Source of the DNA: Pseudomonadota bacterium | Lineage (GTDB): Bacteria; Pseudomonadota; Alphaproteobacteria; G022571365 | Length of the DNA stretch: 64,000 bases | Assembly: GCA_022571365.1 (NCBI GenBank) | Contig: JACZXZ010000003.1 | Coordinates: 2,301 to 66,300 of the forward strand | Direction of reading: 5' to 3' | Shown: piece after piece, positions 1-64,000 of the stretch | Layout of the letters: each line of letters starts with the position of its first letter | Numbering within the stretch: position 1 is the stretch's first letter | The notes under the pieces: generated by a model | Database searches by the model: none | What the model saw: only the letters and a program-made list of their open reading frames with translations | What the model was told of the DNA's origin: nothing | Position numbers and translations under genes: made by a program

Positions 1-929
1 CTTTCGGGAACCCCCCAGGCTTCCAGCCCCTCGGCCAGGGAGTTCATCATCGGCGGCGGCCCGCAGAAATAGAATTCGTAATTGTTGGACGGCAGCAGAC
101 TCCGCAACAGGTCGACGCTCACCCGTTCGCCGTGGTGGTAGTCCTCGCCCGCGACATCGTCCTCGCCGGGATTGCTGTAGCAGACATGCAGATGGACGTT
201 TTCATTCTCCCGGGCGATGGCGCTCAGATGGTCCTTCATGATGTGCTCCTTGCTGTTGCGCACACCCAGGAAGAACCAGGTCTCGCGCTTCGAGCCGGTC
301 TCGACGATCGCGTTCAACATGCTGAGCACCGGCGTGATCCCGACGCCGCCGGCGATCAGCACCGCCGGGGTCTGCTTGGTCATGTCGAGATAGAAATGCC
401 CGCTCGGCGCCTTGACGTCGACGATATCGCCTTCATGGAGCTGGTCGCAGAAGAAACTCGAGGACAGACCCGGGGGTGCGTCCGGCTTGTCGCGTGGCGG
501 CGGCAGCTTCTTGATCGTCACCCGGTAGTGGTCGCTTTTGGGGCTGTCCGAGAGCGAATAGCAGCGGACCACCGGCTTCGGCTGGCCGGCGATGTTCAGC
601 CGGAAGGTGAGGTACTGGCCGGAGTTGAAGGGAGGCAGGGCCTTCCGGTCGTGGGGCCTGAGATAGAAAGAGCTGATGCCCTCGCATTCCAGGGACTTGC
701 GCGCGACCTGGAACTTGCGGAAACCATTCCACGACAGCTCCGTCCGCTCCCGCTCGAACCTGCGATGGGCCATGAGGCCCGCGACCCGCTCCCTGAGGTA
801 TTCCTGCTCGGCCTCGGCGCTGCGTGCGGAGAGCCTGGTGGCGCGCAGGGTGCTGGCCACGAACACGCCGGTATAGACCGCCATGGCCGCGAGAAAGGCG
901 ATCGCCGCGACATTGACCAAAACATCCAT
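1..929 (-). CDS. membrane-anchored FAD/NAD(P)-binding oxidoreductase (ferredoxin-reductase/FNR type); 3' end runs off the window
   Basis: Own minus-strand translation from the ATG at 929-927. It reads MDVLVNVAAIAFLAAMAVYTGVFVAS (TM anchor), VVRCYSLS (RxYS FAD motif), AVLIAGGVGITPVLSML (NAD(P) GGxGxxP motif) and EFYFCGPPPMMNS. The frame stays open to base 1, so it is missing from the supplied ORF track. The listed + ORF 132..980 is its antisense shadow. Confidence 0.8.
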   Translation of the reverse strand, partial: MDVLVNVAAIAFLAAMAVYTGVFVASTLRATRLSARSAEAEQEYLRERVAGLMAHRRFERERTELSWNGFRKFQVARKSLECEGISSFYLRPHDRKALPPFNSGQYLTFRLNIAGQPKPVVRCYSLSDSPKSDHYRVTIKKLPPPRDKPDAPPGLSSSFFCDQLHEGDIVDVKAPSGHFYLDMTKQTPAVLIAGGVGITPVLSMLNAIVETGSKRETWFFLGVRNSKEHIMKDHLSAIARENENVHLHVCYSNPGEDDVAGEDYHHGERVSVDLLRSLLPSNNYEFYFCGPPPMMNSLAEGLEAWGVPE

Positions 930-1216
930 CGGCTCAACTTCCTAGAGTTTACCGCGGGTCTCGAACCGGAACCCCGTTGATATCGTCGTCGATGTTGCAG
1001 ACGCCGTCCATTTCCGTGCCGCCCTTCCGCAGTCCGACACGGCCTCACGCCGCCTTGTGAATACGCTGTCGAAACCCAAAATCAGTGGCGGCCGGAACGA
1101 ACCCGGCCCGCCGTACCTCAGAGGATTAAAGTATCGTTCATTTGCATGCTGTATGCCGCCGTCCTCGGGCGCCCGGAAGCGTAAGAATGGCGAGTTCGAG
1201 CACTGTTACGGCCCCA

Positions 1217-2644
1217 TCAGAACTGGATAAGGAACTCCGTGCGTCCGCCCGAGCCCATGTCACGATCTTCCTGAAAGGAGACGAAGCCCTCGAACTGCAA
1301 CTGCACCCGCCGCCCCAACGCCTGCTGGAGTTGAAAGCCGATGGCGACGGCGTCGAAGCCCTGGTCACCGGTGTCCTTGTGGGCGGCGAGCTCGAGGACA
1401 AGGTTCCGGCGATGGTTGTCCCAGAACGCCTGATAGCCCGTGGCTATTCCAACGATGTCGTTAGGGAAGCTGCTGAGCTCCGACAAATAATTTCCCAGGC
1501 TCGGGGAGGCAAAGAGAATGCCGAGAGCCGCTAAGGCACCGCCGACGACCGGTTCGCGTCCCGCCTGAGTGAAACGATCGATGGCCAAGAAAGGGTTGAC
1601 GTAAACGATGTCATCCGACGACTCGACGGTCCACGACACCTCCGCCGACAGCAGCGCGCCGTCGGCGACCTGCGGCGTGTCCGCGTCTTCGGCGATCGAG
1701 GTGTTGACCCGGAACGTGGTGTTGAAGAGGCCCATGCGCTGCGTCGTGGAGCCGCCGATGTAGAAGGCGTCGCCGTTCGACTCGTCATCCTCGACATAGA
1801 TCATGTCAAGGTTCACCGTGCTGGTCGGCAAGTCCGCCGAGTTGAAGAGGCCGAACATGTAAGGGTCCGATCCGTCACGGAAATCGACGCGGTCGAGCGA
1901 GTCCCACCCCCACACACCGGTAATCCGCAAGTTCGACACGCCGGGAAGGCGCACGTTGTTGCGGACGAGTCCGACCGCGTCAACGGTGTCGTTGATCAGG
2001 ATGCCTTCCTGGAAAATGAGGGGCTGACGGCCGACCGAGAAGCCGAAGTCGAGCAACGTCTGCCCCTCCGGGTCGAGATCGGGAAACACGCTGCCAAGGT
2101 CACCTTCAAAGAACAGGGTCCGGATGTTCGGGTTGAATTCGCTGTTGAATCCGTCTAGCCCGTCTGGCTCGAAGACGTAGCGTGTGAACTGGCCGAACCG
2201 GTTCTTGTCCAGGGGACGGATTTGGAGGAGGATCTTTTCGGTTCCCGTCAGCTGGAGGTTGGCGAAGGCATTTAACCGATGCACCCATTCCGAGATCCGA
2301 TCTGGGATGACACCGTTGTCGAAGGTTTGCAGCGCGGTGCGGTAGGTGGCGAACACCCACAGCCTGGGCTGCCACACCGCGCCGGTCGGTAGTTCGAAGC
2401 CTTCGCCGAGCTGGCCCGTGTCGAGGAAGGGAGGGCCCAGCTCCAGGAGGAGTGACGGACGCGCCGGTATGTCCCCGACCGAGAGGTACGGTGCGGGCTC
2501 GTCGGAAAGCCGGGGGATAGGCGTCGTTTCACCTAGCGGAAAAATCCCGTCGGCTCGAGCCGATGTCGCTCCGACAACGATCATTGCCAGCGCGATGGCG
2601 GCAGCCCGTTTCTTAAACGGCGCGCCCCGATGTGATTTCCACAT
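1217..2644 (-). CDS. putative outer-membrane beta-barrel protein (porin-like)
   Basis: Sec-type leader MWKSHRGAPFKKRAAAIALAMIVVGATSARA. The C-terminal part has alternating hydrophobic/polar strand-like segments and ends in ...RTEFLIQF (terminal aromatic residue typical of OMPs). It lies 76 nt downstream of the pentaheme gene on the same strand. The family was not identified. Confidence 0.6.
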   Translation of the reverse strand: MWKSHRGAPFKKRAAAIALAMIVVGATSARADGIFPLGETTPIPRLSDEPAPYLSVGDIPARPSLLLELGPPFLDTGQLGEGFELPTGAVWQPRLWVFATYRTALQTFDNGVIPDRISEWVHRLNAFANLQLTGTEKILLQIRPLDKNRFGQFTRYVFEPDGLDGFNSEFNPNIRTLFFEGDLGSVFPDLDPEGQTLLDFGFSVGRQPLIFQEGILINDTVDAVGLVRNNVRLPGVSNLRITGVWGWDSLDRVDFRDGSDPYMFGLFNSADLPTSTVNLDMIYVEDDESNGDAFYIGGSTTQRMGLFNTTFRVNTSIAEDADTPQVADGALLSAEVSWTVESSDDIVYVNPFLAIDRFTQAGREPVVGGALAALGILFASPSLGNYLSELSSFPNDIVGIATGYQAFWDNHRRNLVLELAAHKDTGDQGFDAVAIGFQLQQALGRRVQLQFEGFVSFQEDRDMGSGGRTEFLIQF

Positions 2645-2720
2645 AAGCTGAATTCTCCCCTGGACTTTCGCCTCGAACCCTCGTTTTTTTTATGCCCGTA
2701 ACGGCAAGGCCGGGCGTGAC

Positions 2721-4511
2721 CTAATCGTCGATGCTGAAGGTAATATCTCTCTCCCACAGGACTTCGTGGCCGGCCACCACCGCGTCGGCGACCGCGCGGG
2801 CGCTCATGCCGTAATCGAAGCCCACGCCCTGGATGGCAGTGACGAGGTTGACCGGTATCATCTGCACGATCAGGCGGATGGTCGCGCGATACGGACCTTT
2901 TCCGGTCAACGCGTCACCATCGATTCGATAGCTCGCCCAGCGGTGGCCAAGGGGCTCGATGCCCTTTCTATGGTTGCGCTCGACCGTCGATTCGCCGGTG
3001 AGGATCAGCGACAGAGTCGACGGCCGGAGGAACGGGAGTGCAGTGGTCGAGTAAGGGATGGTAATGATCCGTTCCCGCTCGCCGCCGCGAACGTTCTGGA
3101 CGAGGAAGCGCGACTGCAAGGTGAAGAGCTGGTCGTCCAACGGTAGTTCGCCGGCGTGGACGTAAGACGATTCGCCATCCCGATAATCGCCATTGGGGTC
3201 CCGATCGCCCGATTTGAAGATCACCGTTCCCTCCCGGTCGGTGACCGTGACTTGCAGCCAGACCAGCCGCTCTCCGGTGAACCCGGTCGGCACGTTATGG
3301 CCGTCGGTGGCGTTCTCGACTTTCACCTTGAAGCGGATGCCATTCCGGTCCGCTTGTTCGGTCACGATCTCGCCGAGATGGTACCCGTTACGCAGCAGCT
3401 CCAGGCGCTTCTCCCGCGAATAGGCCAGCCGTTCGAGATTGATTTCGATAATCTCCCGCGCGTCCTCGCGGTCGTACCGGTCCTCCCAGATCTCGGGGAA
3501 ATCGGCCTTCATCGGACAGTCGTCGCCTAGATCGTCGAGACACGCCTCGAGCTCGTCCTCCCAGTCCTCCTCTCCCCACGAGGCGCGGTGGTCGAATTGC
3601 AGCCATTCCTCGAGCGTGGCCATCTCTTGCGCCTCGGTGTTGTGGGGAAAGATTCCCGGGTGAATGACCGAGTAATCCGGCCCCGCGAATAAATGATTGG
3701 TCAGCTTTCGCGGCTGGGTCGGGACGTCGCCGATCACGGCCGCGGGACCGTATTCGTAACCCGAGGGAATCCCCTGGACCTGGCCCATGTGACAGTCCTG
3801 ACAGGTCACGCCGCGCCCGGCGGCGGGTGACAGCCGGTATTCGCTGAACGCCTCTTCCAGCCGGAAGCCGTTGAACAGGGTCACGTCGTGGCAGCTGCCG
3901 CAGAAGGTGGAGGTGGAGATCGGGGTGAATAGCTCCACCTTGGTATGGATCTTGCGGCCCGGCTCCTCGGGATCGGTCACCACCCGATACTGGTCGGGGT
4001 TGGCCAGGACGCGCTCGAGTTCCCTATTTCCCGTCGGCCCGTAGACGGGCTGGAGGAGGTCGCCCTCGACCAGCGCGATGCGCCCGCTGATCTTGTTGTA
4101 GGCCTTGTTGACGCGGTGGCAGACGATGCAGGTGATGCCCTCCCGCGAGGTGGGATGCCGCTCCAGATTGGAGATCATGGTCGGTTCGCCGAGGTTCATC
4201 CCCACCTGGTTGTGGCAGCGCATGCAGAAGTCCCCCATGGTGCCGCTCAGCTGCGCGTTAAGGGTGTTTTGGAAAGCCAAGTAGATGGGGCTGAGCTGGG
4301 CGTACGAGTGCTGCGAGACCGACCACTCGCGGTACTGCTTCGGGTGGCAGGCGGCGCAGGTCGTCGCCGAGGGGTAGCGGCTCTCGGCGAAGAGCGCCTC
4401 GTGCGGTTCCTCTTCCTGGGCGGCGGCGGTCGTCCAGCCGAGCGTCAAAATGGCGAGGGCGGCGGAGGCGCGCAGCAACGCCCCGGCGAACCGGCCGATG
4501 CGCTTCCCCAT
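2721..4511 (-). CDS. periplasmic pentaheme c-type cytochrome
   Basis: Internal ATG at 4511 gives MGKRIGRFAGALLRASAALAILTLGWTTAAAQ (signal peptide). Five CXXCH motifs: CAACH, CMRCH, CIVCH, CGSCH, CQDCH. The C-terminal region contains NATDGHNVPTGFTGE. The 5' extension of the track ORF to 4841 overlaps the upstream gene and is Pro/Arg/Ser-rich junk. Confidence 0.85.
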   Translation of the reverse strand: MGKRIGRFAGALLRASAALAILTLGWTTAAAQEEEPHEALFAESRYPSATTCAACHPKQYREWSVSQHSYAQLSPIYLAFQNTLNAQLSGTMGDFCMRCHNQVGMNLGEPTMISNLERHPTSREGITCIVCHRVNKAYNKISGRIALVEGDLLQPVYGPTGNRELERVLANPDQYRVVTDPEEPGRKIHTKVELFTPISTSTFCGSCHDVTLFNGFRLEEAFSEYRLSPAAGRGVTCQDCHMGQVQGIPSGYEYGPAAVIGDVPTQPRKLTNHLFAGPDYSVIHPGIFPHNTEAQEMATLEEWLQFDHRASWGEEDWEDELEACLDDLGDDCPMKADFPEIWEDRYDREDAREIIEINLERLAYSREKRLELLRNGYHLGEIVTEQADRNGIRFKVKVENATDGHNVPTGFTGERLVWLQVTVTDREGTVIFKSGDRDPNGDYRDGESSYVHAGELPLDDQLFTLQSRFLVQNVRGGERERIITIPYSTTALPFLRPSTLSLILTGESTVERNHRKGIEPLGHRWASYRIDGDALTGKGPYRATIRLIVQMIPVNLVTAIQGVGFDYGMSARAVADAVVAGHEVLWERDITFSIDD

Positions 4512-4512
4512 G

Positions 4513-6444
4513 TCACAGCATCCCTTTCTTGAAAGCGGGTTCCAAGTGGTAGAGATGGCAGAGCTGGCAATCCTCGCGCACCTGGCCCTTGGCGTGGCAC
4601 GCTGTGCAGGTGGCGATGCCGATCGCCTTGAAGTTGCTGACGAAGGCGCTGGCATCCCAGGTCTTGAACGATTTCCCATAGTCGGCCGTTTCATCCAGCT
4701 TATGACACGCACGACACCCGGCCCCCGGCCCCAATAGGGTGATGTGCGGCTTGTGGGCGAACCGGGTGTAGAACCGGTCCGTGGCCCCAGGACGCGTCCA
4801 TTCGATGTTGAGCATAACGTCGGCGGCGGCGTTTTGTCCATCCGTGGGGGAAGGCGCGCTCACGGCATGGCATTTGATGCAGCCGCCCGGGCCGTCGGAC
4901 ACCGACAGCAGCTGGTTGCGCATGGCCTCGGCACGACTCCTGTCCTCCTCGTCCTCGGCTCCGGCCGCCGCGGCAATGGCGAATTCCAGCCAGGCCTTGA
5001 CAACCGGGTCGGCGTGGCCGCCGGGCCGGTAACGAATCTCGGTGCCGTCGCCGTACCAGCCGCCGAACTCGGCCTCGGCCGGCGCCTCGTATTCCAGGTT
5101 CGCGGCCCAGGCGCAGGCGGCCTGTTTGGCGGTCTCCGGGCTGAGGCCGGCGAGCAGCGCGTTGGGAGCCGCCGGGTCCGAGCGCTCGGCGATCACCTGG
5201 GCGAGGGGGCCGGCGCCGCTTGTCGCCATCGCGAGCACGAGCTCTTGCATGGGTTGCTGGTAGGCTTCCGGATCATCGCCGTCGATGCCCAGGAGATATG
5301 CGCCGATGGCCGTCGGCGAATCCCAGGAGACGCTTTCGTAGTCTTCCAGTTCCTCCTCTTCCACGGCCTCGCCCGCTGCCATGGCCGCGATGCGATCCCG
5401 GAGGCTGTCCAGCGCCTCCAGGGTGGGACCGCAGGCTTCAAGCACATCCTCTCGGTCGATCAGGTTCTCGGTAAACTCGGGCAGGTTCAGCACGACCAGC
5501 TCTTTCCGGGGAATCGCCTTGGCGTGGCACGCGGCGCAGGTCTTTTCAAAGCCGGCCGGCCGCACCTCGCGTTCGGCCGTTTCCACCTCATGGCAGGACA
5601 CGCAGCCCTGGGGTGCCCTGTCGACGTAACGCGGATCCTCGAAATGGATGTTGAAGTGTCTGGTGTGATCGAAATGAATTGCGGTGCGCTCCTGGTAGGG
5701 GAACCTGGGACCGAAGTCGGGGTGGCCGCTGGCGAAACGGGGGGCCTTGAGCTTGTGGCAGCTGTTGCATTGGGCGGCGCTCATCATGCTTATGTCGGCG
5801 TCCTCGCCCTTGTGCTCGGTGTGGCACATGATGCAGGTCGTCTCGGCGAGGTCGGCGCGGCCGGGGAAGGTGGCGTTGTGGGCCAGATTCGCCGGGCCGC
5901 CGAAGACATGGCAGGTCACGCATTGCTGGTCCAGGTCATCGGCCGAGAAGGCGGCTTTCAGCCAGCCCCGGACGCCTTGATCGTGGGCTTCGTGACAGGC
6001 GACGCAGCCGCGATCCTTGGTGAAGTTGGCATGGGCGCCGGACAGCGGCCCGGGATTGACGGAGGTCAGCGTCCCGGCGCCGTCCGGAGGGAGGCCGAGA
6101 AACGCGGCGATCAACGCCACGGTTAGCGCCACGGAGAGCAATGTCAGGCGGCCGCGATAGGCCCGCAAGGTGGGGCGCGGTACGCACGGAGGTTGCTGTT
6201 GCGAACAGGTGCCGTCGGGCAACGGCCCCTCGGCGCAGGGTCCGCCGGCGGTCCGGGGCCGGCGGCACTCGTATCGGTCGTCCTTGAAGAACGGGGCGCA
6301 TTCGGTGGTGCCGCCGCAGGTTCCGTCGATGTTCGGCCCGCGGGCGCAGGGCTTTCCCCACAGCGCCGCGCGGCCGCAGCGGTAGGGGAAGGTCGGGCGC
6401 TCATAGGCGCTTCGGTCGTGCCGGAAGCGTTCCGGGTCGATCAC
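4513..6444 (-). CDS. membrane-anchored decaheme c-type cytochrome with Cys-rich N-terminal domain
   Basis: Ten CXXCH motifs: CVACH, CVTCH, CIMCH, CNSCH, CVSCH, CAACH, CIKCH, CRACH, CTACH, CQLCH. One TM helix (LTLLSVALTVALIAAFLGL) follows a 99-aa N-terminus with 8 Cys. I chose the GTG at 6444-6442 because it forms a GTGA overlap with the stop of the upstream gene (6443-6441). The track start at 6729 would overlap that gene by ~290 nt. Confidence 0.8.
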   Translation of the reverse strand: MIDPERFRHDRSAYERPTFPYRCGRAALWGKPCARGPNIDGTCGGTTECAPFFKDDRYECRRPRTAGGPCAEGPLPDGTCSQQQPPCVPRPTLRAYRGRLTLLSVALTVALIAAFLGLPPDGAGTLTSVNPGPLSGAHANFTKDRGCVACHEAHDQGVRGWLKAAFSADDLDQQCVTCHVFGGPANLAHNATFPGRADLAETTCIMCHTEHKGEDADISMMSAAQCNSCHKLKAPRFASGHPDFGPRFPYQERTAIHFDHTRHFNIHFEDPRYVDRAPQGCVSCHEVETAEREVRPAGFEKTCAACHAKAIPRKELVVLNLPEFTENLIDREDVLEACGPTLEALDSLRDRIAAMAAGEAVEEEELEDYESVSWDSPTAIGAYLLGIDGDDPEAYQQPMQELVLAMATSGAGPLAQVIAERSDPAAPNALLAGLSPETAKQAACAWAANLEYEAPAEAEFGGWYGDGTEIRYRPGGHADPVVKAWLEFAIAAAAGAEDEEDRSRAEAMRNQLLSVSDGPGGCIKCHAVSAPSPTDGQNAAADVMLNIEWTRPGATDRFYTRFAHKPHITLLGPGAGCRACHKLDETADYGKSFKTWDASAFVSNFKAIGIATCTACHAKGQVREDCQLCHLYHLEPAFKKGML

Positions 6445-7250
6445 AGCGCGTACACGTTCACCAGAATGAGATGCCAAAGCGCCAGCGCCAGCACCGCGGC
6501 GGCCAGCGGCACATGCGACAGCGGCCACCATTTGGTGAGGCTTTGCGCGGCGTAGTGAAAATCGATCTTGTTCTTGGCCTCGGCCAGCGCCCTGAGTTTC
6601 TCCCAGTGCCGGTGTTCGGCCTCGTTGAGCAAGCGCTCGACCGAGGTGAAGTTGCGGCGCACCCAGTGTTCGGAGCCGCGGCCGCCGAGGGCGTGGTTGA
6701 GAAAGAAGCGCGGCCGGCGGAAGAACCACTCCAGCGTTTCCGTGTAGTGCCGCGCCAATGTGTCGCTGCCGGTCTCGTCCGTGCAGGCCAGCACGATATT
6801 CTGCCCCTCGTCACGCAGGTCGGCGAGCTCCCCGGGGATCCGCTCATAGATCACCTCGATCCCGGTTTGCGTCAGCCGGCGCGGATAGCTCCGCTGGATG
6901 ATGTAGCCGGCGATCCCGGTGAAGCTGACCAGGTAGAACAGCACGGCGAGCAGCTGTTCATAGGGCCCGTTGGGCCACAGCGCGCCACTGTGCAACCAGA
7001 ACAGGGCGATGGCGAAAACCCCGCCGACCGCATGCAGTTCGAGCCATGTCGTGGCGCCGCCAAGCGGCAGCATAGGGAGCTTTTTACGCAGGTTGAACAG
7101 GCCCAGTCCGACCATGACCGCGAACAGCAGATAGCCGGTCAAGATCACCGGATTCCCGAGCCTGAGGCGGACTTCGTGGGCGTGATAAGCGAGCGCTGCG
7201 AACAGCACCGCGGCGACGATCCACATGATTGCGATCTGGCGCGACCTCAT
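6441..7250 (-). CDS. integral membrane protein, candidate di-heme b-type cytochrome
   Basis: About five hydrophobic helices. Two helices each carry a His pair with 13 intervening residues: LHAVGGVFAIALFWLH and SHVPLAAAVLALALWH. There is an ATGA overlap with the upstream gene (7250-7247) and a GTGA overlap with the downstream gene. Confidence 0.7.
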   Translation of the reverse strand: MRSRQIAIMWIVAAVLFAALAYHAHEVRLRLGNPVILTGYLLFAVMVGLGLFNLRKKLPMLPLGGATTWLELHAVGGVFAIALFWLHSGALWPNGPYEQLLAVLFYLVSFTGIAGYIIQRSYPRRLTQTGIEVIYERIPGELADLRDEGQNIVLACTDETGSDTLARHYTETLEWFFRRPRFFLNHALGGRGSEHWVRRNFTSVERLLNEAEHRHWEKLRALAEAKNKIDFHYAAQSLTKWWPLSHVPLAAAVLALALWHLILVNVYAL

Positions 7251-8950
7251 TTGAGGGCGGCCGAGAACGGATCAGGCTGGTTGAAATCGACGCGGCGCAG
7301 GGCGTCGTGGGGGCAGGCGCGGACGCAGGCCGGTCCGCCGAGCTGGCCCTCGCACAAATCGCATTTGGTGGCCTTGAAGATCGGTCGGCCGCTGTCCGGA
7401 TCGGCCAGGGGCTGGCCTGACTGGTCGCGGATCTCGACCATGCGGATGTTGTCGTAGGGACAGGCGTTGGCGCAGGTGGCGCAGCCGATACAGGTGTCGT
7501 CGTTGATCACCACCATGCCGGTCTCGACGGTGCGATGGATCGCCCCGGTCGGACAGCCGATCATGCACACCGGGTCGGCGCAGTGCATGCAGGCGTTGGC
7601 GACCATCCAATGGTCGATCGTCTTGCCGTGGCGGATGAAGCGCGGGTTGCCGCCGTGGTTGGCGGCACAGGCACGGACGCAGTCGTCGCACCGCACGCAT
7701 CGGTCGAGATCGATGAGCATGGCCTGGGTGGCGTTGATGAAGCGTTCCTCGACCGCCCATTCCAGCAGGGAGTCGGCGACCAACGGCTGGTCGGGGGCGA
7801 CCATCGGCGCCGGCGGGCGGGCGACGTTCGGGAAGACATATTTTTCGAGGATCGGCGCCGGGACCCGCAGGATATCGACGTAGCCCAGGGCGGTCAGCGT
7901 CGTCCTGAGTCCGAGCTCCGTCCCCTCTTTCCAGGCCGTGTACAGCTCCTCGAACCCATAGGCCTCACCGGCCCCCAGATATGCCAGGACGTTTTCGCCG
8001 TGGCCGGCGCGCACCGAGACTCGGGCGAAACCGGCGCGGATGAGCAATACCCCGTCCGGGTAGTCCCCCTCATGGGCTATGACCGGCTCGTGCGCGGCCG
8101 TGCGTTCACCCCGCTCGCGCAATTTCTGGTACGACACGTGCCAGTCGAAGCTACCGTAGGTCTCGAACAGGGTGGCGTCGGCCACTTGTTGCAGGATCTC
8201 CTGGTCGAGCCCTGCGAACAGCGGGCTGTCCTGCAGGTGTGCCTTGAGCGCGTTTTCGCGATAGCGCTCGTCGATCCTTCGGCGCCAGCCCTCGTCGTAG
8301 CGGCGCAGCTCCCGCAAACCCTGCCAGCGGATCTCGAGCAGCACGGCGTCGGTCTCCGCAAACACGCTGGCCGTGCGCGGGATGCGTCCCAGTGCCGCCA
8401 GCTCGCCGAAGAACTCCCCTTGGCCCAGCCGGGCGGTCTTGTGCTGGTCGAGAATGGCGGGAATGTCCTGCAAGAACACCCGGACCTTTTGGGCGTCGTC
8501 GTCGGCGCGCAGGCCCCTGTCGGTGTAGCGCCGGACGTCGCGCACCTCGGGAAGCCGGCGGTTCGTCCACAGCTGCCCCAGGGCTTCGAAGAAACCCTTC
8601 TCATGCGGCGCTTGGCGGCCCAGAAGATTGCTCGGCAGGGAGGGCGCCAAGACAACACGCAGCTTGCCTTCAAGCACGAGGAAGGCCGAGCTGCCGTAGT
8701 CGCCCTCGCGGACCACGATGTCGCCCGCGGTGTAGTGCATGATCCGCGTGTCGTTCTTGAGGATGCCTTTAAGCGGGGTGTGGCCGGGGAATTTGTCGGC
8801 GTGGATCGCCGCGATCTCGGGCCGCTGGATCAGCAGCGCCACATCCTCCCCGGTCATGTCCGGGCCGAAGGGCGTGTCCCACCGCTGCGGGCGGGCCATG
8901 GTCGCGACCTGTATCATGGTATCGCCTTCGGGCGTTCTCCTCGGCCGCAT
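7247..8950 (-). CDS. cyclic-nucleotide-binding (2 domains) / four-cluster [4Fe-4S] ferredoxin fusion protein
   Basis: The N-terminal half has CAP-type cNMP motifs (GDIVVREGDYGSSAFLVLEGKL ... FFGELAALGRIPRTASV) and a second degenerate copy. The C-terminal half has CVRCDDCVRAC, CMHCADPVCMIGCP, CIGCATCANACP and CDLCEGQLGGPACVRACP, a DmsB/NrfC/HybA-like arrangement. No Tat or Sec leader is present. Alternative starts are at 8917 (MIQV, preceded by GAAGG) and 8899. Confidence 0.85.
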   Translation of the reverse strand: MRPRRTPEGDTMIQVATMARPQRWDTPFGPDMTGEDVALLIQRPEIAAIHADKFPGHTPLKGILKNDTRIMHYTAGDIVVREGDYGSSAFLVLEGKLRVVLAPSLPSNLLGRQAPHEKGFFEALGQLWTNRRLPEVRDVRRYTDRGLRADDDAQKVRVFLQDIPAILDQHKTARLGQGEFFGELAALGRIPRTASVFAETDAVLLEIRWQGLRELRRYDEGWRRRIDERYRENALKAHLQDSPLFAGLDQEILQQVADATLFETYGSFDWHVSYQKLRERGERTAAHEPVIAHEGDYPDGVLLIRAGFARVSVRAGHGENVLAYLGAGEAYGFEELYTAWKEGTELGLRTTLTALGYVDILRVPAPILEKYVFPNVARPPAPMVAPDQPLVADSLLEWAVEERFINATQAMLIDLDRCVRCDDCVRACAANHGGNPRFIRHGKTIDHWMVANACMHCADPVCMIGCPTGAIHRTVETGMVVINDDTCIGCATCANACPYDNIRMVEIRDQSGQPLADPDSGRPIFKATKCDLCEGQLGGPACVRACPHDALRRVDFNQPDPFSAALK

Positions 8951-9123
8951 CCCATCGCCGCCATCCCGGGTAAGGGCGGGGGCTTACGGCTTGTAGTCTA
9001 TAGCGTTGACCCGCCGGCGCTCACGGCCGGGTGCCAGCCGCCGCCTTGAGGGAGTGGCGCGGCTCGCCGCTCTGGGTTTCGTGACCTTTGCTGCCGCAGG
9101 GCATCCTTGATGTCGCGTCTATT

Positions 9124-10077
9124 CTATTTGTAGGTGCCTTTGCCAGGCAGCATGCCCCCGACCTCCTGGGTGAGGTCCTTGTCCAGGATTGCCTCGACCA
9201 CGGCCCTGGCGTTGGCGTCGCTTGGCTCGGACAGGAGCGCCGCGGCCTCGGGCACGGCGGCGCTTACCGCCTCAAGCGCCGCCCGCGCGGCCTCGATCCG
9301 CGCCTTTTGCGCGCCGGCATATTTGGCGTGGTCGGTCTTGCCCAGCGCCGCGGTCGCGCTCACCAGCGACGCCGCGTGGCCGGTGACGAACAGCCGCGCC
9401 AGCTCCGCCGGCGTCATCTCGGCGTTCGTGGTCGTGTCCGGCCGGTAGAAGCGGTGCCTCACCGTCCCCTGGGAGTAGCGCACTAGCTCGAACTCGGGGT
9501 TGATCGGATGGCCGGCCTCGAGCATCGCCGTCACGGTCTCTCCGTCGAGCTCCGGGTTGGTCATGCCATGGCAGGACAGGCAATTCAGGGCCACGTCATA
9601 GATCATGTAGGGCCAGGTCATGCCGGCGTCTGCGGCAGCTTTGAGGCGCTCGGCCCTGTGCTCGGCCGTCTCGGCTTCGGGCTTCACGCCGGCGCCGCCG
9701 AAGTTGTCGTGGATGGGGAACCAATCGGACGAGGCGCCGTGACAGCTTTCGCAGGACGGGCCGGCCCTGGCCTTGGCTTCTGCGTCGGCATCCTTCTGGA
9801 CCATGGTGTAATGGCACAGGGTGCAGACTTGGTTGCGCTTTGGGTTCTTCTTCCCGCCGACGGCCTTGACGATGGCCTTGGCCTCGTCGGTCTTGTGCAT
9901 TTCCTTGAACGACGTGAAGTGCTTGGTTCCCTCCTCCCAGACCTTGTACTCGGCCTCGTGGCATTCCAGGCACTTCTTGGGGCCCTGGAAGAAAGGCTCG
10001 GCCTGGGCGCCGACGCCCGGGGAAAAGGCGATGGTGGCAAGGCCGATCACAAGTCCGTAAAACCCGTGCCTACCCAT
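9124..10077 (-). CDS. periplasmic tetraheme c-type cytochrome
   Basis: Signal peptide MGRHGFYGLVIGLATIAFSPGVGAQA. Four CXXCH motifs: CLECH, CTLCH, CESCH, CLSCH. An AAGGGGG Shine-Dalgarno sequence lies upstream of the ATG. Confidence 0.85.
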   Translation of the reverse strand: MGRHGFYGLVIGLATIAFSPGVGAQAEPFFQGPKKCLECHEAEYKVWEEGTKHFTSFKEMHKTDEAKAIVKAVGGKKNPKRNQVCTLCHYTMVQKDADAEAKARAGPSCESCHGASSDWFPIHDNFGGAGVKPEAETAEHRAERLKAAADAGMTWPYMIYDVALNCLSCHGMTNPELDGETVTAMLEAGHPINPEFELVRYSQGTVRHRFYRPDTTTNAEMTPAELARLFVTGHAASLVSATAALGKTDHAKYAGAQKARIEAARAALEAVSAAVPEAAALLSEPSDANARAVVEAILDKDLTQEVGGMLPGKGTYK

Positions 10078-10106
10078 AAAGCCCCCTTACTTTTTGGTTC
10101 ATTTGT

Positions 10107-10129
10107 CCGTGATCCTACCCGTGATCCTA
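10107..10129 (-). promoter_or_regulatory. tandem direct repeat CCGTGATCCTA x2 in the 5' leader of the tetraheme gene
   Basis: Copies at 10107-10117 and 10119-10129 are identical 11-mers with a 12-bp period. They sit 30-50 nt upstream of the start codon at 10077. Confidence 0.25.
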
Positions 10130-10445
10130 TCGGTCGTTTGGGGCAAAACCAACCTGAAAATCAACAACCCGCTTAAGGCGCGTTTCCGATTTCGGTGGGG
10201 GACTTTCGCGGCGGCCCGGCGTCCCATCCCGGGGCGGGGGTGCTGGGTGGCTTCGGCGGAGGTGCGTTGATGACGAGGTGCCAGCCCACCCACCCGGCCT
10301 CGTTCGATGGTTTCGGGGCGTTCGGCGATACGGGTCGGCGCCGCGGCGTTCTTGGCGATGATCAGGGATCGGCTGGCTTCCCCCAATCGCCAGAATCCGC
10401 TGGTCGGACGGCTTGACCTTTCCCGGGGCGGGGGATGGCCTGCGC

Positions 10446-12074
<1,629 letters not shown>

Positions 12075-12193
12075 ACCCGGCCGTTCAGGCCCGTTGCCGC
12101 GACGGCCGGGACCGCCTTGCCGGGACCGCCTTGGCGGGGCCCGCCCCTTGGGATATGGTGCCGCAACCAGCGGCCGGAAGTTCGGTCCATCCC

Positions 12194-12736
12194 ATGTTGA
12201 TCAACGCCGGGCGATCCGCCCTTCTCATCGTCGATGTCCAGGAACGGCTGATGCCGGCCGTGGCCGAGGCGGACGCGGTGGTTCGAAATTGCGCCCGGCT
12301 GATGCGGGCGGCGGCGCGCCTCGATGTCCCGATCCTGGTGTCGGAGCAGAATCCGAAGGGCCTCGGCGCGACGCTCGGCGAGCTCGCCGACCTGGCGCCG
12401 CCGGAGGCGGTGGTGAGCAAGATGCACTTCTCGTGCGCCGCCGACCCGGAATACGCCAGGCGGTTCGCCGCCCTCGGGCGCGACCAGGCGATCATCGCCG
12501 GCATCGAGACCCATGTTTGCGTGCTGCAGACGGCGCTCGGCTTCCGGCGGGCGGGCCACGAATGCTTCGTGGTGGCCGACGCCGCCGCCTCGCGCAGCCC
12601 CGACGACAAGGCCTGGGCGCTGGCCCGGCTGGGGGGAGACGGGGTCGCGATCGTGACCACCGAGATGGTGCTGTTCGAATGGCTGGAGAAGGCCGGCACG
12701 CCCGAATTCAAGGAGCTGAGCCGGCTCATCAAATGA
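12194..12736 (+). CDS. isochorismatase-family (cysteine) hydrolase
   Basis: MLINAGRSALLIVDVQERL... and ...AIIAGIETHVCVLQTAL are typical of isochorismatase/nicotinamidase-fold hydrolases. The track ORF begins at a TTG at 12131. The ATG at 12194 gives the usual ~180 aa length. Confidence 0.75.
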   Translation: MLINAGRSALLIVDVQERLMPAVAEADAVVRNCARLMRAAARLDVPILVSEQNPKGLGATLGELADLAPPEAVVSKMHFSCAADPEYARRFAALGRDQAIIAGIETHVCVLQTALGFRRAGHECFVVADAAASRSPDDKAWALARLGGDGVAIVTTEMVLFEWLEKAGTPEFKELSRLIK

Positions 12737-13235
12737 CGGCCATGACATGACCTGGAAGACGCCGCTGGCATCGCCAACGTCACGCGCCGCTGACCGACCG
12801 ATCCGGTTGCACGCCTAAGAAGAGCGCCGAACGACCGTCTTCTCGCACCCGATCGCGCCTTGGCAGGGTCTCGGAAGCACCGAGTGCCCCATTCCGGGTG
12901 GCCGCTCCGGGTTGTATGGTCACGCTTGCGGCTCAATGCTCGATTGTGCTACCGTTTTTGATGCTTGGGAGGAGTCATCTGAGGAATCCCGGTTGACAAC
13001 GTTGGATCCATCTCGCCTCGCCGAGATTGCGGACGCCTTGGCAGATTGATGTGCGCGTTGCGGGCCAATTGCGCCTCCTTCGGTGGCGCAAGCAACCATT
13101 CCGCGCTAGGCCACCGACCCTAGGCGGGCCCATCTGGGAAATTCTGGTTGACCTTATAGCCAGCGGACCGCGGCACCGAGCCGTGGGAAAAAGCCTCGAA
13201 CTAAGAAACGGGGCGTTGCGTTAAGGGGGGACACG

Positions 13236-13430
13236 ATGAAATCGCAATATTTTCGCTTCGCCGTGCTGCTCGCCGGTTGCGCGGCGAGGTTGCCGAGTGC
13301 CCCCAATGCGCGGGTGGGCGGGGCTCCATTGGCGGCACCCGTTACACCGCAAAATGCGAAGGGCGTAAGCTGGAAGGGCAACAGGCCTCGCTTTCCTCGC
13401 GGCGCGAACGCAATGGGGAGGAGAAGATGA
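13236..13430 (+). CDS. small putative lipoprotein (64 aa)
   Basis: MKSQYFRFAVLLAGC has a lipobox (LLAGC). AAGGGGGG lies 6 nt upstream of the ATG. Its TGA overlaps the next ATG (ATGA at 13427-13430). The remainder is low complexity, so this call is uncertain. Confidence 0.4.
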   Translation: MKSQYFRFAVLLAGCAARLPSAPNARVGGAPLAAPVTPQNAKGVSWKGNRPRFPRGANAMGRRR

Positions 13431-14317
13431 AAACCAAGGCACTTATCCCGGCGTTGTTGGTTACCTGCGGCTTGGCAGTGTCGGGGTGCGAGACACTCAC
13501 AGAGACATTCGCGTTCGACGCCATTCCCCGAGCCACATTCGGAGACACCGTCATTGGTGAGGCCGCCAAAAAAGAGTGGAAGATTACGGACCGGATCATT
13601 CTCTCGTACGCCGATGACGTTGAGAAATTCATGCGCATGAGAATGAGCGGGAAAAGGGTCCTTCGGAAGGCTTCCGCCAGCATCCAGGTCATGACTGCGG
13701 CGATAGCCACGGCGCTCGCCGGCTTCGGTGGGCCGGCCGCAGTGATTGCGGGCTTTGCAGGAGTCAGCGCGATCATCCCCGAGTTCCAGAGCATTTTTCA
13801 GGCGGCGGGAGGGGCCGAGGCGTTCGGTCGTGGCGCCGAGCTCATTGGAGACGCGAAGACGGAGTATGTGATTGCGATATCGAAAAAAGGTGGGCAGGTG
13901 CAGGGTGCGTTAACGCCGGAAGGCGCGGCTCTCTACAAGAGAGTCGTGGCATCAATCGTCGTCGTTGAGAGGGCCTTGCTGCAGCAAATCCCGACCCGCA
14001 AACAAATCGAGGACGCTGAAGGAAATTTTAAACGGGCGTTCGAGAGAAAATTAGAAGCCGCTGGGATAGACAAAGCGATAGACAAAGCGGTAGCCATAGA
14101 GAAGTTAAAAGCCCTCATAGCCAAGACTAAGGAAGCCGGGGGCGACACAACCGAATTGGAGGAAATTCTGAGCAAGATTGAAGTCAAGTCAGACGAGGGT
14201 GTCGCGGCGCCTGCGGAGACGGAGACCCAGCCTACGGAGACGGAGACCCAGCCTACGGAGACGGAGACCCAACCTGCGGAGACGGAGACCCAGCCTACGG
14301 AGCCGACGCCCCAGTAG
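13427..14317 (+). CDS. lipoprotein with C-terminal ETETQPT repeats
   Basis: The internal ATG at 13427 is preceded by GGGGAGGAG. MKTKALIPALLVTCGLAVSGC carries a lipobox. The body is predicted helical, and the C-terminus is ETETQPT x4.5. I recognised no family. Confidence 0.7.
   Translation: MKTKALIPALLVTCGLAVSGCETLTETFAFDAIPRATFGDTVIGEAAKKEWKITDRIILSYADDVEKFMRMRMSGKRVLRKASASIQVMTAAIATALAGFGGPAAVIAGFAGVSAIIPEFQSIFQAAGGAEAFGRGAELIGDAKTEYVIAISKKGGQVQGALTPEGAALYKRVVASIVVVERALLQQIPTRKQIEDAEGNFKRAFERKLEAAGIDKAIDKAVAIEKLKALIAKTKEAGGDTTELEEILSKIEVKSDEGVAAPAETETQPTETETQPTETETQPAETETQPTEPTPQ
14214..14300 (+). repeat. 21-bp in-frame tandem repeat (about 4 copies)
   Basis: Units (G/A)CGGAGACGGAGACCCA(G/A)CCT start at 14214, 14235, 14256 and 14277. 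They encode the ETETQPT repeats. Confidence 0.9.
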
Positions 14318-14631
14318 GTAGTCGAGGGGGTCGCGGCGCGTGCGGAGACTCCCTACAGCTACGAACACGGCCGAGCAACAGACCGAAGGAGGGGCGAACG
14401 GAAGCGAGTCTGCGGCCAGTGGTCCCGAAGGTGGAACCGGGGGCGAGCTAAATAAACCGGGAGGCCCCGAAGGGTCCAAGAGTTGCCATTGACAGGGTTG
14501 GGCTTCATTGCCGTCTACCAGGCCTGTTGTTGCGGGTCCACCGCCATTTCGGCCGTGCGGGAAATGCCTTCGAGACGCCTCGAGGAACGATTGCATAAGA
14601 TACAAGGAGCACGCGGTGAAGGAAGAGACCG

Positions 14632-16308
14632 ATGGCCAAGAATATCATTCTCTGTTCGGACGGGACGGGCAACAAGGGTGGCCACGGCGCTGCGACGAAT
14701 GTCTATAAGCTTTACAACGCCGTTGACCTTCATGATCGGAATAATCCGCAAATAACCTTCTACGACGATGGCGTGGGGACCAACAAAAACAAATATATCC
14801 GGGCCCTCACCGGCGCCTTCGGTTTTGGTTTCGAGGCGAACGTCGTGGACCTGTACGAGTTCCTCGCCAGAAACTACGACCCGGGGGATCAAATCTACCT
14901 TTTTGGATTCAGCCGTGGCGCCGCCACGGTGCGCGCCTTCGCGGGCTTCATCGAGGCGTGCGGCCTCCTCGACAGGAACGAGTGTAAAGACGGTAATGAC
15001 CAATGTCAGGAAGGAATTTTTAAGGAACAACTAGATAAGGCGCGAAAAGCCTACCAAAAACATAAAGGCGAAAAAGACGGCAAAGCTGCCAAAACGGCCG
15101 CCGATGATTTCAAAGCCAAAATGGCCATAAAACATGCGGAGCACGCTCCCAACGGAAACCTGAAGATCAGATTCATCGGTGTTTGGGACACGGTGTCCGC
15201 CCTTGGTTTCCCGCAAGATTGGAGCCCCTTCTTGGACCCGCTCGTCAAAACTTTGGACAAAGGCTCCGACTTCATCAAGCCGCACAATTTCTACAATTAT
15301 CGGCTGAACGAAAATGTCGAAAACGTTTATCACGCCTTGGCGATCGATGACGAAAGAAAGACGTTTCATCCGAAAGTGTGGAACGAGGTTCGCAGCGATC
15401 GACCGAAAAACATCGAGCAGGTCTGGTTCGCCGGGGTTCATTCCAACGTTGGCGGAGGCTACCCGAGAGCCGGGCTATCGAATGTCGCCTTGCACTGGAT
15501 GATGACCAATGCGGCAAGCCATGGCTTGGTTTTCAAGGAGAGGGTCCAAAACGAGGTCCGGAGCGATGCCAACGTTTACGGCAAGCTGCAAAATTCCCGT
15601 GACGGATTCGCCATCTATTACCGCTACGCGCCCCGCGATATCGAGGAGCTGTGTACCAAGAAAGACGACATCAAGTCCTACAAAGACGCCGTTGAGAAGA
15701 CGAAACAACGGATATCCAGGAAAAAGACAGAGCAGAAAAGCAAAATAAAAGGCCCCATCAAAATACACAAAACCGTCATCGATAGAATCGAACGGGGGAC
15801 ATCGCGTTACGCGCCCGCGTACATTCCCGACGATTTCCAAATTGTCGCAACCAAAGTACCGGACGCGAATGAAATGGCGGTCATTGACGCAGAGCTCGCC
15901 TCAAAGCAACGACACATCGCGCGATCCAGAGAGAAGCGCCGAGAGAAACGCGAACAGGTCAAGAAATGGGTTCGCCGGCGGACAGCGCTGTATCGTGTCT
16001 TTCTCGGACTCACCCTCGCGTTTGTAATAGCGTTGTTTTTGTTCTGGATTTATCCTCCCGAGGTAGCCAGTGGAGACGATCCGCCGACCGGGATCGGAAT
16101 ACTGGATTGGCTTCTACGGCGCCTCGCGAATACCTTGCATGACTTCCTTCCGGATTTTTTCGAGGGCTTAATCACCTATGTCATTATCTTCAACCCGATC
16201 TATTTCCTGGGCATTGTGGTTGTCCTCGCGGTTATGTACCGGTTGCGCAAATATTTGCTGCAGGAAACGGAAAAGGCCCGTGAGGAGGTCCGCAAATTGA
16301 TGCTCTAA
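14632..16308 (+). CDS. DUF2235 (Tle1-like alpha/beta-hydrolase, putative phospholipase) with two C-terminal TM helices
   Basis: NIILCSDGTGN at the N-terminus, the GxSxG nucleophile elbow in YLFGFSRGA, and VWFAGVHSNVGGGY together are the DUF2235 signature as I remember it. The C-terminus has RTALYRVFLGLTLAFVIALFLFWIY and LITYVIIFNPIYFLGIVVVLAVMY. The DNA is A/T-rich. Confidence 0.8.
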   Translation: MAKNIILCSDGTGNKGGHGAATNVYKLYNAVDLHDRNNPQITFYDDGVGTNKNKYIRALTGAFGFGFEANVVDLYEFLARNYDPGDQIYLFGFSRGAATVRAFAGFIEACGLLDRNECKDGNDQCQEGIFKEQLDKARKAYQKHKGEKDGKAAKTAADDFKAKMAIKHAEHAPNGNLKIRFIGVWDTVSALGFPQDWSPFLDPLVKTLDKGSDFIKPHNFYNYRLNENVENVYHALAIDDERKTFHPKVWNEVRSDRPKNIEQVWFAGVHSNVGGGYPRAGLSNVALHWMMTNAASHGLVFKERVQNEVRSDANVYGKLQNSRDGFAIYYRYAPRDIEELCTKKDDIKSYKDAVEKTKQRISRKKTEQKSKIKGPIKIHKTVIDRIERGTSRYAPAYIPDDFQIVATKVPDANEMAVIDAELASKQRHIARSREKRREKREQVKKWVRRRTALYRVFLGLTLAFVIALFLFWIYPPEVASGDDPPTGIGILDWLLRRLANTLHDFLPDFFEGLITYVIIFNPIYFLGIVVVLAVMYRLRKYLLQETEKAREEVRKLML

Positions 16309-16557
16309 TTCTGTCGGCTCGGGAGTAGATCGAGAGGACATCGAAGGGCGGTGATGACTGGCAGCGCCTGAACCCAACCTGACCGTCGATATGATTGGAA
16401 ATCATTGTCAGAATGCGTCTTCTCGTTTCCTGGCAGTTCAGCCATGCCTGCATGGCGGGTTTGAGACCAGGCGGGTTGAAGGGTCGCTGTTGAAGCCGTG
16501 TCGTGACGCACACCGCACTCAACGCCGCGCCTTCTATTTCCGCACGTCTTCCTCGTG

Positions 16558-16623
16558 TCCTAGACGAGCCGGCGGGTTTTGGGGCCGACCTGGCAGTGGT
16601 AGGGGCCGATCTCGCTCACCGGC
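16558..16623. repeat. direct repeat copy 1 (about 66 bp) upstream of the transglycosylase gene
   Basis: TCCTAGACGAGCCGGCGGGTTTTGGGGCCGACCTGGCAGTGGTAGGGGCCGATCTCGCTCACCGGCG is roughly 80% identical by eye to 17765-17833. Its minus strand reads ...VSEIGPYHCQVGPKTRRLV*. Confidence 0.7.
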
Positions 16624-16784
16624 GTCACCTCCGCCGCAGTTGCGGTGCGCAGGGTTCATGCAACTATATCCCTTTAGCCTTGTCGCCTGGTTTGTTCCCT
16701 GGAGGCCATCGACCAGCCGTGGCGGTTGGCAGCGCCCAGGCTTCCGGTTATCGTCGCTTCTGGATCGCTTAGGGAGACTTCAAA

Positions 16785-17705
16785 ATGCCGTTGCTTAAGA
16801 TCGGCTCGTCGGGTCCGGAGGTCGAAAAGCTGCAACGGCGGCTGAGCGCGCTTGGCTTTGAACCGGGCGGTGCCGACGGCCGGTTCAGCATGAGGACCGA
16901 TGTGGCGGTGCGGGATTTTCAGGCCTCGGCGGGGCTTGCCGATGACGGCATCGTCGGCGCGCTAACCTGGGAAGCGTTGTTCCCGACCAGGGCGGAAGGC
17001 GACCAGGCACGGGCGCCGTCGCCGCGGGTGACGTCCACCTCTCATCCGGGTTTCCTTGCGCCACTTATTGAGAACCACAACTTCAACGGCGGTGTGCGTT
17101 GGCGCTTGGCGTCGGACGGAATCCGCATCGCCGGCGCGGCGCCGGAGACAACGCGTGGAGAACCACAGACGGTGGCGCGGGTGTGGCGCGACTTCGGCCG
17201 GCCGATCAAGCTGTGGGCGGGCCGGTTCGATGTGCCGGTCGAACTCATCGTCGCCACGATATGCACGGAATCGAGAGGCGATTCCGCGGTGCTCCGCAAA
17301 GAACCTGGCTATATCTCGGACGAACAGACCCCTCATAAGGTCTCGCCGGGCCTGATGCAGACACTTATCTCCACCGCTCGCGAAACCCTCGGCGATAATA
17401 GTATCGACCGGGAGTGGCTGCTCGACGCCGATAACTCGATCCGCGCCGGCACGGCCTATATCGACAGGCAGCGGCGGAAGACCAAGCTCGACCCGCCCAA
17501 GGTCGCTTGCGCCTACAATGCCGGCAGCGTCATCGCCAATAACGGAGTCGGGAACCGGTGGAAGACGAAACAGTTCCCCATCGGCACGGGCAAGCATGCC
17601 GACCGGTTCGTCGAGTGGTTTAACGACTGCTTCCGATTCTTCGAGCAGCGCGACATCACGCCGCCCGTCTCTTTCCGCGATCGACTTCTGCGTCGCGCGC
17701 GCTGA
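16785..17705 (+). CDS. peptidoglycan-binding-domain lytic transglycosylase (SLT/GH23-like)
   Basis: The N-terminal PG_binding_1 motif is GSSGPEVEKLQRRLSALGF...DGRFSMRTDVAVRDFQASAGLADDGIVGALTW. The C-terminal part has CTESRGDS (catalytic E-S), SPGLMQ and CAYNAGS. An AGGGAG RBS is present. Confidence 0.85.
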   Translation: MPLLKIGSSGPEVEKLQRRLSALGFEPGGADGRFSMRTDVAVRDFQASAGLADDGIVGALTWEALFPTRAEGDQARAPSPRVTSTSHPGFLAPLIENHNFNGGVRWRLASDGIRIAGAAPETTRGEPQTVARVWRDFGRPIKLWAGRFDVPVELIVATICTESRGDSAVLRKEPGYISDEQTPHKVSPGLMQTLISTARETLGDNSIDREWLLDADNSIRAGTAYIDRQRRKTKLDPPKVACAYNAGSVIANNGVGNRWKTKQFPIGTGKHADRFVEWFNDCFRFFEQRDITPPVSFRDRLLRRAR

Positions 17706-17764
17706 TGCGGGCAACCGCGCCGGCTTTGTCGTTTTCCCTCTACCCCTTTACCTCTTTCGCATAA

Positions 17765-17833
17765 TCCTCGACGATCTGGCGGGTTTTGGGGCCGGCTTGG
17801 AAGTGGTGCGGGCCGATCTCGCGCTGTAAGGCG
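17765..17833. repeat. direct repeat copy 2 downstream of the transglycosylase gene
   Basis: TCCTCGACGATCTGGCGGGTTTTGGGGCCGGCTTGGAAGTGGTGCGGGCCGATCTCGCGCTGTAAGGCG. Its minus strand reads ...FSALQREIGPHHFQAGPKTRQIVEDYAKEVKG* with no start codon. It is followed by an 11-bp inverted repeat, CTGTAAGGCGC (17824-17834) and GCGCCTTACAG (17879-17889). Confidence 0.7.
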
Positions 17834-18015
17834 CTGAAGCGGGGGGCAAAATCCGCCGCACGCCGATACGGGGCTTTGGCGCCTTACAGGAAAACCGGCC
17901 GAAGGATTTAATATTACGCCGCGGAAGAGGCGGTACCGGCGCGCCGCTGTATGTCCGCTTCTGGCTATGAGCGGACCTTCGTCAAACTGAGACACTACCT
18001 TAGGCCGACCCATGC

Positions 18016-20019
18016 TCAGACATCCAAATCGCGCACGAACTTCGCCTTCTCCTGGATGAAGGCGAGGCGCAGCTCGGGCCTGCGGCCCATGAGGCTCTCG
18101 ACCAGCTGGGCGGTCTCCCTGGCCGCTTTTGCCTCCCCCTTGTTGGCCGGGTCGGGAATGACCACGCGCAAGAGGCTGCGGCGCTGCGGGTCCATGGTGG
18201 TCTCGCGGAGCTGCGCCGCCGGCATTTCGCCCAGGCCCTTGAAGCGGCTCACCTCGACCTTGCCTTGGCCGCGGGCCTTTATCAGCTCGTCCTTGTGCGC
18301 CTCGTCGCGGGCGTAGACGATCTCGGCGCCCTGGGTCAGGCGGTACAGCGGCGGCAGGGCGAGATAAAGGTGCCCGTTCTCGATCAGCTTGGGCATCTCC
18401 TTATAGAAGAAGGTGAGCAGCAGCGAGGCGATGTGGGCGCCGTCCACGTCGGCGTCGGTCATGATGATCACCCGCTCATAGCGCAGCTTGTCCTCCTCGT
18501 ATTGCGCGCGGGTGCCGCAGCCCAGGGCCTGGATCAGGTCGGACAGCTCCTGGTTGGCGTAGAGCCGTTCGGGCGTCGCGCTGACGACGTTCAGGATCTT
18601 GCCCCGCAAGGGCAGCACCGCCTGGACCTCCCGCTGGCGCGCCTGCTTGGCCGTGCCGCCCGCGGAGTCGCCCTCGACCAGGAACAGCTCGGTGCCCTCG
18701 GCGGTGCTGCGGGTGCAGTCGGTGAGCTTGCCCGGCAGGCGCAGCTTGCGTGTGGCCGACTTGCGCATGAGCGCGCGTTCCTGGCGCCGGCGCCGGCGCT
18801 CTTCCGAGCGCGCGATGACCCGGGTCAGGAGGGCCTGCGCCGCCTGGGGGTCGTCGGACAGCCAGTGATCGAAGTGGTCCTTGACCGGGGCCTCGATCAG
18901 CCGGCTGGCCTCGGGCATGCCGAGCCGTTCCTTGGTCTGGCCTTGGAAGTGGGGGTCCTGGATGAACAGCGAGAGCATGATGTAAGCGCCGTCGACCACG
19001 TCCTCGGCCACGATCTGGGCCGCGCGCCGGTTGCCGACGAACTCCCCATAGGCCTTCATGCCCCGGGTCAAAGCCGCTCGCAAGCCTGACTCGTGGCTGC
19101 CGCCCTGGGGCGTCGGCACGGTGTTGCAATAGGAGTCGAAGAAGCCGTCCTCGGCCTCGGGCCAGCACACCGCCCATTCCACGTAGCCGGCGCCCCCCGT
19201 GAACTTGGCCAGGCCGGCAAAGGGGCGGGGGGTGATGGTGGCCCGTCCATCGAGGCTGGTCGCCAGATAGTCGCTAAGCCCGCCCGGGAAGTGCAGCCGG
19301 TCGCGCTCCGGCACGGCGCCGTCAAGCAAGCTCGCCTCGCAGGACCAGCGGATCTCGACCCCGCGGAAGAGATAGGCCTTGGACCGCGCCATGCGGTAGA
19401 TGCGCTCCGGGCGGAATTGCATGGCCTCGCCGAAGATCTTGGGGTCGGGATGGAAGATGATCGTGGTGCCGCGGCGGTTGTGGACGGCGCCTTGCATCTT
19501 GAGCGCGCAGCTCGGCTTGCCCCGGCTGTAGCGCTGGGTCCAGAGCTTGCGCCCGCGCGCCACCTCGACCACAAGCCGGTCCGAAAGCGCGTTGACCACC
19601 GACAGGCCCACGCCGTGCAGGCCGCCGGCCGTGCGGTAGACCTTGTCCGAGAACTTGGCGCCCGAGTGGAGCATGGTCAGGATCACCTCGAGCGCCGACT
19701 TGTCCTTGAACTTCGGGTGCGGATCGACGGGGATGCCGCGGCCGTTGTCCTGCACGGTGACGGTGCCGTCGGCCGCGAGCGCGATATCGATACGGCTCGC
19801 ATGACCGGCGATGACCTCGTCCATGGCGTTGTCCAGGACCTCGGCGACCAGGCGGTGCAGCGCCGGCTCGTCGATGCCGCCGATAAACATGCCGGGCCGG
19901 CGGCGGACCGGCTCCAGCCCCTCGAGCACCTCGATGTCCCGGGCGGAATAGTCCGCTTTCTTGTCTTTCCTGTCTTTCTTGTCCGGGGCCGGGTCGAAAA
20001 GATCTGGCATGAGGGCCAT
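18016..20019 (-). CDS. parE: DNA topoisomerase IV subunit B
   Basis: GHKL ATPase motifs EVLDNAMDE, DNGRGIP and GLHGVG. The TOPRIM region has ELFLVEGDSAGG and PLRGKILNV. At 667 aa it lacks the GyrB-size insertion, so I call it ParE rather than GyrB. Confidence 0.85.
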   Translation of the reverse strand: MALMPDLFDPAPDKKDRKDKKADYSARDIEVLEGLEPVRRRPGMFIGGIDEPALHRLVAEVLDNAMDEVIAGHASRIDIALAADGTVTVQDNGRGIPVDPHPKFKDKSALEVILTMLHSGAKFSDKVYRTAGGLHGVGLSVVNALSDRLVVEVARGRKLWTQRYSRGKPSCALKMQGAVHNRRGTTIIFHPDPKIFGEAMQFRPERIYRMARSKAYLFRGVEIRWSCEASLLDGAVPERDRLHFPGGLSDYLATSLDGRATITPRPFAGLAKFTGGAGYVEWAVCWPEAEDGFFDSYCNTVPTPQGGSHESGLRAALTRGMKAYGEFVGNRRAAQIVAEDVVDGAYIMLSLFIQDPHFQGQTKERLGMPEASRLIEAPVKDHFDHWLSDDPQAAQALLTRVIARSEERRRRRQERALMRKSATRKLRLPGKLTDCTRSTAEGTELFLVEGDSAGGTAKQARQREVQAVLPLRGKILNVVSATPERLYANQELSDLIQALGCGTRAQYEEDKLRYERVIIMTDADVDGAHIASLLLTFFYKEMPKLIENGHLYLALPPLYRLTQGAEIVYARDEAHKDELIKARGQGKVEVSRFKGLGEMPAAQLRETTMDPQRRSLLRVVIPDPANKGEAKAARETAQLVESLMGRRPELRLAFIQEKAKFVRDLDV

Positions 20020-20122
20020 TTATAGAGGTCCCTTCTGCCTCTTTCCAAACAATTACAGCATAAAGTATTGTCGGCAAGGCTTAATCACAAGATATAGTGT
20101 AGTGAGCGAAGAGGGAGGCACC

Positions 20123-20512
20123 ATGGCTGAGAGGCGTGAAACCCCGCGCGGCGAGCTCGCGATCCGGACCCTGGCGATGCCCGCCGACACCAACCCGAGC
20201 GGCGATATTTTCGGCGGCTGGGTGTTGTCCCAGATGGACATCGCCGGCGGCATCACCGCCCAGGCCCGGGCGCACGGCCGGGTGGTCACGGCGGCCGTCG
20301 AGGCCATGAGCTTCCACCGTCCGGTGTATGTCGGGGACGTGCTGTGCTGTTACGCCGAGATTCTGCGCATCGGCCGCACCTCCATGACCACCCGCGTCGA
20401 GGCCTGGGCGCTCCGCCGCGGCGAGGGGAAGCGGGTCCAGGTGACCGAGGGGGTCTTCACCTATGTGGCCCTCGACGATGAGGGCCGGCCCCGCCCGGTG
20501 CCGGAGGCGTGA
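20123..20512 (+). CDS. acyl-CoA thioesterase (hotdog fold, YciA-like)
   Basis: The ATG at 20123 is preceded by GAGGGAGG. MPADTNPSGDIFGGWVLSQMDIAGG...TSMTTRVEAW is typical of YciA-type thioesterases. Confidence 0.8.
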   Translation: MAERRETPRGELAIRTLAMPADTNPSGDIFGGWVLSQMDIAGGITAQARAHGRVVTAAVEAMSFHRPVYVGDVLCCYAEILRIGRTSMTTRVEAWALRRGEGKRVQVTEGVFTYVALDDEGRPRPVPEA

Positions 20513-20715
20513 TCGGAAGATCGGGCCGCGGCGGGCCCCTGCTGCAAAAACCTCCTCCCCTTTAAAATCCTTCCCCCTTGAGGAGGAGGGATTGGGTAGG
20601 GGTGCCTCCCAAGGCCCTGCCCGGCTACGGTCGCCGGTGCCCAGGGGTCGCCCGCGATGAGCTCCATTTTGCCCGGTGCGCCGCCGCCCGCCGGGGCCCG
20701 GCGCCCGGCTTACGT

Positions 20716-20814
20716 CCCGCTCAGCCGTGGGTAAAACCGGTGCCGGTGCGGTCCCCGGGGTCGGGCTCGAGGCCCAGATAGGTCTTGCGCAGATGGTCCC
20801 ACATGGCGAGGCGC
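20716..20814 (-). pseudogene. 99-bp remnant duplicating the 3' end of gene 22683..23279
   Basis: It matches 22678-22776 with only 3 mismatches. It encodes ...RLAMWDHLRKTYLGLEPDPGDRTGTGFTHG* but has no upstream coding continuation. Confidence 0.8.
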
Positions 20815-20891
20815 TGAACGCCCGTCGGTTGGCGGGTTCACCACCATGACCGGCGAATCGGCAACCGCGGTCGGCGTCGCCCAGGGGTTCG

Positions 20892-21815
20892 TCAAGCTGG
20901 GCGCGATCCGGACTCCCGCTTCGCCTCGGCGAGGATCCACGCGCGGAACGCGGCCACCTTGGGGCGGTCGGCGGCGGCCTCGGGCGCGACGACGTAATAG
21001 GCGAAACGGATCGGCAGGCTCAGCGTGAAGGGTTTGCAGAGCCGGCCGGCGGCGAGATCATCGGCGACCAGCACCGAGCTTGCGAGCGCCACCCCGTGGC
21101 CCTCGATCGCCGCCTGCACCACCATGCTTTCCTGGCTGAACTTGGGTCCGCGGGTCGGTTCGACGCCCTCCACCCCGGCGGCCAACAGCCACATGCGCCA
21201 GTTCGGCCAGGTCTCGTCCTGGGTGCGCCAATCGACGTGCAAGAGGGTGTGGTGGCGCAGATCGCCCGGCTCGCGTAAGGGCGGCGGTCCCTCGCACAGC
21301 TTGCGGCTGCACACCGGGAACACCTCCTGGGCGAACAGTTGATCGACGCGCAGGCCCGGGTAGCGGCCGGGTCCGTAACGGATCGCCACGTCGATGTCCT
21401 CGCGGGCGAAGTTGGCGAGCCGGTCGGTGGCGTCGATGCGCAGGTCGATGTCGGGATGCGCCGCGCGGAAGCGGTCGAGCCGCGGCACCAGCCACTTGGC
21501 GGCGACCGAGGGGCCGACGCTCACCGCAAGCGTGCCGCCCTCGCACTCGGCGCGCACCTTGTCCGCGGCCTCGGCGAGCCGGTCGAAGCCGTCGCGCAGG
21601 CCCGGAAGGAAGAGCTGGCCGGCATCGGTCAGCATCAGCGCCCGGTTGAGCCGGCGGAACAGCGTCACCCCGAGCTGCTCCTCGAGCGCCTTCACCTGGT
21701 GACTGACCGCCGCGGGGGTGACGTTGAGCTCGTCCGCGGCCTTGGTGACGCTCAGGTGCCGCGCCGCGGCCTCGAAGGCGCGCAAGGCGTTGAGCGGGGG
21801 TAGCTTCCGGGTCAT
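20892..21815 (-). CDS. LysR-family transcriptional regulator (GcvA/AmpR-like)
   Basis: N-terminal HTH: LPPLNALRAFEAAARHLSVTKAADELNVTPAAVSHQVKALEEQLGVTLFRR. The 307-aa length is typical of LysR regulators. Confidence 0.9.
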   Translation of the reverse strand: MTRKLPPLNALRAFEAAARHLSVTKAADELNVTPAAVSHQVKALEEQLGVTLFRRLNRALMLTDAGQLFLPGLRDGFDRLAEAADKVRAECEGGTLAVSVGPSVAAKWLVPRLDRFRAAHPDIDLRIDATDRLANFAREDIDVAIRYGPGRYPGLRVDQLFAQEVFPVCSRKLCEGPPPLREPGDLRHHTLLHVDWRTQDETWPNWRMWLLAAGVEGVEPTRGPKFSQESMVVQAAIEGHGVALASSVLVADDLAAGRLCKPFTLSLPIRFAYYVVAPEAAADRPKVAAFRAWILAEAKRESGSRPA

Positions 21816-21819
21816 CGCG

Positions 21820-21849
21820 TCAGTTGAGAATTTCTAAAGTGTCAACTGA
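21820..21849. promoter_or_regulatory. inverted repeat TCAGTTGA-N14-TCAACTGA in the divergent LysR/DUF1127 intergenic region
   Basis: The arms at 21820-21827 and 21842-21849 are exact reverse complements. They lie directly upstream of the LysR start at 21815. Confidence 0.35.
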
Positions 21850-21961
21850 GAAATGATCGTTTGTCAATTCGCCTGTCGGACCGTACTTCATAGGCAACAG
21901 GCAATTGAGAGCATCGTTATTCGATATAGCGCTGTTTTAGCGAAAAGACAAGGAGACGACG

Positions 21962-22327
21962 ATGAACCCGTACATGATTTTGCCCAGAACGAACAAGCCG
22001 GCGGTGAACGGCCCGGTGGACGAGGCGATCAGCGTCTACGCTTACAAGGCCGTGAACGCGGTGGCCGAACTGGTGGAAAATACGGTCGACGCTCTGCGCG
22101 CGTGGCGCCAACGGCGTGCGGCAATCGCCGAGCTGTCGCAGCTCGACGACCGCCTGCTGAACGACATCGGCATCGATCGCAACGAGATTCGCGCCGTCGT
22201 CAACGGGATGCTGAGCCGGCCGTCAGCGCGGACGTATCGTCCAGCGCCGGCCCTGCATGTCGTCTCCGCCCCCGATCCGGCGCGGCCGGCGGCCGACAAC
22301 GACAACGAATACGCCGACGTCGCCTGA
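21962..22327 (+). CDS. DUF1127 domain protein
   Basis: RRAAIAELSQLDDRLLNDIGIDRNEI matches the DUF1127 signature (L..LDDR.L.DIG..R..I). An AAGGAGA RBS is present. A strong terminator lies 70 nt downstream. Confidence 0.8.
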   Translation: MNPYMILPRTNKPAVNGPVDEAISVYAYKAVNAVAELVENTVDALRAWRQRRAAIAELSQLDDRLLNDIGIDRNEIRAVVNGMLSRPSARTYRPAPALHVVSAPDPARPAADNDNEYADVA

Positions 22328-22395
22328 CGCCACCGATCACCACTCGCCGTCTTGCCCCGGAGCCTTCCGCCTCCCACGCCTCGCCTCCGCACCTT

Positions 22396-22426
22396 CGCCC
22401 CGCGCTCTGCGGGGCGCTTTTTTTTT
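22396..22426 (+). terminator. rho-independent terminator
   Basis: The stem is CGCCCCGC (22396-22403) paired with GCGGGGCG (22409-22416), with loop GCTCT. It is followed by C and T9 (22418-22426). Confidence 0.85.
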
Positions 22427-22456
22427 CGTCAAGAGCACGAGTTTGTGCTTGCTGCG

Positions 22457-22648
22457 CCACCACATCGAGCCGGCGGAGATGGGGATGTTCCCGCCGGTGA
22501 TGCCGAGCGATTCGTCGCGGCACAGGAAGACCACGAAGTTGGCGGTCTCTTGCGATTTGATCAGCCGCTTCTGCGGGTAGCTCTCGGCGACCTCGAACGG
22601 TATTCCCTGCGTCCCGGCAACCGTGTACTCCAGGAGAGCCTCGCCCAT
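22457..22648 (-). pseudogene. C-terminal fragment of a short-chain dehydrogenase/reductase (SDR)
   Basis: ...PQKRLIKSQETANFVVFLCRDESLGITGGNIPISAG resembles the SDR C-terminus (PEEIA.AV.FLASD.S.YITGQ...VDGG). The Rossmann N-terminus and the catalytic YxxxK region are absent. Confidence 0.5.
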
Positions 22649-22682
22649 CTGTTGACGCGCCCTGTGGCCCGCCCGCGCCCGC

Positions 22683-23279
22683 TCAGCCGTGGACGAAACC
22701 GGTGCCGGTGCGGTCCCCGGGGTCGGGCTCGAGGCCCAGATAGGTCTTGCGCAGATGGTCCCACATGGCGAGGCGCGACCAGTCGGGCTCGGCCAGCGGC
22801 TTGAGATCGTCGCTGAGGAACGGGTTCGGCAGGAACACCGTCATTTGCTGCTCGTCCTTGCCGTTGAACAGGCGCAGGCCCCAGCTGTTCGGGGTGCCGT
22901 CGGCCTGGAGCTGCCGGTAGAGCTCGGCCCGCGCCGTGCGCCGGTGGGCGGCCAGCGCCGGATCCACGGGATTCGCGGCACTGCCGCGGTGGGGTCCGAT
23001 GCAGATGTGGAAATGCCAGGCGCCGAAGTCGATGGTGGCGTAGCCGTCGGAAAGCGAGATCCTGCGCGGCGCGCCTGGCGCCCGGATCTCCCAGGCGGCG
23101 CCCTGGATCAGGGGCCCGAAGTGGATGACCTGCCAGTAGTTCTCGAAGATGTCGCGCAGAAGCGCGAACAACCTGTCCTCCGAGGTGTCGAGGGGGAACA
23201 GCTCGAGGGTGCCCCTACCGGCCTCGACCACTTTCTGGGGGATTGTCCCCATGGCTCGCCCCGCGTATTTGGCCGACAC
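22683..23279 (-). CDS. conserved-looking hypothetical protein (family not recognised)
   Basis: 198-aa ORF with balanced composition (…FENYWQVIHFGPLIQGAAWEIRAPG…GAWHFHICIGPHRGS…). Its last 30 codons are duplicated at 20716-20814. Confidence 0.65.
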   Translation of the reverse strand: MSAKYAGRAMGTIPQKVVEAGRGTLELFPLDTSEDRLFALLRDIFENYWQVIHFGPLIQGAAWEIRAPGAPRRISLSDGYATIDFGAWHFHICIGPHRGSAANPVDPALAAHRRTARAELYRQLQADGTPNSWGLRLFNGKDEQQMTVFLPNPFLSDDLKPLAEPDWSRLAMWDHLRKTYLGLEPDPGDRTGTGFVHG

Positions 23280-23285
23280 CTTTAC

Positions 23286-23321
23286 TATCTTACCAGTACT
23301 ATCTTACCAGCGTATCTTACC
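23286..23321 (-). promoter_or_regulatory. three direct repeats of TATCTTACC at 13-14 bp spacing, just upstream of gene 22683..23279
   Basis: Copies lie at 23286-23294, 23300-23308 and 23313-23321. They begin 7 nt upstream of the start codon at 23279. Confidence 0.3.
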
Positions 23322-23614
23322 GGCGATTAGCGACCGTGCCGGGCGCGGACCGCGCGCTGGCTTGGAGCGACGCTCCCATCTCGACTCGCGCCGCCGTGAA
23401 TTTGGGGATGCGACCGCCTTTAGGGCCGCGGGAACGCCACCCGCTCGAGCCCAATAGTTATGCTCGTCTTCCAGAGGATGACGGCGCCGGCGTCTCCGGA
23501 AAACCGCGGGCTTGCCTCCAAGAAGCCTATCGGGTCCGGTCCACTCTCCGCAGTAGCCCTGCTACGGAGGACGAGCTCAGATAGGAGTTAATCTAAAATA
23601 CTAAGAATTTCTTA

Positions 23615-25024
<1,410 letters not shown>

Positions 25025-25218
25025 GATTCGCGTTCCCGTGATGGCCGTTGGACGGAGCGCAAACGGCTGCGCCGCCGGTGAGCCCCTTAATACCCCACAA
25101 CACCGCTCATGCAAACAAGAGGGCGGATCGGTAGTGAGTCAGTTTGAGAATCGCTGTCCTTGACAATGACTGGCATCCAAGCTGCCCCGATGGGGTCCGG
25201 GGGACGCCCGCCATCCTC

Positions 25219-25310
25219 AGGTGATGGCCTCGGATCCCAGATGTCGTAGTAGAGCAGGTGATGGCCCCGGGTCCCAGATGTCGTAGTAGAGTTAGATGTC
25301 GTAGCAGAGG
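25219..25310. repeat. 37-bp tandem duplication (2 copies plus an 18-bp partial)
   Basis: The unit AGGTGATGGCC(T/C)CGG(A/G)TCCCAGATGTCGTAGTAGAG(C/T) occupies 25219-25255 and 25256-25292. The partial copy TAGATGTCGTAGCAGAGG occupies 25293-25310. Confidence 0.85.
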
Positions 25311-25507
25311 TGGAACTCATAGGGATGCGGGCGCAGGCGCACCGGCTCCACCTTGTTTTCCCGCTTGCAGCTCAGCCCCATGTCGAGCACGTCGCGCGTG
25401 GCCACGTCTGCTTTAAGCAGGAACTCGTGGTCCGCCTCGAGCGCGTCCAGCACCTCCTCGAGTGATCCGGGGGTGGACTCTGCCTGGTCCGCCTCCTCGG
25501 GCAGGCG
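25292..25507 (-). pseudogene. 3'-terminal remnant of a second, diverged glutamine synthetase gene
   Basis: Own translation: RLPEEADQAESTPGSLEEVLDALEADHEFLLKADVATRDVLDMGLSCKRENKVEPVRLRPHPYEFHLCYDI*. It aligns with the C-terminus of the intact GlnA, ...[58 protein letters not shown]. An in-frame TAG lies upstream and there is no start codon. Confidence 0.6.
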
Positions 25508-25549
25508 CTATTCCACGCGCTTGGCCCCCGCGGCCTCGCCTAGCCGAGC

Positions 25550-25933
<384 letters not shown>

Positions 25934-26217
25934 TCAAGGTTATAGATATGCAAGGCGCGTGCCAACCGGAGCCGATCACCGAAGCCGGCGCCTTTGGGGG
26001 CCGGCGGCGACCGCCGCATGGACCGGCCGGGGATGCCGTGCCCGAGAAATGGGCGTCTTGCCGAAATAACGGGCAGGCGTGTCTTCATCCGGTCCTTAGG
26101 CCATCGAGCCGGCTCTTTCCCTCCCCCCGGCGGAAGAGGATCGGCGGCCGATGAACCCCCGCGCCGGCAGGCGCTTGACGCGCCCGCGCCTTGCGTTTAC
26201 ACCGGGCGTCGTCTCGT

Positions 26218-26295
26218 GGCGGGTGTAGCTCAGTTGGTTAGAGCGCCAGATTGTGGATCTGGATGTCGCGGGTTCAAGTCCCGTCACTCGCCCCA
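26218..26295 (+). tRNA. tRNA-His (anticodon GUG)
   Basis: Hand-folded. G-1 (26218) pairs with C73. The acceptor stem is GCGGGTG/CACTCGC, the D arm GCTCAGTTGGTTAGAGC, the anticodon stem-loop CCAGATTGTGGATCTGG and the T arm GCGGGTTCAAGTCCCGT. The CCA end is encoded. Confidence 0.9.
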
Positions 26296-26683
26296 ATTTT
26301 TCAATCTGTTGGCAGGAATAGGCGATCTTTTCATTCGGGCTATGCCATCGGGGGTAACGCTCGGGGTAACACGCGCGCAAGAACATGGAGCCACAGGGAT
26401 TCGTGCAACAGACCCTTGTCCAGATCATTGCCGGTGTGAAGGCTGCCCAAACTGAAACTGGAGCGGGAGAGGATGAGCGCGTTGTCGGAGCGGCCAATCC
26501 ACAGCTTTCGATGCCGGGAGGAAAGGATGTCACGAAGCATGGGCAAAGAGCCGCGCGCGAGGCGGGGCGGATAACGCTGTTAGTGGACCGATTCCGTAGA
26601 TGGCGGTCGCTTCGCCAGAAGCCCCTCGACCGCCCTCATCACCCTCAGCCACAGCGCCAGCCAGCCTTGTAGCCTGCCTTGCG

Positions 26684-27178
26684 TTAGAACTTCTTCAAGC
26701 CCTCAATATTCAGCGTATTCAAGAGCGCCCACGGCGTAACCGACATGGTGCCGGCGGGATCGTTCTTGACCTGCACTATCCAGGTGCCGCCGTCGGAGCA
26801 AACTGCCGTCCAGTAGCCGGTGCTGTCGCGGTCGCTGCCTTTGAACAAGATCGCCGTGACATTCGGGCACGAGTAGCCGGCGCCGATGATGGCAGCTCGC
26901 AGAATGCGCTCCTGTTCGGGATGCGACTGCGACATCAGCGTCTCGTACTGAGCAGCCGTGGCAGTGCTCGCCGCCATGGCGAGCACTGCCGCTGCGACCA
27001 AGACAAAGCCCCTCGCTACGTTCCCTACGCGGCGCACGGCATCGAAAAACGCGCGTCGGATTTCTGACTCCAGGTGGTCGATGATCTCTAAGATATTCAC
27101 GCTAGCCATTTTCATTATCCCGAAACCGAGAGAGTTGACGACGAGCCCCCCAACCTTGTGACCCCAGGTGTGCCCCAA
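26684..27178 (-). CDS. hypothetical protein with an internal signal/TM segment
   Basis: The ORF lies in an A/T-richer block and contains the hydrophobic stretch GFVLVAAAVLAMAASTATAAQ. No family was recognised and the start is uncertain (internal M at MKMASV). Confidence 0.4.
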   Translation of the reverse strand: MGHTWGHKVGGLVVNSLGFGIMKMASVNILEIIDHLESEIRRAFFDAVRRVGNVARGFVLVAAAVLAMAASTATAAQYETLMSQSHPEQERILRAAIIGAGYSCPNVTAILFKGSDRDSTGYWTAVCSDGGTWIVQVKNDPAGTMSVTPWALLNTLNIEGLKKF

Positions 27179-27333
27179 GGCTGATGAAAATACTTCCTTT
27201 CGCCCCCCAGCGGGCGCGGGAGGGTGGCGTTGTCTTCCGATGGCAGCCGCCAGCCACGCCGCCCGCCCCAGCTACCCTCTCATTCATTTTGGCCGAGAAA
27301 ATGGACATTTCGGTGTCTCCCTTGGCCGAAGGC

Positions 27334-27744
27334 CTAGCGGTGGAATGAAATTTCGAACTTCCCGGCCATATCGCCCACGGAGAGCACGGGGCGACCATCC
27401 CGCCCCACGATCCGAACCATGACAGGCCGCCCCGTGGGCTGGGCGGCGCGCCAGAGATGATAAAGTTTGCTCGCCTCGTTCACCTGGCTTATGGGGCGTG
27501 TTTTCGGCCAATTCTTCGCCACCTCGATCTCGACGATGCCGTTGCCGAGATCACGTGCGTCGATGTAGAGCCGCTCGCCGGTTTTCGCCTCGACGCGGCT
27601 CGCAAGCTCGTTAAACGCCGCAAGAAAACCATCGAACTCCGGGCTTCCCGCTGTTGCCCATGAGGGTGCATGGAACAGAGTGATGACCAGGACGAGCGCG
27701 AAGCTGGCGGGGCCTGACATCTTCCTAAACATGGCGCTCTCCAT
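27334..27744 (-). CDS. hypothetical secreted protein
   Basis: The leader MFRKMSGPASFALVLVITLFHAPSWA is followed by a non-repetitive 110-aa body. No family was recognised. Confidence 0.45.
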   Translation of the reverse strand: MESAMFRKMSGPASFALVLVITLFHAPSWATAGSPEFDGFLAAFNELASRVEAKTGERLYIDARDLGNGIVEIEVAKNWPKTRPISQVNEASKLYHLWRAAQPTGRPVMVRIVGRDGRPVLSVGDMAGKFEISFHR

Positions 27745-28204
27745 GACTCTAACCCGGCATTTCCAAGATGGGCTTTTCGGTTGCCACTAAATTAGAAGAA
27801 TTATCGTTGCGGGCGACCAACGGCGGCATTTCGCCTCTGACGGCACCCACGGCCAACCGAGCCGCCTTCGCCTCATGCCGGTCTAGGCCGATCAGCGATA
27901 AAATAAAAAAAAGCCTGCGCAAGGCGGGACTTGGAGTGTGTGGTCGCCGTTATACACAATGTGCGGCGTTGAGGGAAAAGGCGCCGAGCGCGTCAAGTGG
28001 CGGGATGCCTTGGCCCGCTGGGCGAACGGCCGACGCGATTCGACCGCCGCTTCATGTCCCTGGCCTGAGGCACGACATGGGCGCGAATGGCGGCGTGGAT
28101 GGGCGCCGCGTCGCCGTGCTTGCTTAATCTCTGAGCAGCCAGTCGAGGTAGCTCCGGCGCTACGGGTTATCCAAGGCACGCTTGGCCGGCCGGGAAAACC
28201 CCGG

Positions 28205-28954
28205 TCAGGCGATGGGCGGCGGCCGGCCCCGGTTCCACCGCTGCACGCCGACACCGATCAGCGCAAAGGCGCCGGCGATGCCGAGGAGCCAGTAGCCGGT
28301 CTCGACCATCGAGCGATCGGTCTTGGTCAGCCTCTCGATCACCTCGGCGTGGCTGACGAACGTTTGCTCGACGGTCAGTTTGAACGGGTTGTGCTCTTGG
28401 ATCTGCCAGATCGTCATCGGCCGGCCCGTACCGATCTCGGCGCCGTCGACCCAGATATCGATCGCAATCGCCGTGCGATCGCGCACGATGAGGTAGTTGG
28501 GATGGCTCGAAGGATACCGGAACTCGCCCTCCACGCCCTTGAGGGTGAAGTAGACCGAGGTCATCGCCGGCAGCATCGCCCCGGCGCTCGTCTTCGAGAT
28601 GTCGTCCCGGACGATGACAGTGGCGACCTCGCCGCTCACCTTTACCAGCTCGCTATCGTCGGGATAGCCCTGGGGCCACCAGACGGCGACGAACCCGACG
28701 GCCGCCAGGCCGGCCACGGCCGAAAGGAAGTAGTACGGCCACACCGGCAGCGGGCCGAGACGTTCACGCGATGGGGCCTGATCGAACAGCCAGCGTTCTC
28801 CCTGGAGTTTCGCGGAGTGGGATCCGCCCGATATTGCCCGGCATTTCCGAGATGGAACAGTCAGCGGCCGCGCGGGAACCCGAAGCGGCGGCCGAGGCCG
28901 TTTGCGAGAGCTTACCGCGAGCTTACGATACCCGGCAAGCAGCTTCGTCCTCAT
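28205..28954 (-). CDS. hypothetical two-TM membrane protein
   Basis: Hydrophobic helices WPYYFLSAVAGLAAVGFVAVWW and GYWLLGIAGAFALIGVGV flank a ~130-aa domain. The N-terminal 60 residues of the track ORF are Arg/Pro-rich, so the true start is probably internal. Confidence 0.4.
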   Translation of the reverse strand: MRTKLLAGYRKLAVSSRKRPRPPLRVPARPLTVPSRKCRAISGGSHSAKLQGERWLFDQAPSRERLGPLPVWPYYFLSAVAGLAAVGFVAVWWPQGYPDDSELVKVSGEVATVIVRDDISKTSAGAMLPAMTSVYFTLKGVEGEFRYPSSHPNYLIVRDRTAIAIDIWVDGAEIGTGRPMTIWQIQEHNPFKLTVEQTFVSHAEVIERLTKTDRSMVETGYWLLGIAGAFALIGVGVQRWNRGRPPPIA

Positions 28955-29273
28955 CTAGGCCACTGTGGGCGGCCGATGAGCTGCTTGAGGCCGGCGACCT
29001 GGAAGGTCGGGCGGTGTGGCTCGGGGCGGGGAGGGAGGCGGACGAGCGAGCTCGACCGAACAACCCTCCCTTCAGGCAGGTGCGGATCTGCGAGATGGCG
29101 GTGGGAATGGCGGCGATGCCTCACGCGCGCCTGGGCGCGCAGACTCTACGCGCAGGGTTTACAAGGGCCGGCCAGGCCGGCCAGGCCGACCCAGGATCGA
29201 GTTGGCGCGCGCCCTATCGGGTATTTGGGGAAGGGTCTGGGTGGGGGTGATACACGGACTCTCGCGGGGGGAT

Positions 29274-29915
29274 TTAAGTCTCGTCTTTCTGGTCTCCTTC
29301 GATGGGCGGGCGGTGGACCACGACCTCGTCGATCAGGCCGAACGCCTTGGCTTCTTCCGACGACATGAACTTGTCGCGGTCGACGGCGCCCTCGATCACA
29401 TCCAGCGCCTGGCCGGTGTGCTTGGCATAGATGTCGTTGATCCGGGACCTGAGCGCCAGGATCTCGCGCGCCTGGATCTCGATGTCGGCCGCCGGGCCCT
29501 GGGTGCCGCCCGAGGGTTGATGCATCATGATGCGCGAGTGGGGCAGGGAATAGCGTTTGCCCTTCGCGCCCGCGGCCAGCAGGAGCGAGCCCATGGACGC
29601 GGCCTGGCCGATGCACAGCGTAGACACGTCCGGGTGGATGTACTGAAAGGTGTCGTAGACCGCCAGCCCGGCGGTCACCGTGCCGCCCGGCGAGTTGATG
29701 TAGAATGAGATGTCCTTCTTGGGGTTTTCCGACTCCAGGAACAGAAGCTGGGCGCAGACCAGGCTCGCGACCTCGTCGGTCACCGGGCCGGTCAGGAAGA
29801 TGATGCGTTCCTTCAAGAGCCGGGAAAATATGTCGTAGGCGCGCTCGCCCCGATTGGTTTGCTCGACCACCATCGGGACCAACGTGTTCATGGTGGTCTC
29901 AATAACGTCGGTCAT
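29274..29915 (-). CDS. clpP: ATP-dependent Clp protease proteolytic subunit
   Basis: [29 protein letters not shown] (catalytic Ser) and MMHQPSGG (His). An AAGGAGG RBS lies upstream of the ATG at 29915. Confidence 0.95.
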
Positions 29916-29967
29916 GGTCTCTCAATCCTCCTTGCCCCGGCCTTCGCGGGGACAAATCGCCGGGTTT

Positions 29968-31413
29968 TCACTCTTCAAGCTTCGAGATTTTTTTTCTGGG
30001 CTTCGAGGTCTTCTTGGAATGCGGGGTCTCTGGCTTGGGCTTGGAGGGTTTCTTGGCCCGCTTTTTCCCGGTTTGGGGCGCGGCCGGGGGCTGTTCCTCG
30101 GGCTCGCTCACGAGCTCCGCGGCTGAGACTTTGCGCTCCTCGATCTGGGCCATCTCCACGATGAAATCGACCACCTTGTCCTCGAACAGGGGCGCCCGCA
30201 GCCTCTCCATCGCCTCGGGGTTGTTCCGGTGGAATTCGAGAATCTGTCGCTCTTGGCCGGGATGGCGGCGCGCCTCGTCCATCACCGCCCGGTTGAGTTC
30301 CTCCGCGCTGAGCGAAATGTTGTTCTGCCCTCCGACCTCGGACATCAGCAGGCCCAGACGGATGCGACGTTCGGCGATCGAGCGGTATTCGGCCTTGATC
30401 TCGTCCTCGCTCTTGCCGGCGTCGGCCGGGTCGAGCGCGCCTTTATCCATCGCCTCCTTGATCCGGGTCCAGATGAACTCGAATTCCGCATCGACCATGC
30501 CCTGGGGCACGGTGAAGTCGTGGGCCGCCGCGAGTTGGTCGAGCAGCTGGCGCTTCAGCCGCGCCCGCGAGAGCATGCCGTGCTCGCGCTCGATCTGCTC
30601 GCGCATCTTGGCCTTGAGCTCGGCGAGGTTGTCCAGCCCCATGGTCTGGGCCAGGGCGTCGTCGACCGCCACCGGCGCCACCGCGCGCAGTTCCTTGACC
30701 TCGACATCGAAGCTCGCTTCCTTGCCGGCCAGGCGGTCGCTGACGTAGTCCTCGGGAAAGGTGACTTTGACCTGGGTGCGCTCGCCCGGCCGCGCTCCGA
30801 TGAGCTGATCCTCGAAGCCGGCGATGAACATGTCGGACCCGAGCTCCAGATGGAAATCGGTGTTGGTGCCGCCCTCGAACGGCTCGCCGTCGATCTTGCC
30901 GACGAAATCGAGCACCAGGATATCGCCCTTCCGCGCCTTGCGGCTACCCTTGATCGGCTCGGATCTTCTGTGTTGGGCGGCGATGCGCTCCAGCGCTTGC
31001 TCGACCTCGGAGTCCTCGACATCGGCCTGGAGCCGTTCGAGCTTGAGCTTGGAGAAATCCATGGGTTCGATCTCGGGCAGAACCTCGACCGCCATGGTGA
31101 ATTCCAGGTCTTGACCCTCGGAAAAGGGCGTGATTTCGATCTTTGGTCGCGTCGCCGGACGGAGATTGCGCTCGCTCATTGTCCGGGTGGTGCTGTCGGC
31201 GACCGTCTGCTCGATAATCTCGTCCATCACCGGCTGGCCGTACCGCTTTTTGAGCAGCGATAACGGGATCTTGCCCGGCCGGAAGCCCGGGATTCGGACG
31301 CTCTGTGCCAGCTCGTGGAGACGGTGCTCCACCTTCTGTTCGATGTCGGCGGCGGGGATCACGACCTTGAAATCGTGTTTCAAGCCGTCGGCGTTGGTTT
31401 CAACTACCTGCAT
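29968..31413 (-). CDS. tig: trigger factor
   Basis: MQVVETNADGLKHDFKVVIPAADIE...IPGFRPGKIP (ribosome-binding signature GFRxGxxP). It sits immediately upstream of clpP. The acidic/basic C-terminal tail is longer than usual. Confidence 0.95.
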   Translation of the reverse strand: MQVVETNADGLKHDFKVVIPAADIEQKVEHRLHELAQSVRIPGFRPGKIPLSLLKKRYGQPVMDEIIEQTVADSTTRTMSERNLRPATRPKIEITPFSEGQDLEFTMAVEVLPEIEPMDFSKLKLERLQADVEDSEVEQALERIAAQHRRSEPIKGSRKARKGDILVLDFVGKIDGEPFEGGTNTDFHLELGSDMFIAGFEDQLIGARPGERTQVKVTFPEDYVSDRLAGKEASFDVEVKELRAVAPVAVDDALAQTMGLDNLAELKAKMREQIEREHGMLSRARLKRQLLDQLAAAHDFTVPQGMVDAEFEFIWTRIKEAMDKGALDPADAGKSEDEIKAEYRSIAERRIRLGLLMSEVGGQNNISLSAEELNRAVMDEARRHPGQERQILEFHRNNPEAMERLRAPLFEDKVVDFIVEMAQIEERKVSAAELVSEPEEQPPAAPQTGKKRAKKPSKPKPETPHSKKTSKPRKKISKLEE

Positions 31414-31477
31414 GGGAATCCCTGGATGGAAACGGTGCCGTCGCCGGCCACCGATGCCTTCATCGCCGTCCTCTCAA

Positions 31478-31563
31478 TGGTGCGGGCGGGGGGATTTGAA
31501 CCCCCACGACTTTTAGTCACTGGGTCCTAAACCCAGCGCGTCTACCAGTTCCGCCACGCCCGC
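31478..31563 (-). tRNA. tRNA-Leu (anticodon UAG)
   Basis: Reverse complement: GCGGGCGTGGCGGAACTGGTAGACGCGCTGGGTTTAGGACCCAGTGACTAAAAGTCGTGGGGGTTCAAATCCCCCCGCCCGCACCA. The acceptor stem is GCGGGCG/CGCCCGC and the anticodon loop is TTTAGGA. It has a long variable arm (class II) and an encoded CCA. Confidence 0.9.
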
Positions 31564-32018
31564 GTGGCTGTCCCGCGGCAAGCTGCGCCTTCGGTCGCGC
31601 TAGGCTGCGGCGCATGTCTATATCATACCAGGTCGCCGGCGCAACAGAGGGCGGAGGAGGGGCGGGTCATACGCGGCGCCGGCAACCCTCGGGCCTCTGT
31701 CCCTCCTGACAGTCCCCGGCGGCTTCGCCCTAGCCCTTCGCCAGCTTTTTGATCGCCGGTGACGCGGCGATTCTACCCTCGCCGCCGCGCCCCTCCAGGC
31801 AGGCCCGCATCTGGGCGCGCAGGCGCTCGGCGTCGGCGGCGGGGCAGGTTCGGGCGCGGCACGCCCGAGACCACGATGTCGCGCCAGGCGCTGCGCAGGC
31901 TTTCGATCATGCGGTCGAGGAAGCTGCCGCCGGGTCGATCGTTCATGGCCTATAGGTAGGATGACCGCCGCTTGCGGGAAGGCTTGGGAGGATCGTTTCC
32001 GGAGCGGCGGCCCGGGAC

Positions 32019-33746
32019 TCAGGCGGATGATGCCAGGACTTTGAGTTGGCGCAGGACCGCCGGCACTGCGTCGGGAAGATCCTCCGCGATCAGGCCGGGG
32101 CCGCGTTCCTCCGCAGCCGCCCCGTGCAGCCAGGCGGCGGCGCAGGCGGCGTCGAACGGCGTCATGCCCTGGGCCATGAGGCCGAGCGCCAGGCCGGCGA
32201 GCACGTCGCCGGCACCGGCCGTCGCCAGGTCGGCGGGCGCGTTGGCGTTGATGGTTGCCCGGCCGTCGGGGGCGGCAACCACCGTATCCGCGCCCTTGAG
32301 CAGCACCACCGCGCCGCTGTCGCGCGCCGCGGCGCGCGCCCGGTTGACCTTGTCCTCACCCGTCGCGGAGGGGAACAGCCGCCGGAACTCACCCTCGTGG
32401 GGCGTCATGAGGCACGGCCCCTCGATCGCCGAGAACAACGCCTCGGGCGCGCCTTGGAACACGGTGAGGGCGTCGGCGTCGAGCACCGTGGCCTTGCCCG
32501 CCGCCAGCGCCGCCAGCGCCGCGGCCCGGGTGGACTCGTCGACACCGCTGCCCGGTCCGATGAGGACTGCGTTCCTGCGCGGGTCGTCCAGGAGCGCGGC
32601 GAAGGCGTCCGGGTCGGGGACCGGCGCGGTCAGCACCCCGGGCATGTAGGCGGCGTAAATCGGGACGGCCTCGGGCGGACTGGCGACGGTCACCATGCCG
32701 GCGCCGATCCGAAGCGCGGCCCGGGCCGCCAGCCGCGCCGCGCCGGTCATCTTCGCACCCCCCAGGATCACCGCATGGCCGCGGCTGTATTTGTGATCGG
32801 CCAGCTTCGGCCACGCATAGCGCTCGAGCCACAGCGCCGGCCTGTTTTCGTTGAGCCGGGGCGCGATCCGGTCGAGGACCTCATCACGGATGCCGATATC
32901 CGCGACCACCACCTCGCCGGCGAGCATGCGGCCGGGCAGCAGCAGGTGGCCCGGCTTCTTGCGGAAGAAGGTCACCGTCAACGCCGCCCTGGGCGCCGCG
33001 CCCAGGACCTGGCCGGTGTCGCCGTGGACGCCGCTCGGCACATCGACCGCGACACAGTCCAGCCCGCGCCGGTCGATGGCCTCGACCGTGGTTCGGGGCA
33101 CGCCCTCAAGCGGGCGCGCCAACCCGGCCCCAAACAACGCGTCCACCACCAGGGCCGAGTCGTCCAGGACCCGTGGCCCGAGGGCCGCAACCGGGCCGTC
33201 CCAACGCGCCGCGTTGATCGCGGCGTCGCCTTTCAGTTTCCCGCGCGAGCCGAGCAGGGCGACCTGGACCGGCCAGCCTTGGGCGCGAAGCAGGCGGGCG
33301 ACCACGAAGCCGTCGCCGCCGTTGTTGCCTGGACCGCACAGCACCGCGACGGGGCGCGGCCGCCAGCGCCGTCGGATCTCCCGGGCCACGGCGGCGCCGG
33401 CGTTTTCCATCAAGATTTCGCCGGGCGTCCCGGCGGCGATGGTCGCGGCGTCGGCTTGCGCCATTTCGGCCACGGTGAGGAGGACGGTGAGGAGGACGGT
33501 GTCTTTCGGCGTGGGGTGCCCGGTCATGGCCTGCCCGGAGGAGGGCGGGTCCTCGGCCGGATACAGGTCGGGCCTGAGTTCGTGCCGGGTCACCGCGCCG
33601 TCCGTCGCCCGCTCGATCTGGATCACCCGCTCGGCGGGCACCTGATTCCACTGATAAACCGCTTGCGGACGGATGCCCAGGATTCGCGCCAGGTTCGCGG
33701 CGCTCCCCAGGCATGAAATCGCCCGCGCCAGGGGGTCGCTTCTCAT
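32019..33746 (-). CDS. nnr: bifunctional NAD(P)H-hydrate repair enzyme Nnr (epimerase/dehydratase) with an in-frame N-terminal Cro/YdaS-like HTH extension
   Basis: YjeF_N motifs are AEMAQADAATIAAG and VAVLCGPGNNGGDGFVVARLL. The C-terminal carbohydrate-kinase part has KYSRGHAVILGG, GPGSG, TPHEGEF and GAGDVLAG. Residues 1-65, LARAISCLGSAANLARILGIRPQAVYQWNQVPAERVIQIERATDGAVTRHELRPDLYP, look like a Cro/YdaS HTH. A canonical-length Nnr (502 aa) would start at the ATG at 33527. Confidence 0.85.
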   Translation of the reverse strand: MRSDPLARAISCLGSAANLARILGIRPQAVYQWNQVPAERVIQIERATDGAVTRHELRPDLYPAEDPPSSGQAMTGHPTPKDTVLLTVLLTVAEMAQADAATIAAGTPGEILMENAGAAVAREIRRRWRPRPVAVLCGPGNNGGDGFVVARLLRAQGWPVQVALLGSRGKLKGDAAINAARWDGPVAALGPRVLDDSALVVDALFGAGLARPLEGVPRTTVEAIDRRGLDCVAVDVPSGVHGDTGQVLGAAPRAALTVTFFRKKPGHLLLPGRMLAGEVVVADIGIRDEVLDRIAPRLNENRPALWLERYAWPKLADHKYSRGHAVILGGAKMTGAARLAARAALRIGAGMVTVASPPEAVPIYAAYMPGVLTAPVPDPDAFAALLDDPRRNAVLIGPGSGVDESTRAAALAALAAGKATVLDADALTVFQGAPEALFSAIEGPCLMTPHEGEFRRLFPSATGEDKVNRARAAARDSGAVVLLKGADTVVAAPDGRATINANAPADLATAGAGDVLAGLALGLMAQGMTPFDAACAAAWLHGAAAEERGPGLIAEDLPDAVPAVLRQLKVLASSA

Positions 33747-33760
33747 GGCGTCGAAGTCGT

Positions 33761-33827
33761 AAGTTATGCTTACATATATGTCAAGTTATGCTTACTAAAC
33801 AATTCCACAAGCGTGTCTTGTGGAATT
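33761..33827. promoter_or_regulatory. operator-like repeats in an A/T-rich divergent promoter region
   Basis: The direct repeat AAGTTATGCTTAC occurs at 33761-33773 and 33783-33795 (22-bp period). A perfect 11-bp inverted repeat, AATTCCACAAG-CGTGT-CTTGTGGAATT, lies at 33801-33827. Confidence 0.45.
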
Positions 33828-34210
33828 CGGACATGGGTATTCCTCGGGGGATTTCGACGGTTCGTGAAACGGCCGGGGTGATCCGGGCCGCGCGGCGGCG
33901 GGTGGACCAGCTTGGGGCGGAGCGCCGCTGCGGCGCGGCGCTCCCCCGCGGCGGCCTGCGCGGTTCCAGGGCGCGCCGGCACCGGCGGGGTGGGTTCTGC
34001 GCGATTCCGGCGTGGGCCGTTGCAATGCCGGGAGATCAAAGATATGTCTTGAAGACGCGAGGCTACGCAGGGGTCGGGGGACAGCGATGATACAACTTTA
34101 TGGCCGGAACATGAGACCTGGCGCCCGTCAAGCACGGGCTCCATCCGCGCCGGCGCATCGCGTCGAGCGGAGGCAAGCGCGTCGGCGGGCGCGGGCCGAG
34201 GGGGGACAGC

Positions 34211-36658
34211 ATGGCCGATAAATTTCCCAGCCAAGCGCAGGTGGTGATCGTGGGCGGCGGCATCGTCGGCTGCAGCGTCGCCTATCATCTGACCAAGCTG
34301 GGTTGGACCGACGTGGTGCTGCTCGAGCGCGGCACGCTCACCTGCGGCACCACCTGGCACGCCGCGGGTCTCGTCGGCCAGGTCCGGGCCACCTATAACC
34401 TCACCCAGCTTGCGCGCTACGGCACCGAGCTTTACGCCAAGCTCGAGGAGGAGACCGGCCAGGCCACCGGCTTCAAGCAGAACGGCAGCGTCGCCGTCGC
34501 CCGTACCGAGCAGCGGATGGTGGAGCTCAAGCGCGGCCTTTCCATGGGGCGCTGCTTCGGCGTCGAGGTCCAGCTCATCAGCCTTAAGGAGGCGGGCGAG
34601 CTGTGGCCGCTCATGCGCACCGACGACTTGGTCGGCGCCATATTTGTTCCCAAGGACGGCCAGACCAACCCGACCGACACCACCATGGCGCTCGCCAAGG
34701 GCGCCCGCCAGGGCGGGGCGCGCATCATCGAACATGTCAAGGTGACCGGGATTCACCGGCGCAACGGCACGGTCACCGGCGTGGCTACCGAGCGGGGCGA
34801 TATCGCCGCCGAGGTGGTGGTCAACTGCGGCGGCATGTGGGGCCGCGAGATCGGCCGCATGGCCGGGGTTACGGTCCCCTTGTACGGCGCCGAGCACATG
34901 CACATCGTGACCACCCCGATCGAGGGGGTCACGCCCGAGCTGCCCACGCTCAGGGACTATGACGGCCGTGTCTACTTCAGGGAGGACGCCGGCAAGATCA
35001 TGATGGGCGGCTTCGAGCCGGTGGCCAAGCCGAGGGATGTCGACAGCGTTCCGGACGACTACGAGTTCGGCGAGCTCGACGAGGACTGGGACCATTTCCA
35101 GATCCTCATGGAAGCCGGCCTCGAGCGCGTCCCGGTGCTGGAGAGCGCGCAGATCCGTGACTTCCTGACCGGGATCGAGAGCTTCACCCCCGACAACCGC
35201 TACATGCTGGGCGAGGCGCCGGAGCTCAGGAACTTCTTCGTCGCCGCCGGCTTCAACTCGATCGGCATCGCCTCGGCCGCGGGAGCCGGAAAGGCGGTCG
35301 CCGAATGGATCGTCGAGGGCGAGCCGACCATGGACCTGTGGGACGTCGACATCCGGCGGTGCTTCAAGTTCCAGGGCAATCCCCGCTACCTTCGTGATCG
35401 CACCGTCGAGATCCTGGGCCTGCTCTACGACATGCACTGGCCGTTCCGGCAGCCCGAATCGGCGCGGCTGGTGCGCTGCTCGCCGCTGCACGACCGCCTC
35501 AAGGCCCGGGGCGCGTGCTTCGGCGTCGTCGCCGGCTGGGAGCGGCCCAACTGGTACGCGCCGGAAGGGGTGGAGCCGAAATACGAGTATTCCTACGGCC
35601 GCCAGAACTGGTTCCCTTATTGGGCCGAGGAGCACATGGCGGTGCGCGAGGCGGTCGGCCTGTTCGACCAGACCTCGTTCGCCAAGATCCTGCTCCAGGG
35701 CCCAGACGCCGAGGCGGTGATGCAGCGGATTTGCGCCAATGACGTCGCCGTGCCGCCGGGCAAGGTGGTCTACACCGCCATGCTCAACAACAGGGGCGGC
35801 ATCGAGTGCGACCTGACGGTCACCCGCTTGCGCGAGGATTGTTACTGGATCGTGACCTCGGCGGCGACGATGGTCCACGACTTCGACTGGATCAAGCGCA
35901 ACATCGCCGAGGACGCGCGCGTGACCCTCGCCGACGTGACCTCGGCCCACGCCGTGATCGGCCTGATGGGTCCGCGCTCGCGCGAGCTGCTGTCGCGCGT
36001 CACCGGCGCCGACCTGTCGAACGAGGCCTTTCCCTTCGCCACCGCGCAGGAGATCAACGTTGGGCACGCACTGGTGCGGGCGGTGCGCATCAGCTACGTG
36101 GGAGAGCTCGGCTGGGAGATCTACATCCCGAGCGAGTTCGCCACCAGCGTCTACGATGCCATCGTCGCCGAGGGGGCGGCGTTCGGACTGCGCCACGCGG
36201 GGTATCACGCCATGGACTCGCTGCGCAGCGAGAAAGGTTACCGCTCCTGGGGCCACGACATCAGTTGCGAGGACACGCCGCTCGAAGCGGGCCTCGCTTT
36301 CGCCGTCGCCTTCGAGAAAAACGCGCCGTTCATCGGACGCGATGCCTTGCTCCAACAGCGCGAACGGCCGCTTGCGAAGCGGCTCGTGCTGTTCACGGTC
36401 GACGATGCCGAGGCGCTGCTCTATCACGACGAGCCGATCTGGCGCGACGGCGCGCTGGTCGGTCGCATCACCTCCGGCTCATACGGCCACACGCTCGGCC
36501 ATGCCGTCGGCATGGGCTACGTCTGTCATCCAGAGGGCGTCGACAAGGCTTTCATCGAGGGAGGGCGCTTCGAGGTCGAGATCGCCGCCGAGCGCGTGCC
36601 GGCGACGGCCCATCTGAGGCCGCCCTACGACCCCAAGTCGAAGCGGGTCAGGGCGTAG
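34211..36658 (+). CDS. FAD-dependent dimethylglycine/sarcosine dehydrogenase-type oxidoreductase with GcvT-like folate-binding C-terminal domain
   Basis: VVIVGGGIVGCSVAYHL (FAD dinucleotide fold) and CGTTWHAAGL. The C-terminal aminomethyltransferase-like region has FDQTSFAKILLQGPDA and ISYVGELGWEIYIP. 815 aa. Confidence 0.85.
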   Translation: MADKFPSQAQVVIVGGGIVGCSVAYHLTKLGWTDVVLLERGTLTCGTTWHAAGLVGQVRATYNLTQLARYGTELYAKLEEETGQATGFKQNGSVAVARTEQRMVELKRGLSMGRCFGVEVQLISLKEAGELWPLMRTDDLVGAIFVPKDGQTNPTDTTMALAKGARQGGARIIEHVKVTGIHRRNGTVTGVATERGDIAAEVVVNCGGMWGREIGRMAGVTVPLYGAEHMHIVTTPIEGVTPELPTLRDYDGRVYFREDAGKIMMGGFEPVAKPRDVDSVPDDYEFGELDEDWDHFQILMEAGLERVPVLESAQIRDFLTGIESFTPDNRYMLGEAPELRNFFVAAGFNSIGIASAAGAGKAVAEWIVEGEPTMDLWDVDIRRCFKFQGNPRYLRDRTVEILGLLYDMHWPFRQPESARLVRCSPLHDRLKARGACFGVVAGWERPNWYAPEGVEPKYEYSYGRQNWFPYWAEEHMAVREAVGLFDQTSFAKILLQGPDAEAVMQRICANDVAVPPGKVVYTAMLNNRGGIECDLTVTRLREDCYWIVTSAATMVHDFDWIKRNIAEDARVTLADVTSAHAVIGLMGPRSRELLSRVTGADLSNEAFPFATAQEINVGHALVRAVRISYVGELGWEIYIPSEFATSVYDAIVAEGAAFGLRHAGYHAMDSLRSEKGYRSWGHDISCEDTPLEAGLAFAVAFEKNAPFIGRDALLQQRERPLAKRLVLFTVDDAEALLYHDEPIWRDGALVGRITSGSYGHTLGHAVGMGYVCHPEGVDKAFIEGGRFEVEIAAERVPATAHLRPPYDPKSKRVRA

Positions 36659-36696
36659 GCGTTGGCGTCTGGCCCCGGAGCGGGACGGTTCTGGAG

Positions 36697-37191
36697 ATGG
36701 CGAATCGACCTCGTTGGGCCGCGATCTGGCTGGTGCTCCTCGCCGCCGGCTGCACCAGCAGCGATCCCTCCGCGCCGTTATGCCAGCTCGGCGTGACGCC
36801 CTCCGAGACCACGCTCATATCCTATCGCGACGAGGCCGGGTCCGTTATCCGGGGCGACATCGACGCCGCGGCATACCGAGAGGAGGTCGCCGGCAGCATC
36901 GCCTCGGCGATCGCCAAACCGAATCGGGAAGTCTATGTGGCGGAACGCCGCAAGGACTGTTTCGACCAGGCCGGCGGCTATTACTATCCCTGTTACGAGC
37001 GAATCGAAATCGACTTGCGCGAGGTGACCGGCATCGGGCGTTCGGCCAATCTGAACGACGCCCAGGAGCTGGCTGTCGCCAACTGCGAATGGGTTGCGAG
37101 AACGCTGGCGCGCAATGCCGCGGAGGTACGCGGCCTGGTGTTCGCCCTGCAATGTCGCGTCGTGAGCCGCGGCCGTTGTTCGCTGGACTGA
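36697..37191 (+). CDS. hypothetical lipoprotein
   Basis: The ATG at 36697 gives MANRPRWAAIWLVLLAAGC (lipobox). Only the last 495 nt of track ORF 35806..37191 are outside the dehydrogenase gene. Confidence 0.55.
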   Translation: MANRPRWAAIWLVLLAAGCTSSDPSAPLCQLGVTPSETTLISYRDEAGSVIRGDIDAAAYREEVAGSIASAIAKPNREVYVAERRKDCFDQAGGYYYPCYERIEIDLREVTGIGRSANLNDAQELAVANCEWVARTLARNAAEVRGLVFALQCRVVSRGRCSLD

Positions 37192-37395
37192 GTCCGGCCA
37201 GGCCGCCCCAGCCGGCTTCCTCGGTCGTGGAGCCGCATCGCGGAGGGAAAGGGCTCGTCCGCACACCGCCGATTTGTGCGCCCGCCCCTGGAATGCGGCC
37301 GCGGTGGCCAGGTTCCTCTCCAGCCGGTCCGCGCAGGCGGCGGCGGACTAGGACCTGCTTCGAAACATGACGCGAGGCATTTGGGAAAATAGGCC

Positions 37396-37707
37396 CTAAG
37401 GCTTCGCGATCTGGATATCGTCGCCCTCGAGCCGCAGCTCGTAGGTGGGGACAGGATCGTCGCCCGGCCCTTCCAGGGACTCTCCGGTCTTGATATCGAA
37501 GATGGTCGCGTGCCAGGGACAGGTGACGGTATTACCTTCCAGGTCACCCTCGACAAGGGGGCCGCCCACATGGGTGCAGGTGTTGCCGAACGCGAAGAAG
37601 GTGCCGTCGACGTTGGCGATCACCACGGCGTCATCCCCGAGATCGACCAGCTTCATGGTGCCGGGAGCGATCTCCGAAGCCTTGGCCACGGTTTGGAAGT
37701 CAGCCAT
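37396..37707 (-). CDS. Rieske [2Fe-2S] domain ferredoxin (NirD-like size)
   Basis: CTHVGGPL ... CPWHATIF, that is CxH-x17-CxxH. 103 aa with a GGAGG RBS. Confidence 0.85.
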   Translation of the reverse strand: MADFQTVAKASEIAPGTMKLVDLGDDAVVIANVDGTFFAFGNTCTHVGGPLVEGDLEGNTVTCPWHATIFDIKTGESLEGPGDDPVPTYELRLEGDDIQIAKP

Positions 37708-38078
37708 CTTGAATCCTCCGTAGTTTAGCGTAAGTTTAGCGCAATCCTCTGCAACTCAGGGCCCCGCGTCCTCGCAAAAGGCGCGGCCCAACCATGCCGG
37801 CACCCCCCCACCAAGGCGTTATCCGGAACGGATGGATTAACGACCTGCGAATTGCAGGCTATCCCTTGTGAGGGTTGCTGGCCTGGCAACTTTGTTTGGA
37901 ACTCTGCATTGTCAAGTTCCTGTGTTCGATGGGGCGCGGAGGCCGGCTCCGGGCGGGCGAGGTGGCCGTGCCGCGGACGACAATCCCCGTCGGTGCGAAA
38001 GCGGATCGGTCGGCTCGGGCCGCATCCGCCGCCGGGGTCGCCGGGTGCCACGACCCGGCTCGCGGCCCGGAGCCGTCC

Positions 38079-38906
38079 TCAGCGGCCCGGACCGGCCGTC
38101 TCGTGGGTCTCGCGGGTTAAATAATACGCCATAAGTATGGGGATGAAGGTGACGGCGATGACGAACACCGCCACCACATTCGTCACCGGCCGCTGGCGTG
38201 GACGGACCAGCTCGGTCAGCATCCAGATCGGCAGCGTGGACTGCTGACCGGCGGTCAAGGTGGTGACGATCACCTCGTCGAAGGAGAGCGCGAACGCGAG
38301 CATCCCGCCGGCCAGGAGCGCGGTGGCGATATTCGGCAGGACAACGTAGCGGAAGGTCTGGAAGCCGTTGGCCCCAAGGTCCATCGACGCCTCGATCTGC
38401 GAGTAGGCGGTGCGGCGGAAGCGGGCGATGACGTTGTTGTAAACCACCACGACGCAGAAGGTCGCGTGGCCGATGACGATGGTCCAGAAGCTGAACGGAA
38501 TGTTTGCCAAATGGAAGGCCGAACGCAACGAGATCCCCGTGATGATGCCGGGCAGCGCTATCGGCAGGATGATCAGGAGCGAGAGCGCCTCCCGTCCGAA
38601 GAAGCGGCTGCGGTAAATCGCCGCCGCGGCCAGGGTGCCAAGGATCAACGCGATCAGGGTGGCCATCGTCGCCACCCTGAGCGACAGCCCGAGCGACTCC
38701 CAGATATCCTCGCGCTCCCAGGCGACCGCGAACCATTTGAGCGTCAGCCCGGGCGGCGGGAAGCGGAAGCTTTTGTCATCGGTGTTGAAGGCGTAGAGGA
38801 TGATGAAGCCGAGCGGCACGTGCAGGAACAGCAGCCCGGCGATCGCCGCCAGCTTGAGGCCGAGCGGGGCCCGTGGCTCGAGCCTTTCCTTCCGCCTAAA
38901 ACGCAT
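38079..38906 (-). CDS. ABC transporter permease (PotC/PotI-like)
   Basis: Six hydrophobic helices and an EAA-like loop (...[23 protein letters not shown]). It overlaps the upstream permease by 11 nt. Confidence 0.85.
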
Positions 38907-39858
38907 CGAACGCCCTCAGCCGTTTGGCGATGGTGAGATAGACCACCATGATCAGGATGGGCACGACCGACAGCGCCGCGGCCAGGGGAATGTTGCCGGC
39001 GGTCCCCTGGTGAGCGAACACCGCCTGGCCGATGAACATCCGTGAGCTGCCGATAATACGGGGAATGATGTAGTCCCCGAGGGTTAGCGAGAAGGTGAAG
39101 ATCGATCCCGCCACCACGCCGGGGAAGACGAGCGGCAGGATCACCTTGCGGAAGGTCTGCCCCGGCCGCGCGCCGAGGTCGGCGGACGCCTCGATCATCG
39201 ACGCCGGCACCCGCTCGATCGCCGCCTCGATCGGCAGGATCATGTAAGGCAGCCATATATAAACGAAGACCAGATAGGTGCCGATATAGGACACCGACAG
39301 CGAGGTGCCGCCGATCACCGGCGTTGCGAGAACCGCATCGAGCAGCCAGGTGAGATGGAGCTGGTCCAAGAACCAGCTGAAGATCCCCTCCTTGGCCAGG
39401 ATCAGCTTCCAGGAATAGACCCGCACCAGATAGCTCGACCACAACGGCAGCATCACCGCGAGGTAGAGCAGCGCCTTGGTCCGCCCCGAGGCGTAGCGGG
39501 CCATGTAGTAAGCGATGGGAAAGCCGAGGATCGCGGCGCTTACGGTGACCGTCCCCGCCATGACGGTGGTCCGCGTGATGATGTCGAGGTTTGCCTGGGT
39601 GAACAGATCGCCGTAAGTGCGCAGGGTGAACGAGCGCACCACCAGCCCGGTGAATCCGTCCAGATAGAAGAAGCTTTGGACGAGCAGCGCGGACAGCGAG
39701 CCGAGATAGACCACCCCCAGCCACAGAAGCGGTAGTGCGAGCAGCAGCAAGAGCAGGAGCTGCGGTCGCCGGTAGAGGGCGGTCGAGACGCGCTGGGCGG
39801 GCGAGGGCCGCCGGGGCGGAACCGGCGATGCCGCGACGATGACATCCGGGACGGTCAC
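38896..39858 (-). CDS. ABC transporter permease (PotB/PotH-like)
   Basis: EAA loop [23 protein letters not shown] and multiple TM helices. It overlaps the ATPase gene by 4 nt. Confidence 0.85.
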
Positions 39859-40982
39859 GGGCCGGGCTCACCGTCGGCGAGCGGCTGGTTATGGCGCCGG
39901 TCCCATGCCAGGCGAACCCGCTGGCCGAGAGAAGCGGCCACTTGGGCGGCGCTCTTGTTGAGGTTTTGCTCGATGACGATCAGCTCGCCGCCGCCATCGA
40001 GCGCCACCACGTAGCGGCTCGCCGCGCCGAGATAGACGACGTTGTGGATCTCGCCCTCGGCCGTGCAGCTCCCTTCGGGCGCCGGGTTCCCTGGCTCGGC
40101 GAGGCGAATCTTCTCCGGGCGGACCGAAAACGCCGTGTTCGAGCCCGTTATCCTGGCGGCGATCTCGCCGGTCAGCAGGTTGGAGACCCCGACGAAGCCG
40201 GCGACGAAGGCGGTTGCCGGCCGCTCGTAGATTTCACCGGGCGTGCCGATCTGCTCGATCCGGCCCACGTTGAACACCGCGATTCGGTCGCTCATGATGA
40301 GCGCCTCTTCCTGATCGTGGGTCACGTAGATGAAGGTGATGCCGACTTGGCGCTGGAGCGCCTTGAGCTCGATTTGCATCTGCTGGCGCAGTTTCAGGTC
40401 AAGGGCACCCAAAGGTTCGTCGAGGAGCAGCACGCGCGGGCGGTTGATGAGGGCGCGGGCGAGCGCCACCCGCTGCCGCTGGCCGCCCGAAAGCTGGGCC
40501 GGCTTACGGCCTCCCATGTCGGCCAGCTTGACCATCTCCAGCATCTCGAGCGCGCGGCGGCGCTGGTCCGCTTTCGCCACCTTCTTCACCATCAGGCCGT
40601 AGGCGACGTTGTCCATCACCGTCATGTGCGGGAACAAGGCGTAGTCCTGGAAAACGGTGTTGACGTCCCGCTCGTAGGGCGGGACGCCTCGGGTGGTCTG
40701 GCCGTGGATCATAATCCTGCCCGCCGTCGGTTGGTCGAAGCCGGCGATGAGCCGGAGGCAGGTGGTCTTGCCCGAGCCGGATGGGCCGAGGATCGAGAAA
40801 AACTCGCCGTCAACAATATCGAAGCTTACGCCGTCGACCGCCCTGACCATGCCAAAGTGGCGATGGACATTGGTGAAGCTGACTGCGGGTACTTCGCTCT
40901 CGACCATTTCTTGCGCGGATAACGGGATTGCAAAGGAGCCCGGCGCGCGCGCCAGCCGTGAGCGCCGGGCCCTCAGGGACAC
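39855..40982 (-). CDS. ABC transporter ATP-binding protein (PotA/PotG-like)
   Basis: GPSGSGKTT (Walker A), [15 protein letters not shown] (signature) and [11 protein letters not shown] (Walker B). The likely true start is the ATG at 40907 ([11 protein letters not shown]). Confidence 0.9.
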
Positions 40983-41064
40983 GAAAATCAGATCCGACGG
41001 ACGACCCCGCGGCCGCCGCGTGAAGGGCTCCGGGTGGCGCGCCGTACCGCCACCCGGCTCCGAA

Positions 41065-42243
41065 TCAGCGGCCCCCGAGGATGGCGATCCAGTCAGTCAC
41101 CCACCGGTAGTACGGAACGCAGGTCCGGCCTCCGCCGCAGTCGGCGACCGGCGTCTTCCAGAATTCGGTCTTTTCGAAGTTGCCGAGACCATTGATTTCG
41201 CAGCCCTCGTCGCCGAGCAGCTCGTTGCCCTTGCACGCGTCGAGGCGGACCGGCACCGAGCCGAACCAAGCCGCGAGATCCCCCTGAAGCTTGGGGTTGA
41301 TCGAGTGCTCCAGCCACTTGTAGGCGCAGTTTGGATGCGGTGCCTCGCTGTGCATCATCGTCGTGTCAGACCAGCCGGTGGCGCCTTCGACCGGAAGCAC
41401 GCTCTCGATCGGCTCGCCCGCGTCGCGCAGCAGGTTGACCTGGAACGGCCAGGCCGAGGAGGCGGCCACGCCCTCATTGGTGAAGTCGTCGATCTGGATG
41501 AAGGGGTCGTGCCAGTAGCGGGGGACGATTTTGCGCTGCTCGCGCAGCAGCGTCAGCACTGCCTGGTACTGGTCTTCGTCCAGGGCATAGGGGTCCTCGA
41601 TGCCGAGCTCGGGGTTCTTGTATTTCAGGTAGAGCGCCGCGTCGGCGATATAGATCGGCCCGTCAAAGGCCTGCACACGTCCCTTGTTCGACTCGCCGTC
41701 GGGGAGTGTCATCGTCTCGAACACGACCTCCCAGCTCGTGGGCGGCTCGGGGAAGACCTCGGTGTTGTACATCAACACGTTCGAGCCCCACTGATAGGGA
41801 ACGCCGAAATGCTTGCCGCCGACCGTGTGCCAGGGGGCGTTGTGGAGCCGGGGATCAATCTTGTCCCAGCTCGGGACAAGGTCGATGTTGATCTCCTGCA
41901 CCCGGCGGCCGGCGATCAACCTGAGACTCGCGTCGCCCGAGGCGGTCACCAGGTCAAACCCGCCCTCGTTCATCAACGCGACCATCTCGTCCGAGGTGCC
42001 GGCGGTCTTCACCCGCACCTTGCAGTTGGGATTGTCGGCCTCGAAATCGGTGACCCAGTCGAAGGCAGGGTCGGTCTCGCCGCGCTCGATGTAGCCTGGC
42101 CAGGCGACGATGTCGACGAAGCCCTCACCAGGGCCGATGCTCTGGAGCGGCTCCTGGCCTTCGACCTGGGCAGCGGAAATGTAGACAGCGCCGCTCAAGG
42201 CCGCGGCGGCGACCACGGACAGCCAAGATGATTTCCTTCTCAT
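41065..42243 (-). CDS. periplasmic solute-binding protein (PotD/PotF polyamine-type family)
   Basis: Leader MRRKSSWLSVVAAAALSGAVYISAAQ, with a family-1 SBP-like body (…VAWPGYIERG…FDLVTASGDASLRLI…). It is the first gene of the ABC operon. Confidence 0.8.
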   Translation of the reverse strand: MRRKSSWLSVVAAAALSGAVYISAAQVEGQEPLQSIGPGEGFVDIVAWPGYIERGETDPAFDWVTDFEADNPNCKVRVKTAGTSDEMVALMNEGGFDLVTASGDASLRLIAGRRVQEINIDLVPSWDKIDPRLHNAPWHTVGGKHFGVPYQWGSNVLMYNTEVFPEPPTSWEVVFETMTLPDGESNKGRVQAFDGPIYIADAALYLKYKNPELGIEDPYALDEDQYQAVLTLLREQRKIVPRYWHDPFIQIDDFTNEGVAASSAWPFQVNLLRDAGEPIESVLPVEGATGWSDTTMMHSEAPHPNCAYKWLEHSINPKLQGDLAAWFGSVPVRLDACKGNELLGDEGCEINGLGNFEKTEFWKTPVADCGGGRTCVPYYRWVTDWIAILGGR

Positions 42244-42459
42244 TAGTGAATACTCCCCCCAATTATCAGGTGTCGTGGCGGATTAACGCTTCTGGTTGTG
42301 CGAGCGAAGCTAGCAAAAAGCCATGGCTGCGGCAAGGGAAGGGTGCTCCCGTGCTTCCAGCTTGCGAGAAGGGGCCGATTCCTGCGTGGACGCCGGCCCC
42401 AGCGGTCTGCGCTTGGGGGAGGGACGCGGAAAATTCGCCGGTCGAGTATCCGGCGCGTC

Positions 42460-42590
42460 GATCTATAATACGTTAATACGTTGATCTATATAGTTGATCT
42501 ATAATACGTTAATACGTTGATCTATATAAAAGTGCGCAGTGATCTATATATGAAGTGCGCAGTGATCTATATATAGAAGTGCGCAGTAAC
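42460..42590. repeat. iteron-like array: six GATCTATA cores inside two 23-bp and three 22-23-bp tandem units
   Basis: Cores start at 42460, 42483, 42496, 42519, 42541 and 42564. Unit A, GATCTATAATACGTTAATACGTT, occurs at 42460 and 42496. Unit B, GATCTATATA..GAAGTGCGCAGT, occurs at 42519, 42541 and 42564. Confidence 0.85.
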
Positions 42591-42656
42591 CTACCGGGGC
42601 ATTTTCTGAACGTCTGTCCGTGGCCGTTCTGTTGTTGTGAGAAAAAGATTTCCGCC

Positions 42657-42870
42657 GCGTGACCGCCGTGCGAACGCGTGACCGCCGCGCGAACGGATCC
42701 GGGACCGCCGCGGAGTGGACTTCGACCAGGGGACATCGGAGTGAGCGCTAAACAGCTTTTAACGCGTGACCGCCGTGCGAACGCGTGACCGCCGCGCGAA
42801 CGGATCCGGGACCGCCGCGGAGTGGACTTCGGCCGGGGGACATCGGAGTGAGCGCTAAACAGCTTTTTCA
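42657..42870 (+). repeat. 107-bp tandem duplication covering the RBS, start codon and first 6 codons (plus part of the seventh) of the radical SAM gene
   Basis: The unit beginning GCGTGACCGCCGTGCGAACGCGTGACCGCCGCGCGAACGGATCCGGGACCGCCGCGGAGTGGACTTCG starts at 42657 and again at 42764. The two copies differ at about 2 positions. Each unit contains the 19-mer GCGTGACCGCCG(T/C)GCGAAC twice. Confidence 0.9.
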
Positions 42871-44626
42871 CGTGGTGCTGATCAAGCCGTCCCACTACGA
42901 CGATGACGGTTACGTCGTCCAGTGGTGGAAGGCTTGGATCCCGTCGAACTCCCTCGCGGTACTGTATGGCCTGATCCAAGAGATGATCGAGCGGAAGCTG
43001 CTGGGCGAGGATGTGGATATTCAGATATCCGCCTATGACGAAACCAATGCCGTCATACCCGTCAAGAAGATCGTCCGGCAGATCAAGCAGGGCGGCGGGC
43101 TGGTGTGCATGGTCGGGGTCCAGTCCAACCAGTTCCCGAGAACGATCGACCTCGCGAAGCAGTTCCGCGACGAGGGCCTTCAGGTCGCGATCGGCGGTTT
43201 CCACGTTTCCGGCTGCATCGCCATGCTGCCGGAGCTGCAGGCGGACCTGAAGGAGGCTTTGGACCTCGGAATTTCGCTGTTCGCGGGCGAGGCCGAAGAT
43301 CGGCTGGAAGGGGTCCTGTTGGATGCTCACCGCGGGGAGCTCAAGCCGATCTACAACTACATGAACGACCTCCCGGCCCTGCAGAATCAACCGACCCCGT
43401 TTTTGCCCGAGGCGATGGTCAGGAAATACGCCGGCGCGATCAGCAGCTTCGACGCCGGCCGCGGCTGCCCCTTCCAATGCAGCTTCTGCACCATCATCAA
43501 CGTCCAGGGCCGCAAGTCGCGCTGGCGTGACGCCGACGACGTGGAGCGCTTGGTCCGCGCCAACGTCGCGCAGGGCATCACCCGCTTTTTCATCACCGAC
43601 GACAACTTCGCGCGGAACCGGAACTGGGAGGCGATTTTCGACCGGCTGGCCGAACTGAGGGAAGCGGAGAACCTCCCGCTGAGCCTCATCATCCAGGTCG
43701 ACACGCTTTGTCACAAGATCCCGAATTTCGTGGAGAAGTCGAAGCGCGCCGGCGTGTCCCGGGTGTTCATCGGACTCGAGAGCATCAACCCCGACAACCT
43801 GATGGCGGCCAAGAAGCGCCAGAACAAGATCACCGAGTACCGCAAGATGCTTCAGGACTGGCGCAATCAACGCATCATCACTTACGCCGGTTACATCCTG
43901 GGCTTTCCCAACGATACCCCTGAGTCGATCGAGCAGGACATCGAGATCATCAAGCGCGAGCTTCCGATCGACCTGCTGGAGTTCTTCTGCCTCACCCCGC
44001 TGCCGGGCTCCGAGGACCACAAGAACCTGTACCTGAAAGGGGTCTGGATGGACCCGGACATGAACATCTACGACCTGGAGCATGTCTGCACCGGCCACGA
44101 ACGCATGTCGAAGGAGGAGTGGCAGGGCATCTACCGCAGGGCGTGGGACATGTATTACTCGTTCGACCACGTCGAGACCCTGATGCGCCGCGCGGTGGCA
44201 ACCGGCAACAAGCCGGAGCGCATCTGGGCGCACACGCTCCAGTTCCACGGCAGCATGAAGTTCGAGAACGTGCATCCGCTCCAGGGCGGCTACTTCCGGC
44301 GCAAGGTGCGGACCCAGCGCCGCTCCGGCCTGCCGCGCGAGAACCCGCTGGTCTTCTATCCACACCGGGTGTGGGAGACCTTGTCGACCTATGTGTTGTT
44401 CGGCCTCTACGCTTGGAAGCTGTGGCGGCTATGCCAGAGGGTGAAGCGCGATCCCGCGAGCAAGACTTACATGGACCTGGCGCTGACCCCGGTGAAGGAG
44501 GCCGAGGACGAGCATCTGGAGATGTTCGAGCACACCGAAGCGGCCAAAGCCGCGGTCGCGAAGGCCAAGGCAGAGGCCATGGCGCGCAAGCACTCCGCGG
44601 TGGAAGCCGCGCGGCTCGCAAGCTGA
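42848..44626 (+). CDS. B12-binding-domain radical SAM protein
   Basis: The GTG at 42848 is preceded by GGGGGA. The N-terminal B12-binding-like domain is VVLIKPSHYDDDGYVVQW...VAIGGFHVSG. The radical SAM cluster motif is GRGCPFQCSFC (CxxxCxxC). A long C-terminal extension includes one hydrophobic helix (TLSTYVLFGLYAWKLW). Confidence 0.85.
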   Translation: MSAKQLFHVVLIKPSHYDDDGYVVQWWKAWIPSNSLAVLYGLIQEMIERKLLGEDVDIQISAYDETNAVIPVKKIVRQIKQGGGLVCMVGVQSNQFPRTIDLAKQFRDEGLQVAIGGFHVSGCIAMLPELQADLKEALDLGISLFAGEAEDRLEGVLLDAHRGELKPIYNYMNDLPALQNQPTPFLPEAMVRKYAGAISSFDAGRGCPFQCSFCTIINVQGRKSRWRDADDVERLVRANVAQGITRFFITDDNFARNRNWEAIFDRLAELREAENLPLSLIIQVDTLCHKIPNFVEKSKRAGVSRVFIGLESINPDNLMAAKKRQNKITEYRKMLQDWRNQRIITYAGYILGFPNDTPESIEQDIEIIKRELPIDLLEFFCLTPLPGSEDHKNLYLKGVWMDPDMNIYDLEHVCTGHERMSKEEWQGIYRRAWDMYYSFDHVETLMRRAVATGNKPERIWAHTLQFHGSMKFENVHPLQGGYFRRKVRTQRRSGLPRENPLVFYPHRVWETLSTYVLFGLYAWKLWRLCQRVKRDPASKTYMDLALTPVKEAEDEHLEMFEHTEAAKAAVAKAKAEAMARKHSAVEAARLAS

Positions 44627-44734
44627 GCTCTCCCGCAACCGCTGGCTCTCCCGCAACCGCTGGCTCTCCGTAACCGCTGGCTCTCCCGCAACCGCTGGCT
44701 CTCCCGCAACCGCTGGCTCTCCCGCAACCGCTGC
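44627..44734 (+). repeat. 18-bp tandem repeat x6 starting at the first base after the radical SAM stop codon
   Basis: GCTCTCCCGCAACCGCTG occurs at 44627, 44645, 44663 (variant GTAACC), 44681, 44699 and 44717. Confidence 0.9.
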
Positions 44735-44896
44735 TGGCACTGATTTTCCGCCCCTATGAGTGGGGCCCTTGTCGTGGTCGAGGCAAGCCGGCCGCTTGCT
44801 GACCGCCGGCCACGATCCAATCCCCGCGCCTCATTCCTCCCCACCGGGGATTTTGGTCCCGGCGGGGCCGGGCCAGTCGGCCGGGGCTTGGGCCCG

Positions 44897-45286
44897 CTAC
44901 GACTCCCTGTCGATTGGGGCCCCGGCCTGGGCCCAGGCCGCAAAGCCGCCGGCCATGTGGCTCACATTCTCGACTCCCATGTCCTGAACCATCTTGGCGG
45001 CGAGGACCGAGCGCCCGCCCGAGGCGCAGTGGAGGACGAGCTGTTTGCCGGAAGAGAAGACGTCCTTGTGGGCCGGGCTTTCCGGATCGACGTAGAACTC
45101 GAGCATGCCGCGGGATGCGTGGACCGATCCCGGTATGAAGCCGTTGGTCCGGCGTTCGCTCTCGTCGCGGACGTCGACGATGACGACGTCGGGATTTTCC
45201 ATGAGAGATAGTGTGTCTTCGACGGAAAGGGCCTTGACCTGTGCGTTGGCCTCGGCCAGCAGTTTCTGGACACCGGTTTTGAGCAT
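44897..45286 (-). CDS. rhodanese-domain sulfurtransferase
   Basis: VIVDVRDESER ... active-site loop HCASGGRS (CxxxxR) ... GGFAAW. 129 aa. Confidence 0.85.
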   Translation of the reverse strand: MLKTGVQKLLAEANAQVKALSVEDTLSLMENPDVVIVDVRDESERRTNGFIPGSVHASRGMLEFYVDPESPAHKDVFSSGKQLVLHCASGGRSVLAAKMVQDMGVENVSHMAGGFAAWAQAGAPIDRES

Positions 45287-45555
45287 GGCAACGAGCCTCC
45301 TTGGCTTCTCGACGATCCGCCATTGCTGCTTTGGAGATGGTATGGGCGAGGGGTATTGGGAAGGGACCGGGCTTGTCCCGGGTCCGCTCTCGAATGCGCT
45401 TCGCGCCGGCCGGCGCGAAGCCCCGGAAGTCCGCCTTTCGGAGCATCATCGCGGCGTCGGCGGGGGTGCCGCTTCCCCCTTGGAGGGGAGGCTGGTCCGT
45501 AGAGCGTGGCCGTGGTATAGGCTTCAGACCATCGCATGAGCTGAACGGAAGCGCT

Positions 45556-48138
45556 ATGCGACGCCTCGTCCTCACCGCCGCGCTGCTCACCGTATTATCC
45601 GCGCCGTTATCCGCGCCGGGCTGGGCGGATTTTGACGCTGGCAGCGCCGCCTATGACCGCGGCGACTACACCACGGCATTTCGCGAGTTTCTGTCCTCTG
45701 CGGAGCAGGGTGATGCCGATGCCCAGTTCGGCCTCGGCATCATGTATGAATTCGGCGAGGGTGTCTCCCAGGACTATGGCGAGGCGGCGCGGTGGTACCG
45801 AGAAGCCGCCGAGCAGGGGCTTGCCGAAGCCCAATTCGGCCTCGCGTTTATGTACACCGACGGCTCTGGCGTCCCGCAGGATTATGGCGAGGCGGCGCGG
45901 TGGTACCGGATGGCCGCCGAGCAGGGCGATGCCAATGCCCAGTACGCCCTTGCGCTTATGTATACCAACGGCGCTGGCGTCCCGCAGGACTATGGCGAGG
46001 CGAGGCGGTGGTATCGGATGGCCGCCGAGCAGGGGCTTGCCGAAGCCCAGAGCAGTCTTGGCCTCATATACGACAACGGCACGGGCGTCCCGCAGGACTA
46101 TGGCGAGGCGGCGCGGTGGTATCGGATGGCCGCCGAGCAGGGGCTTGCCGAAGCCCAGAACAGTCTTGGCTTCATGTACGACAACGGCTCTGGCGTCCGG
46201 CAAGACTATGGCGAGGCGGCGCGGTGGTACCGAAAAGCCGCCGAGCAAGGCGATGTCTATGCCCAATACAACCTCGCGCTTATGTACATCGATGGCACTG
46301 GCGTTCCCCAGGACTATGGCGAGGCGGCGCGGTGGTATCGGATGGCCGCCGAACAGGGCGATGCCGACGCCCAGTTCAGCCTCGCGCTCATGTACGACAA
46401 CGGCTATGGCGTCCCGCAGGACTATGGCGAGGCGGCGCGGTGGTACCGAGAAGCCGCCGAGCGGGGGAATGCCGACGCCCAGAACAACCTTGGCCTCATG
46501 TCCGAGCTAGGCGAGGGCGTTCCCCAGGACTATGGCGAGGCGGCGCGGTGGTACCTGAAGGCCGCCGAGCAGGGTGAGGCCGACGCCCAGAACAACCTCG
46601 CGCTTATGTACACCAACGGCACTGGCGTGCCCCAGGACTACGGCGAGGCGACGCGGTGGTACCGGATGGCCGCCGAGCAGGGCGAGGCCAATGCCCAGTT
46701 CAACCTCGCGCTCATGTATGCCAACGGCTACGGCGTTCCTCAGGACTATGGCGAGGCGGCGCGGTGGTACCGAGAAGCCGCCGATCAAGGCGATGCCGAT
46801 GCCCAGTACAACCTCGCTCTTATGTATGAGGACGGCTATGGCGTTCGCCAGGACTATGGCGAGGCGGCGCGGTGGTACCGAGAAGCCGCCGAGCAAGGCG
46901 ATGCCGACGCCCAATACAACCTCGCCCTCATCTACGACAACGGCACGGGTGTCCGCCAAGACTATGGCGAGGCGGTGAGGTGGTACCTGAGGGCCGCCGA
47001 GCAGAGCCATGCCAGAGCCCAGAACAACCTCGGCGTCATGTATGGGCGCGGCGAGGGAGTGCCGCGCGATCCGGTCCTGGCGCACATGTGGTCCAACCTG
47101 GCCGCCTCCACCCTTCCGCCTGGCGAGGACCGAGACATGGCTGTTGAAAACCGCGACTTCGTGGCCGAACAGCTCTCGCCTTCGGAGCTCGTCCGCGCCC
47201 AGCAAATGGCCCGGAACTGGCGGCCGGGTTTGTCCGAAATGGGCGAAACCGCTTCTTCGTCGAGCCTCTCTGAACCGCCGGGCCCGGCCCGCGAGCTCGT
47301 CCAGAACATACAGGAGGCCCTCGCCGCGCTCGGTTACGACCCGGGGCCCGCGGACGGCGCCCCGGGGCCGCAAACCCGAGAGGCCATCCGGGCCTTTCAG
47401 GCCGATCTCGAATTGCCGGTCACCGGGGAGGTGTCCAAGGAACTGTTGCTGCTCGCCCGAATTTCCGAAGCAGTGTTAACCGCGGAGGAGGAGGGAGACT
47501 TCGAGGGCACGTCGGAGAATTGGTATGCGACTGGTTCCGGCTTTGTCGTCAGCCCGGCCGGATACGCCTTGACGAATTATCATGTCGTGGAAGGGTGTGG
47601 TGAGATCCGGCTACCGACAGGTGTAAGCGTCGCCCATGTGGCCAGCGATCCGCAAACGGACCTGGCCCTCCTCAAAATACCCGGGGAGTTCCCCGACAGC
47701 GCCTCATTTCGTGCCGGGCGCGGCATTCGGGCAGGCGACGACGTGGTGGCCATTGGCTTCCCGCTGCAAGGCATATTGACGTCCGATCCCAGCGTGACCA
47801 CGGGCACGATCAGCGCCCTCGCCGGTCCCGGCGATGACCGCCGCATGTTGCAGATGACTGCGCCGATCCAACCCGGGAACAGCGGTGGGCCGCTTCTCGA
47901 CATGAGCGGGAATGTCGTGGGCGTCGTCGTCAGCAAATTGGATGCGTTGGAAATTGCCGAGTTGACGGGCGATATTCCTCAGAACGTAAACTTCGCGGTC
48001 CATGCCTCGCTCGCCCGGATATTCCTCGACGCCCACAACATTGAGTACAATATAGCCCCGTCCACGGAAACACCCCCGGCGGCGGAGATCGCGGCAAGCG
48101 CCCGGAAGTTTACCGTCCTCATCGAATGCTGGGAGTGA
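45556..48138 (+). CDS. secreted Sel1-repeat (x13) / peptidoglycan-binding / trypsin-like serine protease protein
   Basis: The ATG at 45556 gives the leader MRRLVLTAALLTVLSAPLSAPGWA. Thirteen 36-aa Sel1 units follow (A.WYR.AAEQG.A.AQ..L..MY..G.GV.QDY.EA). Next is PG_binding_1 (LVQNIQEALAALGYDPGPADGAPGPQTREAIRAFQADLELPVTG). The S1-type protease domain has TNYHVV (His), DLALLK (Asp) and GNSGGPL (Ser). Confidence 0.85.
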   Translation: MRRLVLTAALLTVLSAPLSAPGWADFDAGSAAYDRGDYTTAFREFLSSAEQGDADAQFGLGIMYEFGEGVSQDYGEAARWYREAAEQGLAEAQFGLAFMYTDGSGVPQDYGEAARWYRMAAEQGDANAQYALALMYTNGAGVPQDYGEARRWYRMAAEQGLAEAQSSLGLIYDNGTGVPQDYGEAARWYRMAAEQGLAEAQNSLGFMYDNGSGVRQDYGEAARWYRKAAEQGDVYAQYNLALMYIDGTGVPQDYGEAARWYRMAAEQGDADAQFSLALMYDNGYGVPQDYGEAARWYREAAERGNADAQNNLGLMSELGEGVPQDYGEAARWYLKAAEQGEADAQNNLALMYTNGTGVPQDYGEATRWYRMAAEQGEANAQFNLALMYANGYGVPQDYGEAARWYREAADQGDADAQYNLALMYEDGYGVRQDYGEAARWYREAAEQGDADAQYNLALIYDNGTGVRQDYGEAVRWYLRAAEQSHARAQNNLGVMYGRGEGVPRDPVLAHMWSNLAASTLPPGEDRDMAVENRDFVAEQLSPSELVRAQQMARNWRPGLSEMGETASSSSLSEPPGPARELVQNIQEALAALGYDPGPADGAPGPQTREAIRAFQADLELPVTGEVSKELLLLARISEAVLTAEEEGDFEGTSENWYATGSGFVVSPAGYALTNYHVVEGCGEIRLPTGVSVAHVASDPQTDLALLKIPGEFPDSASFRAGRGIRAGDDVVAIGFPLQGILTSDPSVTTGTISALAGPGDDRRMLQMTAPIQPGNSGGPLLDMSGNVVGVVVSKLDALEIAELTGDIPQNVNFAVHASLARIFLDAHNIEYNIAPSTETPPAAEIAASARKFTVLIECWE

Positions 48139-48205
48139 TCATCATCCGGGACGTTCGCGCCGCTGGCGCCCTTGGCCAAGAAGATGAGGCGCACGGGGAG
48201 ATCAC

Positions 48206-48580
48206 ATGCGCAAAATCAGAATAACCATCGGGCCCGTGACGCTCACCGCCGAGCTGTTCGACACGCCGACGGCCGACGCCATCTGGCGCAACCTGCCCTT
48301 CACCTCGGCGGCGCGGACCTGGGGCGAGGAGGTCTATTTCTCCACCCCCGTGCGGGTCGCCGGGGAGGCGGATGCGAAGGCGGTGGTGGAAGCGGGCGAG
48401 CTCGCCTTCTGGGTGGAGGGGGAGTCCATTGCCATCGGCTTCGGCCGGACTCCGATCTCCCAGGGAGACGAGATCCGCCTCGCGGCACCTGTCAATATCT
48501 GGGGCCGCGCGCTCAACGATGTGCGGGAGTTGCGCAGGGTCAAGGACGGCGATCCCATAGTTGTGGAAAGCCTTGAGTGA
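48206..48580 (+). CDS. cyclophilin-like fold protein (DUF3830-like)
   Basis: MRKIRITIGPVTLTAELFDTPTADAIW...WGEEVYFSTPV...GELAFWVEG.SIAIGFG resembles the DUF3830/cyclophilin-like family as I recall it. This is unverified. Confidence 0.6.
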   Translation: MRKIRITIGPVTLTAELFDTPTADAIWRNLPFTSAARTWGEEVYFSTPVRVAGEADAKAVVEAGELAFWVEGESIAIGFGRTPISQGDEIRLAAPVNIWGRALNDVRELRRVKDGDPIVVESLE

Positions 48581-48910
48581 ATGGCAACCAAGGAGCCAGC
48601 CATGGGAACGGAATATTTGACCAGAGGCAAGTTTTCGCCCCCGGTCGACCGGGCGGCGGTGGCGCGCGAATGGGCGGCGCAGGGGTATTCCTGCGCCCTG
48701 TTCGTCGATCCTCCAGGCCGGGCCTGGAACGATTTCGTCCATGCCACCGGCGAGCTGGTGACGGTGGTCGAGGGGAGGCTCGAGATGACCGTCGCAGGCC
48801 AGCGTTTCACCGTCGGTCCCGGCGACGAGGTGTTCATCCCCCGCGACACCCTCCATTCGGTGGAGAACATCCACCATGCCACCACCCGGTGGCTTTACGG
48901 CTATGGCTGA
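48581..48910 (+). CDS. cupin-domain protein
   Basis: The ATG directly follows the upstream TGA. The cupin motifs are H.TGELVTVVEGRLE and GDEVFIPRDTLHSVEN. Confidence 0.75.
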   Translation: MATKEPAMGTEYLTRGKFSPPVDRAAVAREWAAQGYSCALFVDPPGRAWNDFVHATGELVTVVEGRLEMTVAGQRFTVGPGDEVFIPRDTLHSVENIHHATTRWLYGYG

Positions 48911-49335
48911 GTGCGCCTCGTGTTGATCCGTCATATTCCTCCAGGCGGTTTCGGCCGTCCGCGTCCAGGCGGGATCGCCGTCATGGATCAATCCCGGCGG
49001 CTTTGCTCGACCGTACCGCGGTGGGCCCTCGGCCCGGCTGGTTTTGCAAGCCTATTTTGATTTTTTTCTCTGTCTTTTGCTCTTTCTCCGTCTTTTGCTC
49101 CGCTCGGCCGGGGGACATCGCCATATGGGAATCCCCGGGGGCTGGCATGCCGTTGCAGATTTCCCTTGTGCTGACGGGCAAGATGCGTAGCATTGGGCGT
49201 CTAGGGCCGCACATCGCCTTGGCGTAGCTTGGTTTGACGGTTTCCGTTGGTCACTTCCTGACATTGTGACGCTTGGAACATGCTACGGGCATGAGGCGGG
49301 GAGGCTTTTACCTGGGCTTTTGAAAGGCAAGATTG

Positions 49336-49593
49336 ATGTCTAGTGGTACTGTCAAATGGTTCAACCCGACGAAGGGCTATGGCTTTATCACCCCGGACGA
49401 CGGTGGTAAGGACGCTTTCGTACACATTTCGGAGGTCGAGCGCGCTGGAATGGCATCACTAACGGAGGGCCAGCGAGTCAGCTACGAAGTGGTCAGCGAC
49501 ACCCGTGGGCTGAAGGCTGTGGATTTGGCTCCTGAGGGTAGTAAGGCTCCCGAGGAGGAGCCGGCCCCGGAGGATAAGCCCCCGGAGGATTAG
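49336..49593 (+). CDS. cspA: cold-shock protein (CspA family) with acidic/Pro-rich C-terminal tail
   Basis: [15 protein letters not shown] (RNP1) and DAFVHIS (RNP2). The ATG at 49336 lies one codon inside the track ORF, which begins at a TTG. Confidence 0.9.
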
Positions 49594-49669
49594 ACTCCGG
49601 CGCGACGCCGCAATCCATCCACCAACCCATTGAGGCAGCGGAACAGGTCAAAGGGGCCTGACGAGGGCG

Positions 49670-49696
49670 CTTGGTGCGGCCGGCCGCCGCACCAAG
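49670..49696 (+). terminator. GC-rich hairpin downstream of cspA (possible terminator)
   Basis: The 11-bp stem is CTTGGTGCGGC (49670-49680) paired with GCCGCACCAAG (49686-49696), with loop CGGCC. It is followed by GGTCTTTATAGG, which is only a weak U-tract. Confidence 0.45.
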
Positions 49697-50379
49697 GGTC
49701 TTTATAGGCTTTACGGACCCACGGTCTTTACGGACCGAGGCGCCACGCCTTACCGCAGCCCGCTGTTGCGGCGGGTGGATTGTGGCTGCCCGGAAAGGGC
49801 AGCCGGAGATAGCGCACAACGCGCAGCCGGCGGCCAGGCGCTTGGCCGGCGCAGCGGACTTTTTTCGGAACATCGGGGATCGGAACCTGCCCGATCAGGA
49901 AGCCGTTGGGAAACCAACGCCCGGACCCGCGAGCTTGTGGCCGATCGGGTGGAGGGACCCGAACGCGGAAGGCCCTCTTTCTCTCCAATGCCCGGGAAGA
50001 GGCCCGGGAAGAGGCCCGGGAAAAAGGCTGGTCTGGACCTTCGGGAATCCGCGGATCATCCCCACCCGCACCTTCTCCACGGCAGGGGGAGATCGATGGC
50101 CGATGCCCCGCCGTCGATGGGGGGAGGCGAAAGCCGATTCCTCATTCTCTGGCCGCTGGCGGGTGAGCCGCGGGTGAGTCATTGAAACAGAAAATTGAAA
50201 CAGAAAGCAGTGCGCACGCGCGAGCACGCGCGCGGACAGCCGCCGGCAAGGCCGCGCCCGCGCCCTTGCCCGGGGTCCGGGTATCGGCCTTCGGCCCGGT
50301 GATGTATTTTTGCGTTGTGCGGCGGCTGGACGTATGGTTACACTGACCGGAGCGAATCCCGATACGGGACGGGGCGGGC

Positions 50380-51645
50380 ATGAAACAGTCCAGCGGCGCC
50401 GATTCCAAAAACACCCTCTACTGTTCTTTCTGCGGCAAGAGCCAGCATGAAGTGCGCAAGCTCATCGCCGGGCCGACGGTGTTCATCTGCGATGAATGCG
50501 TGGAACTGTGCATGGACATCATCCGCGAGGAGCACAAGACCAGCTTGGTCAAGTCGCGGGACGGGGTGCCGCCGCCGAGGGAGATTTGCGACGTTCTCGA
50601 TGACTATGTGATCGGCCAGGATCACGCCAAGCGCGTCCTGTCGGTGGCCGTTCACAATCACTACAAACGGCTGAACCACAAAAGCAAGGCGGATGACGTC
50701 GAGCTGGCCAAGTCGAATATCCTTTTGATCGGGCCGACCGGATGCGGCAAGACCCTCTTGGCTCAGACTCTGGCGCGGATCATCGACGTGCCATTCACCA
50801 TGGCCGATGCGACGACGCTGACCGAAGCCGGCTACGTCGGCGAGGATGTCGAGAACATCATCCTCAAACTTTTGCAGGCGGCCGATTACAACGTCGAGCG
50901 GGCCCAACGCGGCATCGTCTATATCGACGAGGTCGACAAGATCTCGCGCAAATCGGACAACCCTTCCATCACTCGGGACGTCTCGGGCGAGGGCGTGCAG
51001 CAAGCGCTCTTGAAAATCATGGAGGGCACCATCGCCTCGGTGCCGCCCCAGGGCGGGCGCAAACACCCGCAGCAGGAGTTCCTTCAGGTCGACACCACCA
51101 ACATTTTGTTCGTTTGCGGGGGCGCGTTCTCGGGCCTGGAGAAAATCATTACGGCGCGGGGTCGGGGCTCGTCCATGGGCTTCGGCGCCAACGTGCGCGA
51201 TCCCGACGACCGCCAGACCGGCGAGGTGCTGCGCGACGTCGAGCCAGAGGATCTCTTGAAGTTCGGCCTGATCCCGGAATTCATCGGCCGGCTGGCGGTC
51301 ATCGCGACGCTTGAGGATTTGGACGAGCTGGCGATGGTCGAGATTTTGACCAAGCCCAGGAACGCCCTGATCAAACAATACCAGCGGCTGTTCGAGATGG
51401 AGGGGGTTCGCCTGGAATTCGCCGAAGACGCCCTCAAAACCATCGCCAGGAAGGCGATCGCCCGCAAGACAGGAGCCCGCGGCCTGCGTTCGATCCTGGA
51501 GGACATTCTCTTGGAATCCATGTTCGAGTTGCCCAGCATCGTCAACGTCGAGGAGGTCGTGATCAACCGCGAGGTGGCCGAGGGACGCGCCGAGCCACTG
51601 CGAATCTACGCCGATCGGCGGGGCGACGTCGGCAAAAGCGCCTGA
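50380..51645 (+). CDS. clpX: ATP-dependent Clp protease ATP-binding subunit ClpX
   Basis: Zinc-binding N-terminus [26 protein letters not shown], Walker A GPTGCGKT, and [10 protein letters not shown]. Confidence 0.95.
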
Positions 51646-51653
51646 CCGGCAGC

Positions 51654-51676
51654 CCCCTTGACTGCCGGTCAGGGGG
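51654..51676 (+). terminator. hairpin in the clpX-lon intergenic region (terminator/attenuator candidate)
   Basis: CCCCTTGAC (51654-51662) pairs with GTCAGGGGG (51668-51676). The stem is 9 bp with one G.U pair and the loop is TGCCG. No U-tract follows. Confidence 0.35.
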
Positions 51677-51740
51677 ACGCCACCTTACATGTCGTTGGAA
51701 TAATCGGCCGATCCGGCCGGCCCTTGGTTGGCGAGGCAGT

Positions 51741-54152
<2,412 letters not shown>

Positions 54153-54360
54153 GCCGGGTGGACTCCTCAGATAACCCTCGAAAAGCGCATAAAAGGTGGG
54201 GAAAAGTTGTCGTCTCCAATTGACGGCGGGCTTTCAAGCGATTTAAACTGGCGACGCTCCGTTGAACGGAGGATCTTACATTGGTGAGTGAAGCTTGCTC
54301 CGTTAAGCGGCTGTTTCTAGTCGTTTTCATCTACCCGAATTCAAGAGGGGGGCCTCGAAG

Positions 54361-54633
54361 ATGAATAAGAATGATCTTGTTTCTGCAGTGGCGTCGAGTG
54401 CCGGACTGTCCAAGGCTGATGCGGCGAAAGCCGTGGACGGCGTGCTGGACGCGGTTAGATCGGAGTTGAGAAGGGGTGGCGAAGTCCGGTTAGCCGGATT
54501 CGGAACTTTCAGCGTGGCGTTCCGTAAGGCCACCACGGGTCGGAACCCTCGTACCGGCGCGGTCATTCAGATCCCGGCCAAGAAGCAGCCGAAGTTCAGG
54601 GCCGGCAAAGGCTTGAAGCAAGCCGTCAACTAA
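54361..54633 (+). CDS. hup: DNA-binding protein HU
   Basis: MNKNDLVSAVA...GFGTFSV..R.ATTGRNPRTG. 90 aa, immediately downstream of lon as in many Proteobacteria. Confidence 0.9.
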   Translation: MNKNDLVSAVASSAGLSKADAAKAVDGVLDAVRSELRRGGEVRLAGFGTFSVAFRKATTGRNPRTGAVIQIPAKKQPKFRAGKGLKQAVN

Positions 54634-54656
54634 CGCCGCCCGGGATCGGGATTTGA

Positions 54657-54680
54657 GCCGGCCGCCGTCAGGCGGCCGGC
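54657..54680 (+). terminator. GC hairpin downstream of hup
   Basis: GCCGGCCGCC (54657-54666), loop GTCA, GGCGGCCGGC (54671-54680). The U-tract is weak (CTTCC). Confidence 0.4.
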
Positions 54681-54751
54681 CTTCCGCCGCTCGCCCTTGG
54701 AATCGGGGGCCGGCGATTTAAGTCGATGTCCGGCGACCAGGGGAACACCGG

Positions 54752-54827
54752 GGGCGATTAGCTCAGCCGGGAGAGCGTCTCGTTTACACCGAGAAGGTCG
54801 GCGGTTCGAGCCCGTCATCGCCCACCA
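54752..54827 (+). tRNA. tRNA-Val (anticodon UAC)
   Basis: Hand-folded. The acceptor stem is GGGCGAT/ATCGCCC, the D arm GCTCAGCCGGGAGAGC, the anticodon stem-loop TCTCGTTTACACCGAGA and the T arm GGCGGTTCGAGCCCGTC. The discriminator is A and CCA is encoded. Confidence 0.9.
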
Positions 54828-54862
54828 TTGCGGCGCTCGGCGCTCAGCTTTCGGCATTCGGC

Positions 54863-54950
54863 TTTCCCGCGCCTGCCGGGGGATGTGCGGCGTGCGGCAG
54901 GGCCGGTTTCCCGCGCCTGCCGGGGGATGTGCGGCGTGCGGCAGGACCGG
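54863..54950 (+). repeat. 44-bp tandem repeat x2 between tRNA-Val and tRNA-Asp
   Basis: TTTCCCGCGCCTGCCGGGGGATGTGCGGCGTGCGGCAGG(G/A)CCGG occupies 54863-54906 and 54907-54950. Each unit contains the arms CCTGCCG/CGGCAGG. Confidence 0.9.
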
Positions 54951-55045
54951 CGGCGAATTGGCTGATCGCTGGGAGTTGGCTCCCGGTTGCTTGACACCCG
55001 CCTCAAGCGTGCATTACATCAACCCCGCCCGCACCGGGTTTCCTT

Positions 55046-55123
<78 letters not shown>

Positions 55124-55347
55124 CTTTCCGGCTTCGCGAATGACGCACAACACGCGTTTTCCCGCCGGGCGCCACGGGGCGCCGGGCGCCGTATTTTGCG
55201 AACCAATCCGGTCTTTACCTTTGGCGCCGCCAAACCCTATTATAGGCCTCGGGATTGGCCCGCAAAGTCGGCGCTGGAAAAGGGATTCCACGCCGCTTGG
55301 GTCATGCCTCCGCCCGCGCCGCCGATGACCACGCAAGGGATGTCGTC

Positions 55348-55713
55348 ATGGAAGAGCTCCTCCGGGAATACCTGCCGATATTGATGTTCGTGGGCATTGC
55401 CGTCGGCATCGCGGTGGCGCTCGTGGCGGCGTCTTACATCGCCGCCGTCCAGCGCCCCGATTCCGAAAAGCTTTCGGCCTATGAGTGCGGTTTCGAGGCC
55501 TTCACCGACGCGCGCAGCAAGTTCGACGTGCGCTACTATCTGGTCGCGATTCTTTTCATCGTGTTCGATCTGGAAGTTGCCTTCCTTTTTCCCTGGGCCA
55601 TATCCCTGGGCAGGATCGGCACCTTCGGCTTCTGGTCGATGATCATCTTCCTCGCCGTCCTGACCATCGGTTTCATCTATGAGTGGAAAAAAGGAGCGTT
55701 GGAATGGGAGTAG
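55348..55713 (+). CDS. nuoA: NADH-quinone oxidoreductase subunit A
   Basis: The ATG at 55348 gives [23 protein letters not shown]...[12 protein letters not shown]...[21 protein letters not shown]. 121 aa. Confidence 0.9.
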
Positions 55714-56261
55714 ATCCGAGCGTTCCGGCTGAGCCGCTGGCGGCGCCCGCGCCCCCCGGTCCCGAGCAGGACGCGCTCCTGAAAGCGGCGACCGGCGAGC
55801 TGGCGGACAAAGGCTTCATCGTCGCCCGGCTCGACAAGCTGGTGAGCTGGGCGCGCGCCGGGTCGCTCTGGCCGATGACGTTCGGGCTTGCCTGCTGTGC
55901 GATCGAGATGATGCACACCGCGGCCAGCCGCTACGACCTCGACCGCTTCGGCGCGTTGTTCCGGCCGAGCCCGCGCCAGTCCGACGTCATGATCGTGGCC
56001 GGCACCCTGTGCAACAAGATGGCGCCGGCGCTGCGCAAGGTTTACGACCAGATGGCCGAGCCCCGCTGGGTGATCTCCATGGGTTCATGCGCCAATGGCG
56101 GCGGCTATTATCACTACTCCTACTCGGTGGTCCGGGGCTGCGACCGCATCGTCCCGGTCGACATTTACGTCCCCGGCTGCCCGCCGACCGCCGAGGCCCT
56201 CCTGTACGGCATTCTGCAGCTGCAGAAGAAGATCAGGCGGACCAGCACCATCGCCCGGTAG
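55704..56261 (+). CDS. nuoB: NADH-quinone oxidoreductase subunit B
   Basis: [27 protein letters not shown] and VPGCPP. I prefer the ATG at 55704 because AAAGGAG lies 8 nt upstream. Confidence 0.9.
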
Positions 56262-56284
56262 CAGGACGCTTGCGGGCAAGGGAC

Positions 56285-56911
56285 ATGACCGAGGCGCTTC
56301 AGGACTTGGCGGACTACGTTCGCGCCGCCCTGCCCGAGGATGTGCGCGCGGCGGAGGTGAAGCTGGGCGAGCTCATCGTGACCGTCCGCCGCGAGACCAT
56401 CGTCAAGGCGCTGACCTTCCTGCGCGACGACACCAACTGTCGGTTCAAGATGCTCGTGGACATCTGCGGCGTCGATTATCCGGAGCGGGACGAACGCTTC
56501 GAGGTTGTCTACAACCTGTTGAGTCTGACCCACAACCAGCGCATCCGGATCAAGGTAACGACCGATGAGACCACCCCGGTGCCCTCGGTGACGGGCGTCT
56601 TCTCTGCGGCCGGCTGGGCGGAGCGGGAGGCCTGGGACCTCTATGGCATCTTGTTCTCCGACCATCCCGACCTGAGGCGCATTCTTACCGACTACGGATT
56701 CGAGGGCCATCCCCTGCGCAAGGACTTTCCGCTGACCGGCTATGTCGAGGTGCGCTACGACGACGAGCAGAAACGCGTGGTCTATGAGCCGGTGAAACTC
56801 ACGCAGGAGTTCCGCACCTTCGATTTCCTGAGCCCGTGGGAGGGGATCCAGGAGGTGCTCCCGGGCGACGAGAAGGCCGAGGACGACGAGAAGGCCGAGG
56901 ACGACGCCTGA
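56285..56911 (+). CDS. nuoC: NADH-quinone oxidoreductase subunit C
   Basis: The ATG at 56285. FEVVYNLLS..., [16 protein letters not shown] and [12 protein letters not shown]. The C-terminus contains a duplicated EKAEDD. Confidence 0.9.
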
Positions 56912-58089
56912 TGCCCGAAGTCCAGATCAAGGACTTCATCATGAACTTCGGGCCCCAGCACCCGGCGGCGCACGGCGTGCTGCGCCTGGTGCTGGAAATG
57001 GACGGCGAGGTCGTCGACCGGGCCGATCCCCATATCGGGCTCCTGCACCGGGGAACCGAGAAGCTCATCGAGTACAAGACGTACTTGCAGGCGGTTCCCT
57101 ATTTCGACCGGCTCGACTATGTCGCGCCGATGTGCCAGGAGCACGCCTTCGCGCTGGCGGTCGAGAAGCTCCTGGGCCTTGAGGCGCCGCCGCGCGCCCA
57201 GTATATCCGGGTGCTGTTTGCCGAAATCACCCGGCTCCTCAACCACCTGCTCAACATCGCGACCTTTGGGATGGATGTCGGCGCGATCACCCCGTTCCTG
57301 TGGGCCTTCGAGCAGCGCGAGCTGCTCATGGAGTTCTACGAGCGGGTCTCGGGCGCGCGCATGCATGCGGCCTATTTCCGCCCCGGGGGGGTCCATCAGG
57401 ATTTGCCGGCGGGTCTGACCGACGACATCCATGGGTTCTGCGAGCGGTTCCCGAAGGTCATCGACGACATCGAGGTGCTTTTGACGGAGAATCGCATTTT
57501 CAAGCAGCGCACCGTCGACATCGGCGGGGCGACGGCGGAGGAGGCGATAGACTGGGGCTTCACCGGCCCCATGCTGCGCGCCGCCGGCGTGCCCTGGGAC
57601 CTGCGCAAGGCCCAACCTTACGATGTCTATGAGGACATGGACTTCGACATTCCGGTCGGCAAGAACGGCGACTGCTACGACCGTTATCTGGTGCGCATCG
57701 AGGAAATGCGCCAAAGCGTCAAGATCATAAAACAGTGTCTGGAGAAGCTTCCCCCTGGGCCGATCAAGGTCAACGACCGCAAGATCGCGCCGCCGCCCAG
57801 GAGCGAAATGAAGCAGTCGATGGAGGCGCTGATCCATCACTTCAAGCTCTATACCGAGGGCTATCGCGTGCCGGCCGGCGAAACCTACACCGCGGTCGAA
57901 GCGCCGAAGGGCGAGTTCGGCGTCTACCTGGTCTCCGACGGCGGGAACATGCCCTACCGGTGCAAGATCCGCGGACCCAGTTTCGCCTTCCTGCAGGCGA
58001 CGGATTTTCTGGCCAGGGGGCACATGTTGGCCGACGTGGCGGCGATCATCGGCGCCATGGACATCGTGTTCGGAGAGATCGACCGATGA
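56911..58089 (+). CDS. nuoD: NADH-quinone oxidoreductase subunit D
   Basis: TGATG junction with nuo[24 protein letters not shown] and [12 protein letters not shown]. Confidence 0.95.
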
Positions 58090-58705
58090 GCGCGAACACC
58101 GTCGCCGTCGAGCCGCCGGAGCAGTTCAAATTCACCCCGGCAAACCGGAAGCGGGCCAAGGCCCTCATCGCCAAATACCCGGCCGGTCGCCAGGCCAGCG
58201 CCGTGGTCCCGCTTCTCGACCTGGCCCAGCGCCAGAATGGGGGCTGGCTGCCGCGCGCCGCCATCGAATATGTCGCCGCGCTTTTGGAGATGCCGGTCAT
58301 CCGGGTGTGGGAGGTCGCCACCTTCTACACCATGCTCAACCTCAAGCCCGTAGGCCGGCATCTGGTCCAGCTGTGCACGACCACCCCGTGCTGGCTCATG
58401 GGCAGCGACGCGATCCTCGAGGCCTGCGAAAAGACCCTCGGGATCGGGCTCGGCCAGACCACCGAGGACGGCGCGTTCACGCTCGTCGAAGTGGAGTGCC
58501 TCGGCGCCTGTGCGAACGGGCCGATGATGCAGGTCAACGACGACTACTACGAAGACCTCGACCCGAAAAGCACCGCGGCCATCCTGGAAGCCCTCAGAGC
58601 GGGCGAGCGGCCGGCTCCCGGCTCTCAGGCCGGACGCCAGGCCTCGGCGCCGGCCCCGGGGCCGACCACGTTGACGGGCCTCGAAGGCACCGCAGGGGAG
58701 TCCTG

Positions 58706-58706
<1 letters not shown>
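58086..58706 (+). CDS. nuoE: NADH-quinone oxidoreductase subunit E
   Basis: ATGA overlap with nuoD. The 2Fe-2S ligands are in LCTTTPCWL and [11 protein letters not shown]. Confidence 0.9.
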
Positions 58707-59995
<1,289 letters not shown>

Positions 59996-60004
59996 GGGCA
60001 CGGC

Positions 60005-62080
60005 ATGGTCAAGATGGCCATCGACGGCAGGGAGGTCGAGGTCGAGCCCGGCGTGACCGTGCTCCAGGCCTGCCAGTCCCTCGGCATCGAGATTCCCCAC
60101 TTCTGCTATCACGAGCGGCTGTCGATCGCCGGCAATTGCCGCATGTGCCTGGTGGAGATGGAGAAATCGCCCAAGCCCATCGCCTCCTGCGCCATGCAGG
60201 TGGCCGACGGCATGGTCATCCACACCAACTCCGAGATGGCGGTGAAGGCGCGCCGGGGGGTGATGGAGTTCCTCTTGATCAACCATCCCCTCGACTGCCC
60301 GATCTGCGACCAGGGCGGCGAGTGCGACCTGCAGGACCAGGCCATGGTCTTCGGCGCCGGCCGCAGCCGCTATGTGGAACACAAGCGCGCGGTCAAGGAC
60401 AAGGACATGGGGCCGCTCGTAAAGACCTTCATGACCCGCTGCATTCACTGCACCCGCTGCATCCGCTTCGCCACCGAGATCGCCGGCGTGGAGGAGCTGG
60501 GCGCGGTGGGGCGCGGCGAGGACATGGAGGTCACCACCTATCTGGAGCAGTCGCTGCGCTCGGAGCTCTCGGGCAACGTCATCGATCTGTGCCCGGTCGG
60601 CGCGCTGACCTCCAAGCCCTATGCCTTCATCGCCCGGCCGTGGGAGCTGAGCAAGACCGAGTCGATCGATGTCATGGACGCGGTCGGCAGCAACATCCGC
60701 ATCGACACCCGCGGCTCGGAGGTCATGCGCATCCTGCCGCTCTTGAACGAGGACATCAACGAGGAGTGGATTTCCGACAAGACCCGCTTCGCCTGCGACG
60801 GCTTGCGTTGCCAGCGCCTCGACCGGCCCTATGCGCGGCGTGACGGCAGGCTCGAGCCGGCCACGTGGGCCGCGGCTTTTGCCGCCGTCGCCGGGCGGGT
60901 CAAGGGTCTTGACGGGGCCAGGATCGCCGCCATCGCGGGCGACCTCGCCGACGCCGAGGCCATGGTCGCGCTCAAGGACCTTATGGCGGGGCTCGGCTCG
61001 CCCAACATCGACTGCCGCCAGGACGGGGCGAAGCTGGATGCCACGGTCCGCGCCGGGTATCTCTTCAACACCACCATCGCCGGTATCGAGGCGGCCGACG
61101 CGTGTCTGCTGATCGGCACCAACCCGCGCTGGGAGGCGCCGCTCATCAACGCGCGCTTGAGGAAGCGCTGGCTCATGGGCGGCTTCGAGGTCGGCGTGAT
61201 CGGACCCAAGGTCGATCTCACCTACCGTTATGAATATCTGGGCGCGGGGCCCGAGACGCTCGCCGAGGTCGCCGGCGGAGCCCACGCCTTCGCCAAGGTC
61301 TTGGAAAAGGCCGAGCGGCCCATGCTGATCCTGGGCCAGGGCGCGCTGGCGCGGCCCGACGGTGGGGCGGTGTTGGGCGCCGCGCGCCGGCTCGCGGAGG
61401 CCTTCGGCATGGTGCGTCCGTCCGGGAACGGAGCGTCGCGCTGGAACGGCTTCAACGTGCTGCACACCGCGGCGGCGCGGGTCGGCGGGCTCGATCTGGG
61501 CCTGGTGCCGGACGAGGGCGGACGGGACGTGGCCGGCATCCTCGACGGCGCGGCGGCCGGCGAGATCGAGGTCGTCTACCTTCTGGGCGCCGACGAGATC
61601 GACATGGACCGTCTGGGCCAGGCCTTTGTCATCTACCAGGGCCATCACGGCGATGCCGGGGCGCACCGCGCCGACGTGATCTTGCCGGGCGCCGCCTTCA
61701 CCGAGAAGGACGCGACCTACGTCAACACCGAGGGACGCGTCCAACGCGCCCGGCTCGCGGCCTTCCCGCCAGGCGAGGCACGGGAGGACTGGAAGATCCT
61801 GAGGGCGTTGTCGGAAGCGCTGGGCGCGAAGCTGCCCTACGATAACCTGGGCGAGGTGCGGGCCCGCCTGGCCGAGGTCAATCCGGGCTTGGCGGCGGTG
61901 GACCGGACGGAGTCGGCGCCCTGGGGTGAATTCGGGACGGACGGCGAGACCGACCCCGCCCCGTTCGTCCCGCCCATCGACAACTTCTACATGACCGACT
62001 CCATAAGCCGCTCATCCGAGACCATGGCCAAGTGCGCCGAAGCCTTCCTCGGCCCGCGGCGGGAGAAGGCCGATGGTTGA
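60005..62080 (+). CDS. nuoG: NADH-quinone oxidoreductase subunit G
   Basis: [36 protein letters not shown] and [11 protein letters not shown]. 691 aa. Confidence 0.95.
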
Positions 62081-63083
62081 CTTGTGGCAAGGCTATGCCT
62101 GGCCGGGCCTCGTCATCGTCGCCCAGATCTTCGCGATCCTGGTGCCGCTGCTTTTGACGGTGGCCTACCTGACTTATGCCGAGCGCAAGGTCATCGCCGC
62201 CATGCAGATGCGCAAGGGGCCGAACGTGGTCGGCCCCTTCGGCCTGCTCCAACCCGTCGCCGACGGCATCAAGCTTCTGTTCAAGGAAACCGTGATCCCG
62301 AGCGGCGCCAACCGGGTGGTTTTCATCGCCGCGCCGGTGGTGACTTTCGTTCTGAGCTTGATCGGCTGGGCCGTGATCCCGTTCGATTTCGGCGTGGTGC
62401 TGTCCGACATCAATGTCGGAATCCTGTACCTGTTCGCGATTTCCTCGCTCGGCGTTTACGGCGTCATCATGGCCGGGTGGGCGAGCAACTCGAAATACGC
62501 GTTCCTGGGCGCGCTCAGATCCGCCGCGCAAATGGTGTCTTATGAGATCGCCATCGGTTTCGTCATCATCACCGTGCTGTTGTGCGTGGGGTCGCTCAAT
62601 CTCACCGATATCGTGCTGGCGCAGAAGGATTTGTGGTTCGCCATCCCGCTGTTGCCGATGTTCGTGATCTTCTTCATCTCGGCGCTGGCCGAGACCAACC
62701 GGGCGCCGTTCGACCTGCCGGAGGCCGAGGCCGAGCTGGTCGCCGGCTACAGCGTGGAATATTCATCGCTGACCTTCGCGCTGTTCTTTCTCGGCGAGTA
62801 CGCCAACATGATCCTGATGAGCGCCTTGACCGTGATCCTGTTCCTCGGCGGCTGGCTGCCGCCCCTGGACGTGGCGCCGTTCAATTGGATTCCCGGACCG
62901 GTCTGGTTCGCCGTCAAGATCGCCGGGCTGCTGTTCCTGTTCCTGTGGGTCCGGGCGACCTTCCCGCGCTACCGTTATGACCAGCTCATGCGGCTCGGCT
63001 GGAAGGTGTTTCTGCCGGCCTCGCTGTTCTGGGTCGTGTTGACCGCCGGCGTGCTCGTGGCGACCGGTTGGGCGCCGGTCTGA
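62073..63083 (+). CDS. nuoH: NADH-quinone oxidoreductase subunit H
   Basis: [45 protein letters not shown] and YRYDQLM. Confidence 0.95.
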
Positions 63084-63170
63084 GGCGCGGAGAGAAAGGG
63101 CTTGCCATGACCCGGCCTCAAACTATGTTAGGCGCCGCCGCCCGGGCCGCGGCGGAGGGAGGGTGGTGAG

Positions 63171-63659
63171 ATGACCGTTCTGGACCGCAGCGCGCGGACC
63201 CTGTTTCTCACCGAGCTGCTCTCGGGCCTGGCGTTGACCCTGCGCTACTTTTTCAAGCCCAAGGTCACGCTCAACTATCCCTTCGAGAAGGGGCCGCTGT
63301 CCCCGCGCTTCAAAGGCGAGCATGTGCTCAGGCGCTATCCCAACGGCGAGGAGCGCTGCATCGCCTGCAAGCTGTGCGAGGCCATCTGCCCGGCCCTCGC
63401 CATCACCATCGAGTCCGAGCCCCGCGCGGACGGCAGCCGTCGCGCCACCCGCTACGACATCGACATGACCAAGTGCATCTACTGCGGCTTTTGCCAGGAA
63501 TCCTGCCCGGTGGACGCCATCGTCGAGGGGCCTAATTTCGAGTTCTCCACCGAAACTCGGGAGGAGCTCCTGTACGACAAGGAAAAGCTGCTTGCCAACG
63601 GCGACCGGTGGGAGACCGAGATCGCCGCCAACCTCGCGGCCGACATGCCGTACCGGTGA
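63171..63659 (+). CDS. nuoI: NADH-quinone oxidoreductase subunit I
   Basis: [12 protein letters not shown] and [12 protein letters not shown] (two 4Fe-4S motifs). A GGAGGGAGG RBS is present. Confidence 0.95.
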
Positions 63660-63687
63660 GCCGCGAATCGTCCGGGAAGATGGCGGC

Positions 63688-64000
63688 GTGATCGTCCAGG
63701 CGCTCACCTTCTACCTGTTCGCCGGCATCACGGTGGCCGCGGGCGTGATGGTGGTTTCCGCCCGCAACCCGGTCCATTCGGTGCTCTTCCTGATTCTGGC
63801 TTTCCTCAACTCGGCCGGGCTGTTCGTGCTGATGGGCGCCGAGTTTCTGGCGATGGTCCTGGTCGTGGTCTACGTCGGCGCCGTGGCCGTGTTGTTCCTG
63901 TTCGTGGTGATGATGCTCGACATCAACTTTGTCGAGCTGCGGCAGGGCTTTCTCCAGTATCTTCCCATCGGCGGGCTGATCGGGCTCATCCTCCTGGTCG
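63688..64000 (+). CDS. nuoJ: NADH-quinone oxidoreductase subunit J (5' part; runs off window)
   Basis: Own translation from the GTG at 63688: [77 protein letters not shown]. The frame is open to the window end and is not in the ORF track. Confidence 0.85.

What the first reader, a model, noticed from the sequence alone, without database searches (positions are those of the whole stretch)
1217..10077. Candidate undescribed trans-envelope electron conduit: cytoplasmic cNMP-binding FeS protein, bis-His membrane protein, anchored decaheme, soluble pentaheme and outer-membrane barrel in one coupled operon
Seen:
- Six same-strand genes run from 10077 down to 1217.
- The FeS gene, the membrane gene and the decaheme gene are joined by start/stop overlaps (ATGA at 7250-7247, GTGA at 6444-6441).
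- The decaheme stop (4515-4513) is 1 nt from the pentaheme ATG (4511). A leader-bearing protein ending ...EFLIQF follows after 76 nt.
- I count 10 + 5 CXXCH in the operon and 4 more in the upstream gene 9124..10077.
- The FeS protein has four CxxCxxCxxxC(P)-type clusters and no Tat or Sec leader, so it should be cytoplasmic.
- The decaheme has a single TM helix, with RAYRGR on its N-terminal side.

Known: characterised porin-cytochrome systems (MtrCAB, PioAB/MtoAB, Geobacter Pcc/Ext) combine periplasmic multihemes with an outer-membrane barrel. They are fed by quinol dehydrogenases (CymA, ImcH, CbcL types), not by a cytoplasmic cyclic-nucleotide-domain ferredoxin.

Inference: the five products could form a continuous redox path from the cytoplasm to the cell surface that bypasses or supplements the quinone pool. 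The direction (metal reduction, Fe(II) oxidation or electron uptake) cannot be read from the sequence.
Basis: partly seen in the sequence, partly recalled or inferred. Interest (0 to 1): 0.85.

Follow-up and report, generated by a model that had tools for sequence, protein, structure and literature searches.

The report
Ptd multiheme electron-export gene cluster
This is a complete copy of the ptd gene cluster, named in a 2023-24 preprint but never tested, which appears to carry electrons from NAD(P)H inside the cell across the inner membrane to a five-heme protein and a barrel protein at the outer membrane.

Summary
All coordinates, gene overlaps and heme counts check out, and all 19 CXXCH motifs in the six-frame translation of the window lie in the three cytochrome frames.

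The cluster is not undescribed. It is the ptdABCDEFG operon named in bioRxiv 10.1101/2023.11.21.568154, whose function is called "completely unknown" there.

It is a membrane-anchored NAD(P)H/FAD/2Fe-2S reductase that runs off the window start.

Among 35 related loci with at least 8 kb on both sides of ptdB, 26 carry the full set. No eighth gene family recurs.

New details found here:
- PtdE has four 4Fe-4S sites and one intact cyclic-nucleotide pocket.
- PtdF has two histidine pairs, each spaced 13 residues apart, on two membrane helices. This is the pattern of a two-heme b cytochrome.
- PtdG carries a conserved cytoplasmic 8-cysteine domain.
- PtdE-PtdF and PtdG-PtdD occur as natural fusion proteins.
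- PtdB is predicted to be a barrel of about 18-20 strands, like AlgE or OprD, not like MtrB.
- PtdA belongs to the pentaheme family of T. tepidum c552 and MccSep, whose one characterised member is an enzyme.

Best reading: a quinone-independent, NOX-like electron-export chain. It most likely ends in a periplasmic reductase with its own outer-membrane channel. A true porin-cytochrome wire is not excluded.

The parts
1..929 (-). ptdC, 5' part (309 of 421 codons; runs off the window start). N-terminal TM anchor, then cytoplasmic FAD_binding_6 and NAD_binding_1. The C-terminal 2Fe-2S domain lies outside the window.
   Evidence: Translation. Pfam: NAD_binding_1 1e-21, FAD_binding_6 1e-7, NAD_binding_6 2.5e-5. 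The PtdC encoded on contig L089 is 99% identical over the 309 shared residues; it gives the full 421-aa protein with Fer2. Best PDB relatives are the flavohemoglobin reductase domain (3e-53) and NqrF.
1217..2644 (-). ptdB: outer-membrane beta-barrel of 475 aa. It has a signal peptide, no Cys and a C-terminal ...EFLIQF.
   Evidence: AF2 pLDDT 75.7 with about 19 long antiparallel strands. Foldseek best hits are AlgE, OprD/Occ, MOMP, chitoporin and Wzi (E 1e-11 to 1e-8, TM 0.5-0.65). No Pfam or NCBIfam family, including MtrB_PioB. Strands alternate hydrophobic and polar faces, and the lumen face is far more conserved.
2721..4511 (-). ptdA: periplasmic pentaheme cytochrome (5 CXXCH) with a C-terminal Ig-like/beta-sandwich domain. 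Member of the PHC family (c552/ExtKL-MccSep).
   Evidence: PDB 5ZE8 (T. tepidum c552) E=1e-12 to 1e-13, including the C-terminal GH..PTG motif. Weak collinear match to MccSep 9WT8/9WT9. The Sec325 position is F411 (>=95% conserved in 71 sequences) and the Cys239 position is invariant L218.
4513..6444 (-). ptdG: inner-membrane-anchored decaheme (10 CXXCH), GTG start overlapping the ptdF stop.
   Evidence: The N-terminal region is conserved in homologues starting directly after ptdF.
6160..6444 (-). Cytoplasmic 8-Cys domain of PtdG (residues 1-95), followed by the single TM helix (residues ~98-120, nt 6085-6153).
   Evidence: All 8 Cys are conserved in the homologues whose N-terminal region was recovered, from Nitrospinota, Alpha- and Gammaproteobacteria. 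558 representative clusters carry it, nearly always at the N-terminus; most full-length members are ~600-1100 aa. The four long members read in full have a TM helix and CXXCH motifs after it.
6441..7250 (-). ptdF: 5-TM membrane protein with a ~115-aa helical cytoplasmic domain. Putative two-heme cytochrome b.
   Evidence: Invariant H73/H87 (TM3) and H246/H260 (TM5), each pair spaced 13 residues. AF2 pLDDT 93.5. 11/33 members weakly hit DUF4405 and 4/33 hit Ferric_reduct. No PDB sequence or fold match.
7247..8950 (-). ptdE: cytoplasmic protein with two cNMP-binding domains and four [4Fe-4S] sites (NrfC/DmsB/HydN-type). Probable true start at 8917.
   Evidence: Pfam cNMP_binding 2e-23 and Fer4_11. 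NCBIfam AegA/DmsB/HydN/NrfC-like. All 16 Cys are at least 95% conserved. Domain 1 has the pocket motif FGE[LIV]AAL.R.PR[TS]A[TS] in 43-47 of 47 sequences; the domain 2 pocket is degenerate.
9124..10077 (-). ptdD: soluble periplasmic tetraheme, cytochrome c554-like, with a signal peptide.
   Evidence: 4 CXXCH. Pfam Cytochrome_C554 4e-12. Occurs fused to the C-terminus of PtdG in P0399.

Best explanation
The locus is a complete ptd cluster in the order ptdD-E-F-G-A-B-C.

**Proposed path**
1. PtdC, anchored in the inner membrane with its domains in the cytoplasm, oxidises NAD(P)H through FAD and a 2Fe-2S centre.
2. Electrons pass to the four 4Fe-4S clusters of cytoplasmic PtdE. Its first cyclic-nucleotide domain probably gates the flow in response to cAMP or cGMP.
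3. PtdE docks on PtdF, which carries two b hemes (H73+H246 on the inner side, H87+H260 on the outer side). PtdF moves the electrons across the inner membrane without using quinones, as NOX/FRE ferric reductases and the Fre-MsrQ pair do.
4. On the periplasmic side the ten hemes of membrane-anchored PtdG take over. The soluble tetraheme PtdD then carries electrons to the pentaheme PtdA.
5. I commit to the view that PtdA is the terminal reductase, working just beneath the outer membrane. PtdB would be its dedicated channel of about 18-20 strands for substrate or product, not a sheath around a heme wire.

The substrate is unknown. Candidates suited to the marine hosts are chelated or colloidal Fe(III), giving reductive iron uptake like eukaryotic FRE, or iodate.

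**Shown here:** gene content, motifs, domain families, topology signals, co-occurrence, the two fusions and the barrel fold.

**Inferred:** every electron-transfer step, the direction of flow, the cofactor occupancy of PtdF and of the PtdG Cys domain, and the last step.
For: - **Identity as ptd:** the same seven architectures as in bioRxiv 10.1101/2023.11.21.568154.
- **One functional set:** 26 of 35 well-flanked loci hold all genes. A-B-C-D always keep their order, E-F are always adjacent, and no eighth family recurs.
- **Physical coupling:** B/C and C/D overlap by 4 nt and D/E are 1 nt apart. A natural PtdE-PtdF fusion exists (P0336), as does a PtdG-PtdD fusion (P0399).
- **NAD(P)H entry:** PtdC is a flavohemoglobin/NqrF-type reductase with a 2Fe-2S domain. 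Its positively charged stretch after the TM helix places the domains in the cytoplasm.
- **PtdE:** 16 conserved Cys and a conserved cNMP pocket in domain 1.
- **PtdF:** two invariant His pairs spaced 13 residues apart on two helices that run in the same direction; high-confidence helical model; weak DUF4405/Ferric_reduct signal.
- **Direction:** moving electrons outward is favoured both by the low potential of NAD(P)H and by the membrane potential (established bioenergetics, inference).
- **Last step:**
  - PtdA is homologous to soluble c552, and more weakly to MccSep, a periplasmic polysulfide reductase.
  - The two PtdA loops that align with the MccSep active-site loops are at least 95% conserved.
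  - The PtdB fold matches 18-strand substrate channels.
  - Its lumen-facing residues are strongly conserved: entropy 0.85 against 1.59 bits for the lipid face, with 50 positions at least 90% conserved.
  - No cytochrome has a lipoprotein signal for surface display.
Against: - No experiment exists for any Ptd protein.
- PtdF does not reach any Pfam threshold and has no fold match in the PDB. Heme b binding therefore rests on the histidine pattern alone.
- PtdA lacks the Sec/Cys and the distal Cys that make MccSep an enzyme. It could be a pure electron carrier.
- Nineteen c-hemes and a soluble shuttle are more than a periplasmic reductase needs, and resemble systems that reach the outer membrane.
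- The strict PtdA-PtdB gene pairing is also what porin-cytochrome pairs show.
- Six of 35 loci have only ptdAB and three have only ptdAB plus ptdD, so the outer module can work with other electron sources.
- The role of PtdE is unclear if PtdC could reduce PtdF directly.
Confidence: 0.42

Rival explanations
1. True porin-cytochrome conduit, as the first reader and the ptd preprint propose. PtdA, or part of it, sits in PtdB and passes electrons through the outer membrane to an insoluble or extracellular acceptor such as Fe(III) or Mn(IV) oxides. The inner-membrane chain is the same as in the best explanation.
For: - PtdA and PtdB are always adjacent and co-oriented in about 80 loci.
- There are 19 c-hemes plus a soluble shuttle.
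- The barrel lumen is strongly conserved, as expected for a tight protein-protein interface.
- The N-terminal periplasmic segment of PtdB is conserved.
- From my own recall, not checked here: small barrels are proposed to conduct electrons in Geobacter Pcc (about 20 strands) and in Cyc2.
Against: - The barrel has about 18-20 strands. My estimate from barrel geometry is a lumen of about 20-25 Å, against about 35 Å for 26-strand MtrB, which is too narrow for a folded pentaheme domain.
- There is no MtrB_PioB or MtrA/DmsE family signal.
- No surface lipoprotein cytochrome is present.
- The closest relatives of PtdA are soluble periplasmic proteins, one of them an enzyme.
Confidence: 0.3
2. Two separate systems that are often neighbours. 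PtdAB(C) would be a self-contained outer module, and PtdDEFG an unrelated inner-membrane redox module. They would not form one electron path.
For: - The modules occur in different relative orders and orientations, and as divergent operons.
- Six of 35 loci have ptdAB only and three have ptdAB plus ptdD only.
- The modules have partly independent histories. In L001, L003 and L005, PtdE and PtdF are 52-68% identical to the window but PtdA and PtdB only 27-42%. In the Hyphomicrobiales loci the pattern is reversed.
Against: - 26 of 35 well-flanked loci from several phyla keep both modules within 10 kb.
- In the window D and E are 1 nt apart.
- PtdG and PtdD have no other obvious periplasmic acceptor in the cluster.
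- PtdC travels with either module.
Confidence: 0.1
3. Inward flow. PtdA/PtdB would oxidise an external or periplasmic donor such as Fe(II), reduced sulfur or a cathode, and the chain would deliver electrons to cytoplasmic FeS centres and NAD(P)+.
For: - The hosts include lithotrophs such as Nitrospinaceae and Methylococcales.
- From my own recall, not checked here: related porin-cytochrome systems (PioAB, MtoAB) work in the oxidising direction.
- T. tepidum c552 has been suggested to act in sulfur metabolism (quoted).
Against: - Moving electrons inward through a two-heme b protein works against the membrane potential, and NAD(P)+ needs about -320 mV. No energy-coupling subunit is present (inference from bioenergetics; gene content).
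- The flavohemoglobin/NqrF-type reductase modules that PtdC resembles normally oxidise NAD(P)H.
Confidence: 0.07

Closest known systems
ptdABCDEFG operon (bioRxiv 10.1101/2023.11.21.568154; marine oxygen-deficient-zone Alphaproteobacteria UBA11136 and other marine MAGs)
   Same: The same seven protein architectures: pentaheme with a beta-sandwich, barrel, FAD/NAD(P) reductase, tetraheme, cNMP-FeS protein, ferric-reductase-like membrane protein and decaheme. It has the same type of hosts and the same uncharacterised status.
   Different: - The gene order here is D-E-F-G-A-B-C.
- My analysis finds four rather than two 4Fe-4S sites in PtdE.
- PtdG is membrane-anchored with a cytoplasmic 8-Cys domain, not simply periplasmic.
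- PtdC is TM-anchored with a 2Fe-2S domain.
- I did not have the MAG protein sequences of the preprint for a direct comparison.
MtrCAB / PioAB / MtoAB porin-cytochrome complexes
   Same: A gene for a periplasmic multiheme cytochrome sits next to a gene for an outer-membrane barrel. Both have many c-hemes spanning the periplasm.
   Different: - The barrel has about 18-20 strands with an AlgE/OprD-like fold, not 26-28 strands, and has no PF11854 signal.
- There is no MtrA/DmsE-family decaheme (28.7 bits against a cut-off of 192).
- There is no surface lipoprotein cytochrome.
- There is no CymA-type quinol dehydrogenase.
Geobacter ExtHIJKL cluster and MccSep (ExtKL) polysulfide reductase (Sci Adv 2026, PMC13510729; PDB 9WT8)
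   Same: PtdA shares the PHC fold plan of a five-heme cap plus an Ig-like stem with a GH..P.G loop. According to PMC11976967, extKL lies in a cluster that also encodes the outer-membrane porin ExtI and the multiheme cytochromes ExtM and ExtN. NCBIfam names ExtN and ExtO, a b-type cytochrome with an iron-sulfur cluster-binding domain, as subunits of the same operon.
   Different: - The PtdA position of Sec325 is F411 (>=95% conserved), and the position of the heme-ligating Cys239 is invariant L218.
- The ExtKL model scores 35.7 bits against a cut-off of 250.
- ExtN and ExtO score about 15 bits against 200.
- PtdB was not compared with ExtI directly.
NOX/FRE ferric-reductase-domain oxidoreductases and the bacterial two-component Fre-MsrQ system
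   Same: Both move electrons from NAD(P)H to flavin to two b hemes stacked across the membrane, held by two His pairs on two parallel helices (TM3 and TM5). As in Fre-MsrQ, the flavin reductase is a separate FNR-type protein.
   Different: - PtdF has 5 TM helices rather than 6, and carries a large cytoplasmic helical domain.
- It has only sub-threshold Pfam signal and no PDB fold match.
- A four-cluster FeS protein with cNMP domains is interposed.
- The acceptor is a chain of c-hemes, not O2, Fe(III) or MsrP.
E. coli Nrf system (NrfA pentaheme enzyme, NrfB pentaheme carrier, NrfC four-cluster FeS, NrfD membrane subunit)
   Same: The logic is the same: a pentaheme terminal protein, multiheme carriers, an NrfC-type four-cluster protein (TIGR03149, E=2e-14) and a membrane subunit. 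The subunit roles of the E. coli Nrf system are from my own knowledge.
   Different: - PtdE is cytoplasmic and fused to cNMP domains.
- The membrane subunit is a two-heme b type rather than NrfD.
- The electron source is NAD(P)H rather than quinol.
- PtdA has no CXXCK catalytic heme motif.

Membership tests
ptdABCDEFG cluster (bioRxiv 10.1101/2023.11.21.568154) | [quoted passage not shown] | tested here: met
   5 CXXCH. Homology to 5ZE8 in both the heme and C-terminal parts. AF2 barrel. 76-nt spacing between the genes.
ptdABCDEFG cluster (bioRxiv 10.1101/2023.11.21.568154) | [quoted passage not shown] | tested here: met
   Partial gene at 1-929 with FAD_binding_6 and NAD_binding_1. The full 421-aa form with Fer2 is in L089, whose PtdC is 99% identical over the 309 shared residues.
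ptdABCDEFG cluster (bioRxiv 10.1101/2023.11.21.568154) | Tetraheme (PtdD), cNMP-binding FeS protein (PtdE), ferric-reductase-like membrane protein (PtdF) and decaheme (PtdG) | tested here: met
   The order D-E-F-G is kept in all loci that carry these genes.
ptdABCDEFG cluster (bioRxiv 10.1101/2023.11.21.568154) | Direct sequence similarity to the Ptd proteins of the MAGs in the preprint | not tested
   Those sequences were not at hand. Membership rests on identical architectures, synteny and host range (marine Alphaproteobacteria, Gammaproteobacteria). The nitrite-oxidiser loci found here are Nitrospinaceae/Nitrospinota, whereas the preprint names Nitrospirales; this difference was not resolved.
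MtrAB/PioAB/MtoAB porin-cytochrome | MtrB/PioB-family barrel (Pfam PF11854, 26-28 strands) | tested here: not met
   None of 40 PtdB family members hits PF11854 even at E<=1. The model has about 19 strands and its best fold matches are 18-strand barrels.
MtrAB/PioAB/MtoAB porin-cytochrome | MtrA/DmsE-family periplasmic decaheme (TIGR03508) | tested here: not met
   PtdA scores 28.7 bits and PtdD 18.1 bits against a cut-off of 192.2. PtdG has no hit.
MtrAB/PioAB/MtoAB porin-cytochrome | Electron transfer through the barrel to the cell exterior | not testable with these tools
   Needs a complex model with hemes, or proteoliposome or surface-accessibility experiments.
MccSep/ExtKL polysulfide reductase family | Five CXXCH cap plus an Ig-like stem (PHC fold plan) | tested here: met
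   Collinear profile match to 9WT8/9WT9 in four segments, but weak (E about 0.05). Stronger match to 5ZE8. NCBIfam ExtKL scores 35.7 bits against a cut-off of 250.
MccSep/ExtKL polysulfide reductase family | Conserved Sec/Cys in the GH..PDG[U/C]P loop, and a distal Cys ligand on heme 2 | tested here: not met
   The aligned positions are F411 (>=95% conserved in 71 sequences; not in the invariant list of A3) and L218 (invariant). PtdA has no Cys outside CXXCH that reaches even 80% conservation in 71 sequences. The alignment is weak, so register errors are possible.
Ferric-reductase-domain / two-heme cytochrome b clan (PF01794, DUF4405) | Two His pairs spaced 12-14 residues on two transmembrane helices | tested here: met
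   H73/H87 on helix 66-88 and H246/H260 on helix 210-268, invariant in 33 sequences.
Ferric-reductase-domain / two-heme cytochrome b clan (PF01794, DUF4405) | Significant match to the family model or to a solved member | tested here: inconclusive
   The window protein has no hit. 11 of 33 relatives hit DUF4405 (best 1.4e-5) and 4 of 33 hit Ferric_reduct (best 0.003). There is no PDB sequence hit and no Foldseek hit below E=0.1.
NrfC/DmsB/HydN four-cluster ferredoxins (Fer4_11) | Four Cys groups for four [4Fe-4S] clusters | tested here: met
   16 Cys in four groups, all at least 95% conserved. Fer4_11 2e-10. AegA, DmsB, HydN and NrfC models score 1e-14 to 1e-18, all below their equivalog cut-offs.
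Cyclic-nucleotide-binding domain (PF00027) | Phosphate-binding cassette with the Gly-Glu and Arg-Thr/Ser residues | tested here: met
   In domain 1, F181 and G182 occur in 47/47 sequences, E183 in 43/47 and R192 in 43/47; position 193 is T (30/47) or S (10/47). Domain 2 lacks the Arg. Ligand binding itself was not tested.

The most novel reading that the evidence does not exclude
Ptd is a new type of envelope-spanning respiratory or assimilatory pathway in aerobic and microaerobic marine bacteria, including nitrite oxidisers and methanotrophs.

In this reading a split NOX-like module exports electrons from NAD(P)H across the inner membrane without quinones. The module consists of the PtdC flavoprotein, cNMP-gated PtdE with four clusters, and two-heme PtdF, which may be completed by the TM helix of PtdC or PtdG.

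The export would be electrogenic. The 19 c-hemes and the PtdAB outer-membrane module would then deliver the electrons to an extracellular or channel-delivered acceptor. One example would be a bacterial counterpart of eukaryotic FRE reductive iron uptake. Another would be a missing marine iodate, Fe(III) or Mn(IV) reductase.
Probability: 0.35. Interest if true: 0.85.

Novelty: new member of a known kind. Interest (0 to 1): 0.55.

Why it matters
- **Abundance.** Ptd genes are common in marine metagenomes. More than 1,100 PtdB clusters were found at 90% identity, and 246 relatives among the GTDB species genomes.
- **Expression.** ptdAB is reported as highly transcribed in the largest oceanic oxygen-deficient zone.
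- **No known function.** No Ptd protein has been tested experimentally.
- **What it would add if the chain works as proposed.** It would be a quinone-independent route from NAD(P)H to the outer membrane under cyclic-nucleotide control. That bears on open questions about who reduces iron, manganese or iodate in low-oxygen seawater, and how.
- **What this analysis contributes.** It gives concrete residues and constructs to test: the four PtdF histidines, the PtdE cNMP pocket, the PtdG 8-Cys domain and two natural fusions. It also sets up a clear alternative, enzyme plus channel against wire, that simple experiments can separate.

Tried and rejected
**Searches that found nothing**
- Pfam and NCBIfam gave no family for PtdF or PtdB.
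- PDB sequence searches with profiles of both proteins gave nothing.
- Foldseek of the confident PtdF model gave no match below E=0.1.
- The promoter and terminator scan of 1-10600 was at or below the level of shuffled sequence.
- Rfam found only four tRNAs, all elsewhere in the window.
- Clustering all ORFs from 84 loci found no eighth conserved partner, such as a cyclase, a regulator or a ccm gene.
- Further literature searches found no second description of the cluster.

**Readings rejected**
- Membership in MtrAB/PioAB: the family models are not met.
- A MccSep-type polysulfide or selenite reductase: the catalytic Sec/Cys and the distal Cys are absent.
- A close orthologue of Geobacter Ext or Cbc: scores are far below the cut-offs.

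**An argument I withdrew**
I first reasoned that PtdA and PtdB are much more conserved than PtdD-G. That is partly a selection artefact, because most loci were retrieved by similarity to PtdB. In loci retrieved through PtdF the pattern reverses. Only the within-protein contrast between the lumen face and the lipid face of PtdB is free of this bias.

**Caveat on one fusion**
The PtdE-PtdF fusion rests on one metagenome protein. It could be a frameshift at the ATGA overlap.

Full report
**1. Checking the observation**

The ORF list and a direct motif count confirm six minus-strand genes at the stated coordinates.
- The overlaps are real: ATGA at 7250-7247 and GTGA at 6444-6441.
- The decaheme TGA stop (4515-4513) lies one base before the pentaheme ATG (4511).
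- A 76-nt gap precedes the 475-aa gene.
- CXXCH counts are 4, 10 and 5. These 19 motifs are the only ones in any of the six reading frames of the 64-kb window.

Pfam and NCBIfam give the following.
- The tetraheme is cytochrome c554-like.
- The 567-aa protein has two cNMP-binding domains plus an NrfC/DmsB/HydN-type four-cluster ferredoxin module.
- The decaheme and pentaheme match generic multiheme families.
- The 269-aa membrane protein and the 475-aa protein match nothing.

**2.

Translating the minus strand below 1217 reveals a seventh gene. It starts at 929 and runs off the window start. It has a TM helix followed by FAD_binding_6 and NAD_binding_1 domains. A metagenome contig whose encoded PtdC is 99% identical over the 309 shared residues shows the full 421-aa protein, ending in a plant-type 2Fe-2S domain. 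Its closest solved relatives are the reductase domain of flavohemoglobin (E=3e-53) and NqrF.

The first 95 residues of the decaheme, before its single TM helix, carry eight Cys. These are conserved in homologues from several phyla. An exhaustive search found this domain in 558 representative clusters. It lies nearly always at the N-terminus; most full-length members are about 600-1100 aa. The four long members read in full continue with a TM helix and CXXCH motifs.

**3. It is already named**

A full-text search found bioRxiv 10.1101/2023.11.21.568154. That preprint defines the ptdABCDEFG operon as follows:
- PtdA: pentaheme with a beta-sandwich
- PtdB: porin
- PtdC: FAD/NAD(P) oxidoreductase
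- PtdD: tetraheme
- PtdE: cNMP-binding protein with 4Fe-4S clusters
- PtdF: ferric-reductase-like membrane protein
- PtdG: decaheme

The authors found it in marine Alphaproteobacteria, Gammaproteobacteria, nitrite oxidisers and Planctomycetes. They report high ptdAB transcription in an oxygen-deficient zone. They suggest a porin-cytochrome complex and state that the function "remains completely unknown". No other paper uses the name.

The window therefore holds a new copy of a described but uncharacterised cluster, in the order D-E-F-G-A-B-C.

**4. Conservation as a set**

Homologues of PtdF in three distant MAGs all sit in the same seven-gene set. A scan of GTDB species genomes with a PtdB profile found 246 relatives, and 80 loci were fetched; all but one or two record titles mark them as MAGs or uncultured-organism assemblies. 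They come from Nitrospinaceae, Hyphomicrobiales, Rhodospirillales, Methyloligellaceae, Anderseniella, Geminicoccaceae, Methylococcales and Omnitrophota.

Synteny by tblastn shows these patterns.
- PtdA and PtdB are always adjacent and co-oriented.
- PtdD-E-F-G always keep that order.
- PtdC follows either PtdB or PtdG.
- Of 35 loci with at least 8 kb on both sides of ptdB, 26 have the full set, 6 have only ptdAB and 3 have ptdAB plus ptdD.

Clustering all ORFs of 84 loci shows that only these seven families recur.

The two modules have partly separate histories. In loci reached through PtdF, the inner-membrane proteins are closer to the window than PtdA and PtdB are. In Hyphomicrobiales loci the reverse holds.

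**5. The parts**

*PtdE.* All 16 Cys are at least 95% conserved, which gives four clusters rather than the two stated in the preprint. The phosphate-binding cassette of cNMP domain 1, FGE[LIV]AAL.R.PR[TS]A[TS], is kept in 43-47 of 47 sequences. That of domain 2 is degenerate. There is no leader peptide, so the protein is cytoplasmic.

*PtdF.* H73/H87 and H246/H260 are invariant, and each pair is spaced 13 residues apart. The AF2 model is confident, with pLDDT 93.5, five TM helices and a helical cytoplasmic domain. By the positive-inside rule both His-bearing helices run from inside to outside. H73 and H246 therefore lie at the inner level and H87 and H260 at the outer level. This is the arrangement of a two-heme b cytochrome such as the NOX/FRE ferric-reductase domain. 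Family evidence is weak: 11 of 33 relatives hit DUF4405 and 4 of 33 hit Ferric_reduct, all below threshold. There is no PDB match by sequence or fold.

*Fusions.* P0336 (828 aa) is PtdE fused to PtdF. P0399 (1099 aa) is PtdG fused through a long charged linker to PtdD. Both support direct partnerships. The first rests on a single metagenome protein.

*PtdB.* The AF2 model (pLDDT 75.7) has about 19 long antiparallel strands. Its best fold matches are AlgE, OprD/Occ, MOMP, chitoporin and Wzi, all 18-strand barrels. None of 40 family members hits MtrB_PioB or any other family. Strands alternate a hydrophobic face with a polar face. The polar (lumen) face is much more conserved: entropy 0.85 against 1.59 bits. 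Fifty lumen positions are at least 90% conserved in 84 sequences, including 9 basic and 9 acidic residues. A Gly/Ala-rich loop at 357-396 is among the most conserved segments of the protein.

*PtdA.* It is homologous to the soluble pentaheme c552 of T. tepidum (5ZE8) in both domains. It matches MccSep/ExtKL of Geobacter weakly but collinearly. MccSep was recently shown to be a periplasmic polysulfide reductase with a Sec and a His/Cys-ligated heme (PMC13510729). In PtdA the Sec position is F411 (>=95% conserved) and the distal Cys position is invariant L218. PtdA is therefore not that enzyme. However, the two loops that build the MccSep active site are among the best-conserved parts of PtdA. 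According to PMC11976967, extKL lies in a cluster that also contains extI, which encodes an outer-membrane porin. The title of a paper cited in PMC13510729 reports selenite uptake through ExtI.

**6. Mechanism**

The best-supported part is the inner-membrane path:
NAD(P)H → PtdC (FAD, 2Fe-2S) → PtdE (four 4Fe-4S clusters, gated by cNMP) → PtdF (two b hemes) → PtdG (ten c-hemes) → PtdD → PtdA.

Outward flow is favoured by the potential of NAD(P)H and by the membrane potential. Inward flow to NAD(P)+ would need an energy input, and no gene in the cluster could supply it. This step is inference.

The topology of PtdC and PtdF invites a split-NOX idea. PtdF ends outside the membrane after TM5. PtdC begins outside with a TM helix that leads into its FNR-type domain, as TM6 and the dehydrogenase domain do in NOX. 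The NOX topology is from my own knowledge. This is a lead, not a result.

For the last step I favour PtdA as a terminal reductase with PtdB as its channel. The reasons are the family precedent, the barrel size, the conserved polar lumen and the lack of a surface cytochrome. The wire model stays plausible because of the heme count, the soluble shuttle and the strict PtdA-PtdB pairing.

**7. Verdict**

- The cluster is already described, so the window holds a new member of a known but uncharacterised kind.
- Interest is moderate. The system is abundant, unexplained and now more testable, but the claim that it is undescribed fails.

Noticed in passing
window 13277-16308: There is a low-GC island: GC is 0.55 at 14-16 kb against about 0.65 around it. 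It holds a Tle1-like T6SS phospholipase effector gene (14632-16308, Pfam 6e-80). Just before it is a 346-aa protein with a C-terminal TETQP repeat (13277-14317) and no Pfam match. This looks like a horizontally acquired effector.
   Followed up: partly
L049 2708-10247: One Rhodospirillales MAG carries two divergently oriented ptdA-ptdB pairs side by side. None of the other ptd genes lies within the fetched flanks.
   Followed up: no
L005 8354-10004 (and L006): In an Alphaproteobacteria MAG, PtdE is called as two genes: a 303-aa cNMP part and a 253-aa FeS part that overlap by about 20 nt. This is either a real split or a frameshift.
   Followed up: no
P0336 (JGI metagenome protein) and P0399 (representative-library protein): Two natural fusions were found: PtdE-PtdF (828 aa) and PtdG-PtdD (1099 aa, joined by a long Lys/Glu/Ala-rich linker). 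Other PtdG relatives of 800-1100 aa carry long acidic or Pro-rich inserts between the two heme blocks.
   Followed up: partly
L007, L008, L069: Some Nitrospinaceae and Omnitrophota genomes have only ptdA-ptdB plus a c554-like tetraheme within 10 kb. This suggests a minimal outer module that is fed by other periplasmic carriers.
   Followed up: partly
window 930-1216 and 8951-9123: The two longest intergenic gaps of the cluster are 287 nt before ptdC and about 175-205 nt before ptdE. They have no Rfam match and no promoter or terminator signal above chance. The 287-nt gap has the same length in the related contig L089.
   Followed up: partly
window 45301-48138 and 56000-64000: The window also holds a 945-aa protein with 13 Sel1 repeats, a peptidoglycan-binding domain and a trypsin-like protease domain. 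A NuoG homologue (60005-62080), probably part of a complex I operon, lies near the window end. The window is ordinary chromosome: DEAD-box helicase, GyrB/ParE-type topoisomerase, Lon protease and four tRNAs.
   Followed up: no
window 4744-6126 (+), 7535-9049 (+): Long antisense ORFs of 460 and 504 aa lie opposite ptdG and ptdE. They are the usual artefact of high-GC DNA. They have no support as genes.
   Followed up: no
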